A stretch of DNA of 59,827 nt from a virus (taxonomy: Duplodnaviria; Caudoviricetes): IMG/VR virus record IMGVR_UViG_3300027833_000054, positions 1 through 59,827 of that record; one strand, 5' to 3'. Of the stretch, positions 1 to 59,827 are shown in pieces. The stretch's first letter is position 1. Each line of letters opens with the position of its first letter. The notes under the pieces were generated by a model that saw only the letters and a program-made list of their open reading frames with translations, searched no databases and was not told the DNA's origin. The position numbers were made by a program, and so were the translations under genes.

Positions 1-47
1 TACAAGCATTGCGTACAGCCGTGAAAGCCGCTAACCCAAAGGGGTAA
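1..47 (+). CDS. 3' end of a small tail-associated protein (partial)
   Basis: Open frame from position 3 (QALRTAVKAANPKG*), ending just before the ATG at 51. The ...VKAxxPK end is typical of small phage tail-fibre-associated proteins. Confidence 0.5.
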   Translation, partial: QALRTAVKAANPKG

Positions 48-50
48 GTT

Positions 51-524
51 ATGACTACAACTATTACAGGGGCAACGGGCATTGATAACATCAAGGCAGC
101 TACGGGTGCGGTTATTCAGGTCGTTCAAAATGCGGTGAACTCTCCATCGTATACAAACGCAAGTGGCTCTTATGTAGCAATAGCAGATATGACAGTAACG
201 ATTACACCTCAATCTTCATCCAGTAAAGTATTAGTTACTTTTAATTGCGGTGGGGCTGTTGTTGGGCAATCAACTAACCACGAAAATATTCATGTAAGAA
301 TCAAAAGAGGTTCTACTGTAGTCAGGGAATTAGGCCGTTATGGTTTTAATCGTGTTGATGACTACACTTCATTGCCATTATTTATTACATACTTAGACAG
401 TCCAAACACTACGTCTGCAACTACTTACACAGTTGAAATGAAAATTGATAATGGGACTGTTCAAATGAATAGAGATAATGTCTTGAATGGCAGTGTCACT
501 ATTGCACAGGAGATCGCAGGATGA
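51..524 (+). CDS. small tail fibre / receptor-binding module
   Basis: 157 aa, Thr/Ser-rich beta-sandwich-like (VIQVVQ...ITPQSSSSKVLV...YLDSPNTTSATTY...QEIAG), a pattern common in marine phage tail regions. Confidence 0.65.
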   Translation: MTTTITGATGIDNIKAATGAVIQVVQNAVNSPSYTNASGSYVAIADMTVTITPQSSSSKVLVTFNCGGAVVGQSTNHENIHVRIKRGSTVVRELGRYGFNRVDDYTSLPLFITYLDSPNTTSATTYTVEMKIDNGTVQMNRDNVLNGSVTIAQEIAG

Positions 525-1030
525 GCTACTTAGGCAGAAGCGCAAAGCTAAGTTTAAAAGCGCAGGAAAAGGTTTCCTTCTTAGCAACAGCAGGACAGAC
601 AGAGAAGACAGGTCTTAGCTACACAGTGGGATTCATTGAAGTCTACGTCAATGGCGTATTACTAACTGACACTACAGACTTCACAGCCACCAACGGCAAC
701 AGTGTCACGTTCACAGTAGCACTGCTATTGAATGATGAAGTGACTGTGATCTCACTCAAGACGTTTACTGTGGCAGATCATTACACTAAGTCTGAGGTTG
801 ATACACTCAACTACACAAAGACAGCCTCCGATGCACGATTCAAAGCGATTGGAGCAGCAGAGGGTGGGCCTAGCTTGGGTACTAGTAGCGTGATACGCAC
901 TAACGCCAAAGTCATTGATGAAAACATAACCTTTACTGGCAACGAGAACGGATCGTCCGTGGGGCCAATTACTGTGGCAGCAGGTAGGGTAATTACAGTA
1001 GCCTCTGGAAGTACGTGGGTGGTCTTATGA
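521..1030 (+). CDS. tail fibre-associated structural protein
   Basis: ATAGQT...VYVNGVLL...DFTATNG domain, paralogous to the C-terminus of 58618-59827. C-terminal SSVGPITVAAGRVITVASGSTWVVL. Confidence 0.65.
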   Translation: MSYLGRSAKLSLKAQEKVSFLATAGQTEKTGLSYTVGFIEVYVNGVLLTDTTDFTATNGNSVTFTVALLLNDEVTVISLKTFTVADHYTKSEVDTLNYTKTASDARFKAIGAAEGGPSLGTSSVIRTNAKVIDENITFTGNENGSSVGPITVAAGRVITVASGSTWVVL

Positions 1031-1380
1031 GTACAGTTAAGTGCAACGATCTAACAAACGTCACGGGTGGCATTCCTACTGTTAAAAGCCAGCAGCTAAT
1101 ACCTACGGCTTGGGTTAACTTTAATGGCACAGGTACAGTGGCTATTAGGGACAGTGAGAATGTGAGTAGTATTACTGATAATAGTACTGGTAATTATACA
1201 ATGAACTTTACAGTAACAATGGCTAATAGTAATTATGTGGCAGCAGGTTCAACAGATACTAACTCAGCTAAATTGACTGCTAGGGCTACAGGGTCTTGTA
1301 CAGTAGTGCTAGTTGACCAGAATAACACTGCCGAAGATCGTAGTTATGCTGGTGTAATAATCATGGGAGGGCAATCATAA
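1027..1380 (+). CDS. tail fibre module (AWVNFNG type)
   Basis: ATG at 1027 overlaps the upstream TGA. AWVNFNGTGTVAIRDSENVSSITDNSTGNY motif; paralog of the next gene. Confidence 0.65.
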   Translation: MSTVKCNDLTNVTGGIPTVKSQQLIPTAWVNFNGTGTVAIRDSENVSSITDNSTGNYTMNFTVTMANSNYVAAGSTDTNSAKLTARATGSCTVVLVDQNNTAEDRSYAGVIIMGGQS

Positions 1381-1754
1381 TGAGTACAATCAAAGCAAAC
1401 ACCCTCCTGCACTCAGACGGAACCACAACGACTCAGCCCTCAATACCAGCGTTAGACCAGCGTATGGCAAAGGCTTGGGTTAAATTCAGAGGGCTAGATA
1501 CATTAGCTATTAATGATTCTTACAATGTCAGTTCAATTACAGATAATGGAGTTGGGCAGTATACTGTGAACTTTACCACAGCTATGGCTAATTCTACTTA
1601 TAGTCCTTTATCAAGTGGTTCTTATTATAATTGGGATTCACATTACCAAACATCACATCATACTACTTCTTATTTTAGAATCAATGCTATTCGTGCTCAC
1701 ACTCATGCGTTCAACGATACAGACATTATAACGGGCGTAGTGTTCGGAAACTAA
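1380..1754 (+). CDS. tail fibre module (AWVxF type), paralog of 1027-1380
   Basis: AKAWVKFRG...DSYNVSSITDNGVGQYTVNF. Confidence 0.65.
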   Translation: MSTIKANTLLHSDGTTTTQPSIPALDQRMAKAWVKFRGLDTLAINDSYNVSSITDNGVGQYTVNFTTAMANSTYSPLSSGSYYNWDSHYQTSHHTTSYFRINAIRAHTHAFNDTDIITGVVFGN

Positions 1755-1777
1755 GGAACAAACAAAGGAACAAACAA

Positions 1778-1990
1778 ATGAAAATCATATACCAAGAAGC
1801 AGACGGAAATGTTTGCGTAATAACCCCCGCAGCTAACTGTTCCTTAACTGACGCACAGACTGCTTTAAAAGACGTACCAACGGGATTGAAGTTTAAGATT
1901 GTCGCTGACGATGTAGTACCCTCAGACCGCACATTCAGAAACGCTTGGGCAGTGGACGAGGCTACGTTGACGGATGGAGTGGGTGACTAA
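1778..1990 (+). CDS. putative tail fibre assembly protein
   Basis: 70 aa, KDVPTG...PSDRTFRNAW motif; sits among tail modules. Confidence 0.55.
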   Translation: MKIIYQEADGNVCVITPAANCSLTDAQTALKDVPTGLKFKIVADDVVPSDRTFRNAWAVDEATLTDGVGD

Positions 1991-2427
1991 TGGCTACAGT
2001 AATACGAGGTGATGACGACTTTGATACTACACCCCCATCAGTTGGCAAGGTAGTTTTAAGTAGTGGAAATATTTCAAACACAAGCACTTCATTCGTTGAT
2101 GTGACAGGTGCTTCTATTACGATTACCACAGGTGCTAATCCAATTTATATTGGTGCTTGCTTTTCAATGAGAAACAACAATGTTAATTATGATACTTCTT
2201 TTAACTTCACTATTGATGGCGCACTTCAAATGGGGAATCTTGGAGTAATACAAGATCAAGGTTCTTCTACCTCTGCATGGAGTCTTTGTTCACCTCATGT
2301 GCAGAGCGTAGCATTATCAGCAGGGTCACACACTATAAAACTACAATGGAAAGTGGCTGGTGGTACATCACTAATGCTTGCTAATGGTAATGAAAACGTA
2401 CAATTCTTTGTAAATGAGATTAAATAA
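1990..2427 (+). CDS. small tail fibre / receptor-binding module
   Basis: 145 aa, STSFVDVTGASITIT...LSAGSHTIKLQWK, ends EIK; similar architecture to 51-524. Confidence 0.55.
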   Translation: MATVIRGDDDFDTTPPSVGKVVLSSGNISNTSTSFVDVTGASITITTGANPIYIGACFSMRNNNVNYDTSFNFTIDGALQMGNLGVIQDQGSSTSAWSLCSPHVQSVALSAGSHTIKLQWKVAGGTSLMLANGNENVQFFVNEIK

Positions 2428-2753
2428 TGATAGTTACACATGAAGTAATGATTAATTGCACTGGCATAACGGGAGAAGAATGCAACGACAACTGCATTAC
2501 ATCGTTAGGGCATGGCACAGACTTTAAACTTAAAGCCCTGTCACCAACGGACACTCTTCATGGGTCAGTTAGCATAATTCATAATGACTCGCCTTTGCCT
2601 CACATCTTCTCTATTGAAGTCTATGAAACAGATGAAGCACCTACGGCTGTAACAAGTCACGGTATCACAACGGGCAGACAAAGCACATTAGCACGACCAG
2701 CAGTCATGCCTACTGAGCAAGACTTAATTAATAAATTGGAGACACTAGCATGA
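2427..2753 (+). CDS. hypothetical protein
   Basis: 108-aa ORF translationally coupled on both sides. Confidence 0.55.
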   Translation: MIVTHEVMINCTGITGEECNDNCITSLGHGTDFKLKALSPTDTLHGSVSIIHNDSPLPHIFSIEVYETDEAPTAVTSHGITTGRQSTLARPAVMPTEQDLINKLETLA

Positions 2754-2980
2754 TTACAGTAGACATGACAAAAGCCAAAGTCATTGCACATGATGCAAGA
2801 CGAGCAGCACGAAACGCAGCCTTTGCACCACTAGACATTAAAGCAACCATTCCTGCGGAGAGTGAATCAGCAGAAGCAGCCCGTGCAACCATCCGTACTA
2901 ACGATGCAGCATTGCAAGTGTCTATGGATGCAGCTAGTGATGCAGATGCACTAAAGGCACTGATGCCAGTAGGAGAATAG
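2750..2980 (+). CDS. putative tail fibre assembly/chaperone protein
   Basis: 76 aa, Ala-rich helical (MITVDMTKAK..AHD.RR.AR...F.PLD); GGAG RBS. Confidence 0.55.
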   Translation: MITVDMTKAKVIAHDARRAARNAAFAPLDIKATIPAESESAEAARATIRTNDAALQVSMDAASDADALKALMPVGE

Positions 2981-2983
2981 CCC

Positions 2984-3766
2984 ATGACCAAGGCAAGAGA
3001 AAACTCGGACTACACAGGGCTGCAAGGTGATCTGGCTTTAAAGTCTCCAGTAGCTAGCCCTGTGTTTACAGGCAACGTGGGCATTAACAATAGTTCGCCC
3101 ACACAGCGTCTCGAAACAAACGGCAATGCTCAGTTTAATATGTATGATGACCCAAGTGGTGCTGGTGGTTACTACACCACTAAAGGTTTACAAATTGGTA
3201 ACGCATTTGACGCAGGGTTATCTGGAGGTGACGATGACCGAAATGCAATTGTGTGGAATGAACGAGGCACAAGTCTTTTATTTGGCACTACTAATCTTGA
3301 GCGTATGCGCATAGACAGTGCTGGTCATGCAATCATTGGTGGCGGTGTAACACTTGGCAATGGTCAGACCTACGCAGCAGCCAATACGCTTGACGATTAT
3401 GAAGAGGGTACTTGGACAGCCACAGCAACTAATGTAGCCGCTACTATTTCAAATACGACTTATACAAAAATAGGCCGCGTAGTTTATGTGACGGGACACC
3501 TTGTTTGTACAGCAACTGCTACAGGGGATGTAACTATAAATGGATTACCCTACGTCCAAAAGCCTTCGTCAAATGGTATTGGTACATGTATGAACTACCT
3601 TGTGAACGTAGCTGGGGGTAGTACATACAATTTTTCTACTTATCTTAGTGGCAGTGGTTTAAGATTTTATAGGTCTGAGGATAATTCTGCGTGGTTGTGG
3701 GCAGGTGCAAGTAGCTTATATAACGGTGCTCAAATTCTTTTTAACTTGACTTACCAAACAACATAG
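2984..3766 (+). CDS. tail fibre protein
   Basis: GNVGIN...ERMRIDSAG...LDDYEEGTWT...YTKIGRVV fibre motifs. Confidence 0.75.
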   Translation: MTKARENSDYTGLQGDLALKSPVASPVFTGNVGINNSSPTQRLETNGNAQFNMYDDPSGAGGYYTTKGLQIGNAFDAGLSGGDDDRNAIVWNERGTSLLFGTTNLERMRIDSAGHAIIGGGVTLGNGQTYAAANTLDDYEEGTWTATATNVAATISNTTYTKIGRVVYVTGHLVCTATATGDVTINGLPYVQKPSSNGIGTCMNYLVNVAGGSTYNFSTYLSGSGLRFYRSEDNSAWLWAGASSLYNGAQILFNLTYQTT

Positions 3767-3777
3767 GAGAATAACGA

Positions 3778-4041
3778 ATGGCATTAACTAAAGTAATTAC
3801 ACAAGACAAGATTGAAGTGGTAGGCGAGTATCGTGCAGTACAGGTGCGCACTTGCACTAAGGTACTAGAAGATGGTGTGGAGCTATCTAGTGGATTCCAC
3901 AGACATCTTGTAAACGCAGGAGATGACTACTCAGCAGAGTCTACAGAAGTCCAAGCAATCTGTGCAGCAGTGCATACCGATGCTGTGGTGGCTGCTTATG
4001 CTGCTCATGTAGCTGCCTCAGCACTAGAGAATAACCCATGA
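3778..4041 (+). CDS. conserved phage protein following LDDYEEG-type fibres
   Basis: MALTK...DKIEVVG...VQVR...FHRH...EVQAIC.AV.T motif; AGGAG RBS. Confidence 0.6.
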   Translation: MALTKVITQDKIEVVGEYRAVQVRTCTKVLEDGVELSSGFHRHLVNAGDDYSAESTEVQAICAAVHTDAVVAAYAAHVAASALENNP

Positions 4042-4091
4042 CCACAGCCAGAGCATCCGCTAGGGCAGCTATAGTTTAACAGGAGAAGTAT

Positions 4092-5531
4092 ATGAGTAAG
4101 TCGAGGGACGCAATAGAAGCCCGACGCACGGCACTGTCAGCAGTCAGCATTGGGACATCAGTACAGGCTTATGATGCTGAAACAGCTAAGCTAGATGTAG
4201 AACAAACATACACAGCCACACAGACCTTTAGGACAGTGGCGGTAACTGGTAATGTAGATGGACGAGATGTATCAGTAGATGGTGCTAAGTTAGACACTAT
4301 CGAAACTAACGCTACTAACTACACACACCCAGCCAACCACGCTATATCGGTGGTCACTGGTTTACAGGCAGCACTAGATGCTAAGGTGGATGACAGTCAG
4401 GTGTTAACCAATGTACCCTCGGGTGCTTTGTTTACTGATACTGCTTATACTCACCCTGCCAATCATGCTATCTCAGTGGTCACTGGATTACAATCAGCAC
4501 TAGATGGTAAGACTACAGAGTCTTATGTAAACACCGCAGTATCTAACCTTGTTGATTCTTCTCCAGCAGCACTAAACACATTAAATGAACTAGCAGCTGC
4601 ACTTGGTGACGATGCTAACTATGCGGCTACCACTACTGCTGCCATTGGCTTAAAAGCACCCATTGCTTCCCCTACATTTACGGGCGACATTGGTATGCCT
4701 AACGGCTCCATTGACAGGGCTATGATTGGTGCAGACCAAGTAGACGGAAGTAAGATTGAAGATGATTCAATTAACTCTGAACACATTGCAGATGGAGCCA
4801 TTGACCTTGCTCACATGAGTTCACAGTCAGTTGATGAAGACAACTTGTATATCTCAAATGCTGGCACTAATGGTCAGTACCTACAGAAACAGTCTGGCAA
4901 CGATGGTGGTTTGACTTGGGCAACTGTGGACACATCATTACTTCTACCCAAAGCTGGCGGTACTATGACGGGCATCACCCATCATGGGGATAGTGTAGAA
5001 AGTAGGTGGGGTGCTAGTGACGATTTAACAATTTACCACGATGGTAGTCATAGCCGTATCAAAGATAGTGGTACAGGGCATTTAGTGTTATCTGCCAGCA
5101 CAGTTCACATTAATAATGCTGCCAGCACTGAAAATATGTTGACGGCTGTACAAGATGGTGCAGTAAATCTATTTCATAACAACGCAGCCAAACTAGCCAC
5201 CACATCCGCAGGTGTATCTGTAACAGGTTCTATGACTGCCTCTGGTAACGTAACAGCTTACTCAGATGAACGCCTCAAGAGCAGAGTTGAAGCAATCCCT
5301 GATGCGCTAAGTAAAGTCCTTAATGTCCGTGGTGTCACCTTTGATATGAATGCAGAGCGTGGTACAGGTGTCATTGCACAGGAGTTAGAGAAAGTTTTAC
5401 CAGAAGCTGTGTTTGATAATGAAGATGGCATGAAGTCTGTAGCTTACGGCAACGTGGTTGGACTTCTCATTGAAGCAATCAAAGAGCAACAGACTCAGAT
5501 TGAAACTCTAATGGACATGGTAGGAGAGTAA
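4092..5531 (+). CDS. tail fibre with C-terminal intramolecular chaperone (peptidase S74-like)
   Basis: LNTLNELAAALGDD fibre motif; YSDERLK...GVIAQELEKVLPEAV...SVAYGNVVGLLIEAIKEQ chaperone; internal duplicated YTHPANHAISVVTGLQxALD. Confidence 0.85.
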   Translation: MSKSRDAIEARRTALSAVSIGTSVQAYDAETAKLDVEQTYTATQTFRTVAVTGNVDGRDVSVDGAKLDTIETNATNYTHPANHAISVVTGLQAALDAKVDDSQVLTNVPSGALFTDTAYTHPANHAISVVTGLQSALDGKTTESYVNTAVSNLVDSSPAALNTLNELAAALGDDANYAATTTAAIGLKAPIASPTFTGDIGMPNGSIDRAMIGADQVDGSKIEDDSINSEHIADGAIDLAHMSSQSVDEDNLYISNAGTNGQYLQKQSGNDGGLTWATVDTSLLLPKAGGTMTGITHHGDSVESRWGASDDLTIYHDGSHSRIKDSGTGHLVLSASTVHINNAASTENMLTAVQDGAVNLFHNNAAKLATTSAGVSVTGSMTASGNVTAYSDERLKSRVEAIPDALSKVLNVRGVTFDMNAERGTGVIAQELEKVLPEAVFDNEDGMKSVAYGNVVGLLIEAIKEQQTQIETLMDMVGE

Positions 5532-5532
5532 T

Positions 5533-6045
5533 ATGGCTTTACCTAGTTCAGGGGCTTTAAGCTTCTCTGCAATCGCCACTGAGTTTGGTGGCTCTGCTCC
5601 ACATTCAATGTCTGAGTATTACCCCTTGGTTGGTCTAGGGGTATCAGGACTTCCATCTAGTGGTACGTTTAACTTCTCGCACTTCCACGGAAAGAGTAAT
5701 CAGGTGACTGTTTCTGTTTGGGTAACTTCTGGTTACAACCAATCTAGTAGTTCATCTGCGTGGGTTTACCAATACCAATCTGCTCCATCTTGGGGGGGAA
5801 CATACTGGTCAACAGGCCGCAACCTTTCGGGGGGAACCATGAGAATTGGTGGTACAAGTTACGGAAGCGCAACGACTGTAACTCTTGGTAATACGCAGTA
5901 CAGAAGGGCGGGTGAACACTCTACAGACTATGATAGGTGGATTAGGTCTTATTATGTGGGGGTTTACAATTATGTCACCACAACCACTAATACTTGGATT
6001 GATACATCATCTTATCAAAACCAAACAACTACAGTAGGAATTTAA
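5533..6045 (+). CDS. putative tail fibre tip/adhesin
   Basis: MALPSSGALSFSAIATEFGG N-terminus of the type that follows S74 fibres; aromatic/Gly-rich C-terminus. Confidence 0.55.
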   Translation: MALPSSGALSFSAIATEFGGSAPHSMSEYYPLVGLGVSGLPSSGTFNFSHFHGKSNQVTVSVWVTSGYNQSSSSSAWVYQYQSAPSWGGTYWSTGRNLSGGTMRIGGTSYGSATTVTLGNTQYRRAGEHSTDYDRWIRSYYVGVYNYVTTTTNTWIDTSSYQNQTTTVGI

Positions 6046-6047
6046 AT

Positions 6048-6407
6048 ATGAAAGGTCTAGTTTATGACTTTAATCTGTCCCACCTTCGCAGGGGTTCAGA
6101 GGAATTAACTTCAAGCGTTAAGCCTGAGTTTAGCTTTGCTTATGACGCACTGAGCTATAGCAGCAATGATGGACTTAATAAGTACCAGTACAATAATGTG
6201 GACACAGATTTAACTGATGCTCAAATAGCAGAGATTGAAACATTTATTGATGGTGTAGAAGTCGATACAGTAGCCCAAGCTAGTGTAGATGCAAAGCAAC
6301 ATCTAGTAGAAACAGATTGGTATATCGTCAGGTTTCAAGAAACAGGCGTGGCTGTACCAGACTCTGTAACTGCATCAAGGGCGGCAGCTAGGGCAGCAAT
6401 TGTATGA
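6048..6407 (+). CDS. putative tail fibre assembly protein
   Basis: C-terminal L.ETDWY.VR..ETG..VP......R..AR motif. Confidence 0.55.
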   Translation: MKGLVYDFNLSHLRRGSEELTSSVKPEFSFAYDALSYSSNDGLNKYQYNNVDTDLTDAQIAEIETFIDGVEVDTVAQASVDAKQHLVETDWYIVRFQETGVAVPDSVTASRAAARAAIV

Positions 6408-6541
6408 GCATAGAGTACAGGGGTGAAACCTTCTCTGGCTACAACAAGCCTAAGCGTAAGTCCTTCAAGGCTAGGCATGGTAAGAACATTGCTAAGGGTA
6501 AATTGAGTGCAGCATACTGGGCTGATAAGGAGAAGTGTTAA
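6404..6541 (+). pseudogene. 45-aa basic ORF, probably an internally deleted copy of a conserved marine phage protein
   Basis: MSIEYRGETFSGYNKPKR|KSFKARHGKNIAKGKLSAAYWADKEKC. Not in the ORF track; coupled to both neighbours. Confidence 0.5.
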
Positions 6542-6768
6542 TGTACGCTATTATACTTGCAGTAATGTTAGCCAATGGTCAGCCTCAAGTACCTACGATA
6601 ATGTCTTCTTACAAAACACTTGATGATTGTAGGAAAGAATTAGTGCGTGTAGGTAAGATAGGAGGATACGAGCCTGTAGTAAGCCCTATGGTTGGGTATG
6701 CAGTGGTTAAGTTAGGGGCTGAAAAGACTATCACAGCCTTCTGTGTCAAGAGCATGGTGAGTATCTAA
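6541..6768 (+). CDS. hypothetical protein with N-terminal hydrophobic/signal segment
   Basis: MYAIILAVMLANG...; two Cys; AAGGAG RBS. Confidence 0.55.
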   Translation: MYAIILAVMLANGQPQVPTIMSSYKTLDDCRKELVRVGKIGGYEPVVSPMVGYAVVKLGAEKTITAFCVKSMVSI

Positions 6769-6950
6769 TGTGGTCTAGTCCGTTAGAACTCTATCCAATT
6801 CATGTGTCACCCGATGTATTCCCTGCAGGTCATAGACCTCTTATTGAACCCCAAACTCACACAGTAAACGCAGAGTACCTCGTAGTGCAACCTTCTCGGG
6901 AGCCATACGGGATTCCCGTAGAGTACACTAGGAGGTTATGGATATGTTAG
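6768..6950 (+). CDS. hypothetical protein
   Basis: 60-aa ORF coupled by TAATG. Confidence 0.45.
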   Translation: MWSSPLELYPIHVSPDVFPAGHRPLIEPQTHTVNAEYLVVQPSREPYGIPVEYTRRLWIC

Positions 6951-7372
6951 CAGAACTAGCAATTGCCAATGCAGCTTTTCAAGTTATTAAACAAACTCTT
7001 GCCAATGGTAAAGAGATAGCAGATGCTGGGTCAGCACTTACAAAGTACTTCGGTGCAAGTCAATCTATACAGCAGAAAGCTGCTATTGGTACTGGTGATG
7101 TACTAGGTGCTTACCAAGCAAAGCAAGCAATAGAACGTCAGGAAAAAGAACTAGAGTGGATGCTAAACAAACAATCTATTCAAGGATACTATAAGTATTG
7201 CCAATTCAGAGATGAGTTTTTTAAGAAGCAGAAAGCAGAAGCGGCAAGACAAAGAGTAAGAGCCAAGAAGATAAAGAGTAATGTAGAGACAGGTTTTCTA
7301 GTAACACTATTAACTGTCCTTTTCTTAGGAGCATTTGTTGGCTTACTAATTTACATAAAAGGTAACTTATAA
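6944..7372 (+). CDS. hypothetical membrane-anchored protein
   Basis: GGAGG RBS 8 nt upstream; C-terminal TM helix; adjacent to the lysis genes. Confidence 0.6.
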   Translation: MLAELAIANAAFQVIKQTLANGKEIADAGSALTKYFGASQSIQQKAAIGTGDVLGAYQAKQAIERQEKELEWMLNKQSIQGYYKYCQFRDEFFKKQKAEAARQRVRAKKIKSNVETGFLVTLLTVLFLGAFVGLLIYIKGNL

Positions 7373-7373
7373 C

Positions 7374-7763
7374 ATGAGCTTTAAACTAGGTAAAAACAGT
7401 ATTAACAATATGGCAGGTATTGATGGCAGACTTATTGATATTGCAGAACTTGCAATTAAACTATCTAACATTGACTTTGGTATCCCTTCTTCTGGTGGCT
7501 TGCGCTCCGAAGCAGATCAAGCAAAGTTGTTTGCAGATGGTGTCTCAAAAGCAGATGGAGTCAGCAACAAGTCATATCACCAATCAGGAAAAGCACTCGA
7601 TGTGTACGCTTACGTAGATGGTAAAGCTTCATGGGATAAACTACATTTAGCTCTCATAGCTACAGCAATGCTACAAGCATCAGCACAGCTAGGTCATGAG
7701 CTTAAGTGGGGTGGCTTATGGAAGTCATGGCAAGACATGCCCCACTTTGAGTTGAGGGATTAG
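7374..7763 (+). CDS. endolysin, L-Ala-D-Glu peptidase (M15 family)
   Basis: GLRS...Q..L...G.S, SYHQSGKALD, WGG.W...DMPHFEL motifs. Confidence 0.9.
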   Translation: MSFKLGKNSINNMAGIDGRLIDIAELAIKLSNIDFGIPSSGGLRSEADQAKLFADGVSKADGVSNKSYHQSGKALDVYAYVDGKASWDKLHLALIATAMLQASAQLGHELKWGGLWKSWQDMPHFELRD

Positions 7764-7765
7764 TT

Positions 7766-8206
7766 ATGGGATGGTTAAGCTTTTTAAATCCAATTGCAAG
7801 TTTAGGTACTACCTACCTTGAAGGTAAGAATCAAGTAGCCAAAGCTAAGTCAGCAGCAGCTATTATAAGTATTGAAGCAGATGCAGACGTTAAGGTCGCA
7901 GGTGCTAAGGCAGCACACAAGCTGGCAGACAATGGTCAGACACAAGACTTTAATTTAGACTTAGTGGCTATGCAACAGATGGACAAGTCATTGCTCGATG
8001 AAGTAATGATTGCCTTATTGCTAGTCCCTATTGCAGCATCATTCTTAGGATACCAAGCAGAAGTAACAGCAGCCTTTGAATCATTTGCAGTAATGCCCGA
8101 GTGGTATCAGTATTTAGTAATAGGTGTTTACGTGGTCAAGTTTGGTATGCGTGGACTTCTTACAAAGTTAGTATCAGGGAAGCTTGGCAGCTTAAGGCCT
8201 AAGTAA
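7766..8206 (+). CDS. putative holin
   Basis: Follows the endolysin; hydrophobic helices, MPEWYQY...FGMRG. Confidence 0.6.
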   Translation: MGWLSFLNPIASLGTTYLEGKNQVAKAKSAAAIISIEADADVKVAGAKAAHKLADNGQTQDFNLDLVAMQQMDKSLLDEVMIALLLVPIAASFLGYQAEVTAAFESFAVMPEWYQYLVIGVYVVKFGMRGLLTKLVSGKLGSLRPK

Positions 8207-8230
8207 CCTTAATATAAGGATATTTATAAA

Positions 8231-8506
8231 ATGGATCAGGATGCAAGGTTTGATAGGCTTGAAGCTAAGTTAGATAGATTAGCAGAAGCTATGGTAAAAC
8301 TCGTAGAGATAGACACAAAGATTGATGGTCTTCTCTTCCACAACAACACACAAGATAATCGTTTAAATAAACATAGTCAAGCTATTGATGAGCACTCTGT
8401 TAAACTAGCCGTTGTAAGTAAATCCAGTGGAGCAAACGAGTGGTTTGTAAGACTACTCATAGCCGCCCTTGTGGCAGGTGTAGCCATCATGATACGTTCC
8501 ACATGA
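8231..8506 (+). CDS. coiled-coil protein with C-terminal TM (holin/XhlA-like)
   Basis: RFDRLEAKLDRL coiled coil plus C-terminal hydrophobic helix. Confidence 0.5.
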   Translation: MDQDARFDRLEAKLDRLAEAMVKLVEIDTKIDGLLFHNNTQDNRLNKHSQAIDEHSVKLAVVSKSSGANEWFVRLLIAALVAGVAIMIRST

Positions 8507-8577
8507 GATGTACAATATGCAGCTCGTATGATGTATCCAAAGGCTCCAAGATTTGTAGGGGCTGTAAGAAAGCTTAA
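8503..8577 (+). CDS. 24-aa CxxC...CxxC micro-protein
   Basis: MRCTICSSYDVSKGSKICRGCKKA*; ATGA overlap with the upstream stop. Confidence 0.4.
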   Translation: MRCTICSSYDVSKGSKICRGCKKA

Positions 8578-8610
8578 GAGATAGTATCAAGAAAATAACA
8601 GGAGAAATAC

Positions 8611-9351
8611 ATGGGTCAATCACTGATCAACTTAAACAAAGATAGACGTACTGGTGATGTGTACTTTGACATTGCTCGTGGGTGCTATGATGATGCAACA
8701 GTTAACCATAAGTTCGGGGTAAACTTAGATATTGACACATCAACAGACCCGGAGACTATCTGGTCTGCTGGAGGTGAGTACCCTTGGAGTGCACTGGATA
8801 CAGCGCAAGTACTATACGTGGTTGTAACCAATGCAGGAGACGTAGGTACAGTCACTGTTGAAGGTTTAGATGAGAACTGGAAGGTAGTGTCAGAAGACAT
8901 TACCAGCACTGGTGCTGCAACCTACGTGACTACAGCCCTATTCAAGAGGGTCTTCAGGGTTCTCTATACAGACACTAACGATAACAACATCGGTGTCATC
9001 ACAGTACGTACAGCTTCTGCAGCAGGAACTATAGTTGCTCAGATAGACCCTGACGTATCCCAGTCATTAATGGCTATCTACTCTGTACCAGCAGGTCACA
9101 CAGCCTATATACGTACCATAGAGTTGACAGTTGATTCTAATAAAGAAGCACGTTTTAGAATACGTGCGAGCACCAATGAGGGTGCATGGAGAGTTAAGCA
9201 TGTTGGCGAGTTGCAAGGTATTTATGTAAGAGACTTTAGTGTACCACTTGTCATGGAAGAGAAGACTGACATTGACTTCTTGATACTGGAGGCTGGGACT
9301 AACAATACCAGTGTGTCTGCTAACTTTGATATAGTTTTAGTTAAGAACTAA
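8611..9351 (+). CDS. putative virion structural protein
   Basis: 246 aa, beta-rich (KFG.N..ID.....ETIW..GG.Y.W; EGLDENW; F.RVFR); AGGAG RBS. Confidence 0.55.
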   Translation: MGQSLINLNKDRRTGDVYFDIARGCYDDATVNHKFGVNLDIDTSTDPETIWSAGGEYPWSALDTAQVLYVVVTNAGDVGTVTVEGLDENWKVVSEDITSTGAATYVTTALFKRVFRVLYTDTNDNNIGVITVRTASAAGTIVAQIDPDVSQSLMAIYSVPAGHTAYIRTIELTVDSNKEARFRIRASTNEGAWRVKHVGELQGIYVRDFSVPLVMEEKTDIDFLILEAGTNNTSVSANFDIVLVKN

Positions 9352-9363
9352 GGAGGCACATAT

Positions 9364-10929
9364 ATGCCATTTCAAATAACGCCAGAGATTGATTTCTCAG
9401 CTGTGGGTCTAATCACAGATGTACCTGCACATGCTCTCCCACAAGGAGCTTGGAATGACTGCCTCAACATTAGGGTTAAGGATGGCTCAGTGCAGGGAGT
9501 CAACGACTTCGTAGCCTCTATAGGTTTACCTTCAGGGTATCCTGCTGGTGAAGTAATGTCTGTCACCCAATGGACCCCTGCAGGATCCTCATTCTTAAAC
9601 ATTGCTTACGTATTAAAAGATACAGCATCTACCACAGGTACTAAGGGTCGTGTGTTTGTGTATAACACCAGCACATCTGTTCATGCAGAGATAACCAATG
9701 CAACTGCAGGGGCTAACTTTGAGATAGACTACCAGTACCCACCACAATTATTTGTGTTTAATGGGATACTAATATGTAATCCCGGAACTGGTAATCCACA
9801 ATACATATCTGCAGATGCAACAACAGCAGGTAACTTAGTTGACTTACCAAACTGGACAGCTATGGCTGGCACACAGTACTCACGTATAATGAGGCCTTAT
9901 AAGAACCGTCTGGTAGCTATGAGCTTCTTTGATGATAAGGATACAGCCACCCTTGCAGATGATGAATCATATCCTGTGGACTTCGCATGGTCTTCTCACA
10001 TAACAACATTAGATTCATTAGCTGGGGTAACGTGGCAAGCATCCACTGTGAACACAGCTGGTGATGCATTCTTAACACAGACCCCCGGAAGGATACTTGA
10101 TGGTGGTCAGCTAGGTGAGTTCTTTATTGCTTACAAGTCTGACTCTGTTGTCAGAGTATCAGAGACAGGTGATACCTTTGTACTACAGTTTGATTCTATC
10201 TTTGAAGATGATGGGTTGTACTCAACAAGATGCTTTGCAAACATAGGTGACTCACAACACTTGGTCATAGGTAACTACGGGGTGTACCTTCACGATGGTC
10301 AGTCTTCAAGACAAGACATTGCAAAAGGTTTATTCCAAGAAACTATGTTTAACTTGGTAAGCTCTTCAGATAAAGAAAGGTCCTTTGTATTCCAGCAGAC
10401 CAGAGATAAAGAAGTGTGGTTCTGTTTCAGAGAGACAGGTACTACAGGGTTTGGTTGTAACAAAGCCTTTGTATTTAACTACAGTGACCAGAAGGTACAC
10501 ATACGAACCCTTCCTGACATCTCAGATATGTGGGAAGCAGAGTTGAATGGTTCTTTACAAATCTATGCAGCTAAGGGTACATCAGGTATATATTCTTTGT
10601 CTAATACTGTGTTAATAACTTCAGGGTTCTTTACAAGAATTGAAGACTCTATGGAAAACACAAGTATCTACAAAGACATTGCAACAATGTACCCAGAATC
10701 TAAAGGGTCATTTAAGATTTCTCTTGTAGGTTCCAGCACTAAGATGACAGAGTCTAACTTAAACACAAGCTTTAACTCTAAAGATAAAACCTTTGATCCT
10801 GCAAGTGACCACAAGGTAAACGTACGAGAGTCAGGAAGGTTCATGAACTTAAGGGTTACAATGAACGGAACAAATAACCCTAAGTTAACAACCCTCCAGT
10901 TTGGTTTAAGGGGTCAAGGTAAGAGGTAG
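9364..10929 (+). CDS. tail nozzle / DNA-stabilisation protein (P22 gp10 / T7 gp12-like)
   Basis: 521 aa, beta-propeller-like (GLITDVP..LP.GAW....N.R), in the position typical of podovirus tail tubular proteins. Confidence 0.65.
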   Translation: MPFQITPEIDFSAVGLITDVPAHALPQGAWNDCLNIRVKDGSVQGVNDFVASIGLPSGYPAGEVMSVTQWTPAGSSFLNIAYVLKDTASTTGTKGRVFVYNTSTSVHAEITNATAGANFEIDYQYPPQLFVFNGILICNPGTGNPQYISADATTAGNLVDLPNWTAMAGTQYSRIMRPYKNRLVAMSFFDDKDTATLADDESYPVDFAWSSHITTLDSLAGVTWQASTVNTAGDAFLTQTPGRILDGGQLGEFFIAYKSDSVVRVSETGDTFVLQFDSIFEDDGLYSTRCFANIGDSQHLVIGNYGVYLHDGQSSRQDIAKGLFQETMFNLVSSSDKERSFVFQQTRDKEVWFCFRETGTTGFGCNKAFVFNYSDQKVHIRTLPDISDMWEAELNGSLQIYAAKGTSGIYSLSNTVLITSGFFTRIEDSMENTSIYKDIATMYPESKGSFKISLVGSSTKMTESNLNTSFNSKDKTFDPASDHKVNVRESGRFMNLRVTMNGTNNPKLTTLQFGLRGQGKR

Positions 10930-10932
10930 TAT

Positions 10933-12876
10933 ATGGCTAGTATAAGTGAAACAGAATTACAGAGAAGGTTAAAGGCTTTAGAACGTAGACCTTCCAGTAA
11001 AGAAAGCAACTACCTCTCCAGTGTAGACCCAGTAGAGGGATCTTTCGCAGAAGGGGATACACATTATAATGCAACTACAAATAACTTGTGGTTATTCTCA
11101 AATGGTGTATGGGCAATAGATACTTCAATCCTACATGTTAGGTATGCAGATGCTGTCACAACTAACCCACCTACTGCTCAGAACCAAGTGACCAACTTCA
11201 GCACTGACCCATTGAATCCCAGTGGATCCCTTAAGGCTTGGAGAGGTCTATGGTGGGGCAGTATAACTGCAACAACAGACCCCACAGACTACGAATGGTT
11301 TGACATAACATCTTCACCATCTGCTATGACAAGATACTACTCAGAAGACACAGGACTTCGTGCAGACATGGGTACACCCAGTAAACCTGTTGAAGGTATT
11401 ACTTGGGTACTTGGAGGTGCAACAACAAATACAACTTGGCTTGCTGATCGATTTACTATTGATGGTAAGGTGGGTCCTTGGGAGATATACCCAGTTAAAC
11501 CTATGGAACAAGGTGTACCTCTGATACGTTATGTTAAGGTGGGTTCTAATGCACCAACACTTAATGACTCTGTTTGGATTGCTGATGTCATTATTGCAGC
11601 ACAGTCTTTCACAGGCAGACCTTACTCTAATCAAATGGAACTAGGCTATGGCACTGTATGTGTTATCAAGTATGATGATGCTGTGTTATCAGGTAAGTTT
11701 ACACAGGTATCTGGAGTTAACACTTGGGTGTCTGCTGGTGAAACTATTGATGGTTCCCTTGTAGTTTCAGGTACGGTTACTGCAGATAAGATACAGGCTA
11801 ACTCAATAACTGCAACTCAGATAGCTGCAGGTGCAATTACTTCCGATACGATAGCAGCAGGTGCTGTAACCGCTAATAAGATTACTATAGCAGAAAACAT
11901 AGCGTTTACAGGAAGCACCTCTGGTCTTATATTTGGAAAGACTTCATTAGCAGATACATCAGCTGGTTCTTTCTATGGTAAGTCACTAGATGCCAATAAT
12001 AATTCAATATCAGGTTTCAATATATCATCTGGAACAAGTGGCATTTACGCAGATAGTTCAGGTATTATGGCACTGAACAATGTTAGGATTTATACAGGCT
12101 CTGCAGGTACTGCTCTAGAATTACCAAACCCTGGATTTTATGCAACTAGTATAGCCCCTGCTACGACTGTCATATCTGTGACAATAGTAGGTGGTGGTGC
12201 AGGTGCTCAGAATACTATGATACTAGCTGCCTATGGCGCAACCACAGGGCAAAGGGTTGGCAGTTCAGGTACAAGTTCTTGGATTGAATTCTACAGTGGC
12301 CCTGTTGTAAGTGGCAGCGTAACTGGTAGTTTATTAAATATCGGTGGCACCTCTAGATTTGAAGCTGCAGGAGGTACTGCCACCTCTTGGGTAGCAGGTC
12401 CTACGGGTACTGCAGGGCCTAATGGTCAGGCATCATCACAATCTGGCTCAGCTGGAGCTGGTGGACCTGTTCAAAATAGCCAAAGTGCTCTTCCAGATGC
12501 TGGTAATGGTTCCAAAGGTGGTGGCGGGGGTGGTGGTGGTGGTAATATCTACTTCAACCAAATAAATATGAGGTCAGCAGGTAGTGTTGCACCAGCAGGT
12601 GCTACTATAAGTCAACAATTTACAATACCCACTGGAACTCAAAGTGTTAAAGCATTTGTAGGAACTGGAGGGGCTGGTGCTGCAGGTGGTATAATCCCAT
12701 ATACTTTCCTTCAAGGTGGACAACAAAACCCAGTAACTGGATATGCTAGCTCTGTTGGAGGGGGTGATGGTGGTAATGGATTTATATCTATTGCTGACCC
12801 TAACTCAGGTGGTATAGAAGTGGACTTGGTTTCTCTTGCTAATAGAATTACAGCCTTAGAAACTTATCATCCATAA
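10933..12876 (+). CDS. tail fibre/spike protein with Gly-rich C-terminus
   Basis: GTVTADKIQANSITATQIAAGAIT repeats and a GGGGG-rich domain. Confidence 0.7.
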   Translation: MASISETELQRRLKALERRPSSKESNYLSSVDPVEGSFAEGDTHYNATTNNLWLFSNGVWAIDTSILHVRYADAVTTNPPTAQNQVTNFSTDPLNPSGSLKAWRGLWWGSITATTDPTDYEWFDITSSPSAMTRYYSEDTGLRADMGTPSKPVEGITWVLGGATTNTTWLADRFTIDGKVGPWEIYPVKPMEQGVPLIRYVKVGSNAPTLNDSVWIADVIIAAQSFTGRPYSNQMELGYGTVCVIKYDDAVLSGKFTQVSGVNTWVSAGETIDGSLVVSGTVTADKIQANSITATQIAAGAITSDTIAAGAVTANKITIAENIAFTGSTSGLIFGKTSLADTSAGSFYGKSLDANNNSISGFNISSGTSGIYADSSGIMALNNVRIYTGSAGTALELPNPGFYATSIAPATTVISVTIVGGGAGAQNTMILAAYGATTGQRVGSSGTSSWIEFYSGPVVSGSVTGSLLNIGGTSRFEAAGGTATSWVAGPTGTAGPNGQASSQSGSAGAGGPVQNSQSALPDAGNGSKGGGGGGGGGNIYFNQINMRSAGSVAPAGATISQQFTIPTGTQSVKAFVGTGGAGAAGGIIPYTFLQGGQQNPVTGYASSVGGGDGGNGFISIADPNSGGIEVDLVSLANRITALETYHP

Positions 12877-12898
12877 ACATTTAAAGGACTAACTAAAC

Positions 12899-13339
12899 AT
12901 GTCAATCGAAATCACACAAGTAGTGGGTGAAGATATACTATTAAAGTATCATTTCCTAAAACCATACATAGAGTCTGCATTAGTGCACAGCTCAGGTGAA
13001 TGGACTACACAACAGATAATCCAAGGAGCTGTATCAGATCCTCAGAACTTCCATGTATGGGAGGTCTTTGATGATGGTGAGTTTGTTGCGATTGGAACTA
13101 CAAGACTAATACAGTACAACAACTTTGTGTCACTCCACATAATAACTCTTGGCGGTAAGACCAATGATAAGATGACAGAATGGACCACTGAGTTTGCTAC
13201 ACAAATGAGTAAGTTCCCTCAGATTGACTGTTTAGAATTTACAGGTCGAAGAGGCCTACTAAAACCACTTGAGAAAGCTGGTTGGAAAGAACGATACACA
13301 ACAATGAGAAAGAGTTTAAAGGAGACCTTTGATGTCTAA
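12899..13339 (+). CDS. putative GNAT-like internal virion protein
   Basis: 146 aa, LHIITLGG...EFTGRRG...L...GW; precedes the ejection proteins. Confidence 0.55.
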   Translation: MSIEITQVVGEDILLKYHFLKPYIESALVHSSGEWTTQQIIQGAVSDPQNFHVWEVFDDGEFVAIGTTRLIQYNNFVSLHIITLGGKTNDKMTEWTTEFATQMSKFPQIDCLEFTGRRGLLKPLEKAGWKERYTTMRKSLKETFDV

Positions 13340-14048
13340 ACTAGTAAAGATTTATGATGGCATGACATTTGACATGTCTACAGGAGAAGTACTTTCTCAT
13401 GGTGATATCACCTACCATGCTGAAGAAGATATTGCACAATGTGGTGGTGGTGGCCCATCAACTCAGACGACTACCTCTGGCTTTGCCACAGAGTACAAGC
13501 CACAGATCAGTGGTATGATGGCAGATGCCAAGGGTATGTATGACTCTGGTCAGCTAGGTCAAGTCGCAGGGTTTACCCAAACAGGACTAGATGCACAGAA
13601 AGCTGGATTAGCAGCAGCTAATAACCAGACAGGTATTGCCACCAACATGATGGACATTGCCAACCAACCTGTGGATCTCTCAGGTATGAGGGCACAATCC
13701 CTATTAGATGCAAAAGGTGCTTTAGGGACTTCTCAAGGTATGGCTGGACAACGTGGTGGTCTTGGTGGCGCTCGTCAGTCTTTGAATCAAAGTGGTATTG
13801 AGAATAACCTAGCTGCTTCATTTGCTGGTATTGATCAACAAGCTCAGCAGAATCAAATGGCTAACCTTAATGCTGCTCTGGGTGTTCAGGGTCAAGGTGC
13901 ACAGACAATGGGTATGATTGGTCAGGCACAACAGGCACAGAAACAGGCTGAGGCGGACGCACCATACACAGCTCTTGCACAACAGATTGGTTTGTTCTCT
14001 GGCATTGCACCTAAGGAACAAACAACTACTAAAACTGGAGGTAAGTAA
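13332..14048 (+). CDS. DNA ejection/pilot protein
   Basis: Gly/Gln/Ala-rich with a CGGGG motif after the N-terminal segment. Confidence 0.6.
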   Translation: MSKLVKIYDGMTFDMSTGEVLSHGDITYHAEEDIAQCGGGGPSTQTTTSGFATEYKPQISGMMADAKGMYDSGQLGQVAGFTQTGLDAQKAGLAAANNQTGIATNMMDIANQPVDLSGMRAQSLLDAKGALGTSQGMAGQRGGLGGARQSLNQSGIENNLAASFAGIDQQAQQNQMANLNAALGVQGQGAQTMGMIGQAQQAQKQAEADAPYTALAQQIGLFSGIAPKEQTTTKTGGK

Positions 14049-14665
14049 TGGCTGGATTTAATCCCTTTGCCCCTCAGATGACACAACAACAGCAGCGAGG
14101 TAAGGCTCCTCAGATTCAAGGGCTTCCTACCCCTAACGTAGCTATGCATGATAAACCCGGACTTATGGAAACGGTTGGTCCAGCTGTAGCAGAAAAAGCT
14201 ATAGGTTCAGATATGGCAAAAAGTGCAGGTAACTATTTGGTTGACAGCGGTAAGGATGCATGGAGTGCTTTAACTAAGTCACCAGCATCACCATCAACCA
14301 TACCTGTCAGTGAGCTATCCAACACTATGGGTACAGCTGTTTCACCGTCAGGTATGTTTGGCGGTGCTGAAGGGGCTATGGCAGCTCAACAAGCAGCAGC
14401 AGCAAATACAGCAGCACAGGGTACAACAGCTCTTATGGGTGCAAGTCCAGCAGCTTTTGGAGGCATGGCAGCAGGAGGCGCTGAAGCTGCAATAGCAGCA
14501 GAGGTAGCTGCAGCAGCAGCCGCAGAAGCAGCAGCAGCCTCCGCATTGACAGGTGCAGCAGCAGGTACAGGTGCAGCAGCAGCAGCTCCAATGGCGCTGG
14601 CAGCAGGTCCGTTTGCTCCACTGGTACTTGGTGGAATGATGTTAGCCGCTAACTCAGGAAAGTAA
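14048..14665 (+). CDS. Ala-rich ejection protein with C-terminal hydrophobic helix
   Basis: Poly-Ala region plus AAGPFAPLVLGGMMLA; Cys-free. Confidence 0.55.
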   Translation: MAGFNPFAPQMTQQQQRGKAPQIQGLPTPNVAMHDKPGLMETVGPAVAEKAIGSDMAKSAGNYLVDSGKDAWSALTKSPASPSTIPVSELSNTMGTAVSPSGMFGGAEGAMAAQQAAAANTAAQGTTALMGASPAAFGGMAAGGAEAAIAAEVAAAAAAEAAAASALTGAAAGTGAAAAAPMALAAGPFAPLVLGGMMLAANSGK

Positions 14666-14675
14666 GGAGTATACA

Positions 14676-16457
14676 ATGGCAACTGCTACACAAATTAAAG
14701 ATCTTCAAACTAGGCTTGATAAATTATTCAAACCTGCAGGTACAGTAAAGGCTACTAATGACACTTGGTCTCGTAACAAGCTAGCACTTGATACTATGGA
14801 ATCTGCTAATAAGATACCAGTTTTAAATCAAAGTGGATCCACTAAAGGTAAGTCTAAAGCATCTGCAGCAGCTTTAAAAGCATACCCAAATATGCCAGAA
14901 AGCTACAAAGAAATGTTATCAGACTTAGCTGGTCGTGAAGGATACAACCCTAACTTTTATCTAGACGGTTCAGGGTACTTGACTACAGGTGTTGGCCTTA
15001 CAGGTGAGTATGTTGCAGATGAAACACCTTTCAGATCTATGACAGACCATGAGAATAAGGCTAAACGTCTTGTTCCCGGACTTGAATACTACACTCCTGA
15101 GATACAGAAATCTATCATACATGCTGCTTACCGTGGAGACTTGACGTATCCTAAGGATGACAAGTACGGTAACAAAGCAGGTGATCCTTACAAGTGGGTT
15201 AACAATCTTAATTCTGGGAACTGGAATGAAGCTGCAGATGAGCTTTTAAGAAATGATGAGTACTTTGCTTCTCGAGGAGAAGACTCTAAAGGAAACTCTG
15301 TAGACATTAAAAACCCCGGACTTCAATCTTACTTTGAGGACATACACAATAGTCTTAAAGAACAACATTACATAGAGAACCCATCAGATAGGCCAGAAGA
15401 TTCTGGATTCATATCTGATATAGTGGACGATGGCTTAGCTTTTGGTAATAAAGTATTACGTAAAGTAGATCGAACTGTAGACTCAACTGTAGATTCTGTA
15501 CAAGGATTTATGGATGAGATGCTATCTACTGGTGAAATGCCAAAAGACAAAGTACCATCAATAAAAACACAAGAAATTCCAGTACCCGAACAAGGGGCTG
15601 CTGTACCTAAATCGGAGAATGAAATGGCAACACAAGCACAGGTTGATTCCTTTTTAAGGAAACGTAATGAACGAATTGGTCAAGAAGAAACAAGTTCTGG
15701 CAGAGTTAATACTAGTCGTTTAAATGATCCAAAACTTATGTCTAAGGATGGTGTTATTGTAGGTCGTGAACCTGTCGATAAGATCGGTGAGTACATAGGG
15801 CCTAATGAAATCATGGACAATCCATTATATAAAGATGAAATAACTAAAGCTCAGATGTTCCAAGATGCTAAGCGTATGCAACAGGGTCAAATCAACTTAC
15901 CAAATCAAATGGGAAGAGGGGATGGGGTAAGCGAGATGAAGCGTAGGTTAGCGGATGTACTTGCCACACCAAACCGTCAACAAGCAAGTCAGCTTAACAT
16001 GACACCACCTCAGGGAACTGTAGACCAAGGTCTTATGAGTGCTTTAGGTTACCAACCTCAGGGAACTGTAGACCAAGGTCTTATGAGTGCTTTAGGTTAC
16101 CAACCAGCAGTCAAAGAGCCAGCCGCTGTAGCTTACCCTAGCAAGCAAAGTAATATGGATAATATACTTCAGCAGACTCAACTCAACTTAGATAAAAGGA
16201 GTGGAGAAAACTATCATTTTGATCGGAATGGTAAATTAGTAATAGATATAAACCCTCATCTGCAAAACCCTACTATACCTATGGGTACTTTTCTTGACGG
16301 TAACGGACAACCTGTTGTGTCTGGTAATGGTTCTATGATTGGATCTCCCACACAGAACCCAGCTTATAGAGCACCTGCTGGCGGTAAAGGCGCTAATGCC
16401 ACACCTCAGTCAGCTATAGATCAGCTAACGGGTGTCAAAGGATTCGGAGGTAAGTAA
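14676..16457 (+). CDS. internal virion protein with lysozyme domain
   Basis: REGY...YLDGSGYLTTGVG (E-x8-D-x5-T catalytic triad of T4-type lysozymes) and W.EAADELL; disordered C-terminus. Confidence 0.75.
   Translation: MATATQIKDLQTRLDKLFKPAGTVKATNDTWSRNKLALDTMESANKIPVLNQSGSTKGKSKASAAALKAYPNMPESYKEMLSDLAGREGYNPNFYLDGSGYLTTGVGLTGEYVADETPFRSMTDHENKAKRLVPGLEYYTPEIQKSIIHAAYRGDLTYPKDDKYGNKAGDPYKWVNNLNSGNWNEAADELLRNDEYFASRGEDSKGNSVDIKNPGLQSYFEDIHNSLKEQHYIENPSDRPEDSGFISDIVDDGLAFGNKVLRKVDRTVDSTVDSVQGFMDEMLSTGEMPKDKVPSIKTQEIPVPEQGAAVPKSENEMATQAQVDSFLRKRNERIGQEETSSGRVNTSRLNDPKLMSKDGVIVGREPVDKIGEYIGPNEIMDNPLYKDEITKAQMFQDAKRMQQGQINLPNQMGRGDGVSEMKRRLADVLATPNRQQASQLNMTPPQGTVDQGLMSALGYQPQGTVDQGLMSALGYQPAVKEPAAVAYPSKQSNMDNILQQTQLNLDKRSGENYHFDRNGKLVIDINPHLQNPTIPMGTFLDGNGQPVVSGNGSMIGSPTQNPAYRAPAGGKGANATPQSAIDQLTGVKGFGGK
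16007..16105 (+). repeat. perfect in-frame 48-bp tandem duplication
   Basis: CCTCAGGGAACTGTAGACCAAGGTCTTATGAGTGCTTTAGGTTACCAA at 16008 and 16056. Confidence 0.95.
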
Positions 16458-18535
16458 TGGCTGTTAATAAAAATATGCCTAAATTCTCAGGCACTAACAT
16501 ACCTAGGCCTGTTCCTGATCCAAACCAAGGTAAACTTAACTTTGATGGTAGAGGTAGGAAACCAAACCTAGCACCTAAAGTTGTCCCACCAGTTCAACCA
16601 GTTCCAGCTCAACAAGCATTAGACTTAGACAACACTGCTAAACCAAAAAATACTATACCTTCTGTAGATAAGAATGGTAACCCAAGGACTACTTTTCCAA
16701 AGGCTGCTGTAGATGATATGGGTAACAAGGTTAAACCAACTGATTACAAACAGCTTGCTAAGTTTGGTAAAGCTGCATGGAAAGCTTCTAAAATTCCTAG
16801 GGCATTAACACCTATAGGTCTTGGATCTATGGTACTGGAGGAAGCTCTTTTCCCCACAGTGTATGATGCAGATGAAACTAAAAGTGTTCTTGCTGAAGAA
16901 CAATCAGAGTTTGATGCAGATAATTTGAACTTATTAACTGCAGCACAAGACAAGGTTAATCTTTTAACAGAAGTAAATGCCAGCCCTGAGATTTTGAGTC
17001 AAGCTATATCAGATTTAGAAACTCTTAAAGCTAGCATAGACCCTGAACAATCTATCACTGAATGGGAAGATGATGTTAGGAAAGATTTAAAAACCAATCA
17101 AGATATCATTGACTCAAAAGTAGAATCTCTTTCAGATATGCCTGATGCTCTTAGACTTTCACTTAAGCCTTTATTAGAACAACGAGATGCTCTTGAAGCT
17201 AAGCTTGCTGATGCATCTTCTTGGCGTAAAAGTAAAGCTGAGACTGCTGCTGTTGAAAAAGATCCAGATGTTTCCACTATTGTGGACCTAGCTAATGATA
17301 TAACACCAGATGATATAAGTTCTTTGACGGATACTGATAAAACAGCAGTTGAAGAGGAAACTAAAACTGCGCTACAAGCTTTCTTTGATGGTACTGTCAG
17401 TACCCTTAAGGGAGCTATGTCACTTGCTGGTGAAGGTCTAGGCGATCTATGGGGTCAAAAGGCTATACGTAATGCACTTGTATACTACATGGGTGCACGT
17501 CTTATGGGATACTCTGCAAGTGGTTCAGGTATGGCTGCTGGTAATGTTCTTATTAAAGGTTGGGATAACCAAGCTGATGCAGATGCCCTTGCAGCTGAAG
17601 CTGCTACTAAGACTGCTGAGAACAATGCTATTGATATGTCTAAGACTGTTAACTATGTTGATCAGTATGGTAACTTCCAGAAGGTGTACGCATCTAAGAA
17701 CGGTAAGTTCCTGAACCATCCAAAGCTAGGTACTATCGATGTCTCCAAGACAGGATGGAGACCTGCTGCTACAGGTGAGAAGGATCGTCAGACTCGTAAG
17801 CTAGATGCAACAGACAGTGTTAATAAGATTCAAGATCAGGTATTAAATAACTTGAGATCTCAGACTAAGGATGCTGATGGTAATGGCATGTATGACGAGA
17901 ACAACGTTGGTAAAGTTACTCAGATGTTCCAAGAAGCTGGTCTGTCACAACAGATGGTAGACTCTTACACTGACTCATATGGTATTGATGGTCTTGAGAA
18001 GAGTATCCCAATGCTCAGACGAGCTATTGAGTCGTACTCATCAGCTGTTGCTGGTGGGGAGGAAGTTAAAATAGCTTCATTGATGGGACACTTAGATCGG
18101 GCAATGATAACCTCAGGTAAGACACAAGTACCTAAGTCTGTTTATCATTCAGAAGGTAAGGTAGTTGGTTCAGATTCAATGAATACACTATCAGAGAAAC
18201 TCACTAAGGTTCATCAAGTTCAGAAAGGTTATATAGATGTAGTCAAAGCTTCACCAGATCTTACAGATGATCAGAAGGAAGAGTTCATTTATTCTATGAA
18301 AACTGGAGCCACCAAAGCTGACATACTCATACAACTTAACAAGAGCTTCAATGCAATACCCCCGAACCACATGGACTTCTGGAAGAAACAGGCTAAGGAC
18401 TCCAACAAGTCCTCACCTTTCATCATGTGGCTTACATCTGTTACAGATCCGGGCAGACAGCATAGTAGTTATGAGAGTCTTAATATAAATGTATACAGAG
18501 ATCTTGGACTTATACCAAGCAATAAGAAGGAATAG
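16457..18535 (+). CDS. internal virion (ejection) protein
   Basis: 692 aa, helical, Cys-free, within the ejection cluster. Confidence 0.6.
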   Translation: MAVNKNMPKFSGTNIPRPVPDPNQGKLNFDGRGRKPNLAPKVVPPVQPVPAQQALDLDNTAKPKNTIPSVDKNGNPRTTFPKAAVDDMGNKVKPTDYKQLAKFGKAAWKASKIPRALTPIGLGSMVLEEALFPTVYDADETKSVLAEEQSEFDADNLNLLTAAQDKVNLLTEVNASPEILSQAISDLETLKASIDPEQSITEWEDDVRKDLKTNQDIIDSKVESLSDMPDALRLSLKPLLEQRDALEAKLADASSWRKSKAETAAVEKDPDVSTIVDLANDITPDDISSLTDTDKTAVEEETKTALQAFFDGTVSTLKGAMSLAGEGLGDLWGQKAIRNALVYYMGARLMGYSASGSGMAAGNVLIKGWDNQADADALAAEAATKTAENNAIDMSKTVNYVDQYGNFQKVYASKNGKFLNHPKLGTIDVSKTGWRPAATGEKDRQTRKLDATDSVNKIQDQVLNNLRSQTKDADGNGMYDENNVGKVTQMFQEAGLSQQMVDSYTDSYGIDGLEKSIPMLRRAIESYSSAVAGGEEVKIASLMGHLDRAMITSGKTQVPKSVYHSEGKVVGSDSMNTLSEKLTKVHQVQKGYIDVVKASPDLTDDQKEEFIYSMKTGATKADILIQLNKSFNAIPPNHMDFWKKQAKDSNKSSPFIMWLTSVTDPGRQHSSYESLNINVYRDLGLIPSNKKE

Positions 18536-18538
18536 AAT

Positions 18539-21500
18539 ATGCTTAGAGATGATACGATGGAGGCTTTGTCTTCTGTTTTTGAAGATTACAAAACTGGAGA
18601 TGAGGCAGGATCATCTCAAGCACCTTCCTATAGGCTTGGGGATTCCGATTGGGCTTTGATTGATGGCGATACAGCTAAGAACCTTAAGACAGGTCAACGA
18701 GTTCGTGTAGGTAACATTGATACCCGTGAGGTTGGCAGAGTTATATCAGAAGGCGCTGATGCTGGGTTTAAACATGGTGAAGTTGGTGGTGAACTGGCAA
18801 CACAATACATCTGGGATCTTGCTAACAGACATGGTTTCACAAAGGTATCCTCAGGTGACGAGACTGACACTCATGATCGTTCACTTGGTGACCTGTACGA
18901 CCCTGATGGTGTTGCTTTATCAGACATGATGCTTGCATCTGGTATGGCACTCCCCGGATACATGGGTAAGTCTAAAGAGACTACAGATCCCTATGGATCT
19001 GATGTGTATATGGGTGGTGTCTATCAACGTGAGATGCGTGATCCTAACTTTGATAAGTTATCAGATTGGGAGAAGGCTGCAAAGTTACTCAGGTCTGCTG
19101 AGACTGCACACTCTGGTGGCATACCTATCGAAAAGGTTATGGCTTTTAACATGCAAGAGTACGCAGCTAACCCAGACTTATACAAGGGTATTCGTACTCG
19201 TATAGATGGGGCTGACTCTGAGGGCATGGCATACTCTCCAATGAGTGCAAGCTGGGATGTCTCATGGATGGGTATCGGTAAAGGTTTTGATCAGGTTATG
19301 TGGAAGCTGGCTGATGAAGCTGGGTTTGAAGATACTGCAACTTACTTTGCATCTGATGTAGCCACAGCTGAGAGGGAGATGGCAGAGATGCCTATGCTCC
19401 AATCAGATATAACTAAGGTTGATTGGTCTTCTTTTGATGAATCCACAGATTACCTTGCAACTATCTTCGGGTCTTCACTACCATATATGACAATGACTAT
19501 CGCAGGTATGGCAGCTGCCCCTGTGGTTGGAGCATTAGGTGCAGGAGCTGCTGCTGTAGGCACTGCAGGTGCCCTAGGAGCAACATCAACAGGTATGATG
19601 TACACTGGCTTAGTCTTAGATGAAATGGAAGGTGACATAGGTGATAAGAACTTACCACTTGCTATTGGTGCTGGTGCATTGATGATGGTTGCTGATCGCT
19701 TAGGCTTGAAAGGTATCATAGGTCCTAATCAGTTTCTCACTGGCAGTGGTAAGGCAGAACTTATAAAACACTTTACCGCCAAGGGTATGACAGAAGCTGC
19801 TGCTGAGAAGCAGATAGCTTCAATGGCTAAACTAGAGCTTGCTAAACTATCCAAAGATGGTTTTAAGTTTGCTCAAGATCAAGTAGTCAAGGGTGCTTTA
19901 TTTAAGAGGGTTGCTGGTCAGCTTTCAAGAGGTGCTGTCTTTGAAGGGAGTACGGAACTACTTCAGGAAATGACACAGTACACAGCTGCTGTGCTTGGCT
20001 CTGATAAAGAGTGGAACTTCGATGAAGTTGAGAACCGTATGATAAACGCAATAGCTGCTGGCGGTATCATGGGTGGTGCATTGTCAGTGCCCAAGACTGC
20101 ATTTGATGTAGGTGATTGGAGTTCAACTGCTGACTATTTAGATCCATCTAAGGCTGACAGGTATAACACTAAGTTTGATTATGCCGAAGAAGAAGAACTT
20201 AAGAGGCAGGGTAAGGTTCGTTCTAATGATGAATGGGCTGATGATCTACAGGCTTCTGCAAATGTTCGTGTTGAGAAAGCTTCCTTGGATAGTAAAGGTA
20301 AGGGTGGATCTGCATACAACCAAGACGGAAGCCGTAAGCCATCTAACGATAGCATGATGGAAGAAGCTGCAAACTCACACAGGAATAATAACCCCGAGGG
20401 ATTCCTTGGAGCTAAAGATATCTGGGCATTCATAAAGAACCCCCAGAACTTCTTCAGGTCTTCTGCATCACGGGCAATGATTAAGCTGGCTGAGGTTGAC
20501 TCTGAAGCTGCTAGATTATTAAGTGTTTTTGGTTACACAAGGCATGGTATCTTCCACGGAAGTAACTTTGCAGAGTACCAAAGGGTTAAGCAAGCCTCAC
20601 ATGAAACTCTTTCAGGTAAAGCAGTTGATAACTATAAGAAGTTTGACAGTGACCCACTGAGTAGTTCCACAGCTAAGCAAGCTTATGCATCTGATATGAT
20701 TAATGCTTTCTACAAAGAAGTGTTAGCGCCTATCACAGGTCGTAAGAACCGAAAAGGTGTGAAGACTATGGGTGTACGTCAGGCTATGTCTAAGATCAAC
20801 TGGGATAAGATAGACCCAAAGTATCTTAAAAACAGGGAAGCCTTAGAAAGTTCGTTGATCAAGTACGAAGCAATGCTTAACAGAGTATTTGAAGAGACTA
20901 ATGAAGTTAATGCAAAGGCCAAGAAGAGTCTTATCCATAACCTTCAAGACTTTATGTTCAGACATAAGGGTTTCAAGCGTGAGTACATAGATGCTAACAA
21001 GGCTAGGTTCATTCAGTTACTTTCAAAAGAGTATCGTATGTCACACACCCAAGCAACTAAGATAGCTGATAACATCATCAATGATACAGTCTTAGATGAC
21101 AACAAAGAGTTTAACGTGATGGAGGGTGGTATCTCACCATCTGAATATGAATCACGTACACTTGGACTCTCTGACAATGCACTCTTTGATGAGTTCCTTG
21201 AGCAAGACTTCTTCAATAACGTTGAGGAAGTGTCTCGTATGTCTTCACGATATCAGACTCATATGAAGTTCCTTGGTCGTAATGGTGAGGTGATGGATCA
21301 GGCTTTCCGTAACCTATACAGAGGTCTTATGGTTAAAGCAGGTACTGATACTGAACGTCAGGCAGAAGCTAAGGCTCAGTTCGATGAAGCTGCATTCCAT
21401 GTACGTAATCTTATCAATGCTGAGTCAGGTAACTACAAACGTATAGACAGTTACTACTTAAAGACAGCTCAGAAATACCTTACTCTTCTTACTGCAATGC

Positions 21501-22861
21501 AAGGCTTAGGTCTGGCAGCTATCTCCTCTTTCCCTGAGGTTGGATTACTGTTTCATGGTGTGCCACGTAAAGTCCTTGTTGATAACATAGGTCTTGCAGG
21601 TTACCAAGCTGGTAAAGCCCTTGCGTCTTACGCATCTAACCTTGGTGAAATCACTAGGGTATCTGGTGCAGCTGAGAAACTAGGGCTTAAGGATAAGGCT
21701 AATTCAAAAGAGGAACCTGTTGCACGTTCAGTCAAAGATCCTCGTAGGATGTTTGCAGGATCCCCTGAGACTATTGTCCAGAGGGTAGGCCTTAGTCTCC
21801 AAGAGACAGGGGCAGCAACCACAACAGGTATGGTTGAAACTAACCAGCTGACTAAGCATATTGCAGACGCATTCTTTAAGTCTAACTTCTTACAAGATCA
21901 GACACAGATGCACCGTAACATACGAGCTGCATTCTTTAATGACTTCTTGATTGATAAAATGGATCTCATAATGAGTTACAGGGGTAAGGAACCAACACCT
22001 GAACTTATGGAATCACGTAAGATGCTTAAGGACTTAGGTATTGATGTTGAAGCAATGACCCGTATCTCTAACCAGATGCTGGGTCTCCCTGATATCTCAA
22101 GCCTTACGCATGAAGATACAATGCGGATGGAAGAGTTGAATAAGAAGGTTAAAGATGGGCGTTCGCTCACAGCTTCTGAGAAAGCTTCATTCACCCGTAT
22201 CAATAATTTCTTAAAGTCTAGATCTGGTTGGGATGGTTTGTCACAAGCTGATCAGTCTACATGGGAACGTAACTTCTTGACAGGAGCTGGTCGGTTTATC
22301 AACCAAGCAGTGCCTATGCCAGATGCATTCAACAGACCTATACCATATAGTAATCAACATCTAATGTTACTTACTCAGTTTAATGGATATATCTCATCGT
22401 TTACTGCTAACCAGTTACCACGTTTGTGGGATGGTCTTAAGTACTCTAAGGGATTACGTTACTCAACCTTTGCTTCAGCAGCTACAATGCTGTTCATGGG
22501 ATTCCTGTCTCAGGCTATGAAAGACGAGCTTAAGTATGGAGAACCATCACCCTATTTGACAGACAGAGAAAAGGTTTTACGTATGATCTACTCTTCAGGA
22601 CTTATAGGCACTGGTGAGCGTATCATAGGTAGTCCAATGCTACTACCACTTTATAGTAGCAGTAGTAGAGACTTTACAGAGTGGACGTGGAATAACGTTG
22701 CAAGTGAAGCAGCTGCAGCAGGAACTGTTGAGAGATTCTACAGGATTGCTGAAGGCTACTTTGAAGATGATGATGCTAAGATGATGAAAAGTTTCTATGG
22801 AAGTCTACCGTTTTTAGGCCCAATGAAACATAGACTATATGAAGTTACTCAATGGAAATAA
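18539..22861 (+). CDS. large internal virion protein with N-terminal SNase (thermonuclease)-like domain
   Basis: IDGDT...VRVGNIDTRE...DTHDRSLG...MLASGMA matches SNase motifs; hydrophobic Gly/Ala helices; 1440 aa, Cys-free. Confidence 0.7.
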   Translation: MLRDDTMEALSSVFEDYKTGDEAGSSQAPSYRLGDSDWALIDGDTAKNLKTGQRVRVGNIDTREVGRVISEGADAGFKHGEVGGELATQYIWDLANRHGFTKVSSGDETDTHDRSLGDLYDPDGVALSDMMLASGMALPGYMGKSKETTDPYGSDVYMGGVYQREMRDPNFDKLSDWEKAAKLLRSAETAHSGGIPIEKVMAFNMQEYAANPDLYKGIRTRIDGADSEGMAYSPMSASWDVSWMGIGKGFDQVMWKLADEAGFEDTATYFASDVATAEREMAEMPMLQSDITKVDWSSFDESTDYLATIFGSSLPYMTMTIAGMAAAPVVGALGAGAAAVGTAGALGATSTGMMYTGLVLDEMEGDIGDKNLPLAIGAGALMMVADRLGLKGIIGPNQFLTGSGKAELIKHFTAKGMTEAAAEKQIASMAKLELAKLSKDGFKFAQDQVVKGALFKRVAGQLSRGAVFEGSTELLQEMTQYTAAVLGSDKEWNFDEVENRMINAIAAGGIMGGALSVPKTAFDVGDWSSTADYLDPSKADRYNTKFDYAEEEELKRQGKVRSNDEWADDLQASANVRVEKASLDSKGKGGSAYNQDGSRKPSNDSMMEEAANSHRNNNPEGFLGAKDIWAFIKNPQNFFRSSASRAMIKLAEVDSEAARLLSVFGYTRHGIFHGSNFAEYQRVKQASHETLSGKAVDNYKKFDSDPLSSSTAKQAYASDMINAFYKEVLAPITGRKNRKGVKTMGVRQAMSKINWDKIDPKYLKNREALESSLIKYEAMLNRVFEETNEVNAKAKKSLIHNLQDFMFRHKGFKREYIDANKARFIQLLSKEYRMSHTQATKIADNIINDTVLDDNKEFNVMEGGISPSEYESRTLGLSDNALFDEFLEQDFFNNVEEVSRMSSRYQTHMKFLGRNGEVMDQAFRNLYRGLMVKAGTDTERQAEAKAQFDEAAFHVRNLINAESGNYKRIDSYYLKTAQKYLTLLTAMQGLGLAAISSFPEVGLLFHGVPRKVLVDNIGLAGYQAGKALASYASNLGEITRVSGAAEKLGLKDKANSKEEPVARSVKDPRRMFAGSPETIVQRVGLSLQETGAATTTGMVETNQLTKHIADAFFKSNFLQDQTQMHRNIRAAFFNDFLIDKMDLIMSYRGKEPTPELMESRKMLKDLGIDVEAMTRISNQMLGLPDISSLTHEDTMRMEELNKKVKDGRSLTASEKASFTRINNFLKSRSGWDGLSQADQSTWERNFLTGAGRFINQAVPMPDAFNRPIPYSNQHLMLLTQFNGYISSFTANQLPRLWDGLKYSKGLRYSTFASAATMLFMGFLSQAMKDELKYGEPSPYLTDREKVLRMIYSSGLIGTGERIIGSPMLLPLYSSSSRDFTEWTWNNVASEAAAAGTVERFYRIAEGYFEDDDAKMMKSFYGSLPFLGPMKHRLYEVTQWK

Positions 22862-22876
22862 TTGGAGGTAAACCCT

Positions 22877-25800
22877 ATGGCTGGTAAGTATACAGCTCTA
22901 AAGCAAAGTGGACCTAAGAGAGGTCTAAGCAGTGATACTGCTGATGCCCTTATGAGGGCAGGTGTGTTTGATACTGCACCTGAACAAGTAGGCCCCGAAG
23001 GGATTGCCCCTTTTAGCTCATCCCCACAAAAGCAACTACACATACCCGGAACAGAACGAGGTGGGCCAGTACCCGAAGGTGTCCAATGGGGTGGTGTTGA
23101 CACTGCCCCTACAGACATTGATCAAAGGGTTGCACCTGATCCTAATCAGACCAGTATGGATTTCGGTAATGAACCAACAGAGTACATGCAACCTAACCTT
23201 ACTCCTATGGAGCTAGAACAAAAGCAGATGGAGATGGAAGCACCTCAGTCACTTCAACAACAGTTCCAGTTAGGTAGTTCATCACCAGAGCTAGATTCTG
23301 GCTACTTAGGTCCTCAGGATCTTATGAAGATATGGGGTCCTATTCATGGCCCTGTTGTTGCAAGGTCTTTAGTGGGGCTTAAGAATGACTTTGATCTACT
23401 AGGTACTGCCAGATCCTTTGATAACACAGACAGGTTCCCTGACCCTGTGGAAGCTAAGACTGAGTACGAAAGTGGTCTTGGATTAATACAGAAGGGTGTG
23501 GCCAGTGTATTTGATCTTGACATTGGGTTCCTTAAAGCACCTGAAGAAGGTCAGGCAACCTTAGATCAAGATGGAAGGTATGCACTGACACAAGAGTCTT
23601 TGTTCGTAGGTCCTCAGGGACTTGATGCATCTGTTGTTTCTAATGACAACAGGGTGTACCGTATGGACCCTGACTACCTTATCAATTCGTTTGTAGTAGT
23701 GGAAGCTATGCTTGACAACAGTGGTTCATTCATACCACAAGAGGTCATTGATACACTACCCGAAGATGTTATGAAGCAGATTGGTATACTGGACGCTGCA
23801 AGTGAGAGTCAGGCAAGGACTGTTGTTGATATTGGTAGGTCTGTGTCTGATGCATGGCAGGGTTTCCGTCAGGTACGTGAAGGTGGTATGGATACCCTAG
23901 TTGACCCTAAGTTGTTTAAAAGGTTCTCAAGAGAAGCTAATCAACTCATAGGTTTCAATGCACTACATGCTTACAAGGAAGCCAACCCATCCTATGTTGA
24001 TGCTGTTGGAGAGATGATAGGCGGTAAGGCTCAACCTATACTGTATAACCTAACACCTACAGGTCGTAAGGCACTACAGTTACGTAGTAGTCAGGTATCC
24101 CCACCTAAGTTTAGAGTACCTCCTATTATCGGGGAGACCTCTAAGGACGGTCAGCCTAGGTATGCTTCAAGTACACGTACCAAGAAGACAACTGGTGCCC
24201 AGTATGATATGGGTCAGGTTGATGTTATCACTGATGCAATCAAGTTCTACTCTGATGTTAAGAGTGTTGTTGGAGGTATCCGAGGTAAGGCTGCATTCGG
24301 CTTTGGTATATCTGCATTAGAGGAAGCATCTTCTGTTGACCTTACTGAAGGTGTACCTAACAACCACCTTACTTTTGTATCAGACTTCTTTGATGTTGGG
24401 CATAAGCGTATTGATAAGATACGTAACATACCCGTAGAGATTGAGTATCAACTCAACGAAGCAAAGAAGAAGCTTGCAGATGCACGTAGATACTCTCCAA
24501 ACGATGGTGATAATATCTTATTGATAATGGATGTCAAAACTCTATCTGATTTCTTAGAGCTTGCAAGAACCCCTGAGTGGCAGAATGGTATGTATAAGAA
24601 ACATGCCACCAACCAACTGGAAGTTCTTAATGCGTTAGCTCACTACAAGAATGACCAGATAGGTTTTACCTTTCAACGTCAGTTAGGTAATACACGTGTC
24701 ACTATGCATCAGCACCACATAAGCCCTCAGAACCACAAGATGGTACGTCAGGTGCTTGGTTCTCCACATCTCTACAGTATCAGGCCCATGTCTAATACAG
24801 ATGAAGAGTTTGGTGTCGTGGTATCGATAGCTTCTTTCCTTCTTAAGGTAGGTGGTTTGAAACCTGATGTGGTGTACCGAGATACAATCAAACGTATTCA
24901 ATCTGGTAATGACCCCGAGCTTAAATCCCTTGAGGCCATAGGTACCGAGGTTGGTCATTGGTTGCTAGCATTTGAAGATGCTAATGCTGTAAGAGACCTT
25001 AAGCAACTTGAGTCTACACCTCAGGGTGTCATGGGTGTTGATAACTTACTTCGTAATGCAGAGCTTGAAGACTTCAAAGCAATCTTAGCTGACCTTTCAC
25101 AGGCCACTAGGGACTTTATAGATGCCAATGCCAAAGCTCATCCTGATGAGTTCATAAATGTATTAGAGGCTACTACAGAGCTTGCACGTTACATGCAATC
25201 CTATAGGTCTGGTAAACCGTATACATCACAGATGCGTATGGTTGCACAAGATGGTATTGCTAATGGACTTGCAGGTCTTATGGCTCAGTTAGGTCAGGAA
25301 CATATGATGCATCGTGTTGGTGTATACAGACGTAAAGGATCCCCTAGGATATTGGCTAAGTTTAAAGGAATTGCAGGTGACCCACGTGACTTACTGAAGC
25401 ATAACTTATTGACAAACCCTACCTCCGAGATAGGTAAAGCTAGTCCTGAGAATGCAATGAAGCTCACAAGGTTGGTTAAGCTAGCCACTGAGGATAAGAA
25501 GAACTTCCTTAAGCCTCCTCTTATGACTTTTGGTTATGGTCAAGAACTAAATAGCATGAAACATTATGCTGTTAAGGCAGTTATATCAAACCCAAACTCA
25601 GAGATAGGTCTTCTTGCTGGTGAAGTAGGTACTGACAAGGCAATAAATATTCTTACTGATTCACTTAAAGATAATATTTTAGCTACTGTAGGTTCTGATG
25701 TTGTTAACTATGTTGGTATGCTTAAGAGTTATGTGAAAGTCGCTGGGTTTGTAAATGAACCTATCATCTACTCACAACCAACAGGTCAGCAAACGTCTAT

Positions 25801-26686
25801 CAGTGGCACTGTTATGACTGAAACTAGGTTAGCGTCTGCTGCTGTCACTCGTACTCGTAAGAGGAATGAGAAAGGTCAGTTCTTTGATGTCACTAATAAG
25901 AAGAAGTTTGTATCACGTAACAAGGACGGTATTTATATTAGTGAAGGTGGTACCAGTAAGTCTGCTGTTACATCAACGTATGACATAGAGACCTCAGCAT
26001 TGTACGAGAGGAATGGTGTTGCAGGTTTAGGTGCAAGTCAGGGTGTATTAGCTCAGACTACTATTGGTTTTGATGCTGCATCTGTTGTTGCCTTAGTCAC
26101 TGGTAAGTCCCTTGCTAAACTTCGTGCTGCTCAGAATGGAAGAAACCCCTACTTGATACCTGTCTATGATGAGATCATAACAGATGCAGGTTCATTTAGG
26201 TCTGCGTATAAGGCTATAAACGATGCTTGGTTAGACACAACATTAGACTATGACATCATAGGTGAGATGCAGAAAGGTATCCGTGAGGCTACTCAAAGAG
26301 GTCTTGCTAACCTACGTGCAGCGGCAGAAGGTAATCCTTTAGGCTTCCCTGCAGACCCTAACTATTCCAAGTATGTTTATAGTGAGATGATGGGTATGGG
26401 CAGTGATAGTTCTATCTACTCTTCTGAACTTAAGTATAGGTCTCTTAACTATGTGAATAGCCTTGCCAGTAAAGCTGAGGGTATGATTGAGGAACCTTGG
26501 AATCTTATCACAAACAAGGATCTATACCAGATATCACTTGCAGTTCTTAACGATAGTGGTGTGAAGAACCTTGCGAAGTCCTTTGAGAAACTAAGGTTAC
26601 GTGCAAAGGAAGGACGTAAGCGTATCAGAGCTAAGGCTAAGGATGTACACCAGTATACTTTAGATTCATTACGTGAAGCTGATTAA
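22877..26686 (+). CDS. putative virion-encapsidated single-subunit RNA polymerase (compact N4 vRNAP-like)
   Basis: Motif A QDGIANG, motif B KNFLKPPLMTFGYG, motif C IPVYDEI in the correct order; TRVTM...SPQNHKMVR upstream; no Cys; last gene of the ejection cluster; GGAGG RBS before ATG 22877. Confidence 0.8.
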   Translation: MAGKYTALKQSGPKRGLSSDTADALMRAGVFDTAPEQVGPEGIAPFSSSPQKQLHIPGTERGGPVPEGVQWGGVDTAPTDIDQRVAPDPNQTSMDFGNEPTEYMQPNLTPMELEQKQMEMEAPQSLQQQFQLGSSSPELDSGYLGPQDLMKIWGPIHGPVVARSLVGLKNDFDLLGTARSFDNTDRFPDPVEAKTEYESGLGLIQKGVASVFDLDIGFLKAPEEGQATLDQDGRYALTQESLFVGPQGLDASVVSNDNRVYRMDPDYLINSFVVVEAMLDNSGSFIPQEVIDTLPEDVMKQIGILDAASESQARTVVDIGRSVSDAWQGFRQVREGGMDTLVDPKLFKRFSREANQLIGFNALHAYKEANPSYVDAVGEMIGGKAQPILYNLTPTGRKALQLRSSQVSPPKFRVPPIIGETSKDGQPRYASSTRTKKTTGAQYDMGQVDVITDAIKFYSDVKSVVGGIRGKAAFGFGISALEEASSVDLTEGVPNNHLTFVSDFFDVGHKRIDKIRNIPVEIEYQLNEAKKKLADARRYSPNDGDNILLIMDVKTLSDFLELARTPEWQNGMYKKHATNQLEVLNALAHYKNDQIGFTFQRQLGNTRVTMHQHHISPQNHKMVRQVLGSPHLYSIRPMSNTDEEFGVVVSIASFLLKVGGLKPDVVYRDTIKRIQSGNDPELKSLEAIGTEVGHWLLAFEDANAVRDLKQLESTPQGVMGVDNLLRNAELEDFKAILADLSQATRDFIDANAKAHPDEFINVLEATTELARYMQSYRSGKPYTSQMRMVAQDGIANGLAGLMAQLGQEHMMHRVGVYRRKGSPRILAKFKGIAGDPRDLLKHNLLTNPTSEIGKASPENAMKLTRLVKLATEDKKNFLKPPLMTFGYGQELNSMKHYAVKAVISNPNSEIGLLAGEVGTDKAINILTDSLKDNILATVGSDVVNYVGMLKSYVKVAGFVNEPIIYSQPTGQQTSISGTVMTETRLASAAVTRTRKRNEKGQFFDVTNKKKFVSRNKDGIYISEGGTSKSAVTSTYDIETSALYERNGVAGLGASQGVLAQTTIGFDAASVVALVTGKSLAKLRAAQNGRNPYLIPVYDEIITDAGSFRSAYKAINDAWLDTTLDYDIIGEMQKGIREATQRGLANLRAAAEGNPLGFPADPNYSKYVYSEMMGMGSDSSIYSSELKYRSLNYVNSLASKAEGMIEEPWNLITNKDLYQISLAVLNDSGVKNLAKSFEKLRLRAKEGRKRIRAKAKDVHQYTLDSLREAD

Positions 26687-26703
26687 ACATAACAATAGAT
26701 AAT

Positions 26704-26749
26704 AAAAAAGAAAGCCCCCAAGGAATCCAATTAAGGATCCCAAGGGGGC
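26704..26749 (-). terminator. intrinsic terminator of the replication arm
   Basis: A-tract followed by GCCCCC...GGGGGC hairpin, i.e. hairpin plus U-tract on the - strand. Confidence 0.8.
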
Positions 26750-26751
26750 GT

Positions 26752-26792
26752 TACCCTCAGGTATACATTACGTATACTTGGGGGTTATTTTA
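26752..26792 (+). terminator. intrinsic terminator of the structural arm
   Basis: ACCCTCAGGTATAC-ATTAC-GTATACTTGGGGGT hairpin followed by TATTTTT. Confidence 0.8.
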
Positions 26793-27044
26793 TTACTCAT
26801 CTTTGGTAGCATCAGCTACAGTCATTCGTCCTGATTCTCGTTGAGCTTCAGCATGAGCCATAGCTTCTTCTTCTGAGAGACCCTCAGCCAGTGCACCTGC
26901 GTAGTTATTATCCCAGACTTTACTAAGGATAGCTTCATTGATCTCAGGTGTATAGGCAAGGGCTGGGTCAAGATTAAACATCTCAACGTACTCCATATCG
27001 TCAATACCCGGAACTATATTGTAGGACTTCTTTTCATTACTCAT
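26793..27044 (-). CDS. hypothetical acidic protein
   Basis: 83-aa ORF, last gene of the - arm. Confidence 0.6.
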   Translation of the reverse strand: MSNEKKSYNIVPGIDDMEYVEMFNLDPALAYTPEINEAILSKVWDNNYAGALAEGLSEEEAMAHAEAQRESGRMTVADATKDE

Positions 27045-27369
27045 CTTTTACAAATACTCCATCTACCATACGACCCGTGCGTACGTTAATTTTATTATAG
27101 GCTTCCTCTAAACATTCTGTCAGAGACAAACCCCATAGGTTCGCTTGGATGGCTAGGGTCACCAGCACATCTCCCATCTCATCTCGTACTCGATCTACAT
27201 CACCTTCATGTATCTCCTTAATCATCTCTTGAGATTCTTCTGAGAACTTGAGCAGCTGTTTACTTCTCCTTTCCACAAGATCTTTATGTTCAAAGATATC
27301 TCCAAGGATACCCTTGCGGTTACCCCAATCAATCACATTGTTTTCTAACTCTTCAAAGATCATATACAT
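27037..27369 (-). CDS. mazG: MazG-like nucleotide pyrophosphohydrolase
   Basis: KFSEE..E...DEMGDVLVTL...CLEEAYNKI..RTG.MVDGVFVK. Confidence 0.85.
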   Translation of the reverse strand: MYMIFEELENNVIDWGNRKGILGDIFEHKDLVERRSKQLLKFSEESQEMIKEIHEGDVDRVRDEMGDVLVTLAIQANLWGLSLTECLEEAYNKINVRTGRMVDGVFVKDE

Positions 27370-27563
27370 TACTCCTCCCCTTCATCAGGATCTATAGAGT
27401 CTTGAGCTATAGATAAGAATACAAAGTTAGCAGATGCTTGAAGCACACCCAGCATAGCTACGTTAGTCATCTTGCCGTTGTACTCTTGTATTAAATCGTT
27501 TAAGTCTTGAAGCATACTGTTTTCAGATGCATACTTTTCGGGGAATTGTGTTACGTTACTCAT
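27369..27563 (-). CDS. hypothetical protein
   Basis: 64 aa, MSNVTQFP start; AAGGA RBS. Confidence 0.6.
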   Translation of the reverse strand: MSNVTQFPEKYASENSMLQDLNDLIQEYNGKMTNVAMLGVLQASANFVFLSIAQDSIDPDEGEE

Positions 27564-27573
27564 ATAATTATCC

Positions 27574-29820
27574 TTAACAAAAGAAATAGTCAGAAGATAT
27601 GATCTCAGATATATCTAAGTCACCAAGCTCTGGTTGTTTAAGTTCATAGCCCTCTCGGGTTTCTAGTAGCATCTCTTCTATAGCAGTAAAGAAGTTAGTG
27701 CTGTTGTACATCATAGCAAATTGCCACTTGGTGTGGTCAACAAGTTTATTCACATCACATGAATGGGTCGAAAAAGAATCATGTATAGCTCCAAAGTCTC
27801 CAGAGAAACTCTGAATAACTTTAGCCATGTGCGCTGCGTCCATTGAGTGGACAAAGTTAGGTGAGCATCCAGATGCAAACGATCTCCTACATGGCAACAG
27901 ATCGCCATTGGAAGTGATGTAAGGTATCTTAATGCTGTGACCTATCTGACCAAGACCACGGATGGTACTGCGTACAGTGATGTTCTTCTGCCTCCACACT
28001 TCATACAACACTGGGAATCCTGAGGGAGTTGTCCAACGTGTACATGTCTCACCTGTTGATAAGATATGGTCAGTCATCTTCTGTATAAACTTCATGGTCT
28101 TTAAGGGTCCTACGCATGTGTCATTGATTGCAAGTATTAATTGCTTTGACAGAGGGGTACAGTCATCTTCAGTGATATTGTACATCTTATCATAGCCTTC
28201 AACCTTACAGTCGTAGTACATGTTAGCAGCTATCTTTTTCTGACCAGCTGAGTAAGCCCTTGTCATGGAGCCACGTTTAGCTATCCCTTTCCTGATAGCT
28301 TTCATTGGTATGTTACGTTCAGCAAACCACTCAGGCATCCTGTCGATAAGACGTTTAGCCACTTGAACATAGAAGTCTTTCTGTATTTCGCTTGGTACTA
28401 GGGACACAAGCTCACCAGCTTCTTTGTCTTTAGAGATAGCTGCCAGATGTTGCCAACCATTATTACTCCCGTCAACCGGGATAGGTGTACGACTCATGTG
28501 TACTTTATTATTTAGTACAGCATTGTTATAACCTGCCACATCTAAGCAACATGCAAGAAAGCTAACGGGCTTTTCTGCTTCTGTCCTGAAGCTTTGTCCA
28601 TCCGCTAATTGGTTTATCCAAGTCAGGTTGTTTAGGGTCCACAACTCTCGATCCTTTAGGGTCATCTTGTCTACTGAGATTGTGGATAATCCTTCGTCTT
28701 GAAGATAAGTTTTGTAGTCCGCTGTCGCCCATTCGGGTAGTTCCTCCAGTTCATATGATTGATTATAAGAACAAGCTGTATGTATGCACAACCACCTGTA
28801 TCCCTCAGTGTCCATAGCTTTTGCATAAGCAAACTCAAAGAGTCCTTTAGATACATCAGACCCTTGGAAGTTTAGGAATGGCTCAGTGTAGTACACACGT
28901 CCACGATAGTCACACTCTACCATCTGATAGAAGTCACGTAGTCCTATGGCATGTACCTTAGCCATGACAAACTTCATCTCTATAGCTTTTGATTTAGCTT
29001 TTATAGACTCATCTTCAAGATCTATGAACAATCCTAGGTTAGTCTCTAAGGCTTTGGCAACTGTACTGTTGAGTCTCCAAGGTGTTTGCTGTAGCTTGTT
29101 AAGGGCAGTGATAAAAGGTGCTCCTATAAGCTGCTTAAAGTCTTCCTCTGAACTCATACGCTTTATGTATGGCCTCTTGGTGAACTCATTACGCAATGAC
29201 ATGATGTCTTTTGGGGGTGTGAAAGACGTACCTATAAGCGTACTCTTTATATACTCAGGTGGTAGGTCTCCAAGGGTAGCCCATGTGCTTAGCAACTGTA
29301 TAATGTACGGTGCACGAAACCCTTTGTACTCTCTTTCAATATGGATATAACCCAGTTGAAAGAAAGCTTCTAGGTATAGGTCACCTACTGCCAGAATCTC
29401 TTGATGGTTAGTGTTTAGTACACCTAAAGCAGACAGCACCTGTAAGCCTATCACAGACGATGTGACGGTTAGTTTAAAGGGGCTAGCTGATGACCTTCGG
29501 GACTTCTGATAAGCTGCCACAGCACCTGCTACGGCCCTTACAGATAGCTTCTCGTAGCTACATCCATATGGGATCATTGAAGAGATCAATCTGGCCCCTT
29601 CTGGGGGCCTCCCACGGAACGTATTACCCTCACATCTTTCCTTGATATACTCTGTTATCTTTTCTATACCACCTGAGTTATCCAGTGTACTCGAGGAAGT
29701 CCTCTTGTCCTCTGAGTCGGTTGGTTCTGGTGTCGTAGTATGCTGAACCACAGTCTCCAGTTCGTCCTGTGAATCGTGACTTAAGTACTCGGAGTTTAAT
29801 TGTGTTTCTTTCATCTTCAT
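27574..29820 (-). CDS. T7-like single-subunit DNA-directed RNA polymerase (start uncertain)
   Basis: DYRGRVY, VDGSNNGWQH (A), RKGIAKRGSMTRAY (B), PNFVHSMDA and IHDSF (C), ends YFFC. Confidence 0.95.
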   Translation of the reverse strand: MKMKETQLNSEYLSHDSQDELETVVQHTTTPEPTDSEDKRTSSSTLDNSGGIEKITEYIKERCEGNTFRGRPPEGARLISSMIPYGCSYEKLSVRAVAGAVAAYQKSRRSSASPFKLTVTSSVIGLQVLSALGVLNTNHQEILAVGDLYLEAFFQLGYIHIEREYKGFRAPYIIQLLSTWATLGDLPPEYIKSTLIGTSFTPPKDIMSLRNEFTKRPYIKRMSSEEDFKQLIGAPFITALNKLQQTPWRLNSTVAKALETNLGLFIDLEDESIKAKSKAIEMKFVMAKVHAIGLRDFYQMVECDYRGRVYYTEPFLNFQGSDVSKGLFEFAYAKAMDTEGYRWLCIHTACSYNQSYELEELPEWATADYKTYLQDEGLSTISVDKMTLKDRELWTLNNLTWINQLADGQSFRTEAEKPVSFLACCLDVAGYNNAVLNNKVHMSRTPIPVDGSNNGWQHLAAISKDKEAGELVSLVPSEIQKDFYVQVAKRLIDRMPEWFAERNIPMKAIRKGIAKRGSMTRAYSAGQKKIAANMYYDCKVEGYDKMYNITEDDCTPLSKQLILAINDTCVGPLKTMKFIQKMTDHILSTGETCTRWTTPSGFPVLYEVWRQKNITVRSTIRGLGQIGHSIKIPYITSNGDLLPCRRSFASGCSPNFVHSMDAAHMAKVIQSFSGDFGAIHDSFSTHSCDVNKLVDHTKWQFAMMYNSTNFFTAIEEMLLETREGYELKQPELGDLDISEIISSDYFFC

Positions 29821-31306
29821 CTTCTGCCACTAAGTTACGAGAGAATGTAATTATATCAAAGCTGATCTGTTTAATCGAGCCTGAACCTTTGATGTCATCA
29901 ATAGATGATAGGTGGCCCTCTTCAAAGGACCTACCTTGTGACTTCCTAAGGTGACTGATTAACCCTAGCCATACGTTATGCTTCTTGACTATCTTAAGTA
30001 AGTCAGACATGACTGAATCTATGGCTTCGTTACCTGTCTTTCCATCAGCCCCTTCAGATACAGCGATGGTGATATGATCAAGAATGAGATACTGGCACCC
30101 AAGCAAGCATAGGTTTTCGATTTGGTCAATGAGACTAGAATCTGAAACAGCTCCATTGTGGTCAAGTAATATGAGGCGTTCATTTCCAAATACTCTTTCA
30201 AATGCCCTACGCTCTTGCTCAACAGTCGGGTTTGTAGGAGTAAACATCTTGATAAATTTCTCTGCAGAATCTCCAATGCTTTCTTCAAGAGACACAAGGC
30301 CAATCGATTCATCGGTGTTATCCTCCAATTCTAGTATGATCTCTTTGATCATTGTTGATTTACCTGAACCAGTTCCAGATGTGAATAAGACTATCTCACC
30401 CTTACGCATACCATCTAGCTTATCGTTAAGACCTTCAAGACATTTAGGGTATGGGATAGACTCAACAGATTTACGTTCAACGTATGCCTCCCAGATAGCT
30501 TCACCACGTACAATAGCTGCAGGTGTGTAGCTTCTTGCACTAAACACAGAGCTTATGATCTCAGATGGGTTAGCTATCAGAGCATCACAGGGATCATTGG
30601 AAGACAGGGATGCTACCTTAGTTTTATCCCAACCAATTATCTTAGCTGCTTCTGCTACTGCTTTTTCTCCAGCTTCATCTTGATCAAACATTAAGATGAC
30701 TTCCTTGAACGATCGTAACCAATCTCTGTTAGCTACAAGTATCTTCATGTTAGATGAGGATGGCAGGGATACCACAGGGTACACCTTCTTGTACTTGTTA
30801 AGCATAGCTTGCTGTACTGCAATAGCATCTAGCTCACCCTCAGTTATGATCACCTTGAAACCACCGGGTTGGAACTTAGACTGACCAAACAGTTCAAGCT
30901 TAGCGTTCTTGAGGTCACCTACAACTCGGAACTCTTTAGGCAGTGTACGTTTCTTATACGCAACTATCTTACCCTTGACTGTGTATGGGTAGTAGTGTGC
31001 ATTAACTGTACCATTAGAGTCATAAGATACTTTCATATCGTACTCATCACATGCAGTCTTAGTCAGACCACGTTCACGTACACCTGCACTGTCATAGTTA
31101 CTTATATCTTGAAGTGAATCGCCACTCATATCATACTCTCGTTGGGTATTGGGGTTAAACTTTGACACTACTGTGTCATCATATTGATCTAGGAATGCTG
31201 GCTTGTTACATGCAAAACATTTACCTCTTCCATTAGACCATAGTGCTACTGCATCTGAAGACCCACAATGTATACATGGGTAGTGCTTAGTGAATGTTGC
31301 ACCCAT
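29678..31306 (-). CDS. DNA primase-helicase (T7 gp4-like)
   Basis: Zn finger CIHC...CFAC; TOPRIM ITEGELDA and FDQDEAG; Walker A SGTGSGKST; LDHIT; KGSGSIKQ; KSRFTG. Confidence 0.95.
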   Translation of the reverse strand: MGATFTKHYPCIHCGSSDAVALWSNGRGKCFACNKPAFLDQYDDTVVSKFNPNTQREYDMSGDSLQDISNYDSAGVRERGLTKTACDEYDMKVSYDSNGTVNAHYYPYTVKGKIVAYKKRTLPKEFRVVGDLKNAKLELFGQSKFQPGGFKVIITEGELDAIAVQQAMLNKYKKVYPVVSLPSSSNMKILVANRDWLRSFKEVILMFDQDEAGEKAVAEAAKIIGWDKTKVASLSSNDPCDALIANPSEIISSVFSARSYTPAAIVRGEAIWEAYVERKSVESIPYPKCLEGLNDKLDGMRKGEIVLFTSGTGSGKSTMIKEIILELEDNTDESIGLVSLEESIGDSAEKFIKMFTPTNPTVEQERRAFERVFGNERLILLDHNGAVSDSSLIDQIENLCLLGCQYLILDHITIAVSEGADGKTGNEAIDSVMSDLLKIVKKHNVWLGLISHLRKSQGRSFEEGHLSSIDDIKGSGSIKQISFDIITFSRNLVAEDEDERNTIKLRVLKSRFTGRTGDCGSAYYDTRTNRLRGQEDFLEYTG

Positions 31307-31458
31307 CAGTTCCACCTGCTTTCTTTTAGGGATTTAGTATCAGTACGTCTGGTGCTTGCTTTAGACTTAGCATCAAGTCTCTGTTGTTTCTTCTCCTTTG
31401 GTTTCAATAAGTAATCTTCCGCTTCTGTAGATTTCGTCAAGTCTTGTTTTTGTTTCAT
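31306..31458 (-). CDS. 50-aa basic hypothetical protein
   Basis: MKQKQDLTKS...KSLKESRWN*, with TGATG coupling to the primase start; overlaps the 3' end of the upstream gene. Confidence 0.4.
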   Translation of the reverse strand: MKQKQDLTKSTEAEDYLLKPKEKKQQRLDAKSKASTRRTDTKSLKESRWN

Positions 31459-31864
31459 TTGTTATTGCTTCTTTTGGAATGAACTTAATTGCACCTATCT
31501 GTCTGTTTAAATACAGAGGCACACCTAACAGGCATTTCTCTGTAAGAACATCTAAGTACCATTGAACTTTACACTCTCCTGCTGACAAGCCACCTCTTGT
31601 TTCAAACAATTGAATGATCTCGTAAGACAATTCAGAACCATTAGTTTTTAGTTCATTGATATGTTTGGAGGAGCTTGTGTACGACTTCCAGTTAGACTCC
31701 TTGTCTCTTTTGGTTTTCTTATATGAATGGAACTGCTTCTTACCTATGTACCTTATGGGGTTACCATCGGGTACAGATACAGTTATAAGATATATGAAAC
31801 CAAAGTAATCGTCAACAACAAAGGGATCTCCTTTGTAGTTCCAATGTCCTAGTGGTTTACTCAT
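31373..31864 (-). CDS. GIY-YIG-like nuclease
   Basis: FGFIYLIT...YIGKKQF...W..Y.SSS...E...Q...N motifs. Confidence 0.65.
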   Translation of the reverse strand: MSKPLGHWNYKGDPFVVDDYFGFIYLITVSVPDGNPIRYIGKKQFHSYKKTKRDKESNWKSYTSSSKHINELKTNGSELSYEIIQLFETRGGLSAGECKVQWYLDVLTEKCLLGVPLYLNRQIGAIKFIPKEAITNETKTRLDEIYRSGRLLIETKGEETTET

Positions 31865-32639
31865 TAACAAACACCTCTTCAATAGTTAACCTACGGAAAC
31901 CGTTCCAATCCCTGCGCATGTACAGTAAGTTGAAGCAGGTCTCAAGCTTAGGTTTCCAATCACGTGGATGATGGTCACGCCATGTGTTAGCAACAGTCTC
32001 AATCATATCTTTTGTCGGTACATCTTTTAAAATCTTCTCAGCTTTCTTAGGGCCTATACCTTTTAGTCCATGAATGTTATCTGTACTGTCTCCTGTTAGC
32101 ATTTGAATACACATTTTGTAATGACCTTGGTCACCGTCAATGAAGTATTGTGTCTTCTTGTTGAAGTTGTAATGCCATCCGGGAACCATGTCAATGTCTT
32201 TATCTATGTGAGCTATGATGTAATGTTCACCAGCTTCATAAGCTTCTTGCGCCCATATAGATACAATGTCATCTGCCTCACAGTTGTCAGACTTAAAGCA
32301 ACCTGTTTCCCATGCGTACTCTGTCACTGCCTCTCGTCTTTCCTTGACCTTAGGATCCAGAGGTGTGCTACTCCTATTACCTTTGTAGTCCTCAGAGATA
32401 TCATATCGGAAGTTACCCTTGCCTTTGACAGCTACGTAACCTTTGATACTACCTGTGTCACGCATGATGGCATCAAGTGCTTTATCAAAGTAACTCTTTG
32501 CTTGTGTGACTGAGTCTGTTGTCACTGCTATACGAAAGATGATTGAGTCAGCGTCTATAAAACACTTATCGAACTCCATCTCCTCTGTCATACAGCTCTT
32601 GTTAAACATCTCGTATACTGCATCGTTATTGTTGAACAT
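31857..32639 (-). CDS. 5'-3' exonuclease (T7 gp6-like)
   Basis: IDADS, NFR..I...YKGNR, EADD, IDKD, GDSTDNI.G..GIGPKKA. Confidence 0.9.
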   Translation of the reverse strand: MFNNNDAVYEMFNKSCMTEEMEFDKCFIDADSIIFRIAVTTDSVTQAKSYFDKALDAIMRDTGSIKGYVAVKGKGNFRYDISEDYKGNRSSTPLDPKVKERREAVTEYAWETGCFKSDNCEADDIVSIWAQEAYEAGEHYIIAHIDKDIDMVPGWHYNFNKKTQYFIDGDQGHYKMCIQMLTGDSTDNIHGLKGIGPKKAEKILKDVPTKDMIETVANTWRDHHPRDWKPKLETCFNLLYMRRDWNGFRRLTIEEVFVNE

Positions 32640-32656
32640 ATCTATTACTCTTTTTA

Positions 32657-34510
32657 TCAGTGTATTTCAGCATAATTAATACCTATCTTTCCATCTCCAT
32701 CCATACAAGTTACATCTACAGACTTAGGACCCTCACGGAATCCAGCTACAGATATTTCTAGTACAGTCTTAGCATGTTTAGTTGGGGTAACCCATGCAGT
32801 TTCATCATGATAGAACAAGATAGGGTATGTGTTTTCGATACCTAACTCTTTAATCTTCTTGTACTGATAGACTAACGCAGACTTACACGTTATACCTTCC
32901 AGTGTTTGAAGTAAATAGTTTAGGAGTTGATGTTCTGAACCTACGATTACTCGTCTGCCATCAGCACCTATGATAAAACCTATACCTGTCTTCATTTTGT
33001 TATGGTTGTATTCAGCTGACAAAGAATCCTTGAGTTCCTTAAGCTTAGGGAATGCTGCTTTGAACTTAGCATCTGCTTCCTTACCAGCCTTAGGGGATTT
33101 TAATCCAGTGATAACCTCACCAAGCTTAGACATACCTGCACCAAACAAATATGCATAGATAAAACTTTTAGCTTTTGTTCTTGAGATACCAAGGATAGCA
33201 GCGTTACGAGAGTGAGCATCAGTTCCATCAGATTCTTTACCCACAACAACTGAAGCTGTGAACTCATCATCTCCCATGTAATGTGCAAGACCTCTGAATT
33301 GATTACCAGCAGAGTCAGCTCCAACAAGCCTACGACCACGCTCACAAGTAAGTAAAGCTCTAAGATCCTTACCGTATTGTGCGTGTACTCCGGGAATGTT
33401 TACGATACCTCTGTGTCTGCAACGGAATGATGGTGTACCTATGGTAAACATATCACCATGAAGCCTACCATCACCCCACCTAGCAACCATTTCTATCCAG
33501 CTGTCAACCATAGATAACCTTTGACGTAACATATAGTAGTCACTTATCATTGAACCAACTATACCTAGGGGTTCTAGTGATGAGTCTGTTAGTTTAGGTG
33601 ACATCTTAATCCACTTGCCTCTGACTTTCTTGAACGTCCAATCATCAGGCTTCCAACCAATGTCAGAGAGGTACTTCTTTACCTCTGCTAATTGACCTAG
33701 TCGTACCTCACTGAACTCTATACGAGAGAAAGGTCCTGTGATGAAACTCTCAGAAGCCTTAGTGTCTGCAGCTAAGTCATACCAATCAGTTATTAACTTA
33801 TAGTAGTCACCATTCTTCTTTACAATCTTATCTACTTCTTTACTACCCTTAAGCATACACACACTGCCTAGCTGTGGCTCAAGCTCATCCTCAATGGCAT
33901 GTAGTTTCCATGTAAGATTCTCCTTAAGTTCTTTAGCTTTAGGCATGTTAAACAACCAACCTTTAGCTGTGATCTCAGCATTAACTGTTGCAAAGTCATG
34001 CTCCAGATCTAAAGCTTGTTTGAACTGTGGTCTTGCTTTGATTTGTATTGACGCTTCTCTTGACAGTCTCTCGTATACTTTAGTGTTTAATGTAACGTCT
34101 TGTATACAATAGGTTAACATTTCTTGGTTGTAGTTAGTCCAATCGTTGTAGTCTCCTTTCGGATACTTGAAGAACTCACCCCAACCTGCAAGACCATGTC
34201 TGTGTGTGCGTTGGAACATACATAGCTGTGACATTAGCAGTGTATCCCATACAGTCTGAGAGGGCCTAGGTTCCCATCCTAGAAGTCTTTTAAGAACTGG
34301 TAGGTCATATCCAATTATGTTGTGACCTGCTATTAGATCAGCTTCTAGGAGCTTCTGAAGCCCTTCTTCCAAGGATGGTAGGTTGTCATCATAATCTGAG
34401 TAAGAATATATCTCTTTAGTGGTGATATCTTGCATTACAAGACACCATATTGTGTCTACCTCAGGGATAAGTCCGTTAGTTTCTAGATCCCAAATCAATT
34501 TAGTTGTCAT
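32657..34510 (-). CDS. DNA polymerase family A with 3'-5' exonuclease (T7 gp5-like)
   Basis: WDLETNG, GHNIIGYD, YCIQDV, GADSAG, RTKAKSFIYAYLFG, YHDE. Confidence 0.95.
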   Translation of the reverse strand: MTTKLIWDLETNGLIPEVDTIWCLVMQDITTKEIYSYSDYDDNLPSLEEGLQKLLEADLIAGHNIIGYDLPVLKRLLGWEPRPSQTVWDTLLMSQLCMFQRTHRHGLAGWGEFFKYPKGDYNDWTNYNQEMLTYCIQDVTLNTKVYERLSREASIQIKARPQFKQALDLEHDFATVNAEITAKGWLFNMPKAKELKENLTWKLHAIEDELEPQLGSVCMLKGSKEVDKIVKKNGDYYKLITDWYDLAADTKASESFITGPFSRIEFSEVRLGQLAEVKKYLSDIGWKPDDWTFKKVRGKWIKMSPKLTDSSLEPLGIVGSMISDYYMLRQRLSMVDSWIEMVARWGDGRLHGDMFTIGTPSFRCRHRGIVNIPGVHAQYGKDLRALLTCERGRRLVGADSAGNQFRGLAHYMGDDEFTASVVVGKESDGTDAHSRNAAILGISRTKAKSFIYAYLFGAGMSKLGEVITGLKSPKAGKEADAKFKAAFPKLKELKDSLSAEYNHNKMKTGIGFIIGADGRRVIVGSEHQLLNYLLQTLEGITCKSALVYQYKKIKELGIENTYPILFYHDETAWVTPTKHAKTVLEISVAGFREGPKSVDVTCMDGDGKIGINYAEIH

Positions 34511-34571
34511 AGTCAGTCCTCCCAGACCGTTAAGCAGTTTACAGTGACCTTGCTTAGGTCAATTAGTTATT

Positions 34572-35525
34572 TCACCAGCCCCAAGAAGAGCCAGACATTC
34601 CATCAGCTGAGTAATCAGTGACACGTCCTTCAAAGAAGTTCTTGAAGCTGTCACCATTGAGTACCCAATCCAACCAAGGAAGTGGGTTTTCTTCTATATT
34701 CCAGTTAGGCTTGAGACCTAGGTTAGTCAGTCGTCTGTCCGCGATATATCGAATATAGAGCTTGACTTCTTCTGCTGTGAGACCTTCCATAGGTCCCATT
34801 TCAAACGCAAGATCGATAACTTTGTCTTCAAGATTGACAGCAGTTCGGTACATTTCATAGATAGATAGTTTAAACTCATCATTTACAACCTCCGGGTTTT
34901 CATTTGTGTATGTTCGGAACAATTCGGTCATACCAGCTACGTGCATAGTCTCATCACGGATACTCCACTCAACAATCTCACACATTCCCTTAAGTTTACC
35001 ATACCTTTGGAAGTTTAACAGCATTACAAATGCAGAGAATAGAGACATACCTTCGTTACATACAGTTTGAGCCAATGCTTTTGCTAAGCCTTGCTTAGTA
35101 TCTGGGTCAAATGTTTGCATGAACTCTAGTTTGTCGGACATTTCTTTGTATTCTAGGAATGCAGCGTACTCAGACTCTGAGAAACCAAGTGTATCGTTGA
35201 GTAATGCATAGCTACGCATATGAATTGTCTCTCTTTGAGCAAAAGACAGCATCATCATACGTGCTTCATTGTTTTTAATGCGAGGTAGAAACACATCCAC
35301 GTAACTACCACCTACGATTACATCAGATTGTGTGAATAATCTTAGGATTTGGGTGATAAAGTTCTTCTCTGATGAAGAAATCTTACCAGACTTCCATTGT
35401 ACAACGTCCTCGTTTAGATCACACTCCCACTCACCCCAATGTAATTTGTCATGTTCAATCGCTTGAGTGACAAAACTACTGTAGTTGAAGGGTTTAAAGG
35501 CTGGTGATGCGGTTAGTAAGCTCAT
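34572..35525 (-). CDS. nrdB: ribonucleotide reductase class Ia beta subunit
   Basis: FTQSD, RETIHMRSY, NEGMSLF, SIRDETMH, NFFEGRVTDY. Confidence 0.95.
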   Translation of the reverse strand: MSLLTASPAFKPFNYSSFVTQAIEHDKLHWGEWECDLNEDVVQWKSGKISSSEKNFITQILRLFTQSDVIVGGSYVDVFLPRIKNNEARMMMLSFAQRETIHMRSYALLNDTLGFSESEYAAFLEYKEMSDKLEFMQTFDPDTKQGLAKALAQTVCNEGMSLFSAFVMLLNFQRYGKLKGMCEIVEWSIRDETMHVAGMTELFRTYTNENPEVVNDEFKLSIYEMYRTAVNLEDKVIDLAFEMGPMEGLTAEEVKLYIRYIADRRLTNLGLKPNWNIEENPLPWLDWVLNGDSFKNFFEGRVTDYSADGMSGSSWGW

Positions 35526-35698
35526 TTTCCTTGCTCCTTTATTGATTCTATCTTTAACGCGTTTTCAATTGCTATGCTGATCACCATCCAATCAATCATA
35601 GCCTCGGTCTTAGTCTTAGGTGGGTAACTAAACTCGGGGCATGTAACCAAATTTATATACTCTTTCTTAATTCTATCAAGGTCTTTAGTGTTCATCAT
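35522..35698 (-). CDS. hypothetical protein (58 aa)
   Basis: MMNTKDLDRIKKEY...; GAGG RBS; ATGA overlap with nrdB. Confidence 0.5.
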   Translation of the reverse strand: MMNTKDLDRIKKEYINLVTCPEFSYPPKTKTEAMIDWMVISIAIENALKIESIKEQGK

Positions 35699-35966
35699 TC
35701 ACCTCATCTGGTCTCTGGTATTCTTCTAATTCATCCATTGCTTTAACATAAGCAACCTCAGCATCTACATAAGCAGCATAAGCAGCAGCATAAGCAACCT
35801 CAGCAGCCTCAGCATCAGCAGCTAAAGCAGGAGAAATAACATCATCCCAAGGATCATCCCAAGCATAAGCATAAGCAGCAGTAGCATCAGCAGCAATAGC
35901 ATCAGCAGCATAAGCAGCAGCTTTAGCGTCTACAACCTTTGCCTCTAGTTGCTCTAGTTTAGTCAC
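35685..35966 (-). CDS. Ala/Tyr/Asp low-complexity protein
   Basis: AAAYAADA-type repeats; AAGGAG RBS before GTG. Confidence 0.55.
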   Translation of the reverse strand: MTKLEQLEAKVVDAKAAAYAADAIAADATAAYAYAWDDPWDDVISPALAADAEAAEVAYAAAYAAYVDAEVAYVKAMDELEEYQRPDEVNDEH

Positions 35967-36007
35967 TGGCTTGCTCCTTTATGTATTCTTTTAATTCAGT
36001 CATTTGG

Positions 36008-36037
36008 TTACCCCTGACAACTTAGGCATTCATCATC
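36008..36037 (-). pseudogene. remnant of a second nrdA 3' end
   Basis: Encodes DDECLSCQG*, identical in protein to the nrdA C-terminus but with synonymous codon differences. Confidence 0.75.
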
Positions 36038-36151
36038 TCCTTTAAATATGTTTCTTATTAGTTGCCTGATAGTAAGTTTACAATAGCAGCACCATCAGTA
36101 GCCATAGTTACCTGAGCTTGTACAAAGTAAACTATAAGAAACAATTAGTTG

Positions 36152-37900
36152 TTATCCTTGGCAGCTTAAGCACTCATCATCATCCACACTGTAGTCCGTT
36201 AGGGCTACTCTGGTAGGTTTAAAGCTGACGGTATCAGCCTTAGCACCTGCACTTGTTCGTAAGTAATAGAGTCCTTTTAGTTTCTTATTGAAGGCGCGTA
36301 GGTGCACCTCATTTACGTACGCTTTGTCGGTTCCTGAAGGAAAGAATAAGTTTACACTTTGTCCTTGACAAATGAATGGTTGTCGTTCTGCAGCATGATC
36401 TACTACCCATCTTTGGTCTATCTCAAATGCTGTTTTGAATACATCTTTATCCCAATCTGACATCCAATTTAAATGTTGAACACTACCCTCATGTAGTATG
36501 ATTGATGTCCATTGCTTTTCTAACCAAGATTCGTCATCACTATATTCTTTTAGTTTAGTATCAAGGTAAGAGTTCTTAACAAGATGTGCACCAACTCTGG
36601 TCCTGTGGGTGAATGCATTAGATTTTAGAGGTTCAATAGATGCTGAGCATCCTGCAATAATAGATGAGTTGGCATTAGGTGCTATAGCTAGTAGGTGAGA
36701 GTTACGTACTCCTTCTACATCTGGGCAAGCCCCACGTTCCTCAGCTAGATATACAGAAGCAGATCGAGCTTGAGCTTTGATGTGCGTAAACATATCAGTG
36801 TTGTATGCAGTAGCCATAGGAGTTTCCCACGGTATCCCTACACGCTGTAATGCACTATGGAAGCCCATAGCACCGAGACCTAATGAACGCTCTTGTGTGG
36901 CACTATAGACAGCCTTACGGAGTTCTTTAGGTGCATGGAAGCAGAAGAAGCTTATTACGTTGTCAAGCATGGTGATAAGGTCAGCTACCATAGTGGTTTC
37001 TTTCCAATCCTCATAGTATTCAAGGTTTACACTTGACAGGCAACAAACTGCCGTACGCTCTTCATTTGTCGGTAAGTGAATTTCATTACAAAGGTTTGAA
37101 CCTTTGATGGTTAAACCTTTCTCTCTCATTTCTGGTGGTAGATGCCTGTTGGCTTCATCAATGAAGTTTAGGTACGGTTCACCAGTACGGAATCGTGTCT
37201 CTACAAGACGTTCCCATAGATCCCTTGCAGGTAATGTATCTCTTACTGTTTGATCGTTAGGGTCTACCAGATCCCATGTTCCACCTGACATGACTGCATC
37301 CATAAACGAATCTGTAATGTTTACAGCGTTGTGAATGTTGAACGCTTTGCGGTTAGGGTCACCGCCTGTGGGTACACGTATGTTGATGAACTCAACAATG
37401 TCTGGATGACTTATGTCCATATAAGCAGCATAAGAACCCTTACGAGTCTTACCTTGCCTGTAAGCAGTCATATCTGCATCAACAGTTTTTATGAAGGGAA
37501 TTGGAGATGGAGCAACATCGCTGACAGACCTAATGTCAGACCAATGACCACCAACACCACCGCCTTTGACTGAAAGCCAACGTAGCTCTGTACTGTGTCC
37601 AATAAGGCCATCGAGAGAATCAGGAACATAAGATAGGAAACAACTAATAGGAAGACCACGTACTTTTTCTCCGAGTGCTGGTGCGTTAGATAAGATAGGT
37701 GAGCTAAACATAAACCAACCTTTACTTGCATAGTCATATATTCGCTGTGCTAGGTCATAATCAGTTTTACAGAATGCCATAGCAGCTCTTGCATATGCAT
37801 CTTGTGGGTCTTCATCTTCATGACAGTAGTAATCTTTTAGGAGTGTGTATGCTTGGTTTGAAAGTAAACTGTTTCGTGAGTAATCAACTACAATGCTCAT
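36152..37900 (-). CDS. nrdA: ribonucleotide reductase class Ia alpha subunit (no ATP cone)
   Basis: SSPIL, PISCF, GGGVG, SNLCNEI, AVCCL, APNANSS, LYYLR, C-terminal CLSC. Confidence 0.95.
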   Translation of the reverse strand: MSIVVDYSRNSLLSNQAYTLLKDYYCHEDEDPQDAYARAAMAFCKTDYDLAQRIYDYASKGWFMFSSPILSNAPALGEKVRGLPISCFLSYVPDSLDGLIGHSTELRWLSVKGGGVGGHWSDIRSVSDVAPSPIPFIKTVDADMTAYRQGKTRKGSYAAYMDISHPDIVEFINIRVPTGGDPNRKAFNIHNAVNITDSFMDAVMSGGTWDLVDPNDQTVRDTLPARDLWERLVETRFRTGEPYLNFIDEANRHLPPEMREKGLTIKGSNLCNEIHLPTNEERTAVCCLSSVNLEYYEDWKETTMVADLITMLDNVISFFCFHAPKELRKAVYSATQERSLGLGAMGFHSALQRVGIPWETPMATAYNTDMFTHIKAQARSASVYLAEERGACPDVEGVRNSHLLAIAPNANSSIIAGCSASIEPLKSNAFTHRTRVGAHLVKNSYLDTKLKEYSDDESWLEKQWTSIILHEGSVQHLNWMSDWDKDVFKTAFEIDQRWVVDHAAERQPFICQGQSVNLFFPSGTDKAYVNEVHLRAFNKKLKGLYYLRTSAGAKADTVSFKPTRVALTDYSVDDDECLSCQG

Positions 37901-38117
37901 CTATCCACTCCTGTGTTTTAGTTATACTTTTGAAACCTACGAGAGTTGCTCCAGTTGCTGTGTTTAGTACTGTGGGAACACTTCGTACCTTATGGTGAAT
38001 GGCGGATTCTATGTCTTTGCCAATGTCTATTTCGTCATAGTCAATATTGTTATTGTTAAGGACAGCGGATACAGCTTTGCATGGCTGACACCCTTCTGTG
38101 TAAAACTTGATAATCAT
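37884..38117 (-). CDS. thioredoxin/glutaredoxin (NrdH-like)
   Basis: CQPC motif, VRSVPT, LVGF. Confidence 0.85.
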   Translation of the reverse strand: MIIKFYTEGCQPCKAVSAVLNNNNIDYDEIDIGKDIESAIHHKVRSVPTVLNTATGATLVGFKSITKTQEWIDEHCS

Positions 38118-38314
38118 TCTTTGCCCCTGTTATCTTTGTAGTTTTCTAGTGCTTCTTCTATTCTTGCTGCTGATAACGCATCAACTAATTGACCTAGTGT
38201 TATCAGTTCATCATCATCTAATTTATACTGCAGTAGGGTAGGTACACCCTTTTTATATCTAATTACGGTAGACCTTAGCCATGTAAGTGTGTCGAATACC
38301 ATATTAACTCCCAT
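38114..38314 (-). CDS. hypothetical protein
   Basis: ORF within the operon. Confidence 0.5.
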   Translation of the reverse strand: MGVNMVFDTLTWLRSTVIRYKKGVPTLLQYKLDDDELITLGQLVDALSAARIEEALENYKDNRGKE

Positions 38315-39002
38315 TCATTGAGTAATACCTGTCAAATGCTTTGGTTATCTCACGACAGAATACAGATCGTACAATGTCATCAGGGTTGTTGAAGTCAGTG
38401 ACTCCTATATTCTCAGATACTTCTGGAAGTGAAGTGTCTTTGTGCATGTCTATTAGTAGCTTTAATCCAGACTTTAAACCTAAACGAGCCTGAGGTATGT
38501 CACCACAAATGACAACTTTAGAGTCCTTACCTATTCTTTTGAGGAACATTTCTATTTCTTTTGGTGTTGTATGCTGCGCTTCATCTAGTATCACAAAAGA
38601 GTTATCAAAGGTACGACCTTGCATATACTCAAATGGGACTACTTGAAGTGTTCCGTCTTGGTATGATTTCTCAAAGTTTCCATTTAGATGTTTACGAAGT
38701 ATATCAGTGTAAGGTGTAATCCAAGGTGCCATTTTATCTATCTCTTCTCCGGGCAAGAAGCCAATAGATTTAGAGTCTGATACGTTTGGTCTGCATAGTA
38801 CAATCCTACTATCCCTGTTATCTATCTTAAACTGAGCTGCCATAGTGGATGCAATATATGTTTTACCTGAACCTGCAAACCCTGTACCTACAGATACTAC
38901 ATTTTTATCAATAGAGTTAATGTATTTTGATTGATTCTGAGACAGTGCTTGTAAACCTAACGAGTTACTTGGTACTTTCTTCTTGATGTTTGTCTTCTTC
39001 AA
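38304..39002 (-). CDS. phoH: PhoH-like ATPase
   Basis: GFAGSGKT, IGFLPG, YMQGRTF, ILDEAQ, RIG..SK....GD..Q. Confidence 0.93.
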   Translation of the reverse strand: MKKTNIKKKVPSNSLGLQALSQNQSKYINSIDKNVVSVGTGFAGSGKTYIASTMAAQFKIDNRDSRIVLCRPNVSDSKSIGFLPGEEIDKMAPWITPYTDILRKHLNGNFEKSYQDGTLQVVPFEYMQGRTFDNSFVILDEAQHTTPKEIEMFLKRIGKDSKVVICGDIPQARLGLKSGLKLLIDMHKDTSLPEVSENIGVTDFNNPDDIVRSVFCREITKAFDRYYSMNGS

Positions 39003-39228
39003 CTTCTGGTTCTCCGATTAGGAATTTAATACTAATTTGTAATCCATCTTCAGTTGCCATTTCAACAGCTTCTGATACTTTAAGGTACAGTTCACTTTCA
39101 AGATCTATGTGGTATTTTGTTTCCATCCAGAAAGCGTACAGAGGGTTGAGTATGAATAGTATCACTGAAGAGAACACTGCGAGTGCTGTTGCCAGCCAAA
39201 GTATTTCAGTTATCATTGTAATTATCAT
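38965..39228 (-). CDS. hypothetical membrane protein
   Basis: N-terminal TM helix. Confidence 0.5.
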   Translation of the reverse strand: MIITMITEILWLATALAVFSSVILFILNPLYAFWMETKYHIDLESELYLKVSEAVEMATEDGLQISIKFLIGEPEVEEDKHQEESTK

Positions 39229-39743
39229 TTATTGTCTCTGTCTAGGAACTCTAGTTGCATTTGTAATACGTGAATAGCTTTTGTTATATCTTGACGATGT
39301 GAATCTTTATCTCTTGTCAGGTATTTACCTACTTTTGTGTATATCGATGCACGTACACCTTCATAACCGAAGTTAGCAAAGGTAGCTTCAAGTGGTTGTA
39401 TTCCTTGATTTTTATAATGATCACCACCTACTTGTGAGTTTGTTGCAATTTCTTTATATGGTAATCCAGTGTCACAAGATATACCTGCTTTTTGCATTTT
39501 ATCTATTTGTTTATTACGAAGATTAGCTGCATCTTTGAATATTTGATGCATCTTTGCTTCATGTAAAGTTCCATTAGTTGCATTGAAGTATGCTTTGTGT
39601 GTGTTGTGTACATCTTCTTGTAGTCTATCTAGTTCACTCTTCATGTTTCTTTTACACTCTGCAGTTGTAATGCTTTTACGTAATTCATCAATATCCCCGA
39701 AGTCATCGAACCAAGGTTCTATTTTCATAATATCTAGATCCAT
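39225..39743 (-). CDS. DUF3310 / T7 gp1.7-like putative nucleotide kinase domain protein
   Basis: QVGGDHYK..GIQP.E...KY..R.K....D..KA.H motif. Confidence 0.7.
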   Translation of the reverse strand: MDLDIMKIEPWFDDFGDIDELRKSITTAECKRNMKSELDRLQEDVHNTHKAYFNATNGTLHEAKMHQIFKDAANLRNKQIDKMQKAGISCDTGLPYKEIATNSQVGGDHYKNQGIQPLEATFANFGYEGVRASIYTKVGKYLTRDKDSHRQDITKAIHVLQMQLEFLDRDNK

Positions 39744-39764
39744 TTACTTTGTACTCCTGTAGTT

Positions 39765-40214
39765 TTAGTTTTGTAAGTTTCCTTTTATATATTTAATGGC
39801 TCTTTTCATACGAGGAATATTATCATTGAACCCACCTAATGCTCTGTTGCAGCTATGACATAACCATCCTCTGAATTCTTCCGTACTATGGTCATGGTCA
39901 AGAACCCAAGCACCTGAGTTACCCCCTCTTCCTTCTGCTTGTTCCTTACAGCATAAGCATATGGGACATTCATACCCTTCAGGTGGCTGACCATGTATGG
40001 ATTTAAGATACTTACGCACCTTACCTAACTCATTGTTACATGATTTACATTCCGCTCTAAGATAAGTACCTCCACCTGATGGTCCAAAGTATGAAGTAGG
40101 TAGGTTGTTCTTACACTTGGAGCATGTTTTTGTATCTTTACATGTAGGGTTTTCAGATGATACTTTTATGTTTTCTGTGAATAACTTCATTTGTTCACAT
40201 TTCATATTGTACAC
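39765..40214 (-). CDS. endonuclease VII-like HNH nuclease
   Basis: CPIC...LDHDH....RGWLCHSCNRALG, plus an N-terminal CxxC zinc finger. Confidence 0.85.
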   Translation of the reverse strand: MYNMKCEQMKLFTENIKVSSENPTCKDTKTCSKCKNNLPTSYFGPSGGGTYLRAECKSCNNELGKVRKYLKSIHGQPPEGYECPICLCCKEQAEGRGGNSGAWVLDHDHSTEEFRGWLCHSCNRALGGFNDNIPRMKRAIKYIKGNLQN

Positions 40215-40942
40215 ACTACTTTTTTATTAGCTTGATACACGGCTTCTGCGAATCCTCTTGGAGTTGCTGACCTTATGTTCTTTGTCTTCATTGATTTACC
40301 TCCAAGCTTTCTGTGTTGTGTACTTGAACCGTAACTTTCACAAGGTACTGGATCTTTTGCTGGCATTTTGAACTTACCACCTGTCCATAAACATGTTCTT
40401 TTAGAGTATGCATCTTTTGGTGCAATGTACTCTGGATACAGTGGGTGTATTTCTTCACCTTCTTTGATGTAACCACCGTATTCATATGGGTGGAAACGAT
40501 AGTCTGGTCGACGCCACTTAGTTGACAGGACTGACACTGGGTTTTCTATGTAATATGGTACTTTGAGATCGTTAAACAACTCAGCACACCATGTTGCGTA
40601 CCCTACTGCTTTTCTTTGGAACTGAGGGTCTTTGAAGTATTTAGCTTTAAACCATGCAGCACCACTTACAGCTAAGTCAGTGCATACAGGGAAGGCCATT
40701 GCGAATACAATATCTTCATCTCTATCGTTAAAGTCAATCCATAAGTCATTTATTGATTTATAGTCATGTAGGTCTGCATGTAAGTAGTAGATTGCTCCAC
40801 CACTTTCATACTTATCAACACGTGCTTTCTCCCAACTGTCTCCTTCATGCTGTATGTCGAAGCAGTAACAAGTATGCCCTGCTTTAGCCCAAGGGATTGC
40901 AGCGACACCTGTGTAGTCATATAATGAAATTACAATACTCAT
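40202..40942 (-). CDS. putative DNA cytosine methyltransferase
   Basis: SLYDYTG (motif I-like), FPVCTDLAVSG (catalytic Cys), IENP, KRTCLW, RSATPRGFA. Confidence 0.75.
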   Translation of the reverse strand: MSIVISLYDYTGVAAIPWAKAGHTCYCFDIQHEGDSWEKARVDKYESGGAIYYLHADLHDYKSINDLWIDFNDRDEDIVFAMAFPVCTDLAVSGAAWFKAKYFKDPQFQRKAVGYATWCAELFNDLKVPYYIENPVSVLSTKWRRPDYRFHPYEYGGYIKEGEEIHPLYPEYIAPKDAYSKRTCLWTGGKFKMPAKDPVPCESYGSSTQHRKLGGKSMKTKNIRSATPRGFAEAVYQANKKVVCTI

Positions 40943-41187
40943 AATAGTCCTTTAGCTTCATCTATCTTAGGTTGAAGTTTATAGTAGTGAATCATATTAC
41001 CAATACTACCAATAGACTTGGAAAGCTTAAGACTACAGTCTGTGTAAGATACATTTGCAGCTCGTAGTGCTACTAGTTCTTGTATTTCTTCTGGAGTGTA
41101 ACTGTTTACACTTACATTTTCTCCTTTACGTAGATGGTCACCAATCTTAGGCCTGAAAACGATTCCCGTATGCATACTCTTCTCCAT
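40939..41187 (-). CDS. small putative HTH protein
   Basis: YTPEEIQELVALRAANVSYTDCSLKLSKSIGSI resembles a helix-turn-helix. Confidence 0.45.
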   Translation of the reverse strand: MEKSMHTGIVFRPKIGDHLRKGENVSVNSYTPEEIQELVALRAANVSYTDCSLKLSKSIGSIGNMIHYYKLQPKIDEAKGLL

Positions 41188-41422
41188 CTGTTTCTGATTC
41201 AGCTATGTTTTTATCATGCTCGTTTATACAATGATCGTATTTAATCCAGTCTTTTATATTGTTTTCATCAAGCACTTCTAGAAACTCACTATCTCTTTGA
41301 ATTGCTCTGTAATAATCTTCTGGAACTAGAATCATTTTAGCTTCAACTCCAACATTATTGTCAAAGCTTTTTTGGATTGCAGTCAGCATTTCTTTGTTTA
41401 GTCTTCCACGCATTTTATTCAC
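41147..41422 (-). CDS. hypothetical protein
   Basis: 91-aa ORF in the operon. Confidence 0.55.
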   Translation of the reverse strand: MNKMRGRLNKEMLTAIQKSFDNNVGVEAKMILVPEDYYRAIQRDSEFLEVLDENNIKDWIKYDHCINEHDKNIAESETDGEEYAYGNRFQA

Positions 41423-41511
41423 CCTATTACTATTGATAATATTACTATTGGTGATAGTATAAGTCCGACATAGATGAACCCACTAAGTAACTCTTTTAAG
41501 TTTTCTTTCAT
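41419..41511 (-). CDS. 30-aa membrane micro-protein
   Basis: MKENLKELLSGFIYVGLILSPIVILSIVIG*; GTGA coupling downstream. Confidence 0.4.
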   Translation of the reverse strand: MKENLKELLSGFIYVGLILSPIVILSIVIG

Positions 41512-41623
41512 CTTTCTTTTCCTTATCAGGTTTAGAGAATATCTTGTCATAGTTATCTCTGAACTTCTTAGTGTTGCTTTTAGATACAAGTGCATCACCA
41601 GTTATGTTGTTATAGCTAGTCAT
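41483..41623 (-). CDS. 46-aa hypothetical protein
   Basis: MTSYNNITGDALVSKSNTKKFRDNYDKIF...; overlaps the upstream stop. Confidence 0.5.
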   Translation of the reverse strand: MTSYNNITGDALVSKSNTKKFRDNYDKIFSKPDKEKKDERKLKRVT

Positions 41624-42110
41624 TTACTACTTCACCTTCAATATCTTTTAGTGGTTTTAGTATAGGCTCATTGATGATTGCTAGTTGTTGAGCTAATTCC
41701 TCATCAGTTAAGTCTTCTAAGTTAATGTTTGTGTTGATATTCTCGGTACGTTGCAGTTTAGGTTGTTGGTATTCAGCAATAGTTGCAGCAAGTTTTGAGG
41801 CTTCTGCAGGGTCACCATCTTGAATGGCTCTGAGCATCATGATTTGCATTACAGTTAAGCCAGAGGGCATGTCACTGATTACACCATCTGAAAGATACTT
41901 TAGTATTTCTACAGTTTCTTTCATCTTTTCACGTGCTTCTTTGTTGGACCTACGCTTTTCAATGCTTTTCTTTGACATCATCTTCATATGTTCCTTATCC
42001 CATTTAGGTTTAAGGTTTGCAAGTGAAGATTCTGTGATTGCTATTTTAGGTTTCTTTGTTAGGTTTTCAGGTTTTACAATTCCTTCCACGTACTTAACGT
42101 GTTCTTTCAT
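41616..42110 (-). CDS. putative terminase small subunit
   Basis: Basic N-terminus (SLANLKP), AEYQQPKLQRTE, LEDLTDEEL; has its own phage promoter; AAGGAG RBS. Confidence 0.5.
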   Translation of the reverse strand: MKEHVKYVEGIVKPENLTKKPKIAITESSLANLKPKWDKEHMKMMSKKSIEKRRSNKEAREKMKETVEILKYLSDGVISDMPSGLTVMQIMMLRAIQDGDPAEASKLAATIAEYQQPKLQRTENINTNINLEDLTDEELAQQLAIINEPILKPLKDIEGEVVND

Positions 42111-42136
42111 CTTAGGTTACTCCTTAGTTATTTAAG

Positions 42137-42158
42137 TTCTTTAAGGTACTTAAAAGAT
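42137..42158 (-). promoter_or_regulatory. phage RNAP promoter (T7-style)
   Basis: - strand ATCTTTTAAGTACCTTAAAGAA matches the copies at 46804, 50145 and 50192. Confidence 0.8.
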
Positions 42159-42192
42159 CTAGAGAGTAACCTAGATGTCAAGGCTTTGTCAT

Positions 42193-42603
42193 TTATCTAT
42201 AAAAGATATGATCATCTATCCTGAAAAGGACTGTCATATGGTCTGCCCAGTATGGGTTTACATAGGTTGCATGGTAGTGTGTTGCTCCATTTGATATATC
42301 AGTTACTCTGCCATAGAAAATGTTAGCAGCTAGAATGGTCGCTTCTAGCATAGCTTTGTCGTTTGTAGGTACGTCAGACATTCCATCACAAAACCAAGAA
42401 TATTGACATTTGTGTCTTATGGGGTTTTCCATATCCCATGCATGGTATTTGGCTTGTTTGACTACTTCACATACAGTGTCTGGATAACGTTCATCGTTGA
42501 CCCTGTTCATTGTACTAAAACCGACTGCTAGTTGACCTACTACTGGTTGGTCTCTTGCCTCAAAGTATAGGTTTAAGGCCAAACACATGACTGCTTCTAA
42601 CAT
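42193..42603 (-). CDS. cell wall hydrolase (SleB/Hydrolase_2)
   Basis: CLALNLYFEAR...NRV...YP.TVC.VV.Q...CQYSWFCDG...GATHYH...H.FY. Confidence 0.9.
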   Translation of the reverse strand: MLEAVMCLALNLYFEARDQPVVGQLAVGFSTMNRVNDERYPDTVCEVVKQAKYHAWDMENPIRHKCQYSWFCDGMSDVPTNDKAMLEATILAANIFYGRVTDISNGATHYHATYVNPYWADHMTVLFRIDDHIFYR

Positions 42604-42609
42604 AATTTA

Positions 42610-43260
42610 TTACCCTTGTATTCTGATTACTTTAAGCATTTTAGCCCCATGACCGGGGTATGCCACTACTTTTACTGATTTATCCCAACATGCCCTACAG
42701 TCTTTACATTGACCATCTCTTGTGTAAGCACCACATTCGAAAGCTTCTTTAGGTGGCTTTGTACTCCAGATGGTTGATGTTGTATCACCTTTTATAATTC
42801 CACCATTGATAGAATCTGAGGATAGACGTACTACTGCATTTGGAAGTTCAGCTATTTCATTTAATACTTTGGTGAACTTAGGGAACTTGTGTTGTCTTGT
42901 TGGGAACCAGTGTTTGGTTGTTGGTGTTCTTTTAATAACTTGTTTGATCTTCTTAGCTAATCTGAGGTCATAGCAATCACCGCTGTCAAACCATCGAAAT
43001 AGTTCATCATTGAATATTGCTTCTACCATGTTATCAACCCAATCCTTACGTTTCCAATCTTCTTTGTTATGTATTCTTGGGGCTTTAACATTGGGCATAT
43101 TGTACATACCTGTGGTTGCGTAACAACCTTTACATGCATCTACAAGTTCTATAATGCCTTTGATGATTGATTTTATACTTCCGGGGCATGTTTTCAAGGC
43201 TTCCAATGACCATGATTTACATTTACGTGGCATCTTACTTGTTTTAGAGAGTTTAATCAT
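42610..43260 (-). CDS. GP88-family Cys-rich protein
   Basis: SKMP..SWSL.A...CPG...C.GCYA, FRWFDSGD, HWFPTR, C.DCRACW. Confidence 0.75.
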   Translation of the reverse strand: MIKLSKTSKMPRKCKSWSLEALKTCPGSIKSIIKGIIELVDACKGCYATTGMYNMPNVKAPRIHNKEDWKRKDWVDNMVEAIFNDELFRWFDSGDCYDLRLAKKIKQVIKRTPTTKHWFPTRQHKFPKFTKVLNEIAELPNAVVRLSSDSINGGIIKGDTTSTIWSTKPPKEAFECGAYTRDGQCKDCRACWDKSVKVVAYPGHGAKMLKVIRIQG

Positions 43261-43387
43261 GTTACTTCCTGTCGATTATATTAAGAATGAAAGATATAAT
43301 CATTATTGTAGGTATTATAAATACCATATGAGCCTGTCTCAATGGTCCTTTTAGGTACTTCTGGTACATTCCTTTGTCACTTGATTT

Positions 43388-43417
43388 AAAAACAAAGGGA
43401 CCTTTTCAGGCCCCTTT
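43388..43417 (-). terminator. intrinsic terminator after SSB
   Basis: - strand AAAGGGGCCT-GAAA-AGGTCCCTTT-GTTTTT. Confidence 0.75.
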
Positions 43418-43425
43418 ATATTTAT

Positions 43426-43896
43426 TTAAAAATCATCATGTGTTGCTACAGCATCATCACTTTCAATGTCGAAATCTACTGATCCTGTGTACTCAATTAG
43501 GTTAGTGATTTGGATTGCACTAAGACTTGTTGAGATACCCTGACGACCAGCTACATCGTATTCATTTCGATATACTTTAACGTTACCTGTGGAACCATTG
43601 CCGATGTTGTTGAACACTTCGATTGTATTCTTCTTAGCATCTACAAGGGCTACTGGGAAGTTAGGAGAACCGTCATGTTTTAAAGCTTTACGCTTGATGT
43701 TAACCGCTACGTTCCCGTTTTCCAAGGTTCGTAGCTTACCCATTTCTGAAATCTCATCAGCTCGGTCTTCTGGTACTTCGATTTGAACTTCCCATTGAAG
43801 TGTGCCAAAAGGTGATACAGGCTTAGCTGGATCTACCTTTAAGTAGTTTAAGGTTACGTTGCGTAAGATAGATGTGCCTAAGTTTGTGTCGCTCAT
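43426..43896 (-). CDS. single-stranded DNA-binding protein (T7 gp2.5-like)
   Basis: OB-fold pattern (IGNGS.GNV...LSAIQITNLIEY); acidic tail ending in F; ATG 43896 with AAGGA RBS. Confidence 0.8.
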   Translation of the reverse strand: MSDTNLGTSILRNVTLNYLKVDPAKPVSPFGTLQWEVQIEVPEDRADEISEMGKLRTLENGNVAVNIKRKALKHDGSPNFPVALVDAKKNTIEVFNNIGNGSTGNVKVYRNEYDVAGRQGISTSLSAIQITNLIEYTGSVDFDIESDDAVATHDDF

Positions 43897-43915
43897 GTAT
43901 GTATATCCTTTTAGA

Positions 43916-44677
43916 TTATAGTGATAGTGTTGCTTGTGTTTCAAGGTCGCCTTTATACAGAGGCGTGTCTGTTAGTGTGTCAGCTTTATCTTCGATCTCG
44001 TTGACAATAGTATAAGTCGATGCACGACCTTTCATATTGTTATAGTCTGAAGGGATAGCTACTACATCCTTTGGGTTGATACGAACAGCCATGAGATGAC
44101 CATCATTTCGTACAAAGTTCCGTGCGTACTCATATCCTGCGAAGTGTAAACCTGCAGAACATGTACGGTTCTTGTCCTCGTCTACTAGGTTACGTGGCAT
44201 AGTAGGTTGTGCACCTACGCTGTTATCCATAGTATCTGTGTGGCAATCACGGTACTCTGAGTTTACTGCTTTGTATGCAACGAAGTGCCCGTCATCTGTG
44301 ATAGGCAGCTTAGATAGTTCTAGGAACCCGTATAGCTCCTGTACCGCACGATACGAAGGGTTTGCTAACAGGTTACGGAAGAACAGCTCTAAGGGCTTTA
44401 CACTGGCGTAACTGCTCATCAAGTCGAAGATACGCGCAGCCATGTTATCTGGTATGCGGTAGTCATCTAGGTATAGGCAGTCACCTACGAGTTCAAAGCT
44501 TGTATCAGCAATGGCTCGTTTGGCAGTCCTGCGGTTATCAATGAGATCTAGTGCTTTGTCATAGAAACCTTCTAAGACTAAGTCTTTGATCTCTTCAAAG
44601 AGTGTATGTGACGAGGTTACTGTTACAGGTTTTAGTTGATCAAAGACTGTTACAGAGTTATCTGTGATTATATTCAT
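43916..44677 (-). CDS. rIIB: rIIB-like protein
   Basis: NPS.RAV.ELY.FL....LPIT.DG.F.AYK.V, M.R..VD...RTCS.GLH, NPKDVV.IP.DY...KGR. Confidence 0.9.
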   Translation of the reverse strand: MNIITDNSVTVFDQLKPVTVTSSHTLFEEIKDLVLEGFYDKALDLIDNRRTAKRAIADTSFELVGDCLYLDDYRIPDNMAARIFDLMSSYASVKPLELFFRNLLANPSYRAVQELYGFLELSKLPITDDGHFVAYKAVNSEYRDCHTDTMDNSVGAQPTMPRNLVDEDKNRTCSAGLHFAGYEYARNFVRNDGHLMAVRINPKDVVAIPSDYNNMKGRASTYTIVNEIEDKADTLTDTPLYKGDLETQATLSL

Positions 44678-46779
44678 TTGAAATTACCTACAATTAAGTT
44701 TATTGTTTGCTTGAGACTCTTTCGTTCTTTATCCCAACTTCTGTCATGGAATGTAACTGTCAGAGTTTCTGCGTAGTTATCTTCTGCATGTTTTGCAAGC
44801 TTCATAACGCTTGTGTTAACTTTAGCTTTAGATGTTGGTACTTTGATATCTTTTGTGGATATCATGTATGATTCTGACATTGTTAATCTGCTTTCATCGA
44901 ACTCAACTTGAATTAGATTACAAGCATTTGATAGTTTCTTCAGTTTACATAGGTATCCTTTAGTTTCATGGTTAATGATGTCGTTAAATTGTTTACTGAA
45001 CAAAGGGGTACAGTTAAGTACCTTTTTGATTTCATCGTATTTAGCTTCAGCATCGTTAGCTTTCTTAAGTTTAGCACGTAGACCTTTGATTAGTTTATCT
45101 TCTAGGTTATGGACCGAGACCCACTTACCACTTTTATATGCAGCAGACTTAGCTACAGCCATTTGTGCATAAGATCTAAGGGCATATATTTCTAAACCTA
45201 ATACGCTTGTCAGAGATGCAAGGTATGATTTCTCAGACCTCAAAGTCCAGTTAGACATTGTTGTAAAATAGCCTTCATCTGGGAGTATTTTAAGACTCCG
45301 TTTGATTACTTCACCTCTTTGATCAATAAGGAATACTTGATCAGGCTTACTGAAGACTTTTGATGATGCACTTTTTACTACAACAGGCATAGTCATTATG
45401 GTTGACAATCTAATTGGATTGAATCCCATATTCTTTAGACGTATTTCTATTTTATTTGCAGCATCTTGAAACAACTTTGACTTACCTTCTGTTGGGAACA
45501 CAACACTAGAGTTCATGACAAGAGCATCTTTATGCATTTGTATTACTTTATTAGCTCTAGGTGACAGGTCATTTAGGTACACTTTACCGATATCATCATT
45601 ATTATTGTAAGATCTTGAGTTTATACCTCTCAGGATATTAGATACACTGCCACCATTGTATGTTGGTCGTAGTGTCTTATAATATGATCTATTTTCTTTT
45701 ACAGTAATACCTTTGATTTGACCGTCAGTTATGTCTATTAGTTGGACACCTGTTAGCATCTCATCCTTGTAAGAATACAGGCTTGTTTCAAAGTCTTTAA
45801 TTCCTATCCATTCAGTGATTCTGTTTTTAAGGACATGTACAAGCTCTACCTCATTGGCTGCTTGTTCAACTCTATATGCAAAGTCATGAATGTAGTCATC
45901 TTTGATTTCATTAAGCTTATCTGTTACAAACTTTATACTTTTAGGTGTGAACTCTAATGATTCCCTTGATGGAGGAATATCAACTTCACCTAGTTTTGCT
46001 ACAAGTGTTAGCTCTAGACGTTTAAGGGATTCCCTGACATCATCTGGGAAGTTTGAAGTGCTTGAAGTGTAAGGAATACCACCCATTACAATAGTAATGT
46101 CTGAGTAGTAGTGTCCAGACTTTATATCATATCCCATATGTAACTCTGGAATATCATCCCACTCAAAATCATCATAACCACTTACGTTAGGTTTTACATC
46201 GAAGTATGCTAATTGCTTTGCACATTCTCTCCTAAAGCTACCAACGCTGCCATTCTTGGTGATATCTACTGTGATTTCAAGACCATTACATTCGTCTGTA
46301 AGCTCTGATCCGATTAAGGATACTGTGGGCATACCTTCGTCTTTAAAGGCTGTGTAGACGTATACAGTGCCATTCCAGAAGTTACGAATTGTATACTGGT
46401 CAGTGATAGCAAATGGAGTCTTGGAACCTAAACCATAAGCTCCAATTGATAGGTCTTCATGGTCTTTGGTGGAGTGTCCAAGGTTTGTGTAGATATCATA
46501 GAACTCATCAGGATCGATACCAGTACCAAAGTCTCGTATCGTAAAGATATTAGAGACCCAAGATGGTAGCGTGATGTCAAATGGTAAGTTTGCTTTACCT
46601 GCGGCTACATGAGCATCACGTGCGTTGGCTGACAGTTCCCTGATGACTGCACCTTCTTTGTTTTGGTACAGTTTATCGGTTAAGATGGAGAACATCTTAG
46701 CATTCATTTGCATCTGAAATGATTGAGTGTGCTGTACACCCATGACTTGTGCTGCGTTACCGTAGTTTGATAATTGCAT
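44674..46779 (-). CDS. rIIA: rIIA-like protein (GHKL ATPase N-terminus)
   Basis: LY.NK..AVIRELSANA.DAH, IRDFGTG, STK, IGAYGLGSK.PF, PPSRE.L. Confidence 0.9.
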   Translation of the reverse strand: MQLSNYGNAAQVMGVQHTQSFQMQMNAKMFSILTDKLYQNKEGAVIRELSANARDAHVAAGKANLPFDITLPSWVSNIFTIRDFGTGIDPDEFYDIYTNLGHSTKDHEDLSIGAYGLGSKTPFAITDQYTIRNFWNGTVYVYTAFKDEGMPTVSLIGSELTDECNGLEITVDITKNGSVGSFRRECAKQLAYFDVKPNVSGYDDFEWDDIPELHMGYDIKSGHYYSDITIVMGGIPYTSSTSNFPDDVRESLKRLELTLVAKLGEVDIPPSRESLEFTPKSIKFVTDKLNEIKDDYIHDFAYRVEQAANEVELVHVLKNRITEWIGIKDFETSLYSYKDEMLTGVQLIDITDGQIKGITVKENRSYYKTLRPTYNGGSVSNILRGINSRSYNNNDDIGKVYLNDLSPRANKVIQMHKDALVMNSSVVFPTEGKSKLFQDAANKIEIRLKNMGFNPIRLSTIMTMPVVVKSASSKVFSKPDQVFLIDQRGEVIKRSLKILPDEGYFTTMSNWTLRSEKSYLASLTSVLGLEIYALRSYAQMAVAKSAAYKSGKWVSVHNLEDKLIKGLRAKLKKANDAEAKYDEIKKVLNCTPLFSKQFNDIINHETKGYLCKLKKLSNACNLIQVEFDESRLTMSESYMISTKDIKVPTSKAKVNTSVMKLAKHAEDNYAETLTVTFHDRSWDKERKSLKQTINLIVGNFK

Positions 46780-46803
46780 TGTGTTTACCTATTGGTTTAT
46801 ATG

Positions 46804-46824
46804 CTAAAGGTACTTAAAAGATTA
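46804..46824 (-). promoter_or_regulatory. phage RNAP promoter (T7-style)
   Basis: - strand TAATCTTTTAAGTACCTTTAG, upstream of rIIA. Confidence 0.8.
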
Positions 46825-46849
46825 TTCTCTTAAGCACCTGATTTGTTGG

Positions 46850-47134
46850 TTAAAGTAGCCCTTTACCTGACATACTGATCTTACTTCGATCTGCTGCAAG
46901 GTATTGTAGGTCACCTGATTTACCTATATCAAAGATCATAACTTGAGATCGCATGATAGAAGGTATGTACACCTTACATTTGATCTGGTTAGTTTTTATT
47001 GACATTACTTCATTGATTTTGAAGTTAAGAGTAAGCATTGGACCTACACTGGTTTTGTAGGTTGCTGTGAAGAAACGTCCACGGCTGCTTTGAAGTTGTT
47101 GTTTAAGTATATCTACTCTGCGCATAATGTGCAT
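46850..47134 (-). CDS. early hypothetical protein
   Basis: 94-aa basic ORF (SRGRFFTATYK). Confidence 0.55.
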   Translation of the reverse strand: MHIMRRVDILKQQLQSSRGRFFTATYKTSVGPMLTLNFKINEVMSIKTNQIKCKVYIPSIMRSQVMIFDIGKSGDLQYLAADRSKISMSGKGLL

Positions 47135-47214
47135 CCTGTTGGTTTTGTTGGTAAAAGGGTGATACTCTACCTATTGCTTACAGTACATCTGTATAGGCAG
47201 AGCATCTTAGTTGG

Positions 47215-47496
47215 TTATGAGAGATACCACGGTAGTATCATTGCTGATAGAAGGATTCCAAGAGCCATCCAGAGCCAAGGATTCTCATCCTTGATAGGTA
47301 TTTCATCGGAACCTATGATAGTATGATAGTTTAGTGGCATGTTTTCTGAGTTGCAGACAATGACTTCTGCTCCTTGGCCTCCAGCTTCTAATGTGAGGTG
47401 TTGCATAGCAGTTGGAATTGCTTCCAATCTGTTGTTTTCCTCTACATACACTGAGTGCTTGCAGCAGTTGTTTATGATAAGGTGAAGTATATACAT
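47215..47496 (-). CDS. early hypothetical protein with C-terminal TM helix
   Basis: PWLWMALGILLSAMILPWY. Confidence 0.5.
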   Translation of the reverse strand: MYILHLIINNCCKHSVYVEENNRLEAIPTAMQHLTLEAGGQGAEVIVCNSENMPLNYHTIIGSDEIPIKDENPWLWMALGILLSAMILPWYLS

Positions 47497-47498
47497 GA

Positions 47499-47747
47499 TT
47501 ATCTTGTCCCATGACTAATAGACCACTCTAATTCAAGCTGTCTACTTAGCTCTATAAGTTCTAGATTACCGTTTACACCCATTACGAACCATTTTGGCTC
47601 GAAATACAGATGATGCTGCTTTAGGTCCATACGTAGGTATGTGTTTTCACTACCTTCAAGTTTGACTGTGTTAGCAATCCACTCTTCGCTAGATGCAATA
47701 CGTTTGTCGTATGCTTCCATTGTGAGGTGTTCTGGTTTAGTAGTCAT
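47499..47747 (-). CDS. early hypothetical protein
   Basis: 82 aa; GAGG RBS. Confidence 0.55.
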   Translation of the reverse strand: MTTKPEHLTMEAYDKRIASSEEWIANTVKLEGSENTYLRMDLKQHHLYFEPKWFVMGVNGNLELIELSRQLELEWSISHGTR

Positions 47748-47774
47748 AGTTTTCCCTCTTGGTTAGATATTTTA

Positions 47775-47957
47775 TTACTTCATTTTAAACAAGATGATTT
47801 CAGTACCATCTTCTTTTACGATAGGTATGTACGGACTATTTGTTGGTTCTTTCGGCCCAACATATGTCCACTCCATTCCTTGACTTTGATTAATTTCTAC
47901 TTGTTTTAAGAAGTCTTGGTTATCTACTGCGAACATTAAGACTAAGAGTATAAACAT
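47775..47957 (-). CDS. early hypothetical protein with signal-like N-terminus
   Basis: MFILLVLMFAV...; GAGGTGGAG RBS. Confidence 0.55.
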   Translation of the reverse strand: MFILLVLMFAVDNQDFLKQVEINQSQGMEWTYVGPKEPTNSPYIPIVKEDGTEIILFKMK

Positions 47958-48085
47958 TACTCCACCTCTCTGAACAGTACATCACCAAAGACGTATTCCA
48001 TGAGATTATCCATTTGCGTATCTACAGTTTCTTCATCTGATTGGCGTTCTGCCATCTTATCATGATACTCTTCTTGATGTGACAT
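47957..48085 (-). CDS. 42-aa highly acidic early protein
   Basis: MSHQEEYHDKMAERQSDEETVDTQMDNLMEYVFGDVLFREVE*; GAGGA RBS; TAATG coupling. Not in the ORF track. Confidence 0.6.
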   Translation of the reverse strand: MSHQEEYHDKMAERQSDEETVDTQMDNLMEYVFGDVLFREVE

Positions 48086-48127
48086 GGTTAATTCCTCTTA
48101 GCTTTAGTGGTATATTGAACAGTGTGT

Positions 48128-48162
48128 AAAAAAAAGGCAGGAGACTCCGTTAGGAGCCTCCG
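48128..48162 (-). terminator. intrinsic terminator
   Basis: - strand GGAGGCTCC-TAAC-GGAGTCTCC then TGCC and T8. Confidence 0.7.
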
Positions 48163-48174
48163 TGTGGTGCTATG

Positions 48175-48597
48175 TTAGAATGGTACTGAAGCGAGAACAT
48201 CTTCTTCAGTGGTCTCTTCTGCTTCGTCAAAGACATCTAGGACGCTGAATGGTTTTACCATTTTCATAACTTTAACAGCAGCAAGGTTATAGAATACTCC
48301 TTTAGTGGTGTTAACCACTTTAAAAGCTAGCTCTACTTTACTTCCAGCACCAAGCTCAGTTGTGATAGCACGTTTAGAACGGTCTATCATAGGGATGTTG
48401 GGGATGCGATCCCCGTTTGGGTATGACGCGTTGGAGTTAATCCAACCACTGCCATCCTTATTCGCTTTGATGCCCACTTCCTGCAAGCTTGTACCACTTG
48501 CAAGGATTGAATACTGGTCTCCAAAATCACGGGTAACTGGCGTTATTAGACGCGTGTTAACGATGGTGATGTTACGAACTACTTTAAAATCTGACAT
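48175..48597 (-). CDS. second gp2.5-like SSB (early)
   Basis: Aligns by eye with 43426-43896 (RNITI..., ELGAGS.V, LAAVKV); acidic tail ending VPF; AAGGA RBS. Confidence 0.65.
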   Translation of the reverse strand: MSDFKVVRNITIVNTRLITPVTRDFGDQYSILASGTSLQEVGIKANKDGSGWINSNASYPNGDRIPNIPMIDRSKRAITTELGAGSKVELAFKVVNTTKGVFYNLAAVKVMKMVKPFSVLDVFDEAEETTEEDVLASVPF

Positions 48598-48682
48598 AAT
48601 TATGATCCTTTCCACTTGGTGGAATTAAATTGGTGTGAGAGGTTGGAGAGTCCAACAGCTTCACGTAGGTATTGTTTTATGT

Positions 48683-48709
48683 AATACCCAAAAGGAGCCG
48701 AAGGCTCTG
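48683..48709 (-). promoter_or_regulatory. N4-type hairpin promoter P1 (+ strand = template)
   Basis: AATACCCAAAAG-GAGCC-GAA-GGCTC-TG; identical 27-mer at 49095. Confidence 0.7.
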
Positions 48710-48720
48710 ACCTTAATTGA

Positions 48721-49090
48721 CCAGAGCATTCAGCAGTTCCTGCTATAGCAACCTCATGGCCTCTCATAGTGAGGTTTCTAGAGGTTGCTACATATTACCT
48801 TATGTATGTGTACTGATGGTACTACAATGCGTAACGTGCATTACTCGGCATAATACCATAACAATGGCACTTGGCTGAGATCGAACCCAAGGACTCTGCA
48901 TTCCTTTGGGCAGGAGGTACCAACCTCGATATCCTGCGGTAGTGGTGCGTAACGTGCACTAAGCGAGTCTATAGACCAACTTACACTTATCCAACGCCTT
49001 TTGGGGGCACGGGTATATCCAGAAGGATAAGTGTGGTAATCTTCCTCGTTTCAGAGTCTTACCAAGCTCTGTGAGGGGTATCTGAACTGG
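48721..49090 (-). ncRNA. candidate structured non-coding RNA (~370 nt)
   Basis: No ORF >=60 aa; two perfect 10-bp stems, several shorter stems, an end-to-end closing stem, and a duplicated hairpin with the same loop; lies between P2 and P1. Confidence 0.6.
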
Positions 49091-49094
49091 AACA

Positions 49095-49121
49095 AATACC
49101 CAAAAGGAGCCGAAGGCTCTG
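49095..49121 (-). promoter_or_regulatory. N4-type hairpin promoter P2 (+ strand = template)
   Basis: Identical to 48683-48709; followed by GGCC-GTAA-GGCC. Confidence 0.7.
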
Positions 49122-49144
49122 GCCGTAAGGCCTTAGATGAGTAT

Positions 49145-49171
49145 AAAAAGAAAAGGACCCGTAAGGGTCCT
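49145..49171 (-). terminator. intrinsic terminator
   Basis: - strand AGGACCC-TTAC-GGGTCCT-TTTCTTTTT. Confidence 0.8.
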
Positions 49172-49178
49172 GTGGTGG

Positions 49179-49367
49179 TCAACGCACTCGAGTCCAGTGC
49201 TTTAGTGCCACTGACCTTTCAGCCATGATTTTGTTCATGACTACCTGTGCTTTGAATGGAGCTACATTCCTTACCAAACGGTACACGTTACCGTTTTTTA
49301 TTTGAATGTATATCGAACCACGGTTTTTAAGTCCTGTGGAGATTTGGACTGGAATTGCACGACTCAT
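49179..49367 (-). CDS. first early gene, 62-aa basic protein
   Basis: GAGGA RBS; flanked by the P3-like hairpin and a terminator. Confidence 0.6.
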   Translation of the reverse strand: MSRAIPVQISTGLKNRGSIYIQIKNGNVYRLVRNVAPFKAQVVMNKIMAERSVALKHWTRVR

Positions 49368-49406
49368 GGGCTAATCCTCTTGGATGAGTTGGTGGTACTG
49401 AAATTA

Positions 49407-49431
49407 GTACCTTAGAGGAGCCAAAGGCTCC
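49407..49431 (-). promoter_or_regulatory. variant hairpin promoter P3
   Basis: TACCTTAGA-GGAGCC-AAA-GGCTCC: same stem as P1/P2 but an AAA loop. Confidence 0.4.
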
Positions 49432-49446
49432 AAGTCAATACTAAAC

Positions 49447-49777
49447 CAGACAGCTCTGGCTCACGAAGTGAGACATGTCTGAGTATACAGTTAGTTAATG
49501 TCTTTAGTGTAAACTAAGTCAGACAGCTTTGGCTCACGAAGTGAGACATGTCTGAGTATACAGTTAGTCAATGTCTTTAGTGTAAACCAAGTCAGACAGC
49601 TTTGGCTCACGAAGTGAGACATGTCTGAGTATACAGTTAGTCAATGTCTTTAGTATGAACTAAGTCAGACAGCTTTGGCTCACGCAGTGAGACATGTCTG
49701 ATTATACAGTTAGTTAATGTCTTTAGTGTAAACCAAGTCAGACAGCTCTGGCTCACGCAGTGAGACATGTCTGATTA
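49447..49777. repeat. tandem array of 73-bp hairpin-bearing units (4 full + 1 partial)
   Basis: CAGACAGCT(C/T)TGGCTCACG(A/C)AGTGAGACATGTCTG... starting at 49447, 49520, 49593, 49666, 49739. Confidence 0.95.
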
Positions 49778-49818
49778 CATAGTTATATTGAACAGCGTTG
49801 CGGCTACTTCCTAAGGAC

Positions 49819-49873
49819 TACATTAGTATTACATTAGTATTACATTAGTATTACATTAGTACTACATTAGTAT
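49819..49873. repeat. 5 x 11-bp AT-rich tandem repeat
   Basis: TACATTAGTA(T/C) x5. Confidence 0.95.
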
Positions 49874-50144
49874 TGCTGGTAGTGATGGATTACATTGTGT
49901 ATGTATGGGTATATATGTACTTCTTTGGGAGTTCTTTGGGCTATCCCCCGGTACCCCTCGGGACTACAAGAGAACAGCTGACCCTTCTGTAGTTCTAGGT
50001 GATTACTAAAGGATTCTTAGGGATTCTTGGGGAGTTCTGAGGGATATCAAGGGGGGTCCCTGAAGTATGAAGGGTACCTTGATATATAGGGACTTACCCG
50101 TGTATCCCCTAAGGAAACTTATAGGATCCTAATAAATCAATGTG

Positions 50145-50171
50145 TAATCTTTTAAGTACCTTATAGGAACA
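50145..50171 (+). promoter_or_regulatory. phage RNAP late promoter 1 (T7-style)
   Basis: TAATCTTTTAAGTACCTTATAGGAACA, identical copy at 50192; resembles the T7 TAAT...TATAGG architecture. Confidence 0.8.
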
Positions 50172-50191
50172 CTAAGGGTTTTCTCATAGGA

Positions 50192-50218
50192 TAATCTTTT
50201 AAGTACCTTATAGGAACA
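50192..50218 (+). promoter_or_regulatory. phage RNAP late promoter 2 (T7-style)
   Basis: Identical 27-mer to 50145-50171. Confidence 0.8.
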
Positions 50219-50568
50219 ATAGTGAAGTAGTTAGGGTAGTACATACTGGACACGGTAAGGTACTACCTTAAGAGATACGAGGGGGTCTCTGAGTAACTAC
50301 ATCACTGTACCTTTATCTCATATATATGGGATATAGTGGTCAGATACCCCCTCAAAGAGTAGTAAGGATGTCTTAAGGGTTCTTAAGGAGTCCCTAAGGT
50401 CAACTACTACTGCTATACCTTCTTATATACTAGTAGGTTACTTAGGGATACTATAGGTACTATAGGTTCCTTAGAAGTACTATGAGGTAACTACTCTTTT
50501 ATTTATTTTGTATTGCTTAAAAACCTCTATGCCGGGGGTTACCTAAACGTAGTCTTGGAGGACTCCCT

Positions 50569-52239
50569 TTGGAAACTGAAATAAACAATAAAAGTTCGTC
50601 TATGACGAATAGACAGAAGCTGGCTTTAGCAGTAGAAGCTAAGAAACGTAAGGATCTCTCAAGATACGAGGGGTCCTTTCAAGAGTTTGCCAAAGAACAG
50701 ATCCGTATATTACCAAAAGATGCATCTAAAGGATTTATACCCTTAGAATTCAATGCAGCACAGCAGATTGTAGATAATGCAATAGAGAAACAACTGAAAG
50801 AAACAGGCAAAGTACGAGCTATTATACTCAAAGCAAGGCAGATGGGGTTATCTACCTACTCTTGTGGACGTGTGTACTGGAAGTCGTACCTTACACCGTT
50901 TAATAAATCAGTAGTTATGGCTCATGACTCTGCAACATCTGATGCACTCTTTGCCATGTCCCGGAACATAATCCAGAATATGAAACCTGAGTTCACACCT
51001 ATACTCAAGAAGTCTAACTCAAAGGAGATAGGGTTTGAACATAATGACTCAGGTTACCGTCTGTACACAGCAGGTTCCCCCGAGGCTGGTCGTGGAACCA
51101 CACCAACTATTGCTCACCTATCTGAGGTTGCTTTTTGGACTCATGATGCAAAGATACTTGCTGGCTTATTCCAAGGTATCTCACAAGCTGATGGCACAGA
51201 GGTAATCTTAGAGTCAACTGCTAATGGCGTAGGCAACGAGTTCCACAGGCTATGGAAGGGTGCAGTTGCTGGTGAAAACGAGTACATACCTATCTTTGTG
51301 CCTTGGTTCCTTATGCCAGAGTACAGACGCTTTGTACTAGAACCTGAGATATTCTCAGAGACTATCACAGAAGCAGAGGAAGAACTACAAACCTTACACG
51401 GTTTGGATATTGAACAGTTATACTGGAGGCGTCTTAAGATAGCCGAAGGGGGTGTAGATAAGTTTAAACAAGAGTACCCGTCTACAGCTAATGAAGCATT
51501 TATAGTTTCAGGGTCTAATGTGTTTGACACTGGTAAGTTAATGAATACAAAAACTATACCATGTGTTAAGAAACAAAACTTTAGTATTGAATCATGTATG
51601 TTTGACGATCACAGAGAAGGTAATCTGGAGATCTTTAAGTACCCTAAGTTTGACAGTAACTTCATCATCGGAGCTGACTGTGCCTTAGGTGTTGGACAAG
51701 ACTACTCAGCAGCAGTAGTATTAAATGCAGACAGGGAAGTATGTGCTGTCTACCGTAATAACAAGATAGACCCCACTCAATATGGTGATCTATTATTCTA
51801 TTTAGGTAGATACTATAACAACTCTTTGCTTGCAGTGGAATCTAATTCCTTAGGTATAGCAACACTAAACCGATTAAAACAAATGGATTACGTGAACTTA
51901 TACCATCAAACTAAAGTAGCTAATGTATCTAATGAGGAAGGTACTCGTCTGGGTTGGAGGACTACCCAAGCTACTAAGCCAATGATCATAGGGCATCTTA
52001 AGAACGCAATAGAGAATGATGACATAGCTCTATCGTCCCCCATTATCATACAAGAGTGTATGAACTATGTGGCTGATGCCAGTGGCAAAACAAATGCTAT
52101 CTCAGGTTGTCATGATGACACAGTAATAGCAACAGCAATAGCCTTAGAGGTTCTTCGTACTCACGGAGAAAGGCTGTCAACAACAAGGGTTTCTTTTAAG
52201 AACCAATCATTTGTAGTTGACAACACTCAATGGCTTTAA
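50569..52239 (+). CDS. terL: terminase large subunit
   Basis: ILKARQMGLST (Walker A), HLSEVAFW (Walker B), ESTANG, IGADCA, VESN, HDDTVIA. Confidence 0.95.
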   Translation: METEINNKSSSMTNRQKLALAVEAKKRKDLSRYEGSFQEFAKEQIRILPKDASKGFIPLEFNAAQQIVDNAIEKQLKETGKVRAIILKARQMGLSTYSCGRVYWKSYLTPFNKSVVMAHDSATSDALFAMSRNIIQNMKPEFTPILKKSNSKEIGFEHNDSGYRLYTAGSPEAGRGTTPTIAHLSEVAFWTHDAKILAGLFQGISQADGTEVILESTANGVGNEFHRLWKGAVAGENEYIPIFVPWFLMPEYRRFVLEPEIFSETITEAEEELQTLHGLDIEQLYWRRLKIAEGGVDKFKQEYPSTANEAFIVSGSNVFDTGKLMNTKTIPCVKKQNFSIESCMFDDHREGNLEIFKYPKFDSNFIIGADCALGVGQDYSAAVVLNADREVCAVYRNNKIDPTQYGDLLFYLGRYYNNSLLAVESNSLGIATLNRLKQMDYVNLYHQTKVANVSNEEGTRLGWRTTQATKPMIIGHLKNAIENDDIALSSPIIIQECMNYVADASGKTNAISGCHDDTVIATAIALEVLRTHGERLSTTRVSFKNQSFVVDNTQWL

Positions 52240-52376
52240 GTATTTCCCATAGTCCTCCACTATGAAAGACGTTTGTTATGGTTTCTTCGCGTATCGGGAA
52301 AGGTAAGTAATGAAACCACCTAATTTTAAAGATTGATTTGTAGGGCGTATATGCCCACATATAAGAGGTGTCATAG

Positions 52377-54575
52377 ATGGCAAGTTACAACAATGAAGAT
52401 GGATACAAAGTTCAAGTATCTGATGAGGAGTTAAACACTCTTCTAGATTACAAGTTGGCGCAATCAAGTGCCAGTTTCTTAGACACCTCAGAGCTATCTG
52501 ATGAACGTCAGAAGTCAACCTATGAATACGCAATGATACCTGAGGGACACCTAAAGCCACAAGGTGTGTCCCGTATAGTATCATCAGATACCGTAGAAGC
52601 AATTGAAGGTTACACTGCAGTTCTGTCTGAACTGTTGTTTGACAATAACAAACTAGCTAAGTTTAAAGCGTATGACCGTACACCTCTGGCATACCATAAA
52701 GCTACTGCAGCTTCAGAGCTATTAAACCACTGCTTGTTCTCTAAGAACCGTGGTTGGTCTGTACTAAACACATGGCTTAAGTCAGCCCTTATGTGGAAGC
52801 TATCAGCAGTTACATGGGAATATGCATCGGATGAAACTATATCCTTTGAAGAGTACGAGACAATTGACAGTACTGCACTAGATGTACTCCTGTCAGACCC
52901 AGAGATCACCACAACTGGTGATATCTATTTAGATGAACAAACAGGTAACTACCTTGATGTACGCCTTAAACGTACAAAAGTTACCAACAAAGTTATTGTA
53001 TCGGCAGTACCACCTGAGTCTCTAAGAGTCGGTAGAGGGGCCACAGGTGTACACGATGCATCCTTTGTAGGTTTTGAAGAAGAAATGACAAGGTCCGAGA
53101 TCAGAGAACGTTGGCCTGAACAGGCTGTAAATGTTAACTGGGCAACTGTAGATTCAAGTATTAACTACGCAACTGAACTAAACACAGACTCACTTGCACG
53201 TAAGCAAGCTATCGGTACAACTTTGTTATTAGGTTCAGGTGATGACAGTCAACTGGAAGCCACAGAGTCTGCTGTAGTACTCCGCTGTTGGGTATACGTG
53301 GATCGTGACGGTGATGGTATCGCTGAACTAAAGTATATTGTACGTGTAGGCGACACTATACTAGAAGAAGAAGACTCAGATCATATCCAAGTAGCTACAT
53401 TCACACCTTTCGAGATTCCATTTGAACTTGAAGGTTTGTCTATGTCAGACATGGTCAGACCATCTACACTGGCATCCACAGCTATCTTACGTGGGTTTGT
53501 TGAGAATACATACTTAACTAACTATGCACCAAAGATTGCAGATCCAAACGTAGTTGACTTCTCTGCATTACAGAATATGAAACCCAAACAGATCATTGCA
53601 TCTAACGGTAACCCTCAGGGAGCCGTGGCTTCCTTGCCACCAGAGCAGATCTCCACAGGTACAGTACCCTTGTTACAGTTCTTACAAGGTCATAAAGAAC
53701 AAGCCACTGGTCTGTCTAAAGCAGCCCAAGGTCTTAATGATGCTCTCTATGTGTCTGGTAACTCAGAAGCGAAAGTATCACAGGTGCAGTCAGCTGCACA
53801 ACTACGTATACAATTTATCGCTCGTAGATTCATGGAAACTGGTGGACGGGAACTCCTTGAAGGTATCTACTTAACAATGCGAAAAGAAATGCGTGGTGGG
53901 TCTGTAGGAGACTACACTGGAAATCAACGATATCTCGATGTGTTAATAGATGATTTACCCGGAATCGAGTATATGTCTGTAGAAGCAGATGTTGGTGATG
54001 CCAGTAACCAGACCCAGTTACAGAAGTTACAAATGATAGGTCAACAAATCCTCCCAGCCCTTAGGGACGCTGGTGCAGGTGCTGTTGTAGCTCCAACTGC
54101 AGCTTCGACTATTGCAGTGCAAGCGTTTGATGCTTTAGGTTTAGACCCTCTAGATTATCTTATAGATATAAATACAGATGAGTTTAAGGCCAAGGCAGAA
54201 GAAGGTCAAAAGAAAGATCAGGAAGCTAAGGCAAAAGCCGCAAAGCTTGAAGAGTTGACACAGAAGTTAGCAGTAGATTTACAACAAGCTAACATTGACT
54301 ACACAAACGTACAAGCCCAGAATGCCATTCAGGATAATCTTAAGCAGCTTATGGTTGCATTAGATAAGTCAGAACAAGAATGGTCCAAGTTAGCCTTAGA
54401 AGCTGGAAAGGAACAGCAACCCATGCCAACTAAAACTAACATTGATGTATTGTATGCAAAAGCACAAGGACTTGTGACTGATGTCATGGTTACAACCGCT
54501 GGAGCATCAGATGCATCCAACCTAAATGCACCGCAAGAACCCCAACCAATGGGTCCTTCTGGAGTACTAGGATAG
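52377..54575 (+). CDS. portal protein
   Basis: 732 aa after TerL; SRIVSSDT...D.DGDGIAEL...ATGLS...QG; helical C-terminal barrel. Confidence 0.9.
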   Translation: MASYNNEDGYKVQVSDEELNTLLDYKLAQSSASFLDTSELSDERQKSTYEYAMIPEGHLKPQGVSRIVSSDTVEAIEGYTAVLSELLFDNNKLAKFKAYDRTPLAYHKATAASELLNHCLFSKNRGWSVLNTWLKSALMWKLSAVTWEYASDETISFEEYETIDSTALDVLLSDPEITTTGDIYLDEQTGNYLDVRLKRTKVTNKVIVSAVPPESLRVGRGATGVHDASFVGFEEEMTRSEIRERWPEQAVNVNWATVDSSINYATELNTDSLARKQAIGTTLLLGSGDDSQLEATESAVVLRCWVYVDRDGDGIAELKYIVRVGDTILEEEDSDHIQVATFTPFEIPFELEGLSMSDMVRPSTLASTAILRGFVENTYLTNYAPKIADPNVVDFSALQNMKPKQIIASNGNPQGAVASLPPEQISTGTVPLLQFLQGHKEQATGLSKAAQGLNDALYVSGNSEAKVSQVQSAAQLRIQFIARRFMETGGRELLEGIYLTMRKEMRGGSVGDYTGNQRYLDVLIDDLPGIEYMSVEADVGDASNQTQLQKLQMIGQQILPALRDAGAGAVVAPTAASTIAVQAFDALGLDPLDYLIDINTDEFKAKAEEGQKKDQEAKAKAAKLEELTQKLAVDLQQANIDYTNVQAQNAIQDNLKQLMVALDKSEQEWSKLALEAGKEQQPMPTKTNIDVLYAKAQGLVTDVMVTTAGASDASNLNAPQEPQPMGPSGVLG

Positions 54576-54654
54576 GGGGTGATCCTGTATCTAATCTGCC
54601 GGGGGTCTCAGATTTAAACCCATGACCCCCACCTATTAAACAAGAGATAATCTA

Positions 54655-55014
54655 ATGAAGAAATATAAGGATGGCATTGACAAGAAGGTCAAGTCCCAAC
54701 TTCAATCTGATGGCACATATCGTCCTAGTCCTTTCGGGGATGCTAGGAATGCTTTGGCAAGAGCTACCTTTTCTAAGAAAGAAAGGGATGAGTTCTTCAC
54801 CGAAGCTTACGGAGAGATCCTTTCAGATTTGTTTTTAAAATGGTTAAGCACTGAAGCTCACTGTACTAAAGAGCGAGAGTATTTATACCACGTAGCAATG
54901 GGCTTAGGCTCAGTTAAAGAACGATTAATCAGCATTGAGACCTACGGGTTTAATGCAGAGTTTATTGATAACCCAAACTTAGATGATGAGGAACAAGATA
55001 ATGATTCCAACTAA
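54655..55014 (+). CDS. hypothetical protein (head assembly region)
   Basis: 119 aa between portal and scaffold (W..TE.....EREYLY). Confidence 0.65.
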   Translation: MKKYKDGIDKKVKSQLQSDGTYRPSPFGDARNALARATFSKKERDEFFTEAYGEILSDLFLKWLSTEAHCTKEREYLYHVAMGLGSVKERLISIETYGFNAEFIDNPNLDDEEQDNDSN

Positions 55015-55228
55015 TTCGCTAGAAGAACTCCAACGAGCAGAACTAGATTTACACAGATCACAGGTATCTTTGATACGAGAGATCGGTAAAGGTAACGAGA
55101 AAAGCAGACTACATGCCAACACCCTACAGGCTATGTCAAGTGCACTCAAAGATGTAAAGGCTCTTATTCAGGAACATCCAGACACTAAGGTAGTGCCTGT
55201 TGTTGCAGTTAAGAAGAAAGCCAAATAA
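55001..55228 (+). CDS. hypothetical protein
   Basis: GAGGA RBS before ATG 55001. Confidence 0.55.
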   Translation: MIPTNSLEELQRAELDLHRSQVSLIREIGKGNEKSRLHANTLQAMSSALKDVKALIQEHPDTKVVPVVAVKKKAK

Positions 55229-55253
55229 CGAGGACTAACAGGGATAATAAATT

Positions 55254-56351
55254 ATGAGCAAAGAAAACATTCCAGCGTCTACCTCCACAGGAGATGACTC
55301 TGATTTCAATGCTGGTCAACAACCACAGAATTTTGATGACATTCCAGTACCGATGGGGCCTATGGCTAAACATCTTGGTATCGAGGATGATCTACCAGAA
55401 GATTCTGTAGAAGGTGACCCGGAAGATTCTGTAGATGAAGTTCCCACTGAAGACGATACAGAGGAAGACGATACACTAGATCAAGAAGATGACACTTCAA
55501 ATGAAGAAGAAGGTGAAGAGGATGATGAGGAATCTACCCAAGACACTGACTTACTGACCGAAGAGGATATTGATTGGGACTATAAAGTACCAGTTAAGAT
55601 CGATGGAGAGGTTCAACACCTTTCTCTTGAAGAACTCCGTAAAGGTTATGCGACAGATCAAAGCTTGTCTAAAAAGGGAAACAAGATTAGTGAACAACGG
55701 AAAGAGTTTGAGACCGATCAAAGTACTAAACTCCAAGAACTAACAGGTATGGCTACACTATTGCAAGAACAACTTCAAGGTGAAGAAAATAAACTTGCAG
55801 CTGAGTACCATAGCTTTGATGATAAGATTAAGGAAGCCCGTAAAGAAGGCAACACTTATGAACTATCAGAACTAAAAGATCAACGTGAAACTGCACAAGA
55901 TGAATACTGGAACGCTCGAAAGAAACGTGAAGGTGTTGCACAAGCAATCCAAGAGAAACAGCAATTAGAGTATACGCAACAGCAAGAAATAATTGCAGCT
56001 AAGTTTAACGAGGATATTGCTACACTTGTACCATCATTCATTGATGACGCAGATGCTATCAATCAATTTGCATTAGACGAAGGTATACCACCAGAGCTAA
56101 TGTCTTTTGTAAACGATGCAAAAGTTGTTAAGTTTATTGACGATTACCGAAAGCTAAAGCTAAAGGTATCTAAAGGAGCTGTTAAGCGTAAGGCAATGCC
56201 CAAAGCTAAGTCAGCACCAATTAAGAAAGGCATGAGCCGTTCGTCAAAGCAAGCAAAAGCAGACTCTTCAGTTCGTAACAAAGTTCTCACAGGAGAAGGT
56301 ACCGCAAGTGATCAATTAGACTTCCTCAAGAACCTATCCAAGTTCCGCTAA
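55254..56351 (+). CDS. capsid scaffolding protein
   Basis: Acidic N-terminus, VKIDGE...LEELRKGY, coiled coil, basic C-terminus; precedes the capsid gene. Confidence 0.85.
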   Translation: MSKENIPASTSTGDDSDFNAGQQPQNFDDIPVPMGPMAKHLGIEDDLPEDSVEGDPEDSVDEVPTEDDTEEDDTLDQEDDTSNEEEGEEDDEESTQDTDLLTEEDIDWDYKVPVKIDGEVQHLSLEELRKGYATDQSLSKKGNKISEQRKEFETDQSTKLQELTGMATLLQEQLQGEENKLAAEYHSFDDKIKEARKEGNTYELSELKDQRETAQDEYWNARKKREGVAQAIQEKQQLEYTQQQEIIAAKFNEDIATLVPSFIDDADAINQFALDEGIPPELMSFVNDAKVVKFIDDYRKLKLKVSKGAVKRKAMPKAKSAPIKKGMSRSSKQAKADSSVRNKVLTGEGTASDQLDFLKNLSKFR

Positions 56352-56391
56352 TCCTTAACTTTTTACTTTCTATTTATAAGGAATATTTAAA

Positions 56392-57447
56392 ATGGCAGGA
56401 CGTAATTTTACAACAGGTGGCCCTAAGGCTGCTGCTGGCACTAACGCTATGAACGTATCAGAACGTGAAGATCTATCGAACTTCATCAGTATGATCACAC
56501 GTGACGAAAGTCCATTCTATGCCTCAGTTGGCAAAACAAAATCTAAAGGCATTCTTCACGAATGGCAAACAGATGAATTAGCTTCTCCCGGAGCGAATGC
56601 GGTAGCTGAAGGATCAAGCTTTGCTACTGTAGACGGTGCACAGGTTGCAGAACCACTACGCACTCGTTTGGGTAACTACACTCAGATCAACTCTAAGACT
56701 GTTGAAGTATCTGGTTCTAAGCGAGCAGTTGATCAAGCTGGCGTTGCAGACGAGTATGCTTATCAGTTGAAGAAGCGTGGTACTGAACTTCGTCGTGACG
56801 TTGAGCATGACTTAGTACACAGCTGGAACCCTTCTAACGGTTCTGGCACTCGTACTATGGGTGGCTATCAGGCATTCACTAACGTCAACGTAGTTGTCGC
56901 TGGTGCTGCTGGTGGTTACACTGCACCTTCATCTACTGGTATCGGCACTGTAGGCGTTATTGCCCGTGGTTCTGCTGATGCTAACTTGGCTGCTCTTGAG
57001 TTAAGTGATGTTGATGATATCATGCAAAGCATCTATCAGGAAGGTGGTAAAGCCACTACCATGATGTGCTCTCCAGCTAACAAGCGTAAGTTCTCTGCTA
57101 AAGCACAAGCTGCTGACAGCAACGTACAACGTAACATTGATGACAGCGGTAAGCTTCGTCAGTCTGTTGAGATGTATGATTCCGACTTCGGTGCTATCCG
57201 TATTGTACCTAACTACATTATGGGCCTAGATCACGACACTGATTCTAACGCTGGTACTTCAAACTCTAAAGACTACTCATGTCTTGTATACGATCCACAG
57301 TGGTACAACATTGCTACTTTGCGTCCTTTGCATGAGACAGAAGTAGGTCAAGCAGGTGACTCTACTATTGGTCAGATTGTTGAAGAATGTACTTTAGAAG
57401 TTCGTAACCCTAAGGGTTGTGGATTGATCGTTGGTTTAGCTGGTTAA
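56392..57447 (+). CDS. major capsid protein (SU10/DUF5309-like)
   Basis: REDLSNFI..I...ESPF, HEWQTDEL, NYTQI..K...VSGS, ELRRDVE, Y.SDFG, E.TLEV.NP. Confidence 0.9.
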   Translation: MAGRNFTTGGPKAAAGTNAMNVSEREDLSNFISMITRDESPFYASVGKTKSKGILHEWQTDELASPGANAVAEGSSFATVDGAQVAEPLRTRLGNYTQINSKTVEVSGSKRAVDQAGVADEYAYQLKKRGTELRRDVEHDLVHSWNPSNGSGTRTMGGYQAFTNVNVVVAGAAGGYTAPSSTGIGTVGVIARGSADANLAALELSDVDDIMQSIYQEGGKATTMMCSPANKRKFSAKAQAADSNVQRNIDDSGKLRQSVEMYDSDFGAIRIVPNYIMGLDHDTDSNAGTSNSKDYSCLVYDPQWYNIATLRPLHETEVGQAGDSTIGQIVEECTLEVRNPKGCGLIVGLAG

Positions 57448-57462
57448 CCCCAACTAGCTACA

Positions 57463-57495
57463 AAGGGGGTCCTCCAAAGGGACCCCTTATTTTTT
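57463..57495 (+). terminator. intrinsic terminator after the capsid gene
   Basis: AAGGGGGTCC...GGGACCCCTT-ATTTTTT. Confidence 0.8.
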
Positions 57496-57510
57496 AAGGA
57501 GGACACTGTC

Positions 57511-57837
57511 GTGGCTTTTAAATCCCAAGACAATAACAAACATAGCTTTAATGTTAATATGGATCAAAGTAGATTTTCTTTGAACCAAGACATTAGTGCA
57601 TACCGAGAGTACGCTAAAGAGTCAAGAGACCTTTACGAAAGAAAAAGTGAAGCTGGTAGTAAGTACCGCTCATTCGCAATAATACCAGATATTGTTGCTA
57701 TAGATATCCTTACAAAGTACCAGATAGATATACATGCTACTGACTTTATGAGTGACAAACAACAAGTTAATAAACTTAAAAGCATTATAATCTCCGAGTA
57801 CCCTGACCTACTTACACATGGTCACTCTCGCAGATAA
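57511..57837 (+). CDS. hypothetical virion protein
   Basis: 108 aa; AAGGAGG RBS with GTG start. Confidence 0.65.
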   Translation: MAFKSQDNNKHSFNVNMDQSRFSLNQDISAYREYAKESRDLYERKSEAGSKYRSFAIIPDIVAIDILTKYQIDIHATDFMSDKQQVNKLKSIIISEYPDLLTHGHSRR

Positions 57838-57858
57838 CCATAAAAGAGGATACAATAA

Positions 57859-58605
57859 ATGTCAACTCCAAAGTATGATGCACTAGTCTCGAAAGTTCGT
57901 GATTGGGCAAACAGAGATAGTACAATACTTACCGATTCACTCGTAGCTGATTTCATAGACTACTCTGCAGATCTTTGTTACAGAGAATTACGCATACCGC
58001 CTTTGGAGAATACATACGTATATCCAGTAGTAACAACTGCAGGTGATACTACCTTGCAGCTTCCACCTGATATGACTGAGATTATTATGTTTAGAGTTAC
58101 AGACTCTGCAGGTAACTCACTAGTGTTTGATAATAAACTAGACCTAAAGTCTTTTACAGATAAGTATACAACTAAAAGCAGTGGATCATTTACTCGAAAG
58201 GGTAACAACTTAGAGTTCTACCCTGCGGCTTCCGTGGGTGACCTATATGAACTGCACTACTACCGTAGGTTGTTTGATATGGATGCCACTTATGTAGTTA
58301 ACCAAGCTAACATAGACTCTGGTAACACCACCGTATCCTCCTCAGGAGTTGCAGGTGCTGTTGAGATCTCTGGCGTATATTACATTGGTAATGAAGTATA
58401 TAACTGGTTACGAGATGACAATGAACGTATGCTCCTATGGGGTGCGTTACATCATGCTCATGAATACCTAGGTAGCGATGATCAATCTATGAAGTACCTC
58501 CAGAAACAAATGGCAGGTATTGAAGAACTAAACAGGGAAGAGAAAAGACGTAGAGTCTTAGGAGCTTCTAACTCAGTCACTTATGAAGTGTCTGAACTAC
58601 TATAA
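57859..58605 (+). CDS. head-tail adaptor (tail tubular A-like)
   Basis: Y..L...V.DW.NR, RELRIP.LE, NWL......LLWGAL. Confidence 0.7.
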   Translation: MSTPKYDALVSKVRDWANRDSTILTDSLVADFIDYSADLCYRELRIPPLENTYVYPVVTTAGDTTLQLPPDMTEIIMFRVTDSAGNSLVFDNKLDLKSFTDKYTTKSSGSFTRKGNNLEFYPAASVGDLYELHYYRRLFDMDATYVVNQANIDSGNTTVSSSGVAGAVEISGVYYIGNEVYNWLRDDNERMLLWGALHHAHEYLGSDDQSMKYLQKQMAGIEELNREEKRRRVLGASNSVTYEVSELL

Positions 58606-58617
58606 GGAGTTTACTAG

Positions 58618-59827
58618 ATGGCAATTAATTATTCAACGGGATCAGGTTCACTGGTTTCAAACCCATCTGAAGGTGGTTCTTTTAACAACGAAGCTACAGG
58701 TGAATTGTCAACAGCTCTTACTGCAGCCAACGCTGCCATACTAGCTAAGATAGCAGCAGAGCTTGCAGCAACAAATGCACTAGCTTCTAAGAATTCAGCG
58801 GATGCTGATGTTGTACTGACTAATGCAGATGTTGTATTAACCAATGCAGATGTTGTACTTACCCATGCAGATGTTGTCTTAACTCATGCTGACGTAGTGT
58901 TAGCAGAGGCAGATAAAGTACAAACTGGTTTAGATCTGGTTGCCACCAACGCTGATGTTGTACTGACCCATGCCGATGTGGTATTGGCAGAGGCAGATAG
59001 AGTTCAGACAGCTCTTGACAGGATAGCCACAGCAGCAGATAAAGTAGCAACTAACGCTGATGTGGTTCTCACCAATGCAGATGTAGTCCTTACTGAAGCT
59101 GACAAAGTTCAGACAGGTCTGGACAGAGTAGCCACAGGTAACGATAAGACTGCTACTAATGCTGATGTTGTACTTACCAACGCTGACGTTGTTTTGGCAG
59201 AAGCAGACAAAGTACAAACAGGCCTTGATCGGATTGCTACTGCAGCTGATAAAGTGTCAACCAACGCAGACGTAGTGTTAACACATGCAGACGTAGTGTT
59301 AGCTGAAGCTGATAAAGTTCAGACAGGTCTGGACAGGATTTCAACTACAGCCTCAGCAGCCACAGCTACGACTAAAGCATCTGAAGCAAGCACAAGTGCA
59401 AGTAATGCAGCAGCATCTCTTGCAACCTTTACAGGTCAGTATGTATCCCAAGCATCACAGCCCGGTTCTTCCGATACTGGTGACCTATGGTTTGATACAA
59501 CTAACAACATAATGAAAGTGTACAATGGCACTAACTGGGTTAATGCTGGTTCATCAGTCAATGGTGTACAAAACTCTGTGCAACACATTGCAACAGCAGG
59601 TCAGACTACCTTTGCAGCTACCTATGATATTACTTATCTACAGGTATACCTTAACGGTGGACTACTGGCTACATCAGATTACACAGCAACTAATGGCACC
59701 AGCGTTGTCTTAGGTATTGCTGCAGTTCTTGATGACGTAGTCTTTATACATTCCTTTGGTACGTTTTTACTTGCAGATCACTACAGTAAGGTAGCCTCAG
59801 ATGCTCGTTATTCTACTATAACTTATG
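58618..59827 (+). CDS. tail fibre with heptad coiled-coil repeats (runs off the window end)
   Basis: AAGGAG RBS, ATG 58618; open to the end; ADVVLT(N/H) heptads, GDLWFDT, ATAGQT...VYLNG...DYTATNG. Missing from the ORF track because it has no stop. Confidence 0.85.
   Translation, partial: MAINYSTGSGSLVSNPSEGGSFNNEATGELSTALTAANAAILAKIAAELAATNALASKNSADADVVLTNADVVLTNADVVLTHADVVLTHADVVLAEADKVQTGLDLVATNADVVLTHADVVLAEADRVQTALDRIATAADKVATNADVVLTNADVVLTEADKVQTGLDRVATGNDKTATNADVVLTNADVVLAEADKVQTGLDRIATAADKVSTNADVVLTHADVVLAEADKVQTGLDRISTTASAATATTKASEASTSASNAAASLATFTGQYVSQASQPGSSDTGDLWFDTTNNIMKVYNGTNWVNAGSSVNGVQNSVQHIATAGQTTFAATYDITYLQVYLNGGLLATSDYTATNGTSVVLGIAAVLDDVVFIHSFGTFLLADHYSKVASDARYSTITY

What the first reader, a model, noticed from the sequence alone, without database searches (positions are those of the whole stretch)
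22877..26686. Compact, cysteine-free virion RNA polymerase hidden at the end of the ejection-protein cluster
Seen: the ~1270-aa ORF has motif A (VAQDGIANG, ~25250), motif B (KNFLKPPLMTFGYG, ~25500) and motif C (IPVYDEI, ~26160) of T7-superfamily RNAPs in the right order, and contains no Cys. It is the last of five consecutive Cys-free late genes. Knowledge: N4 vRNAP is an encapsidated, Cys-free, ~3500-aa T7-like enzyme with a ~1100-aa catalytic mini-vRNAP. As I recall them, its motifs (DGVTNG, KNPL..TIYG, IFDG, NPQ..K.VR) resemble these. Inference: this phage injects a stand-alone vRNAP of roughly mini-vRNAP size, although its head genes (SU10-like MCP, this portal and TerL) do not look like N4's.
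Basis: partly seen in the sequence, partly recalled or inferred. Interest (0 to 1): 0.92.

Follow-up and report, generated by a model that had tools for sequence, protein, structure and literature searches.

The report
Compact N4-type virion RNA polymerase gene
A marine phage of about 60 kb carries, after its DNA-ejection genes, a stand-alone cysteine-free relative of the polymerase core of coliphage N4's giant injected RNA polymerase, along with N4-style hairpin elements in front of its first genes, which suggests that N4's unusual way of starting infection is more widespread and comes in a simpler form.

Summary
The ORF at 22877-26686 encodes 1269 aa with no Cys, the three motifs lie where stated, and it is the last of five consecutive Cys-free late genes.

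An AlphaFold model (pLDDT 84, pTM 0.86) matches only single-subunit RNA polymerases: T7, N4 mini-vRNAP and mitochondrial (E about 1e-13). Its family has 169 clusters at 50% identity, nearly all 1100-1300 aa. The family profile aligns to the polymerase domain of ten Schitoviridae vRNAPs (HHalign probability 98.9%, E 2e-17, 697 columns), with motifs TxxGR, A, B and C in register. It barely matches the canonical T7-like RNAP encoded next door (E 0.004).

The catalytic Asp, Lys and Tyr are invariant. 116 of 125 full-length family members are Cys-free, as are all ten N4-type vRNAPs; none of 60 neighbouring T7-like RNAPs is. Gene order (IVP-D-like gene, this gene, then the convergent T7-like RNAP) holds in every related contig with enough flank.

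Three GC-rich hairpins with 3-nt purine loops precede the first early genes, in the orientation of N4's P1 and P2 promoters. Relatives have them in 10 of 11 upstream regions.

Packaging, ejection and activity are inferred, not shown. I rate this a new variant of a known kind.

The parts
22877..26686 (+). Gene for a 1269-aa, Cys-free single-subunit RNA polymerase (P0001), homologous to the polymerase domain of N4-type virion RNAPs
   Evidence: ORF and Shine-Dalgarno sequence. AF2 model pLDDT 84.4, pTM 0.86. Foldseek PDB top hits are T7 RNAP, N4 mini-vRNAP and mitochondrial RNAP at E about 1e-13. HHalign against the Schitoviridae vRNAP profile gives probability 98.9%, E 1.8e-17.
24668..24757 (+). 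TxxGR-type motif region (aa 598-627: ...GNTR...SPQNHKMVR), with invariant R607 and R624
   Evidence: Family consensus is GR...NPQ..K.VR. R607 and R624 are invariant in 80 and in 40 sequences. The region aligns to N4 TRVGR...NPQSAKLVR.
25241..25267 (+). Motif A (VAQDGIANG), with catalytic Asp D792
   Evidence: D792, G793 and G797 are invariant. The motif aligns to N4 VEADGVTNG. D792 lies in a beta strand of the model, strand 721-723 in model numbering.
25499..25540 (+). Motif B (KNFLKPPLMTFGYG), with K879 and Y887
   Evidence: K879 and Y887 are invariant in 80 sequences. The motif aligns to N4 RGIAKNPLTITIYG. It is helical in the model.
26156..26176 (+). Motif C (IPVYDEI), with catalytic Asp D1098
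   Evidence: D1098 is invariant in 80, 40 and 64 sequences. The motif aligns to N4 LKIFDG. D1098 lies at the turn between two strands, 1023-1026 and 1029-1032 in model numbering.
18539..22861 (+). 1440-aa Cys-free protein immediately upstream: candidate large ejection protein (IVP-D / gp16-like), with a segment resembling the N-terminal domain of N4 gp50
   Evidence: phrog_6958 'virion structural protein', E 1e-11. 44 of 44 homologues are Cys-free. HHalign against the vRNAP profile gives probability 80%, E 1.4e-5, 119 columns, aa 403-521 against gp50 323-445. It lies upstream of the polymerase gene in 63 of 80 related loci; the other 17 have at most 283 nt of upstream DNA.
14048..18535 (+). 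Three further Cys-free late genes (205, 593 and 692 aa): candidate small and medium ejection proteins
   Evidence: 0 Cys. Homologues are Cys-free in 7 of 7, 15 of 15 and 12 of 12. No Pfam or PHROG match. The role is assigned from position and composition only.
27574..29820 (-). Canonical T7-like RNA polymerase (748 aa, 15 Cys), convergent with the finding
   Evidence: PF00940 E 1.2e-51. phrog_414 E 7.7e-104. Present in 75 of 80 related loci; the other 5 have less than 1 kb downstream.
49406..49439 (-). Hairpin element 1 (GGAGCC-AAA-GGCTCC, read on the + strand as template): candidate early promoter for leftward transcription of the 62-aa ORF at 49367-49179
   Evidence: The ORF is followed by a strong terminator at 49171-49154.
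49095..49128 (-). Hairpin element 2 (CCCAAAAG-GAGCC-GAA-GGCTC): candidate early promoter
   Evidence: It lies about 35 nt downstream, in the direction of transcription, of the terminator at 49171-49154, so it starts a new unit.
48683..48716 (-). Hairpin element 3 (CCCAAAAG-GAGCC-GAA-GGCTC): candidate early promoter, 86 nt before the ATG of the 146-aa gp2.5-like SSB gene (48615-48175)
   Evidence: The equivalent hairpin is present upstream of homologues of this gene in 10 of 11 distinct relatives. A terminator follows the gene at 48161-48140.

Best explanation
The ORF encodes an active DNA-dependent single-subunit RNA polymerase. It is a compact (about 1270 aa), stand-alone homologue of the central polymerase domain (mini-vRNAP) of the 3000-3800-aa virion RNA polymerases of N4-like phages.

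Proposed mechanism:
1. The gene is expressed late, as the last gene of the ejection-protein operon.
2. The protein is packaged in the head with the four Cys-free internal proteins encoded upstream.
3. It is ejected through the tail and the periplasm into the cell.
4. It then transcribes the first genes of the minus-strand early region from three small GC-rich hairpins with 3-nt purine loops at 48.7-49.4 kb. These hairpins form in the template strand, as at N4 promoters P1 and P2.
5. The early units include a gp2.5-like SSB.
6. The canonical T7-like RNAP at the far end of the same strand takes over middle and late transcription, filling the role of N4 RNAPII.

What is shown: the fold, homology to the N4 vRNAP polymerase domain, conservation of the active site, Cys avoidance across the family, conserved gene order, and hairpins that are enriched and oriented in front of the early genes.

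What is inferred: packaging, ejection, enzyme activity, and which polymerase uses the hairpins.
For: Fold. The AF2 model of aa 71-1269 has pLDDT 84.4 and pTM 0.86. All listed Foldseek PDB hits are single-subunit RNAPs: T7 1s76_D at E 3e-13, and N4 mini-vRNAP 3c3l_A at E 4e-13 with TMq 0.41 over 1280 columns. 72 hits have E <= 1e-3. The BFVD search returns T7-like RNAPs and vRNAP segment models.

Homology. The family profile (40 sequences) against a profile of 10 Schitoviridae vRNAPs gives probability 98.9%, E 1.8e-17, 697 columns, with motifs TxxGR/NPQ..K.VR, A, B and C in register. The same profile against 60 co-resident T7-like RNAPs gives only probability 9%, E 0.0037, 65 columns. 14 of 40 members hit phrog_414 'RNA polymerase' and 3 of 40 hit phrog_2206 'virion RNA polymerase'.

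Active site. R607, R624, D792, K879, Y887 and D1098 are invariant among 80 sequences with 19% mean column identity.

Cysteine. 116 of 125 full-length family representatives are Cys-free, with 13 Cys in 148,932 aa. All 10 Schitoviridae vRNAPs and N4 gp51 and gp52 are Cys-free. None of 60 neighbouring T7-like RNAPs is, with 750 Cys in 44,327 aa.

Gene order. The gene is last in the late operon, after large Cys-free proteins and convergent with the replication genes, as gp50 is in N4.

Hairpins.
- The window has only 3 matches to the element, all in one orientation and all in the early region.
- 10 of 11 distinct regions upstream of the early SSB gene in relatives carry such a hairpin in template orientation, and 0 of 11 in the other orientation. 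Background is 0.0058 per 200 nt per strand.
- Stems differ between genomes while the loop (GAA, AAA, GTA or GGA) and a 5' ATACC-like flank persist.
- The same search rule finds exactly two sites in the first 4 kb of N4, both on the template strand and both upstream of gp1 and gp2. This is where the N4 review places the early promoters (PMC4496689, passages read).
- Strong terminators follow the 62-aa and 146-aa early ORFs, so the hairpins sit at the starts of units.
- Sigma-70-like sites are not enriched there: 9 found against 9.9 expected.
Against: - There is no direct evidence that the protein is in virions or is ejected. No proteome of any member exists in what I could search.
- There is no Pfam hit. 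There is no PDB hit by sequence or by profile HMM, and no pairwise similarity to the neighbouring RNAP. Membership rests on profile-profile and structure comparison.
- The protein lacks the N- and C-terminal domains of gp50, which in N4 are said to serve injection and encapsidation (PMC3821669 and PMC13434306, passages read). How a free polymerase would be packaged and released is therefore unexplained.
- P0001 itself has AQDG where most relatives and N4 have ExDG.
- Two of the three hairpins are also scored as weak terminator-like sites on the minus strand: 5 bp followed by CTTTTGGG.
- The hairpins could equally be promoters of the T7-like RNAP, or RNA elements.
- The 13 hairpins used for pair counts were chosen because they pair perfectly, so their 98.7% pairing is by construction.
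- Several of the 11 upstream regions come from close relatives and are not independent.
- The positional counterpart in the only cultured relative, CRP-7 gp33, could not be shown to be a polymerase.
- I could not measure the distance between the two catalytic Asp residues, because model coordinates are not exposed.
Confidence: 0.68

Rival explanations
1. The protein is an active RNA polymerase of the N4 vRNAP lineage, but it is not packaged. It works inside the cell as a second, late-made transcriptase, for example for a subset of late genes or for priming replication, and the early genes are read by the host RNAP.
For: The fold and active site are as in the best explanation. It has none of the terminal gp50 domains that are linked to injection and encapsidation in N4 (PMC3821669 and PMC13434306, passages read). 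No virion data exist.
Against: An intracellular enzyme has no known reason to avoid Cys, yet 116 of 125 family members are Cys-free while 0 of 60 co-encoded T7-like RNAPs are. The gene always sits at the end of the block of Cys-free internal proteins, not with the replication and transcription genes on the other strand. It diverges far faster than the neighbouring RNAP, with phmmer E 1e-13 to 1e-110 against 1e-145 to 0 in the same loci, as Hardies et al. describe for internal virion proteins (PMC4819975, passages read). Sigma-70-like promoters are not enriched in the early region.
Confidence: 0.14
2. The protein is a structural ejection protein that keeps the RNAP fold but has lost catalysis (a pseudo-enzyme). 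It would serve only as part of the trans-envelope channel or as a DNA-pulling clamp.
For: Its position is among the ejection genes. Sequence divergence is extreme, with no Pfam or PDB sequence hit. P0001 has A in place of the E of ExDG.
Against: Both catalytic Asp residues, the motif B Lys and Tyr, and both Arg residues of the TxxGR/NPQ..K.VR region are invariant across 80 sequences at 19% mean column identity. That pattern is not expected once catalysis is lost.
Confidence: 0.05
3. The polymerase reading is right, but the hairpins at 48.7-49.4 kb are not its promoters. They would instead be weak intrinsic terminators or stabilising stem-loops of minus-strand RNAs, or upstream elements of double-stranded promoters read by the T7-like RNAP or the host RNAP.
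For: Two of the three hairpins are scored as terminator-like on the minus strand. In the gene direction the flank reads hairpin, then T/A-rich pentamer, then GGTAT, which also resembles the TATA-GG end of T7-class promoters. A related motif without a hairpin (AAGTACCTTATAGGA) stands before TerL and, inverted, before rIIA.
Against: In more distant relatives the hairpin is not followed by a T run: the flanks read TATAAGG, CTTGAAG and TTAAAGG. A strong terminator stands about 35 nt before hairpin 2 and another after each early ORF. Conservation of the loop and the gene-side flank with changing stems fits protein recognition of a structured DNA, as in N4. The T7-like RNAP gene lies about 20 kb downstream on the same strand, so some other enzyme must start transcription.
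Confidence: 0.25

Closest known systems
Coliphage N4 gp50 virion RNA polymerase and its 1106-aa mini-vRNAP (Schitoviridae; PDB 2PO4, 3C3L, 3C2P, 9PNQ)
   Same: It has the same single-subunit RNAP fold. Profile-profile homology extends over about 700 columns, with motifs TxxGR/NPQ..K.VR, A, B and C in register. It has no cysteine. It is the last gene of the late operon, after the ejection-protein genes and convergent with the replication genes. The phage also encodes a second, T7-like RNAP. Small template-strand hairpins with 3-nt purine loops stand before the first early genes.
   Different: It is 1269 aa rather than 3000-3800 aa, with no NTD and no CTD. The upstream 1440-aa protein may carry an NTD-like segment (probability 80%). 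The second RNAP is one 748-aa chain, not the gp15+gp16 pair. The capsid protein is SU10-type, and portal, capsid protein, primase and exonuclease show no phmmer similarity to N4's. The genome is about 60 kb rather than about 70 kb. Sequence identity to N4 is about 15% over the aligned columns.
Split vRNAPs inside N4-like phages: Alteromonas phages AltAD45 (ORF126 and ORF127) and Shigella phage pSb-1 (three adjacent ORFs)
   Same: Here too the polymerase domain is not fused to the full gp50 (PMC3821669 and PMC10654107, passages read). The pSb-1 protein V5UQ52 (1453 aa) is a structural match (E 3e-11, TMq 0.41).
   Different: Those are pieces of a full-length gp50 equivalent in genomes that are otherwise N4-like. 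Their parts add up to about 3900 aa in AltAD45, and the AltAD45 polymerase piece has two Cys. One paper treats such splits as possible gene-calling or read-through artefacts. Here the compact form is the rule in a separate clade: 169 clusters, nearly all 1100-1300 aa.
T7 RNA polymerase family (PF00940; Autographiviridae, mitochondrial RNAPs)
   Same: It shares the right-hand fold and catalytic motifs. Foldseek E is about 1e-13 and TMt up to 0.53. phrog_414 matches at E 6e-8 over aa 708-1011.
   Different: It does not reach any Pfam threshold. The profile match to the T7-like RNAPs of the same genomes is only E 0.004 over 65 columns. It is Cys-free, encoded among virion genes, and about 400 aa longer.
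Internal virion protein D (T7 gp16 family) hosting cytoplasmic domains (Hardies et al. 2016, PMC4819975)
   Same: That paper describes the N4 polymerase as embedded within an IVP-D homologue, and internal proteins as carriers of domains destined for the cytoplasm (abstract and passages read). Here a large Cys-free IVP-D-like gene and the polymerase gene are adjacent.
   Different: The polymerase is a separate gene product here. Homology of the 1440-aa protein to IVP-D itself was not tested. Only a 119-column match to the gp50 NTD was found, whereas that paper places the IVP-D homology in the gp50 CTD.

Membership tests
N4-type virion RNA polymerase (Schitoviridae gp50) | Single-subunit, T7-like right-hand RNA polymerase fold | tested here: met
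   AF2 pLDDT 84.4, pTM 0.86. Foldseek PDB: N4 mini-vRNAP 3c3l_A E 4e-13, 2po4 E 3e-12, T7 1s76_D E 3e-13.
N4-type virion RNA polymerase (Schitoviridae gp50) | Motifs T/DxxGR, A, B and C with the catalytic Asp pair, and Lys and Tyr of motif B | tested here: met
   R607, R624, D792, K879, Y887 and D1098 are invariant in 80 sequences. They align to the N4 motifs. The names of the motifs and the N4 residue numbers are recalled from the N4 literature.
N4-type virion RNA polymerase (Schitoviridae gp50) | Sequence closer to the vRNAP polymerase domain than to ordinary T7-like RNAPs | tested here: met
   HHalign probability 98.9%, E 1.8e-17 against 10 vRNAPs, compared with probability 9%, E 0.0037 against 60 T7-like RNAPs.
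N4-type virion RNA polymerase (Schitoviridae gp50) | ExDGxxxG motif, used as a filter in PMC10654107 | tested here: inconclusive
   The family consensus has ExDG(K/I)TNG. P0001 itself reads AQDGIANG, with Ala in place of Glu.
N4-type virion RNA polymerase (Schitoviridae gp50) | No cysteine | tested here: met
   P0001 has 0 Cys. 116 of 125 family members have 0. 10 of 10 Schitoviridae vRNAPs have 0.
N4-type virion RNA polymerase (Schitoviridae gp50) | Giant three-domain protein (NTD, RNAP, CTD) of about 2800-3800 aa | tested here: not met
   1269 aa. The aligned part is gp50 1139-2004 only. The family is nearly all 1100-1300 aa. PMC10654107 discarded vRNAP-HMM hits shorter than 2500 aa (passage read).
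N4-type virion RNA polymerase (Schitoviridae gp50) | Gene at the end of the late operon, after the ejection-protein genes | tested here: met
   Window gene order. N4 gene order gp53, gp52, gp51, gp50. Conserved in related loci.
N4-type virion RNA polymerase (Schitoviridae gp50) | Present in the virion and ejected into the host | not testable with these tools
   No proteome or infection data. Supported only indirectly by Cys avoidance and gene position.
N4-type virion RNA polymerase (Schitoviridae gp50) | Early promoters that are small template-strand DNA hairpins with a 3-nt loop | tested here: inconclusive
   Candidates at 48701, 49113 and 49424. They are enriched and oriented in relatives, 10 of 11 against 0 of 11. 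The same rule finds the two N4 sites. Use by this enzyme is not shown.
Schitoviridae (the phage as a whole) | N4-type hallmark genes (capsid protein, portal and others) | tested here: not met
   The capsid protein matches PF17236 SU10_MCP. There is no phmmer similarity at E <= 1 between the window's portal, capsid protein, primase, exonuclease or SSBs and their N4 counterparts. The nearest cultured phage by portal is Roseobacter phage CRP-7, at 47% identity.
T7-like RNA polymerase, Pfam PF00940 | Score above the Pfam gathering threshold | tested here: not met
   No Pfam family at E <= 1. The neighbouring gene scores 176 bits.

The most novel reading that the evidence does not exclude
This clade of about 55-60-kb marine podophages runs the whole N4 transcription programme in an unfused form. 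A large IVP-D-like ejection protein carries the membrane segment that N4 has in the gp50 NTD. A separate polymerase of about 1200 aa is injected and recognises DNA hairpins. A single-chain T7-like RNAP does the job of N4 RNAPII. On this reading N4's 3500-aa gp50 arose by fusing such parts, and hairpin-promoter transcription by an injected enzyme is older and far more widespread in the ocean than the family Schitoviridae.
Probability: 0.33. Interest if true: 0.88.

Novelty: new variant of a known kind. Interest (0 to 1): 0.8.

Why it matters
N4's injected RNA polymerase has been treated as the hallmark of a single phage family, and always as a giant three-domain protein. One metagenome survey of N4-like viruses even discarded all vRNAP-HMM hits under 2500 aa (PMC10654107, passage read).

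A stand-alone enzyme the size of the mini-vRNAP, in a different and abundant marine lineage, would have three consequences:
- Host-independent early transcription from DNA hairpins is not confined to Schitoviridae.
- It would provide a natural minimal enzyme of about 140 kDa for studying how a polymerase is packaged, unfolded through a tail and refolded.
- It would give a handle on how gp50 was assembled in evolution.

It would also supply new hairpin-specific single-subunit RNAPs with new promoter specificities (GAA, GTA and AAA loops with varied stems), which could be useful as orthogonal ssDNA-templated transcription tools.

Tried and rejected
Sequence-only searches failed. Pfam found nothing at E <= 1. 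PDB phmmer and a PDB search with an 80-sequence profile HMM found nothing. BLASTP against the neighbouring RNAP found nothing. tblastn of P0001 and of two distant members (P0069, P0047), and megablast of 18000-30000, all against 50,697 phage records, found no match.

HHalign of the family against a single N4 mini-vRNAP sequence aligned only the TxxGR/NPQ motif (E 0.007). The match became strong only with a 10-sequence vRNAP profile.

CRP-7 gp33 is the 1235-aa, Cys-free positional counterpart in the only cultured relative. Its status could not be settled:
- HHalign E 0.36 as a single sequence.
- hmmsearch with the 122-sequence family HMM found no hit.
- No DGxxxG motif.
- With 7 IMG/VR relatives (alignment A8), E was 0.21 against the 40-sequence profile. 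Against the 122-sequence profile probability was 53%, E 1.4e-4, over 280 columns.
- An HMM built from A8 found no family member.
- The AF2 model was useless (pLDDT 36.5), so no fold search was run on it.
- Motif-B-like LYGK and motif-C-like IHDA line up, but homology is not shown.

Ejection-protein homology. The 692-, 593- and 205-aa families gave nothing against N4 gp50-gp54. The 1440-aa family gave only the one NTD segment, and nothing against the gp50 CTD.

Hairpins in two more distant complete genomes (G004, G005) and in CRP-7: none was seen in the early regions under the strict rule. I did not try looser rules there.

No genome-wide dispersed T7-type promoter motif was found.

RNA evidence.
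- 16 metatranscriptome runs hold at most 0.21 of the sampled words of 46000-51000.
- Four of the 16 (X1, X2, X3, X5) were laid on 45000-52000.
- All are contigs of 90-99% similar relatives. They cannot show starts, strands or levels, and DNA may be present in the libraries.
- No contig lay on 49446-49913 in any of the four.
- None of this is used as evidence.

Other points. Rfam found nothing credible in 46500-50700. ARAGORN found no tRNA. Supplementary files were not consulted; those of PMC6918029 and PMC10654107 might list annotations of CRP-7 ORF33 or of short vRNAP-HMM hits.

Literature searches for a compact or stand-alone vRNAP outside Schitoviridae found none. These cover only the held open-access library.

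Full report
What is there. The window is a complete (CheckV 100%) 59,827-bp IMG/VR virus record. The + strand carries TerL, portal, scaffold, an SU10-type capsid protein, tail and fibre genes, and then a run of large genes ending at 26686. The minus strand carries a MazG-like gene, a T7-like RNAP, primase/helicase, exonuclease, DNA polymerase, RNR, a gp2.5-like SSB, rIIB, rIIA and small early ORFs. The finding's ORF starts at an ATG at 22877 behind a GGAGG and encodes 1269 aa. The three motifs are at aa 789, 875 and 1094, and there is no Cys. With the four ORFs upstream it forms 4199 aa without a single Cys, in a genome whose other proteins have 0.5-1.7% Cys.

What the protein is. Plain sequence searches nearly fail. 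There is no Pfam hit, no PDB hit and no hit in 50,697 phage records, and only a weak phrog_414 'RNA polymerase' match (E 6e-8). An exhaustive phmmer search found 169 cluster representatives at E <= 1e-3 (94 at <= 1e-10), nearly all 1100-1300 aa. In an 80-sequence alignment with 19% mean column identity the invariant residues include R607, R624, D792, G793, G797, K879, Y887, D1066 and D1098. These include the Arg of the TxxGR region, the motif A Asp, the motif B Lys and Tyr, and the motif C Asp.

An AlphaFold model built on 64 sequences is confident (pLDDT 84.4, pTM 0.86). It places D792 in a strand, K879 in a helix, and D1098 at a strand-turn-strand. All listed Foldseek PDB hits are single-subunit RNAPs: T7, N4 mini-vRNAP, and yeast and human mitochondrial RNAP, at E about 1e-13. 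N4 mini-vRNAP covers the most of the query (TMq 0.41, about 1280 columns). BFVD gives the same picture and includes segment models of N4-type vRNAPs and the 1453-aa middle ORF of Shigella phage pSb-1.

Which polymerase family. I translated ten Schitoviridae vRNAPs from GenBank records (N4 and nine others, 3022-3523 aa) and built a profile. The family profile aligns to it with probability 98.9%, E 1.8e-17, over 697 columns, P0001 259-1146 against N4 gp50 1139-2004. This lies within the mini-vRNAP region. Motif A (VAQDGIANG / VEADGVTNG), motif B (KNFLKPPLMTFGYG / RGIAKNPLTITIYG), the segment before motif C, motif C (IPVYDE / LKIFDG) and the GR...NPQ..K.VR block are all in register. Against a profile of 60 T7-like RNAPs from the same phage clade the family scores only E 0.0037 over 65 columns. 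The vRNAP profile against those T7-like RNAPs scores E 1.8e-5. So this is a relative of the N4 vRNAP polymerase domain, not a diverged copy of the neighbouring gene. It lacks everything outside that domain.

Evidence bearing on packaging and ejection. All ten Schitoviridae vRNAPs have zero Cys, as do N4 gp51 and gp52, the two other N4 ejection proteins. N4 gp53 and gp54 have 4 and 3 (PMC13434306, abstract and passages). An older paper attributes to Kazmierczak et al. the idea that lack of Cys is needed for passage through the tail and periplasm (PMC3821669, passage read). In the present family 116 of 125 full-length representatives are Cys-free, with 13 Cys in 148,932 aa. By contrast 0 of 60 T7-like RNAPs from the same contigs are Cys-free, with 750 Cys in 44,327 aa. 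Homologues of the four upstream proteins are Cys-free in 44 of 44, 12 of 12, 15 of 15 and 7 of 7.

Of 218 pattern matches in IMG/VR, 130 encode a relative, and 80 loci were kept. The 1440-aa gene stands directly upstream in 63 of the 80; the other 17 have at most 283 nt of upstream DNA. The T7-like RNAP converges downstream in 75 of the 80; the other 5 have less than 1 kb downstream. The polymerase diverges much faster than its neighbour, with phmmer E 1e-13 to 1e-110 against 1e-145 to 0 in the same loci. The layout mirrors N4, where gp53, gp52, gp51 and gp50 end the late operon and converge on the replication genes. The 1440-aa family also has a 119-column match (probability 80%, E 1.4e-5) to residues 323-445 of the gp50 N-terminal domain, an ExxxExxQ motif followed by a Gly-rich hydrophobic stretch. 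I treat that as a lead only.

Candidate promoters. At the far end of the minus-strand region, three copies of one element occur and nowhere else in the genome. The element is a 5-6-bp GC-rich stem with a GAA or AAA loop, preceded on the + strand by (A)TACC plus 4-5 A/T-rich bases. All three have the + strand as template for leftward transcription.

- Hairpin 1 (49424) precedes a 62-aa ORF, which is followed by a strong terminator.
- Hairpin 2 (49113) follows that terminator.
- Hairpin 3 (48701) lies 86 nt before a 146-aa ORF, which is followed by another strong terminator.

The 146-aa protein is a weak gp2.5-like SSB with an acidic tail ending in PF. I fetched the upstream regions of its homologues from IMG/VR. 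In 10 of 11 distinct 200-nt regions there is a perfect hairpin of this type in template orientation, 59-182 nt from the ATG, and in none in the opposite orientation. Background in six genomes is 0.0058 per 200 nt per strand. Stems differ between genomes (GAGCC, GGGGGC, GAGGC, CCAGCC, GAGCCC, CTCCG), while the loops stay GAA, AAA, GTA or GGA. In one relative all three hairpins have GTA loops on three different stems.

Pair counts on 13 elements show changes on both sides at 6 of 6 pairs. These elements were picked as perfect hairpins, so only the turnover of stems at a fixed place is informative, not the percentage paired. The same search rule, run on the first 4 kb of N4, returns exactly two sites. 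Both are on the template strand: GTTGC-GAA-GCAAC before gp1, and AAGAAGC-GGA-GCTTCTT, preceded by CATCCAAAAG, before gp2. This fits the published description of the N4 early promoters, including the run of four A's next to the start site (PMC4496689, passages read). Sigma-70-like sites are not enriched in the region. The rival readings (weak terminators, RNA elements, or promoters of the T7-like enzyme) remain open. Two of the three sites are scored terminator-like, but in distant relatives no T run follows the hairpin.

Comparison with what is known. The enzyme works like, and is homologous to, the N4 mini-vRNAP. It fails the family's architectural definition of a giant three-domain protein, and the phage is not a schitovirus by its capsid and portal genes. 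Split vRNAPs are on record inside N4-like phages (AltAD45, pSb-1), and Hardies et al. described the N4 polymerase as embedded within an IVP-D homologue. In the library I could search I found no report of a stand-alone enzyme the size of the mini-vRNAP as the norm of a separate clade that also has a full T7-like RNAP. The paper on CRP-7, the nearest cultured phage (portal 47% identical), names only ORF30 as an RNAP and leaves ORF33 hypothetical. A survey of N4-like metagenomic viruses removed all hits under 2500 aa. Whether CRP-7 ORF33 belongs to the family I could not settle (see Tried and rejected).

Verdict. It is near certain that the gene encodes an active single-subunit RNAP of the N4 vRNAP lineage. 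That it is packaged, ejected and starts transcription at the hairpins is the best-supported reading, and I put it at about 0.68. This is a new variant of a known kind, of high interest to phage biologists.

Noticed in passing
window 49433-49797: Five tandem 73-nt units. Each holds a CTCAC-GAA-GTGAG hairpin (three units) or a CTCAC-GCA-GTGAG hairpin (two units), in the same orientation as the candidate promoters and nested inside a longer inverted repeat (TCAGACA...TGTCTGA). Close relatives have two such units. The function is unknown; possibilities are extra or decoy polymerase sites, an origin, or small RNAs.
   Followed up: partly
window 49805-49881: About six tandem copies of an 11-nt unit (TATTACATTAG), directly beside the 73-nt array. 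The region 49900-50480 is full of short CTTAGGGA/CTTTGGGA-like repeats. This may be an origin or a packaging region between the divergent early and late operons.
   Followed up: no
window 50145-50174, 50192-50221 (+) and 46807-46828 (inverted): A 22-30-nt motif (TAATCTTTTAAGTACCTTATAGGAAC) occurs twice before TerL and once, inverted, before rIIA, each time pointing towards the genes. It is a candidate promoter of a second class, perhaps for the T7-like RNAP. Its core resembles the flank of the hairpin elements.
   Followed up: partly
window 48828-49075, minus strand: Two tandem units of about 118 nt, each ending in TGCGTAACGTGCA, lie between hairpins 2 and 3 where no convincing ORF exists. One contains a tRNA-like 3' half (GGGTTCGATC...GCCA), but ARAGORN and Rfam call nothing. 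Contigs from RNA libraries of relatives lie on this stretch, and some loop back on it, which suggests a variable number of units.
   Followed up: partly
window 48175-48615 and 43426-43944, minus strand: There are two gp2.5-like ssDNA-binding proteins (phrog_112 E 0.002 and 8e-11). The early one has an acidic tail ending in PF. It could play the part that E. coli SSB or N4 gp2 plays at N4 promoters.
   Followed up: no
window 18539-22861 (aa 403-521): A segment of the 1440-aa Cys-free protein aligns to residues 323-445 of the N4 gp50 N-terminal domain (probability 80%). Both have an ExxxExxQ motif followed by a Gly-rich hydrophobic stretch.
   Followed up: partly
window 16007-16102: A perfect 48-nt tandem duplication (two identical copies) lies inside the 593-aa Cys-free gene, adding 16 repeated residues.
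   Followed up: no
window 58618-59826 (ORF open at the window's end): The last ORF contains about five diverged 105-nt (35-aa) repeats and runs off the record, so the record's ends are probably an arbitrary cut of a circularly permuted or terminally redundant genome.
   Followed up: no
window 26700-26790: Between the stop of the polymerase gene and the convergent minus-strand genes lie an A-rich run and the inverted repeat GCCCCC...GGGGGC. This is probably a bidirectional terminator.
   Followed up: no
L082 (CRP-7, MK613349) 17859-29367: The cultured Roseobacter phage CRP-7 has the same layout: gp30 is a T7-like RNAP (14 Cys), convergent with gp33, gp34 and gp35 (1235, 1368 and 1223 aa, all Cys-free and annotated hypothetical). 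gp34 is a homologue of the 1440-aa protein (E 1e-24).
   Followed up: yes

Follow-up and report, generated by a model that had tools for sequence, protein, structure and literature searches.

A proposed gene-less early cassette carrying a conserved ACGUUAC hairpin between predicted hairpin promoters of a CRP-7-like marine podophage

We identified at the early end of a marine phage genome a non-coding interval (48721-49090) that we explain, with moderate confidence, as a gene-less early leader cassette that was put in place and reshaped through recombination at hairpin promoters and in which the part under selection is a leader hairpin with the loop ACGUUAC. The window (the whole stretch of DNA analyzed) is an IMG/VR record of 59,827 bp with a CheckV completeness of 100. 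The best match of its large terminase comes from Roseobacter phage CRP-7 (55.7% identity, 98% of the protein covered), and the phage is a CRP-7-like marine podophage and not a schitovirus. The description of CRP-7 presents it as a podovirus of a new group with a distant T7-like RNA polymerase (PMC6918029). The genome analyzed here also encodes rIIA, rIIB, a DNA polymerase and a ribonucleotide reductase, in addition to its own T7-like RNA polymerase and the following genes and terminators of the early end:

27574-29820, minus strand: T7-like RNA polymerase (phrog_414, E = 7.7e-104)
48140..48161, minus strand: intrinsic terminator downstream of the 140-aa gene, from the terminator scan
48175..48597, minus strand: 140-aa early protein with an acidic C-terminal tail, 58-90% conserved in 43 related loci
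49154..49171, minus strand: intrinsic terminator closing the 62-aa unit, with a 7-bp stem (5 GC pairs) and a T-rich tail, ~35 nt before the hairpin element P2
49179..49367, minus strand: 62-aa basic early ORF without a family match

The 62-aa ORF is conserved in loci L003, L004, L005, L012, L026 and L027. The 140-aa protein had no PHROG or Pfam match, its AlphaFold model (pLDDT 51.7) was too poor for a fold search, and its hhalign comparisons with the DUF669 protein of L016 and the 128-aa protein of L059 were not significant. The label "SSB-like" for this protein is tentative and reflects a general resemblance.

The ORF list for both strands confirmed that no ORF of at least 60 aa lies in 48721-49090. 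The longest ORFs overlapping the region have 55 aa (48600..48767, minus strand, crossing the P1 hairpin), 53 aa (plus strand), 45 aa and 43 aa (both minus strand). The inverted repeats described in the initial annotation are also real: all seven word pairs were located, five of them exactly where they had been placed and two with one word offset (CAGAG at 49052 instead of 49044, and CTGG at 49087 instead of 49082). The 10-mers at 48746/48781 and 48983/49025 are perfect reverse complements. Further, the region holds four seeds of 9-bp perfect inverted repeats (loop of up to 60), compared with a mean of 0.09 in dinucleotide shuffles, and this number was reached in 1 of 1000 such shuffles and in none of 322 other 370-nt windows of the genome. 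When folded alone, 48721-49090 gave z scores of -3.09 (minus strand) and -3.41 (plus strand); the values with both framing hairpins included (-5.20 and -4.68, respectively) are higher partly because two self-complementary repeat copies are then part of the sequence. Folding thus beats shuffled controls at a z of about -3 but is modest against the genome itself: among 398 same-size genome windows, after regression on GC, the minus strand was unremarkable (49 of the 398 fold better) and the plus strand was in the top 10. Local long hairpins are, in sum, well beyond chance, and the overall folding energy is moderately unusual. The stem proposed to join the two ends of the interval formed in some minimum-energy folds but was absent from others. 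Its 3' arm sits in a segment that in relatives is the 3' untranslated region (UTR) of a cassette carrying a YspA gene.

The region matches no Rfam family, and the initial annotation likewise did not recognize it as a known class. Rfam covariance models at gathering scores gave no match in the whole window, and a search of 48000-50600 at E values up to 10 gave five weak matches, none of them inside 48721-49090. ARAGORN with default settings found no tRNA or tmRNA gene in the window. Its calls at relaxed thresholds were overlapping, mutually exclusive and poor, and were rejected. A T-loop-like word, GGGTTCGATC, is present in the spacer between the two copies of the motif described below, without a complementary T stem.

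The interval is framed by two hairpin elements, P1 and P2, and a diverged third copy lies upstream:

48683..48716, minus strand: P1, predicted hairpin promoter element; hairpin 48707-48695, predicted start at G 48689-48687
49095..49128, minus strand: P2, predicted hairpin promoter element; GAGCC-TTC-GGCTC at 49119-49107 (center 49113), predicted start in the G run 49101-49099
49406..49439, minus strand: P3, diverged copy of the predicted hairpin promoter, GGAGCC-TTT-GGCTCC-TCTAAGGTAC, upstream of the 62-aa ORF

The framing elements, previously called identical, are 34-nt direct repeats (48683-48716 and 49095-49128) that are 94% alike, and their 21-nt core was found at P1 and P2 only in the whole window. 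Both read GAGCC-TTC-GGCTC-CTTTTGGGTAT on the minus strand and face leftward. As RNA, P1 makes a weak terminator-like hairpin followed by CUUUUGGG, and the framing copies of the window were flagged as terminator-like (5 pairs, tail CTTTTGGGTA). The homologous elements of relatives carry tails such as ACTTAGGTATAA and TCTAAGGTATTT; these are not U-rich, which favors a reading of the elements as promoters over one as terminators. The stems in relatives vary yet stay paired (GGGGC/GCCCC or GGGGGC/GCCCCC, GCCAC/GTGGC, GGTGGC/GCCACC), and a GG[TA]AT tail follows the stem in each hairpin element of the relatives.

This architecture resembles the early hairpin promoters of the Schitoviridae phages N4 and LUZ7. 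The N4 polymerase is described as recognizing A or G at -11, G at -10, G at -8 and C at +1 of the template, with four A residues serving as a ruler (PMC4496689). In LUZ7, the early hairpin promoters are described as having a stem of 4 bp or more and a 3-nt loop, with transcription beginning at a G that lies 13-14 nt from the hairpin center; expression of the ssDNA-binding cofactor Drc is driven there by early promoters in tandem (PMC9163698). A regular expression that finds in N4 exactly its P1 (GTTGC-TTC-GCAAC-TTATGGAC) and P2 (GAAGC-TCC-GCTTC-TTTTGGATG), upstream of gp1/gp2, also matches the minus strand of our window at 49119 and 48707. Its three other matches in the window, at 27813 (minus strand), 24191 and 48401 (both plus strand), are taken as chance. 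All three window elements combine a 3-nt loop with a GC-rich stem that exceeds or equals 4-5 bp, and the similarity to N4 and LUZ7 includes a stem length of 5-6 bp, a purine at the loop center of the template with an adjacent G (the template loop 5'-GAA-3' gives -11 A and -10 G, as in N4), and a template A run followed by C, so that the RNA would start with G residues 12-14 nt downstream of the hairpin centers (49101-49099 and 48689-48687). As in N4 and LUZ7, the early end of the genome holds a cluster of two or three copies, each of them located after a terminator, and tandem copies precede a small early protein.

The phage studied here differs from these in having a 59.8-kb genome and lying outside the Schitoviridae, and its candidate polymerase has 1274 aa and not ~3500. 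Unlike in N4, the template base at -8 is C instead of G, the ruler (GAAAA, then CCC) is one base longer, and the starts are predicted; relatives with TAC loops would carry T, a pyrimidine, at -11. A sigma-70 consensus was not found at the framing elements, the promoter scan was at background (6 found, 7.7 expected), and no repeated promoter consensus for the T7-like polymerase emerged among 11-mers present at least four times. Taken with the terminator upstream of P2 and the candidate polymerase, the analogy to N4/LUZ7-type hairpins makes it plausible that an early minus-strand RNA starts near 49101, as the initial annotation proposed, but not that this RNA is one dedicated multi-domain molecule.

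A hairpin promoter of this type would be read by a polymerase delivered with the virion, and the end of the virion module offers one candidate:

22862..26686, plus strand: 1274-aa ORF, candidate virion single-subunit RNA polymerase

Residues 713-1016 of this protein weakly match phrog_414 (E = 6.3e-8), the family that also includes the phage's own T7-like RNA polymerase. Its C-terminal 715 residues (560-1274) resemble clusters carrying PF00940 in the ESM Atlas (score 0.94), with 22 of 30 feature matches falling in two cluster sets that carry this domain. Searches by phmmer against the PDB, by tblastn against phages and by BLASTP against the phage's own T7-like polymerase returned nothing. With a weak profile match and a language-model look-alike, the protein is a candidate virion RNA polymerase and no more.

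Read along the minus strand, the cassette is built of the following parts:

48989..49094, minus strand: 5' leader module, with the 10-bp perfect inverted repeat 48983/49025 and a hairpin at 49044-49075
48942..48979, minus strand: motif copy A, with a short hairpin GGUC-UAUA-GACU, the linker CGCUUAG and the ACGUUAC stem-loop; 13-mer at 48958-48946
48845..48941, minus strand: orphan spacer of ~100 nt between the motif copies, with helices 48910/48932 and 48886/48902 and the T-loop-like word; no homolog found
48824..48844, minus strand: motif copy B, with the ACGUUAC loop, 5 Watson-Crick and 2 wobble pairs and the 5' flank CCGAGUAA; 13-mer at 48840-48828
48788..48801, minus strand: SD-like AAGG, TAAT, ATG and, directly after it, TAG, 34 nt after motif B; read from the sequence
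48746..48790, minus strand: perfect inverted repeat of 10 bp enclosing an inner hairpin, without a U tract, from folds
48717..48742, minus strand: shared 3' segment, 97-99% identical to L028, L029 and L030, where a YspA/SLOG stop codon precedes it

The SD-ATG-TAG string may be read as a vestigial start, and the ATG-TAG could be a coincidence. It lies 34 nt after motif B, the place where relatives have the RBS and start codon of a gene (28-48 nt), and we read the interval as an expression cassette that has lost its ORF, of which the hairpin at 48746..48790 is probably the 3' hairpin.

To place the cassette among relatives, we used the 140-aa protein to retrieve 11 IMG/VR loci and 32 metagenome loci, and compared them with the window by BLAST of 49450-48600, by direct reading and with a feature map. 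Nine loci carry the promoter sequence of the window and belong to the same lineage (L003, L004, L005, L012 and L026-L030). The slot is empty in three of the nine (L003, L005 and L026), which have P3, the 62-aa ORF and a single hairpin without an insert. In three others (L004, L012 and L027), two hairpins surround only a 121-aa YspA/SLOG gene (PF10686, E = 7.9e-16). Locus L028, the sole relative that shares the 5' side, begins inside the cassette, at 48988. It is identical to the window for 44 nt, through motif A, and then departs from it: ~150 nt that bear no relation to the window lead to an intrinsic terminator, which is followed by a 28-aa ORF and YspA, and the match to the window resumes at 48742. 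L029 and L030 share with the window only the 3' segment from 48742. The slot is therefore accessory and its content in the window is a mosaic, because relatives have it empty, filled with a gene or matching in the 5' part only. The comparison does not support, and argues against, the idea of a single multi-domain RNA closed by a terminal stem.

The interior of the cassette (~200 nt, 48743-48944) occurs in none of the retrieved loci, a set from which near-identical records may be missing, and blastn of 48600-49200 against 50,697 phage records gave no match. An exact-pattern scan of IMG/VR for the two-motif pattern had no match either; scans for single words returned 22 matches to GGGTTCGATCTCAGCC, none similar to the cassette beyond the seed word, three chance matches to GTGCCCCCAAAAGGCG and five new matches to GGTCACCTTAGACYCG, none with a second hairpin. 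Several of the GGGTTCGATCTCAGCC matches sit in a coding context of the GFDLSL type, as read from their flanks. The interior thus had no homolog in these searches, and the ACGUUAC stem-loop is the sole conserved feature.

Promoter-bounded cassettes that come and go between close relatives have a precedent in the PeSL units of T4-type phages. These are reportedly also the subject of work by Comeau and colleagues in 2014. As presented by Arbiol et al. 2010 (PMC2839356), PeSL cassettes are repeated units of a promoter and a stem-loop around non-essential genes, and close relatives differ by insertions, deletions and replacements bounded by the repeats. The same is seen here: the empty, YspA-only, motif-A-plus-YspA and non-coding versions of the slot are all bounded by the same hairpin elements. 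Such repeat-bounded indels and replacements point to recombination between the repeats. A PeSL unit joins an early promoter to a terminator stem-loop, and excised mini-circles are a further feature of these units in T4-type phages. Unlike the PeSL promoters, which are of the sigma-70 type in that study (PMC2839356), the promoters of the window would be hairpins for a phage polymerase; the slot also differs in holding one to few cassettes, one of which is without a gene.

The conserved hairpin was recognized from a 13-mer, TGCACGTTACGCA, with two minus-strand copies in the cassette and none elsewhere in the window even at two mismatches. By itself this count is not significant, as at least two such matches also occur in 21 of 100 shuffles; the significance of the 13-mer comes from the comparison with other lineages. 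Motif A is 100% identical to positions 1-44 of L028, and 24-25 nt of it are identical in the unrelated lineage L016-L019, which has a different terminase, portal and capsid and carries the gene for a DUF669 protein downstream of the motif. Variants were found in L008/L031/L038 (two copies), L047/L052, L059 and L039. In an alignment of 10 sequences with a 7-pair stem, the loop ACGTTAC was invariant (10 of 10), 85.7% of the stem cells were paired and four of the seven pairs changed on both sides. The covariation score of 0.390 was reached by none of 500 shuffles, and slid controls scored at most 0.279. The stem-loop is preceded on its 5' side by a second hairpin, short and variable, and by a conserved linker (CGCTTAG or CGAGTRR). 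This two-hairpin form appeared in seven of eight single folds. The folds were no more stable than shuffles (z -1.07 to +0.31). Wobble pairs favor the sense strand slightly (5 versus 2 of 70 cells). The hairpin has no match in Rfam. It is a small, newly recognized RNA hairpin, and its invariant loop and covarying stem identify the stem-loop as the part of the cassette under selection. We know of no description of it; our literature search was not aimed at it, and we do not claim that it is unpublished.

The motif always points toward the downstream genes. Its CGAGTRR-linker version is separated by 28-48 nt from the RBS/ATG of a 93-aa ORF (L038), a NADAR gene (L047; PF08719, E = 2e-23) and a 65-aa ORF (L039), and in all three loci a hairpin promoter is located upstream of the motif. 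Motif B of the window is of this version, followed here by SD-ATG-TAG, the hairpin 48746-48790 and the shared 3' segment. After the CGCTTAG-linker version the sequence is variable and non-coding. On the two different backbones of L028 and L059, motif A precedes 110-160 nt without an ORF and then homologous intrinsic terminators, an arrangement resembling a small RNA unit or a leader of the attenuator type. The motif is dispensable for the phage backbone: record G006 (43.6 kb, 80% complete) has no copy in spite of a T7-like polymerase that is 99% identical, and G007 has none. A covariance model of the hairpin (R1), run over 231,778 nt of retrieved loci, added no further strong copies and only L020 (20.2 bits) and L039 (19.5 bits, loop ACGUAAC). 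A 20-nt degenerate form of the motif had 15 single-copy matches in 185,579 species genomes, where we estimate that ~35 would be expected by chance. A role as a CRISPR-repeat mimic (RNA anti-CRISPR) was also considered but found no support, as none of the 15 genome matches, all exact pattern matches, lies in an array.

Could the interval instead encode a dedicated trans-acting early RNA? A non-coding RNA made from P2 might serve as a decoy or sponge that titrates a host or defense factor, and would then be the RNA counterpart of the protein anti-defense genes that occupy the same slot in relatives; we regard this reading as less likely than the leader cassette. The region has no ORF, its inverted repeats are unusually strong and intact, and it carries two motif copies. 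The neighbors in the slot of relatives are NADAR and YspA/SLOG genes, and the motif is both common to unrelated lineages and dispensable (0 copies in G006). The small-RNA-like unit of L028 and L059, in which motif A, 110-160 nt of non-coding sequence and a homologous terminator recur on two backbones, favors a trans-acting RNA over a leader cassette. LUZ7 provides a parallel in its putative small ncRNAs, which are intergenic, non-coding and a few hundred nt long in a phage that uses three polymerases (PMC9163698); unlike the cassette, these are described as late transcripts of another genome region (PMC9163698). A sequence relation to the cassette is not expected. Against a trans-acting function, the interior has no homolog that would reveal selection acting on it as a whole, both ends of the cassette are shared with protein-coding cassettes, and motif B sits in ordinary 5' UTRs before the start codon in three relatives. 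A search for antisense targets in the phage's own genome found no complementarity longer than 12 nt. With its stem of 5-7 bp and its 7-nt loop, in which GUU takes the place of the anticodon, the stem-loop itself is shaped like an anticodon arm. More speculatively, and at a probability that we put low, the ACGUUAC stem-loops might be an immediate-early decoy against a host RNA-targeting defense (e.g., an anticodon nuclease) or another factor, and the two-copy cassette an RNA anti-defense module that moves between unrelated marine phages via recombination at the hairpin promoters.

The same observations may be read at the level of DNA, or as the traces of decay. The ACGTTAC hairpin could act as a portable promoter for a phage RNA polymerase, an origin or a protein-binding site, so that the 370 nt would be promoter-plus-leader DNA. 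Conservation does end exactly at the 3' side of the hairpin, with different modules downstream, and the fixed orientation toward genes, the tandem copies and the 28-48 nt to the ATG also fit this reading. Such phages would already be using DNA hairpins as promoters, the LUZ7 study proposes middle promoters of the hairpin type (PMC9163698), and covariation is equally compatible with a hairpin in DNA and one in RNA. Yet the complete 59.8-kb genome has just two copies, G006 has none in 43.6 kb for a nearly identical polymerase, and the L016 lineage has 1-2 copies per record, with no polymerase homolog in G001 (32.7 kb) or G002 (17 kb). The 7-nt loop also contrasts with the 3-4 nt of known hairpin promoters, the L038/L047 version has an A-C mismatch in the middle of the template-strand stem, and an origin is unlikely because the motif is dispensable. 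We therefore give a DNA hairpin very little weight. Non-functional debris, left as recombination scars and untranslated regions after the loss of a cassette gene, is improbable as well. It would account for the mosaic of pieces common to coding cassettes, the SD-ATG-TAG remnant, the absence of the interval from close relatives and the unremarkable folding energy of the minus strand. However, both motif copies keep the invariant loop and paired stems, no other part of the genome has two perfect 10-bp inverted repeats within 370 nt, and phage genomes rarely retain that much useless DNA.

The gene-less leader cassette is the reading that we prefer. The interval would be a non-coding accessory cassette in a swap-prone slot between duplicated hairpin promoters of the N4/LUZ7 type at the early end of the genome. 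A single-subunit RNA polymerase brought in with the virion may transcribe it leftward from P2, starting near G 49101-49099. The product could be an RNA of ~400 nt with its end at the P1 hairpin, but would more likely be a long 5' leader on the mRNA for the 140-aa protein. This RNA would be a mosaic and not one co-folded molecule: a 5' leader ending in motif A, common to a relative, would precede an orphan core (motif B, the vestigial SD-ATG-TAG and the 10-bp hairpin), and the last 26 nt correspond by comparison to the 3' UTR of the YspA gene cassette. In relatives the ACGUUAC stem-loop lies in the leaders of early accessory genes, where it may act in cis as a protein-binding hairpin that controls the stability, processing, read-through or translation of early transcripts. 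In the phage studied here, the gene belonging to the stem-loop appears to have been lost. Both motif copies and both 10-bp hairpins have nevertheless stayed intact, which would not be expected of a cassette in decay and speaks against this reading.

A known leader element offers a lead on how such a hairpin may work. The nut site of lambda-type phages consists of a linear boxA followed by a boxB hairpin with a 5-nt loop. The motif is similar in that a conserved linear word (CGCUUAG/CGAGURR) immediately precedes a short hairpin whose loop does not vary. The motif is found in early leaders, and an intrinsic terminator follows it in L028 and L059. Unlike a nut site, it has no sequence match to boxA or boxB, its loop has 7 nt and not 5, the polymerase is presumably a single-subunit enzyme and no N-like protein was identified. 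We treat the likeness as a lead only.

If this interpretation is correct, hairpin promoters in the style of N4, together with a compact virion RNA polymerase, would operate in abundant marine phages outside the Schitoviridae. The hairpin promoters would double as recombination points for the swapping of early cassettes (YspA/SLOG, NADAR and non-coding), in a manner similar to PeSL cassettes. The 370-nt RNA is an orphan, and its importance hinges on being made as a discrete RNA. The ACGUUAC hairpin, absent from Rfam, would be common to early leaders in two or more marine phage lineages that are unrelated, and gives a practical starting point for identifying its binding protein.

The hairpin motif, a stem-loop with the loop ACGUUAC, also occurs in a recurrent arrangement on two different phage backbones, represented by two of the loci compared from other virus and metagenome records (L028 and L059):

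L028, 21-250: hairpin motif, then an ORF-less stretch, then an intrinsic terminator
L059, 5125-5300: the same succession of elements

In both cases, 110-160 nt without an ORF separate the motif from the intrinsic terminator, and homology between the two terminators is visible in their sequences (CTTACCTC...GGTAAGRGG followed by a T run). The motif-to-terminator unit is a candidate for a small RNA gene or for a leader of the attenuator type. Two further hairpins lie close to the early promoters of the window:

48640-48665, minus strand: leader hairpin GTTGGA-CTC-TCCAAC with a 3-nt loop, between promoter element P1 and the 140-aa early gene
49276-49296: 8-bp perfect hairpin AAACGGTA...TACCGTTT within the 62-aa ORF

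The leader hairpin occupies the same place in all relatives and is kept across lineages whose promoter stem sequence differs. The hairpin inside the 62-aa ORF carries ACGTTAC in its centre on the plus strand and was flagged as terminator-like on that strand. An intergenic match to the second motif copy of the window (TAATGCACGTTACGCAT) was seen at positions 593-625 of locus L020, in the record of an unrelated virus (30.7 kb, 95% complete). With the hairpin model, this match reaches no more than 20.2 bits and may therefore be due to chance.

Direct repeats fill the stretch of ~1.1 kb (49433 to about 50500) that separates the early promoters from the terminase gene, which is oriented divergently:

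49433-49797: four to five tandem 73-bp repeats
49805-49881: five 11-bp repeats

Many further short direct repeats were observed up to about 50500. The region may represent the genome end, serve as an origin or function in packaging, and the 43-aa ORFs within the repeats are probably artefacts.

The early slot of relatives also houses accessory genes of families discussed in connection with phage-host conflict:

L047, 982-1410: NADAR-domain gene (PF08719)
L004, 2488-2853, and L028, 405-770: YspA/SLOG gene (PF10686)

In the relative G006, the T7-like RNA polymerase (27574-29820 in the window) shares 99% identity with its window counterpart (L100; L101 of G007 was also compared), whereas identity to the window is about 89% in the flanks of the early region of that record (L012), a disparity that suggests mosaic exchange among closely related phages.

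A second RNA polymerase may be encoded where the virion module ends:

22862-26686, plus strand: 1274-aa ORF with weak single-subunit RNA polymerase signals

The ORF matched phrog_414 weakly (6.3e-8) and PF00940 clusters in Atlas (0.94). This candidate would represent a virion RNA polymerase of compact size from outside the Schitoviridae.
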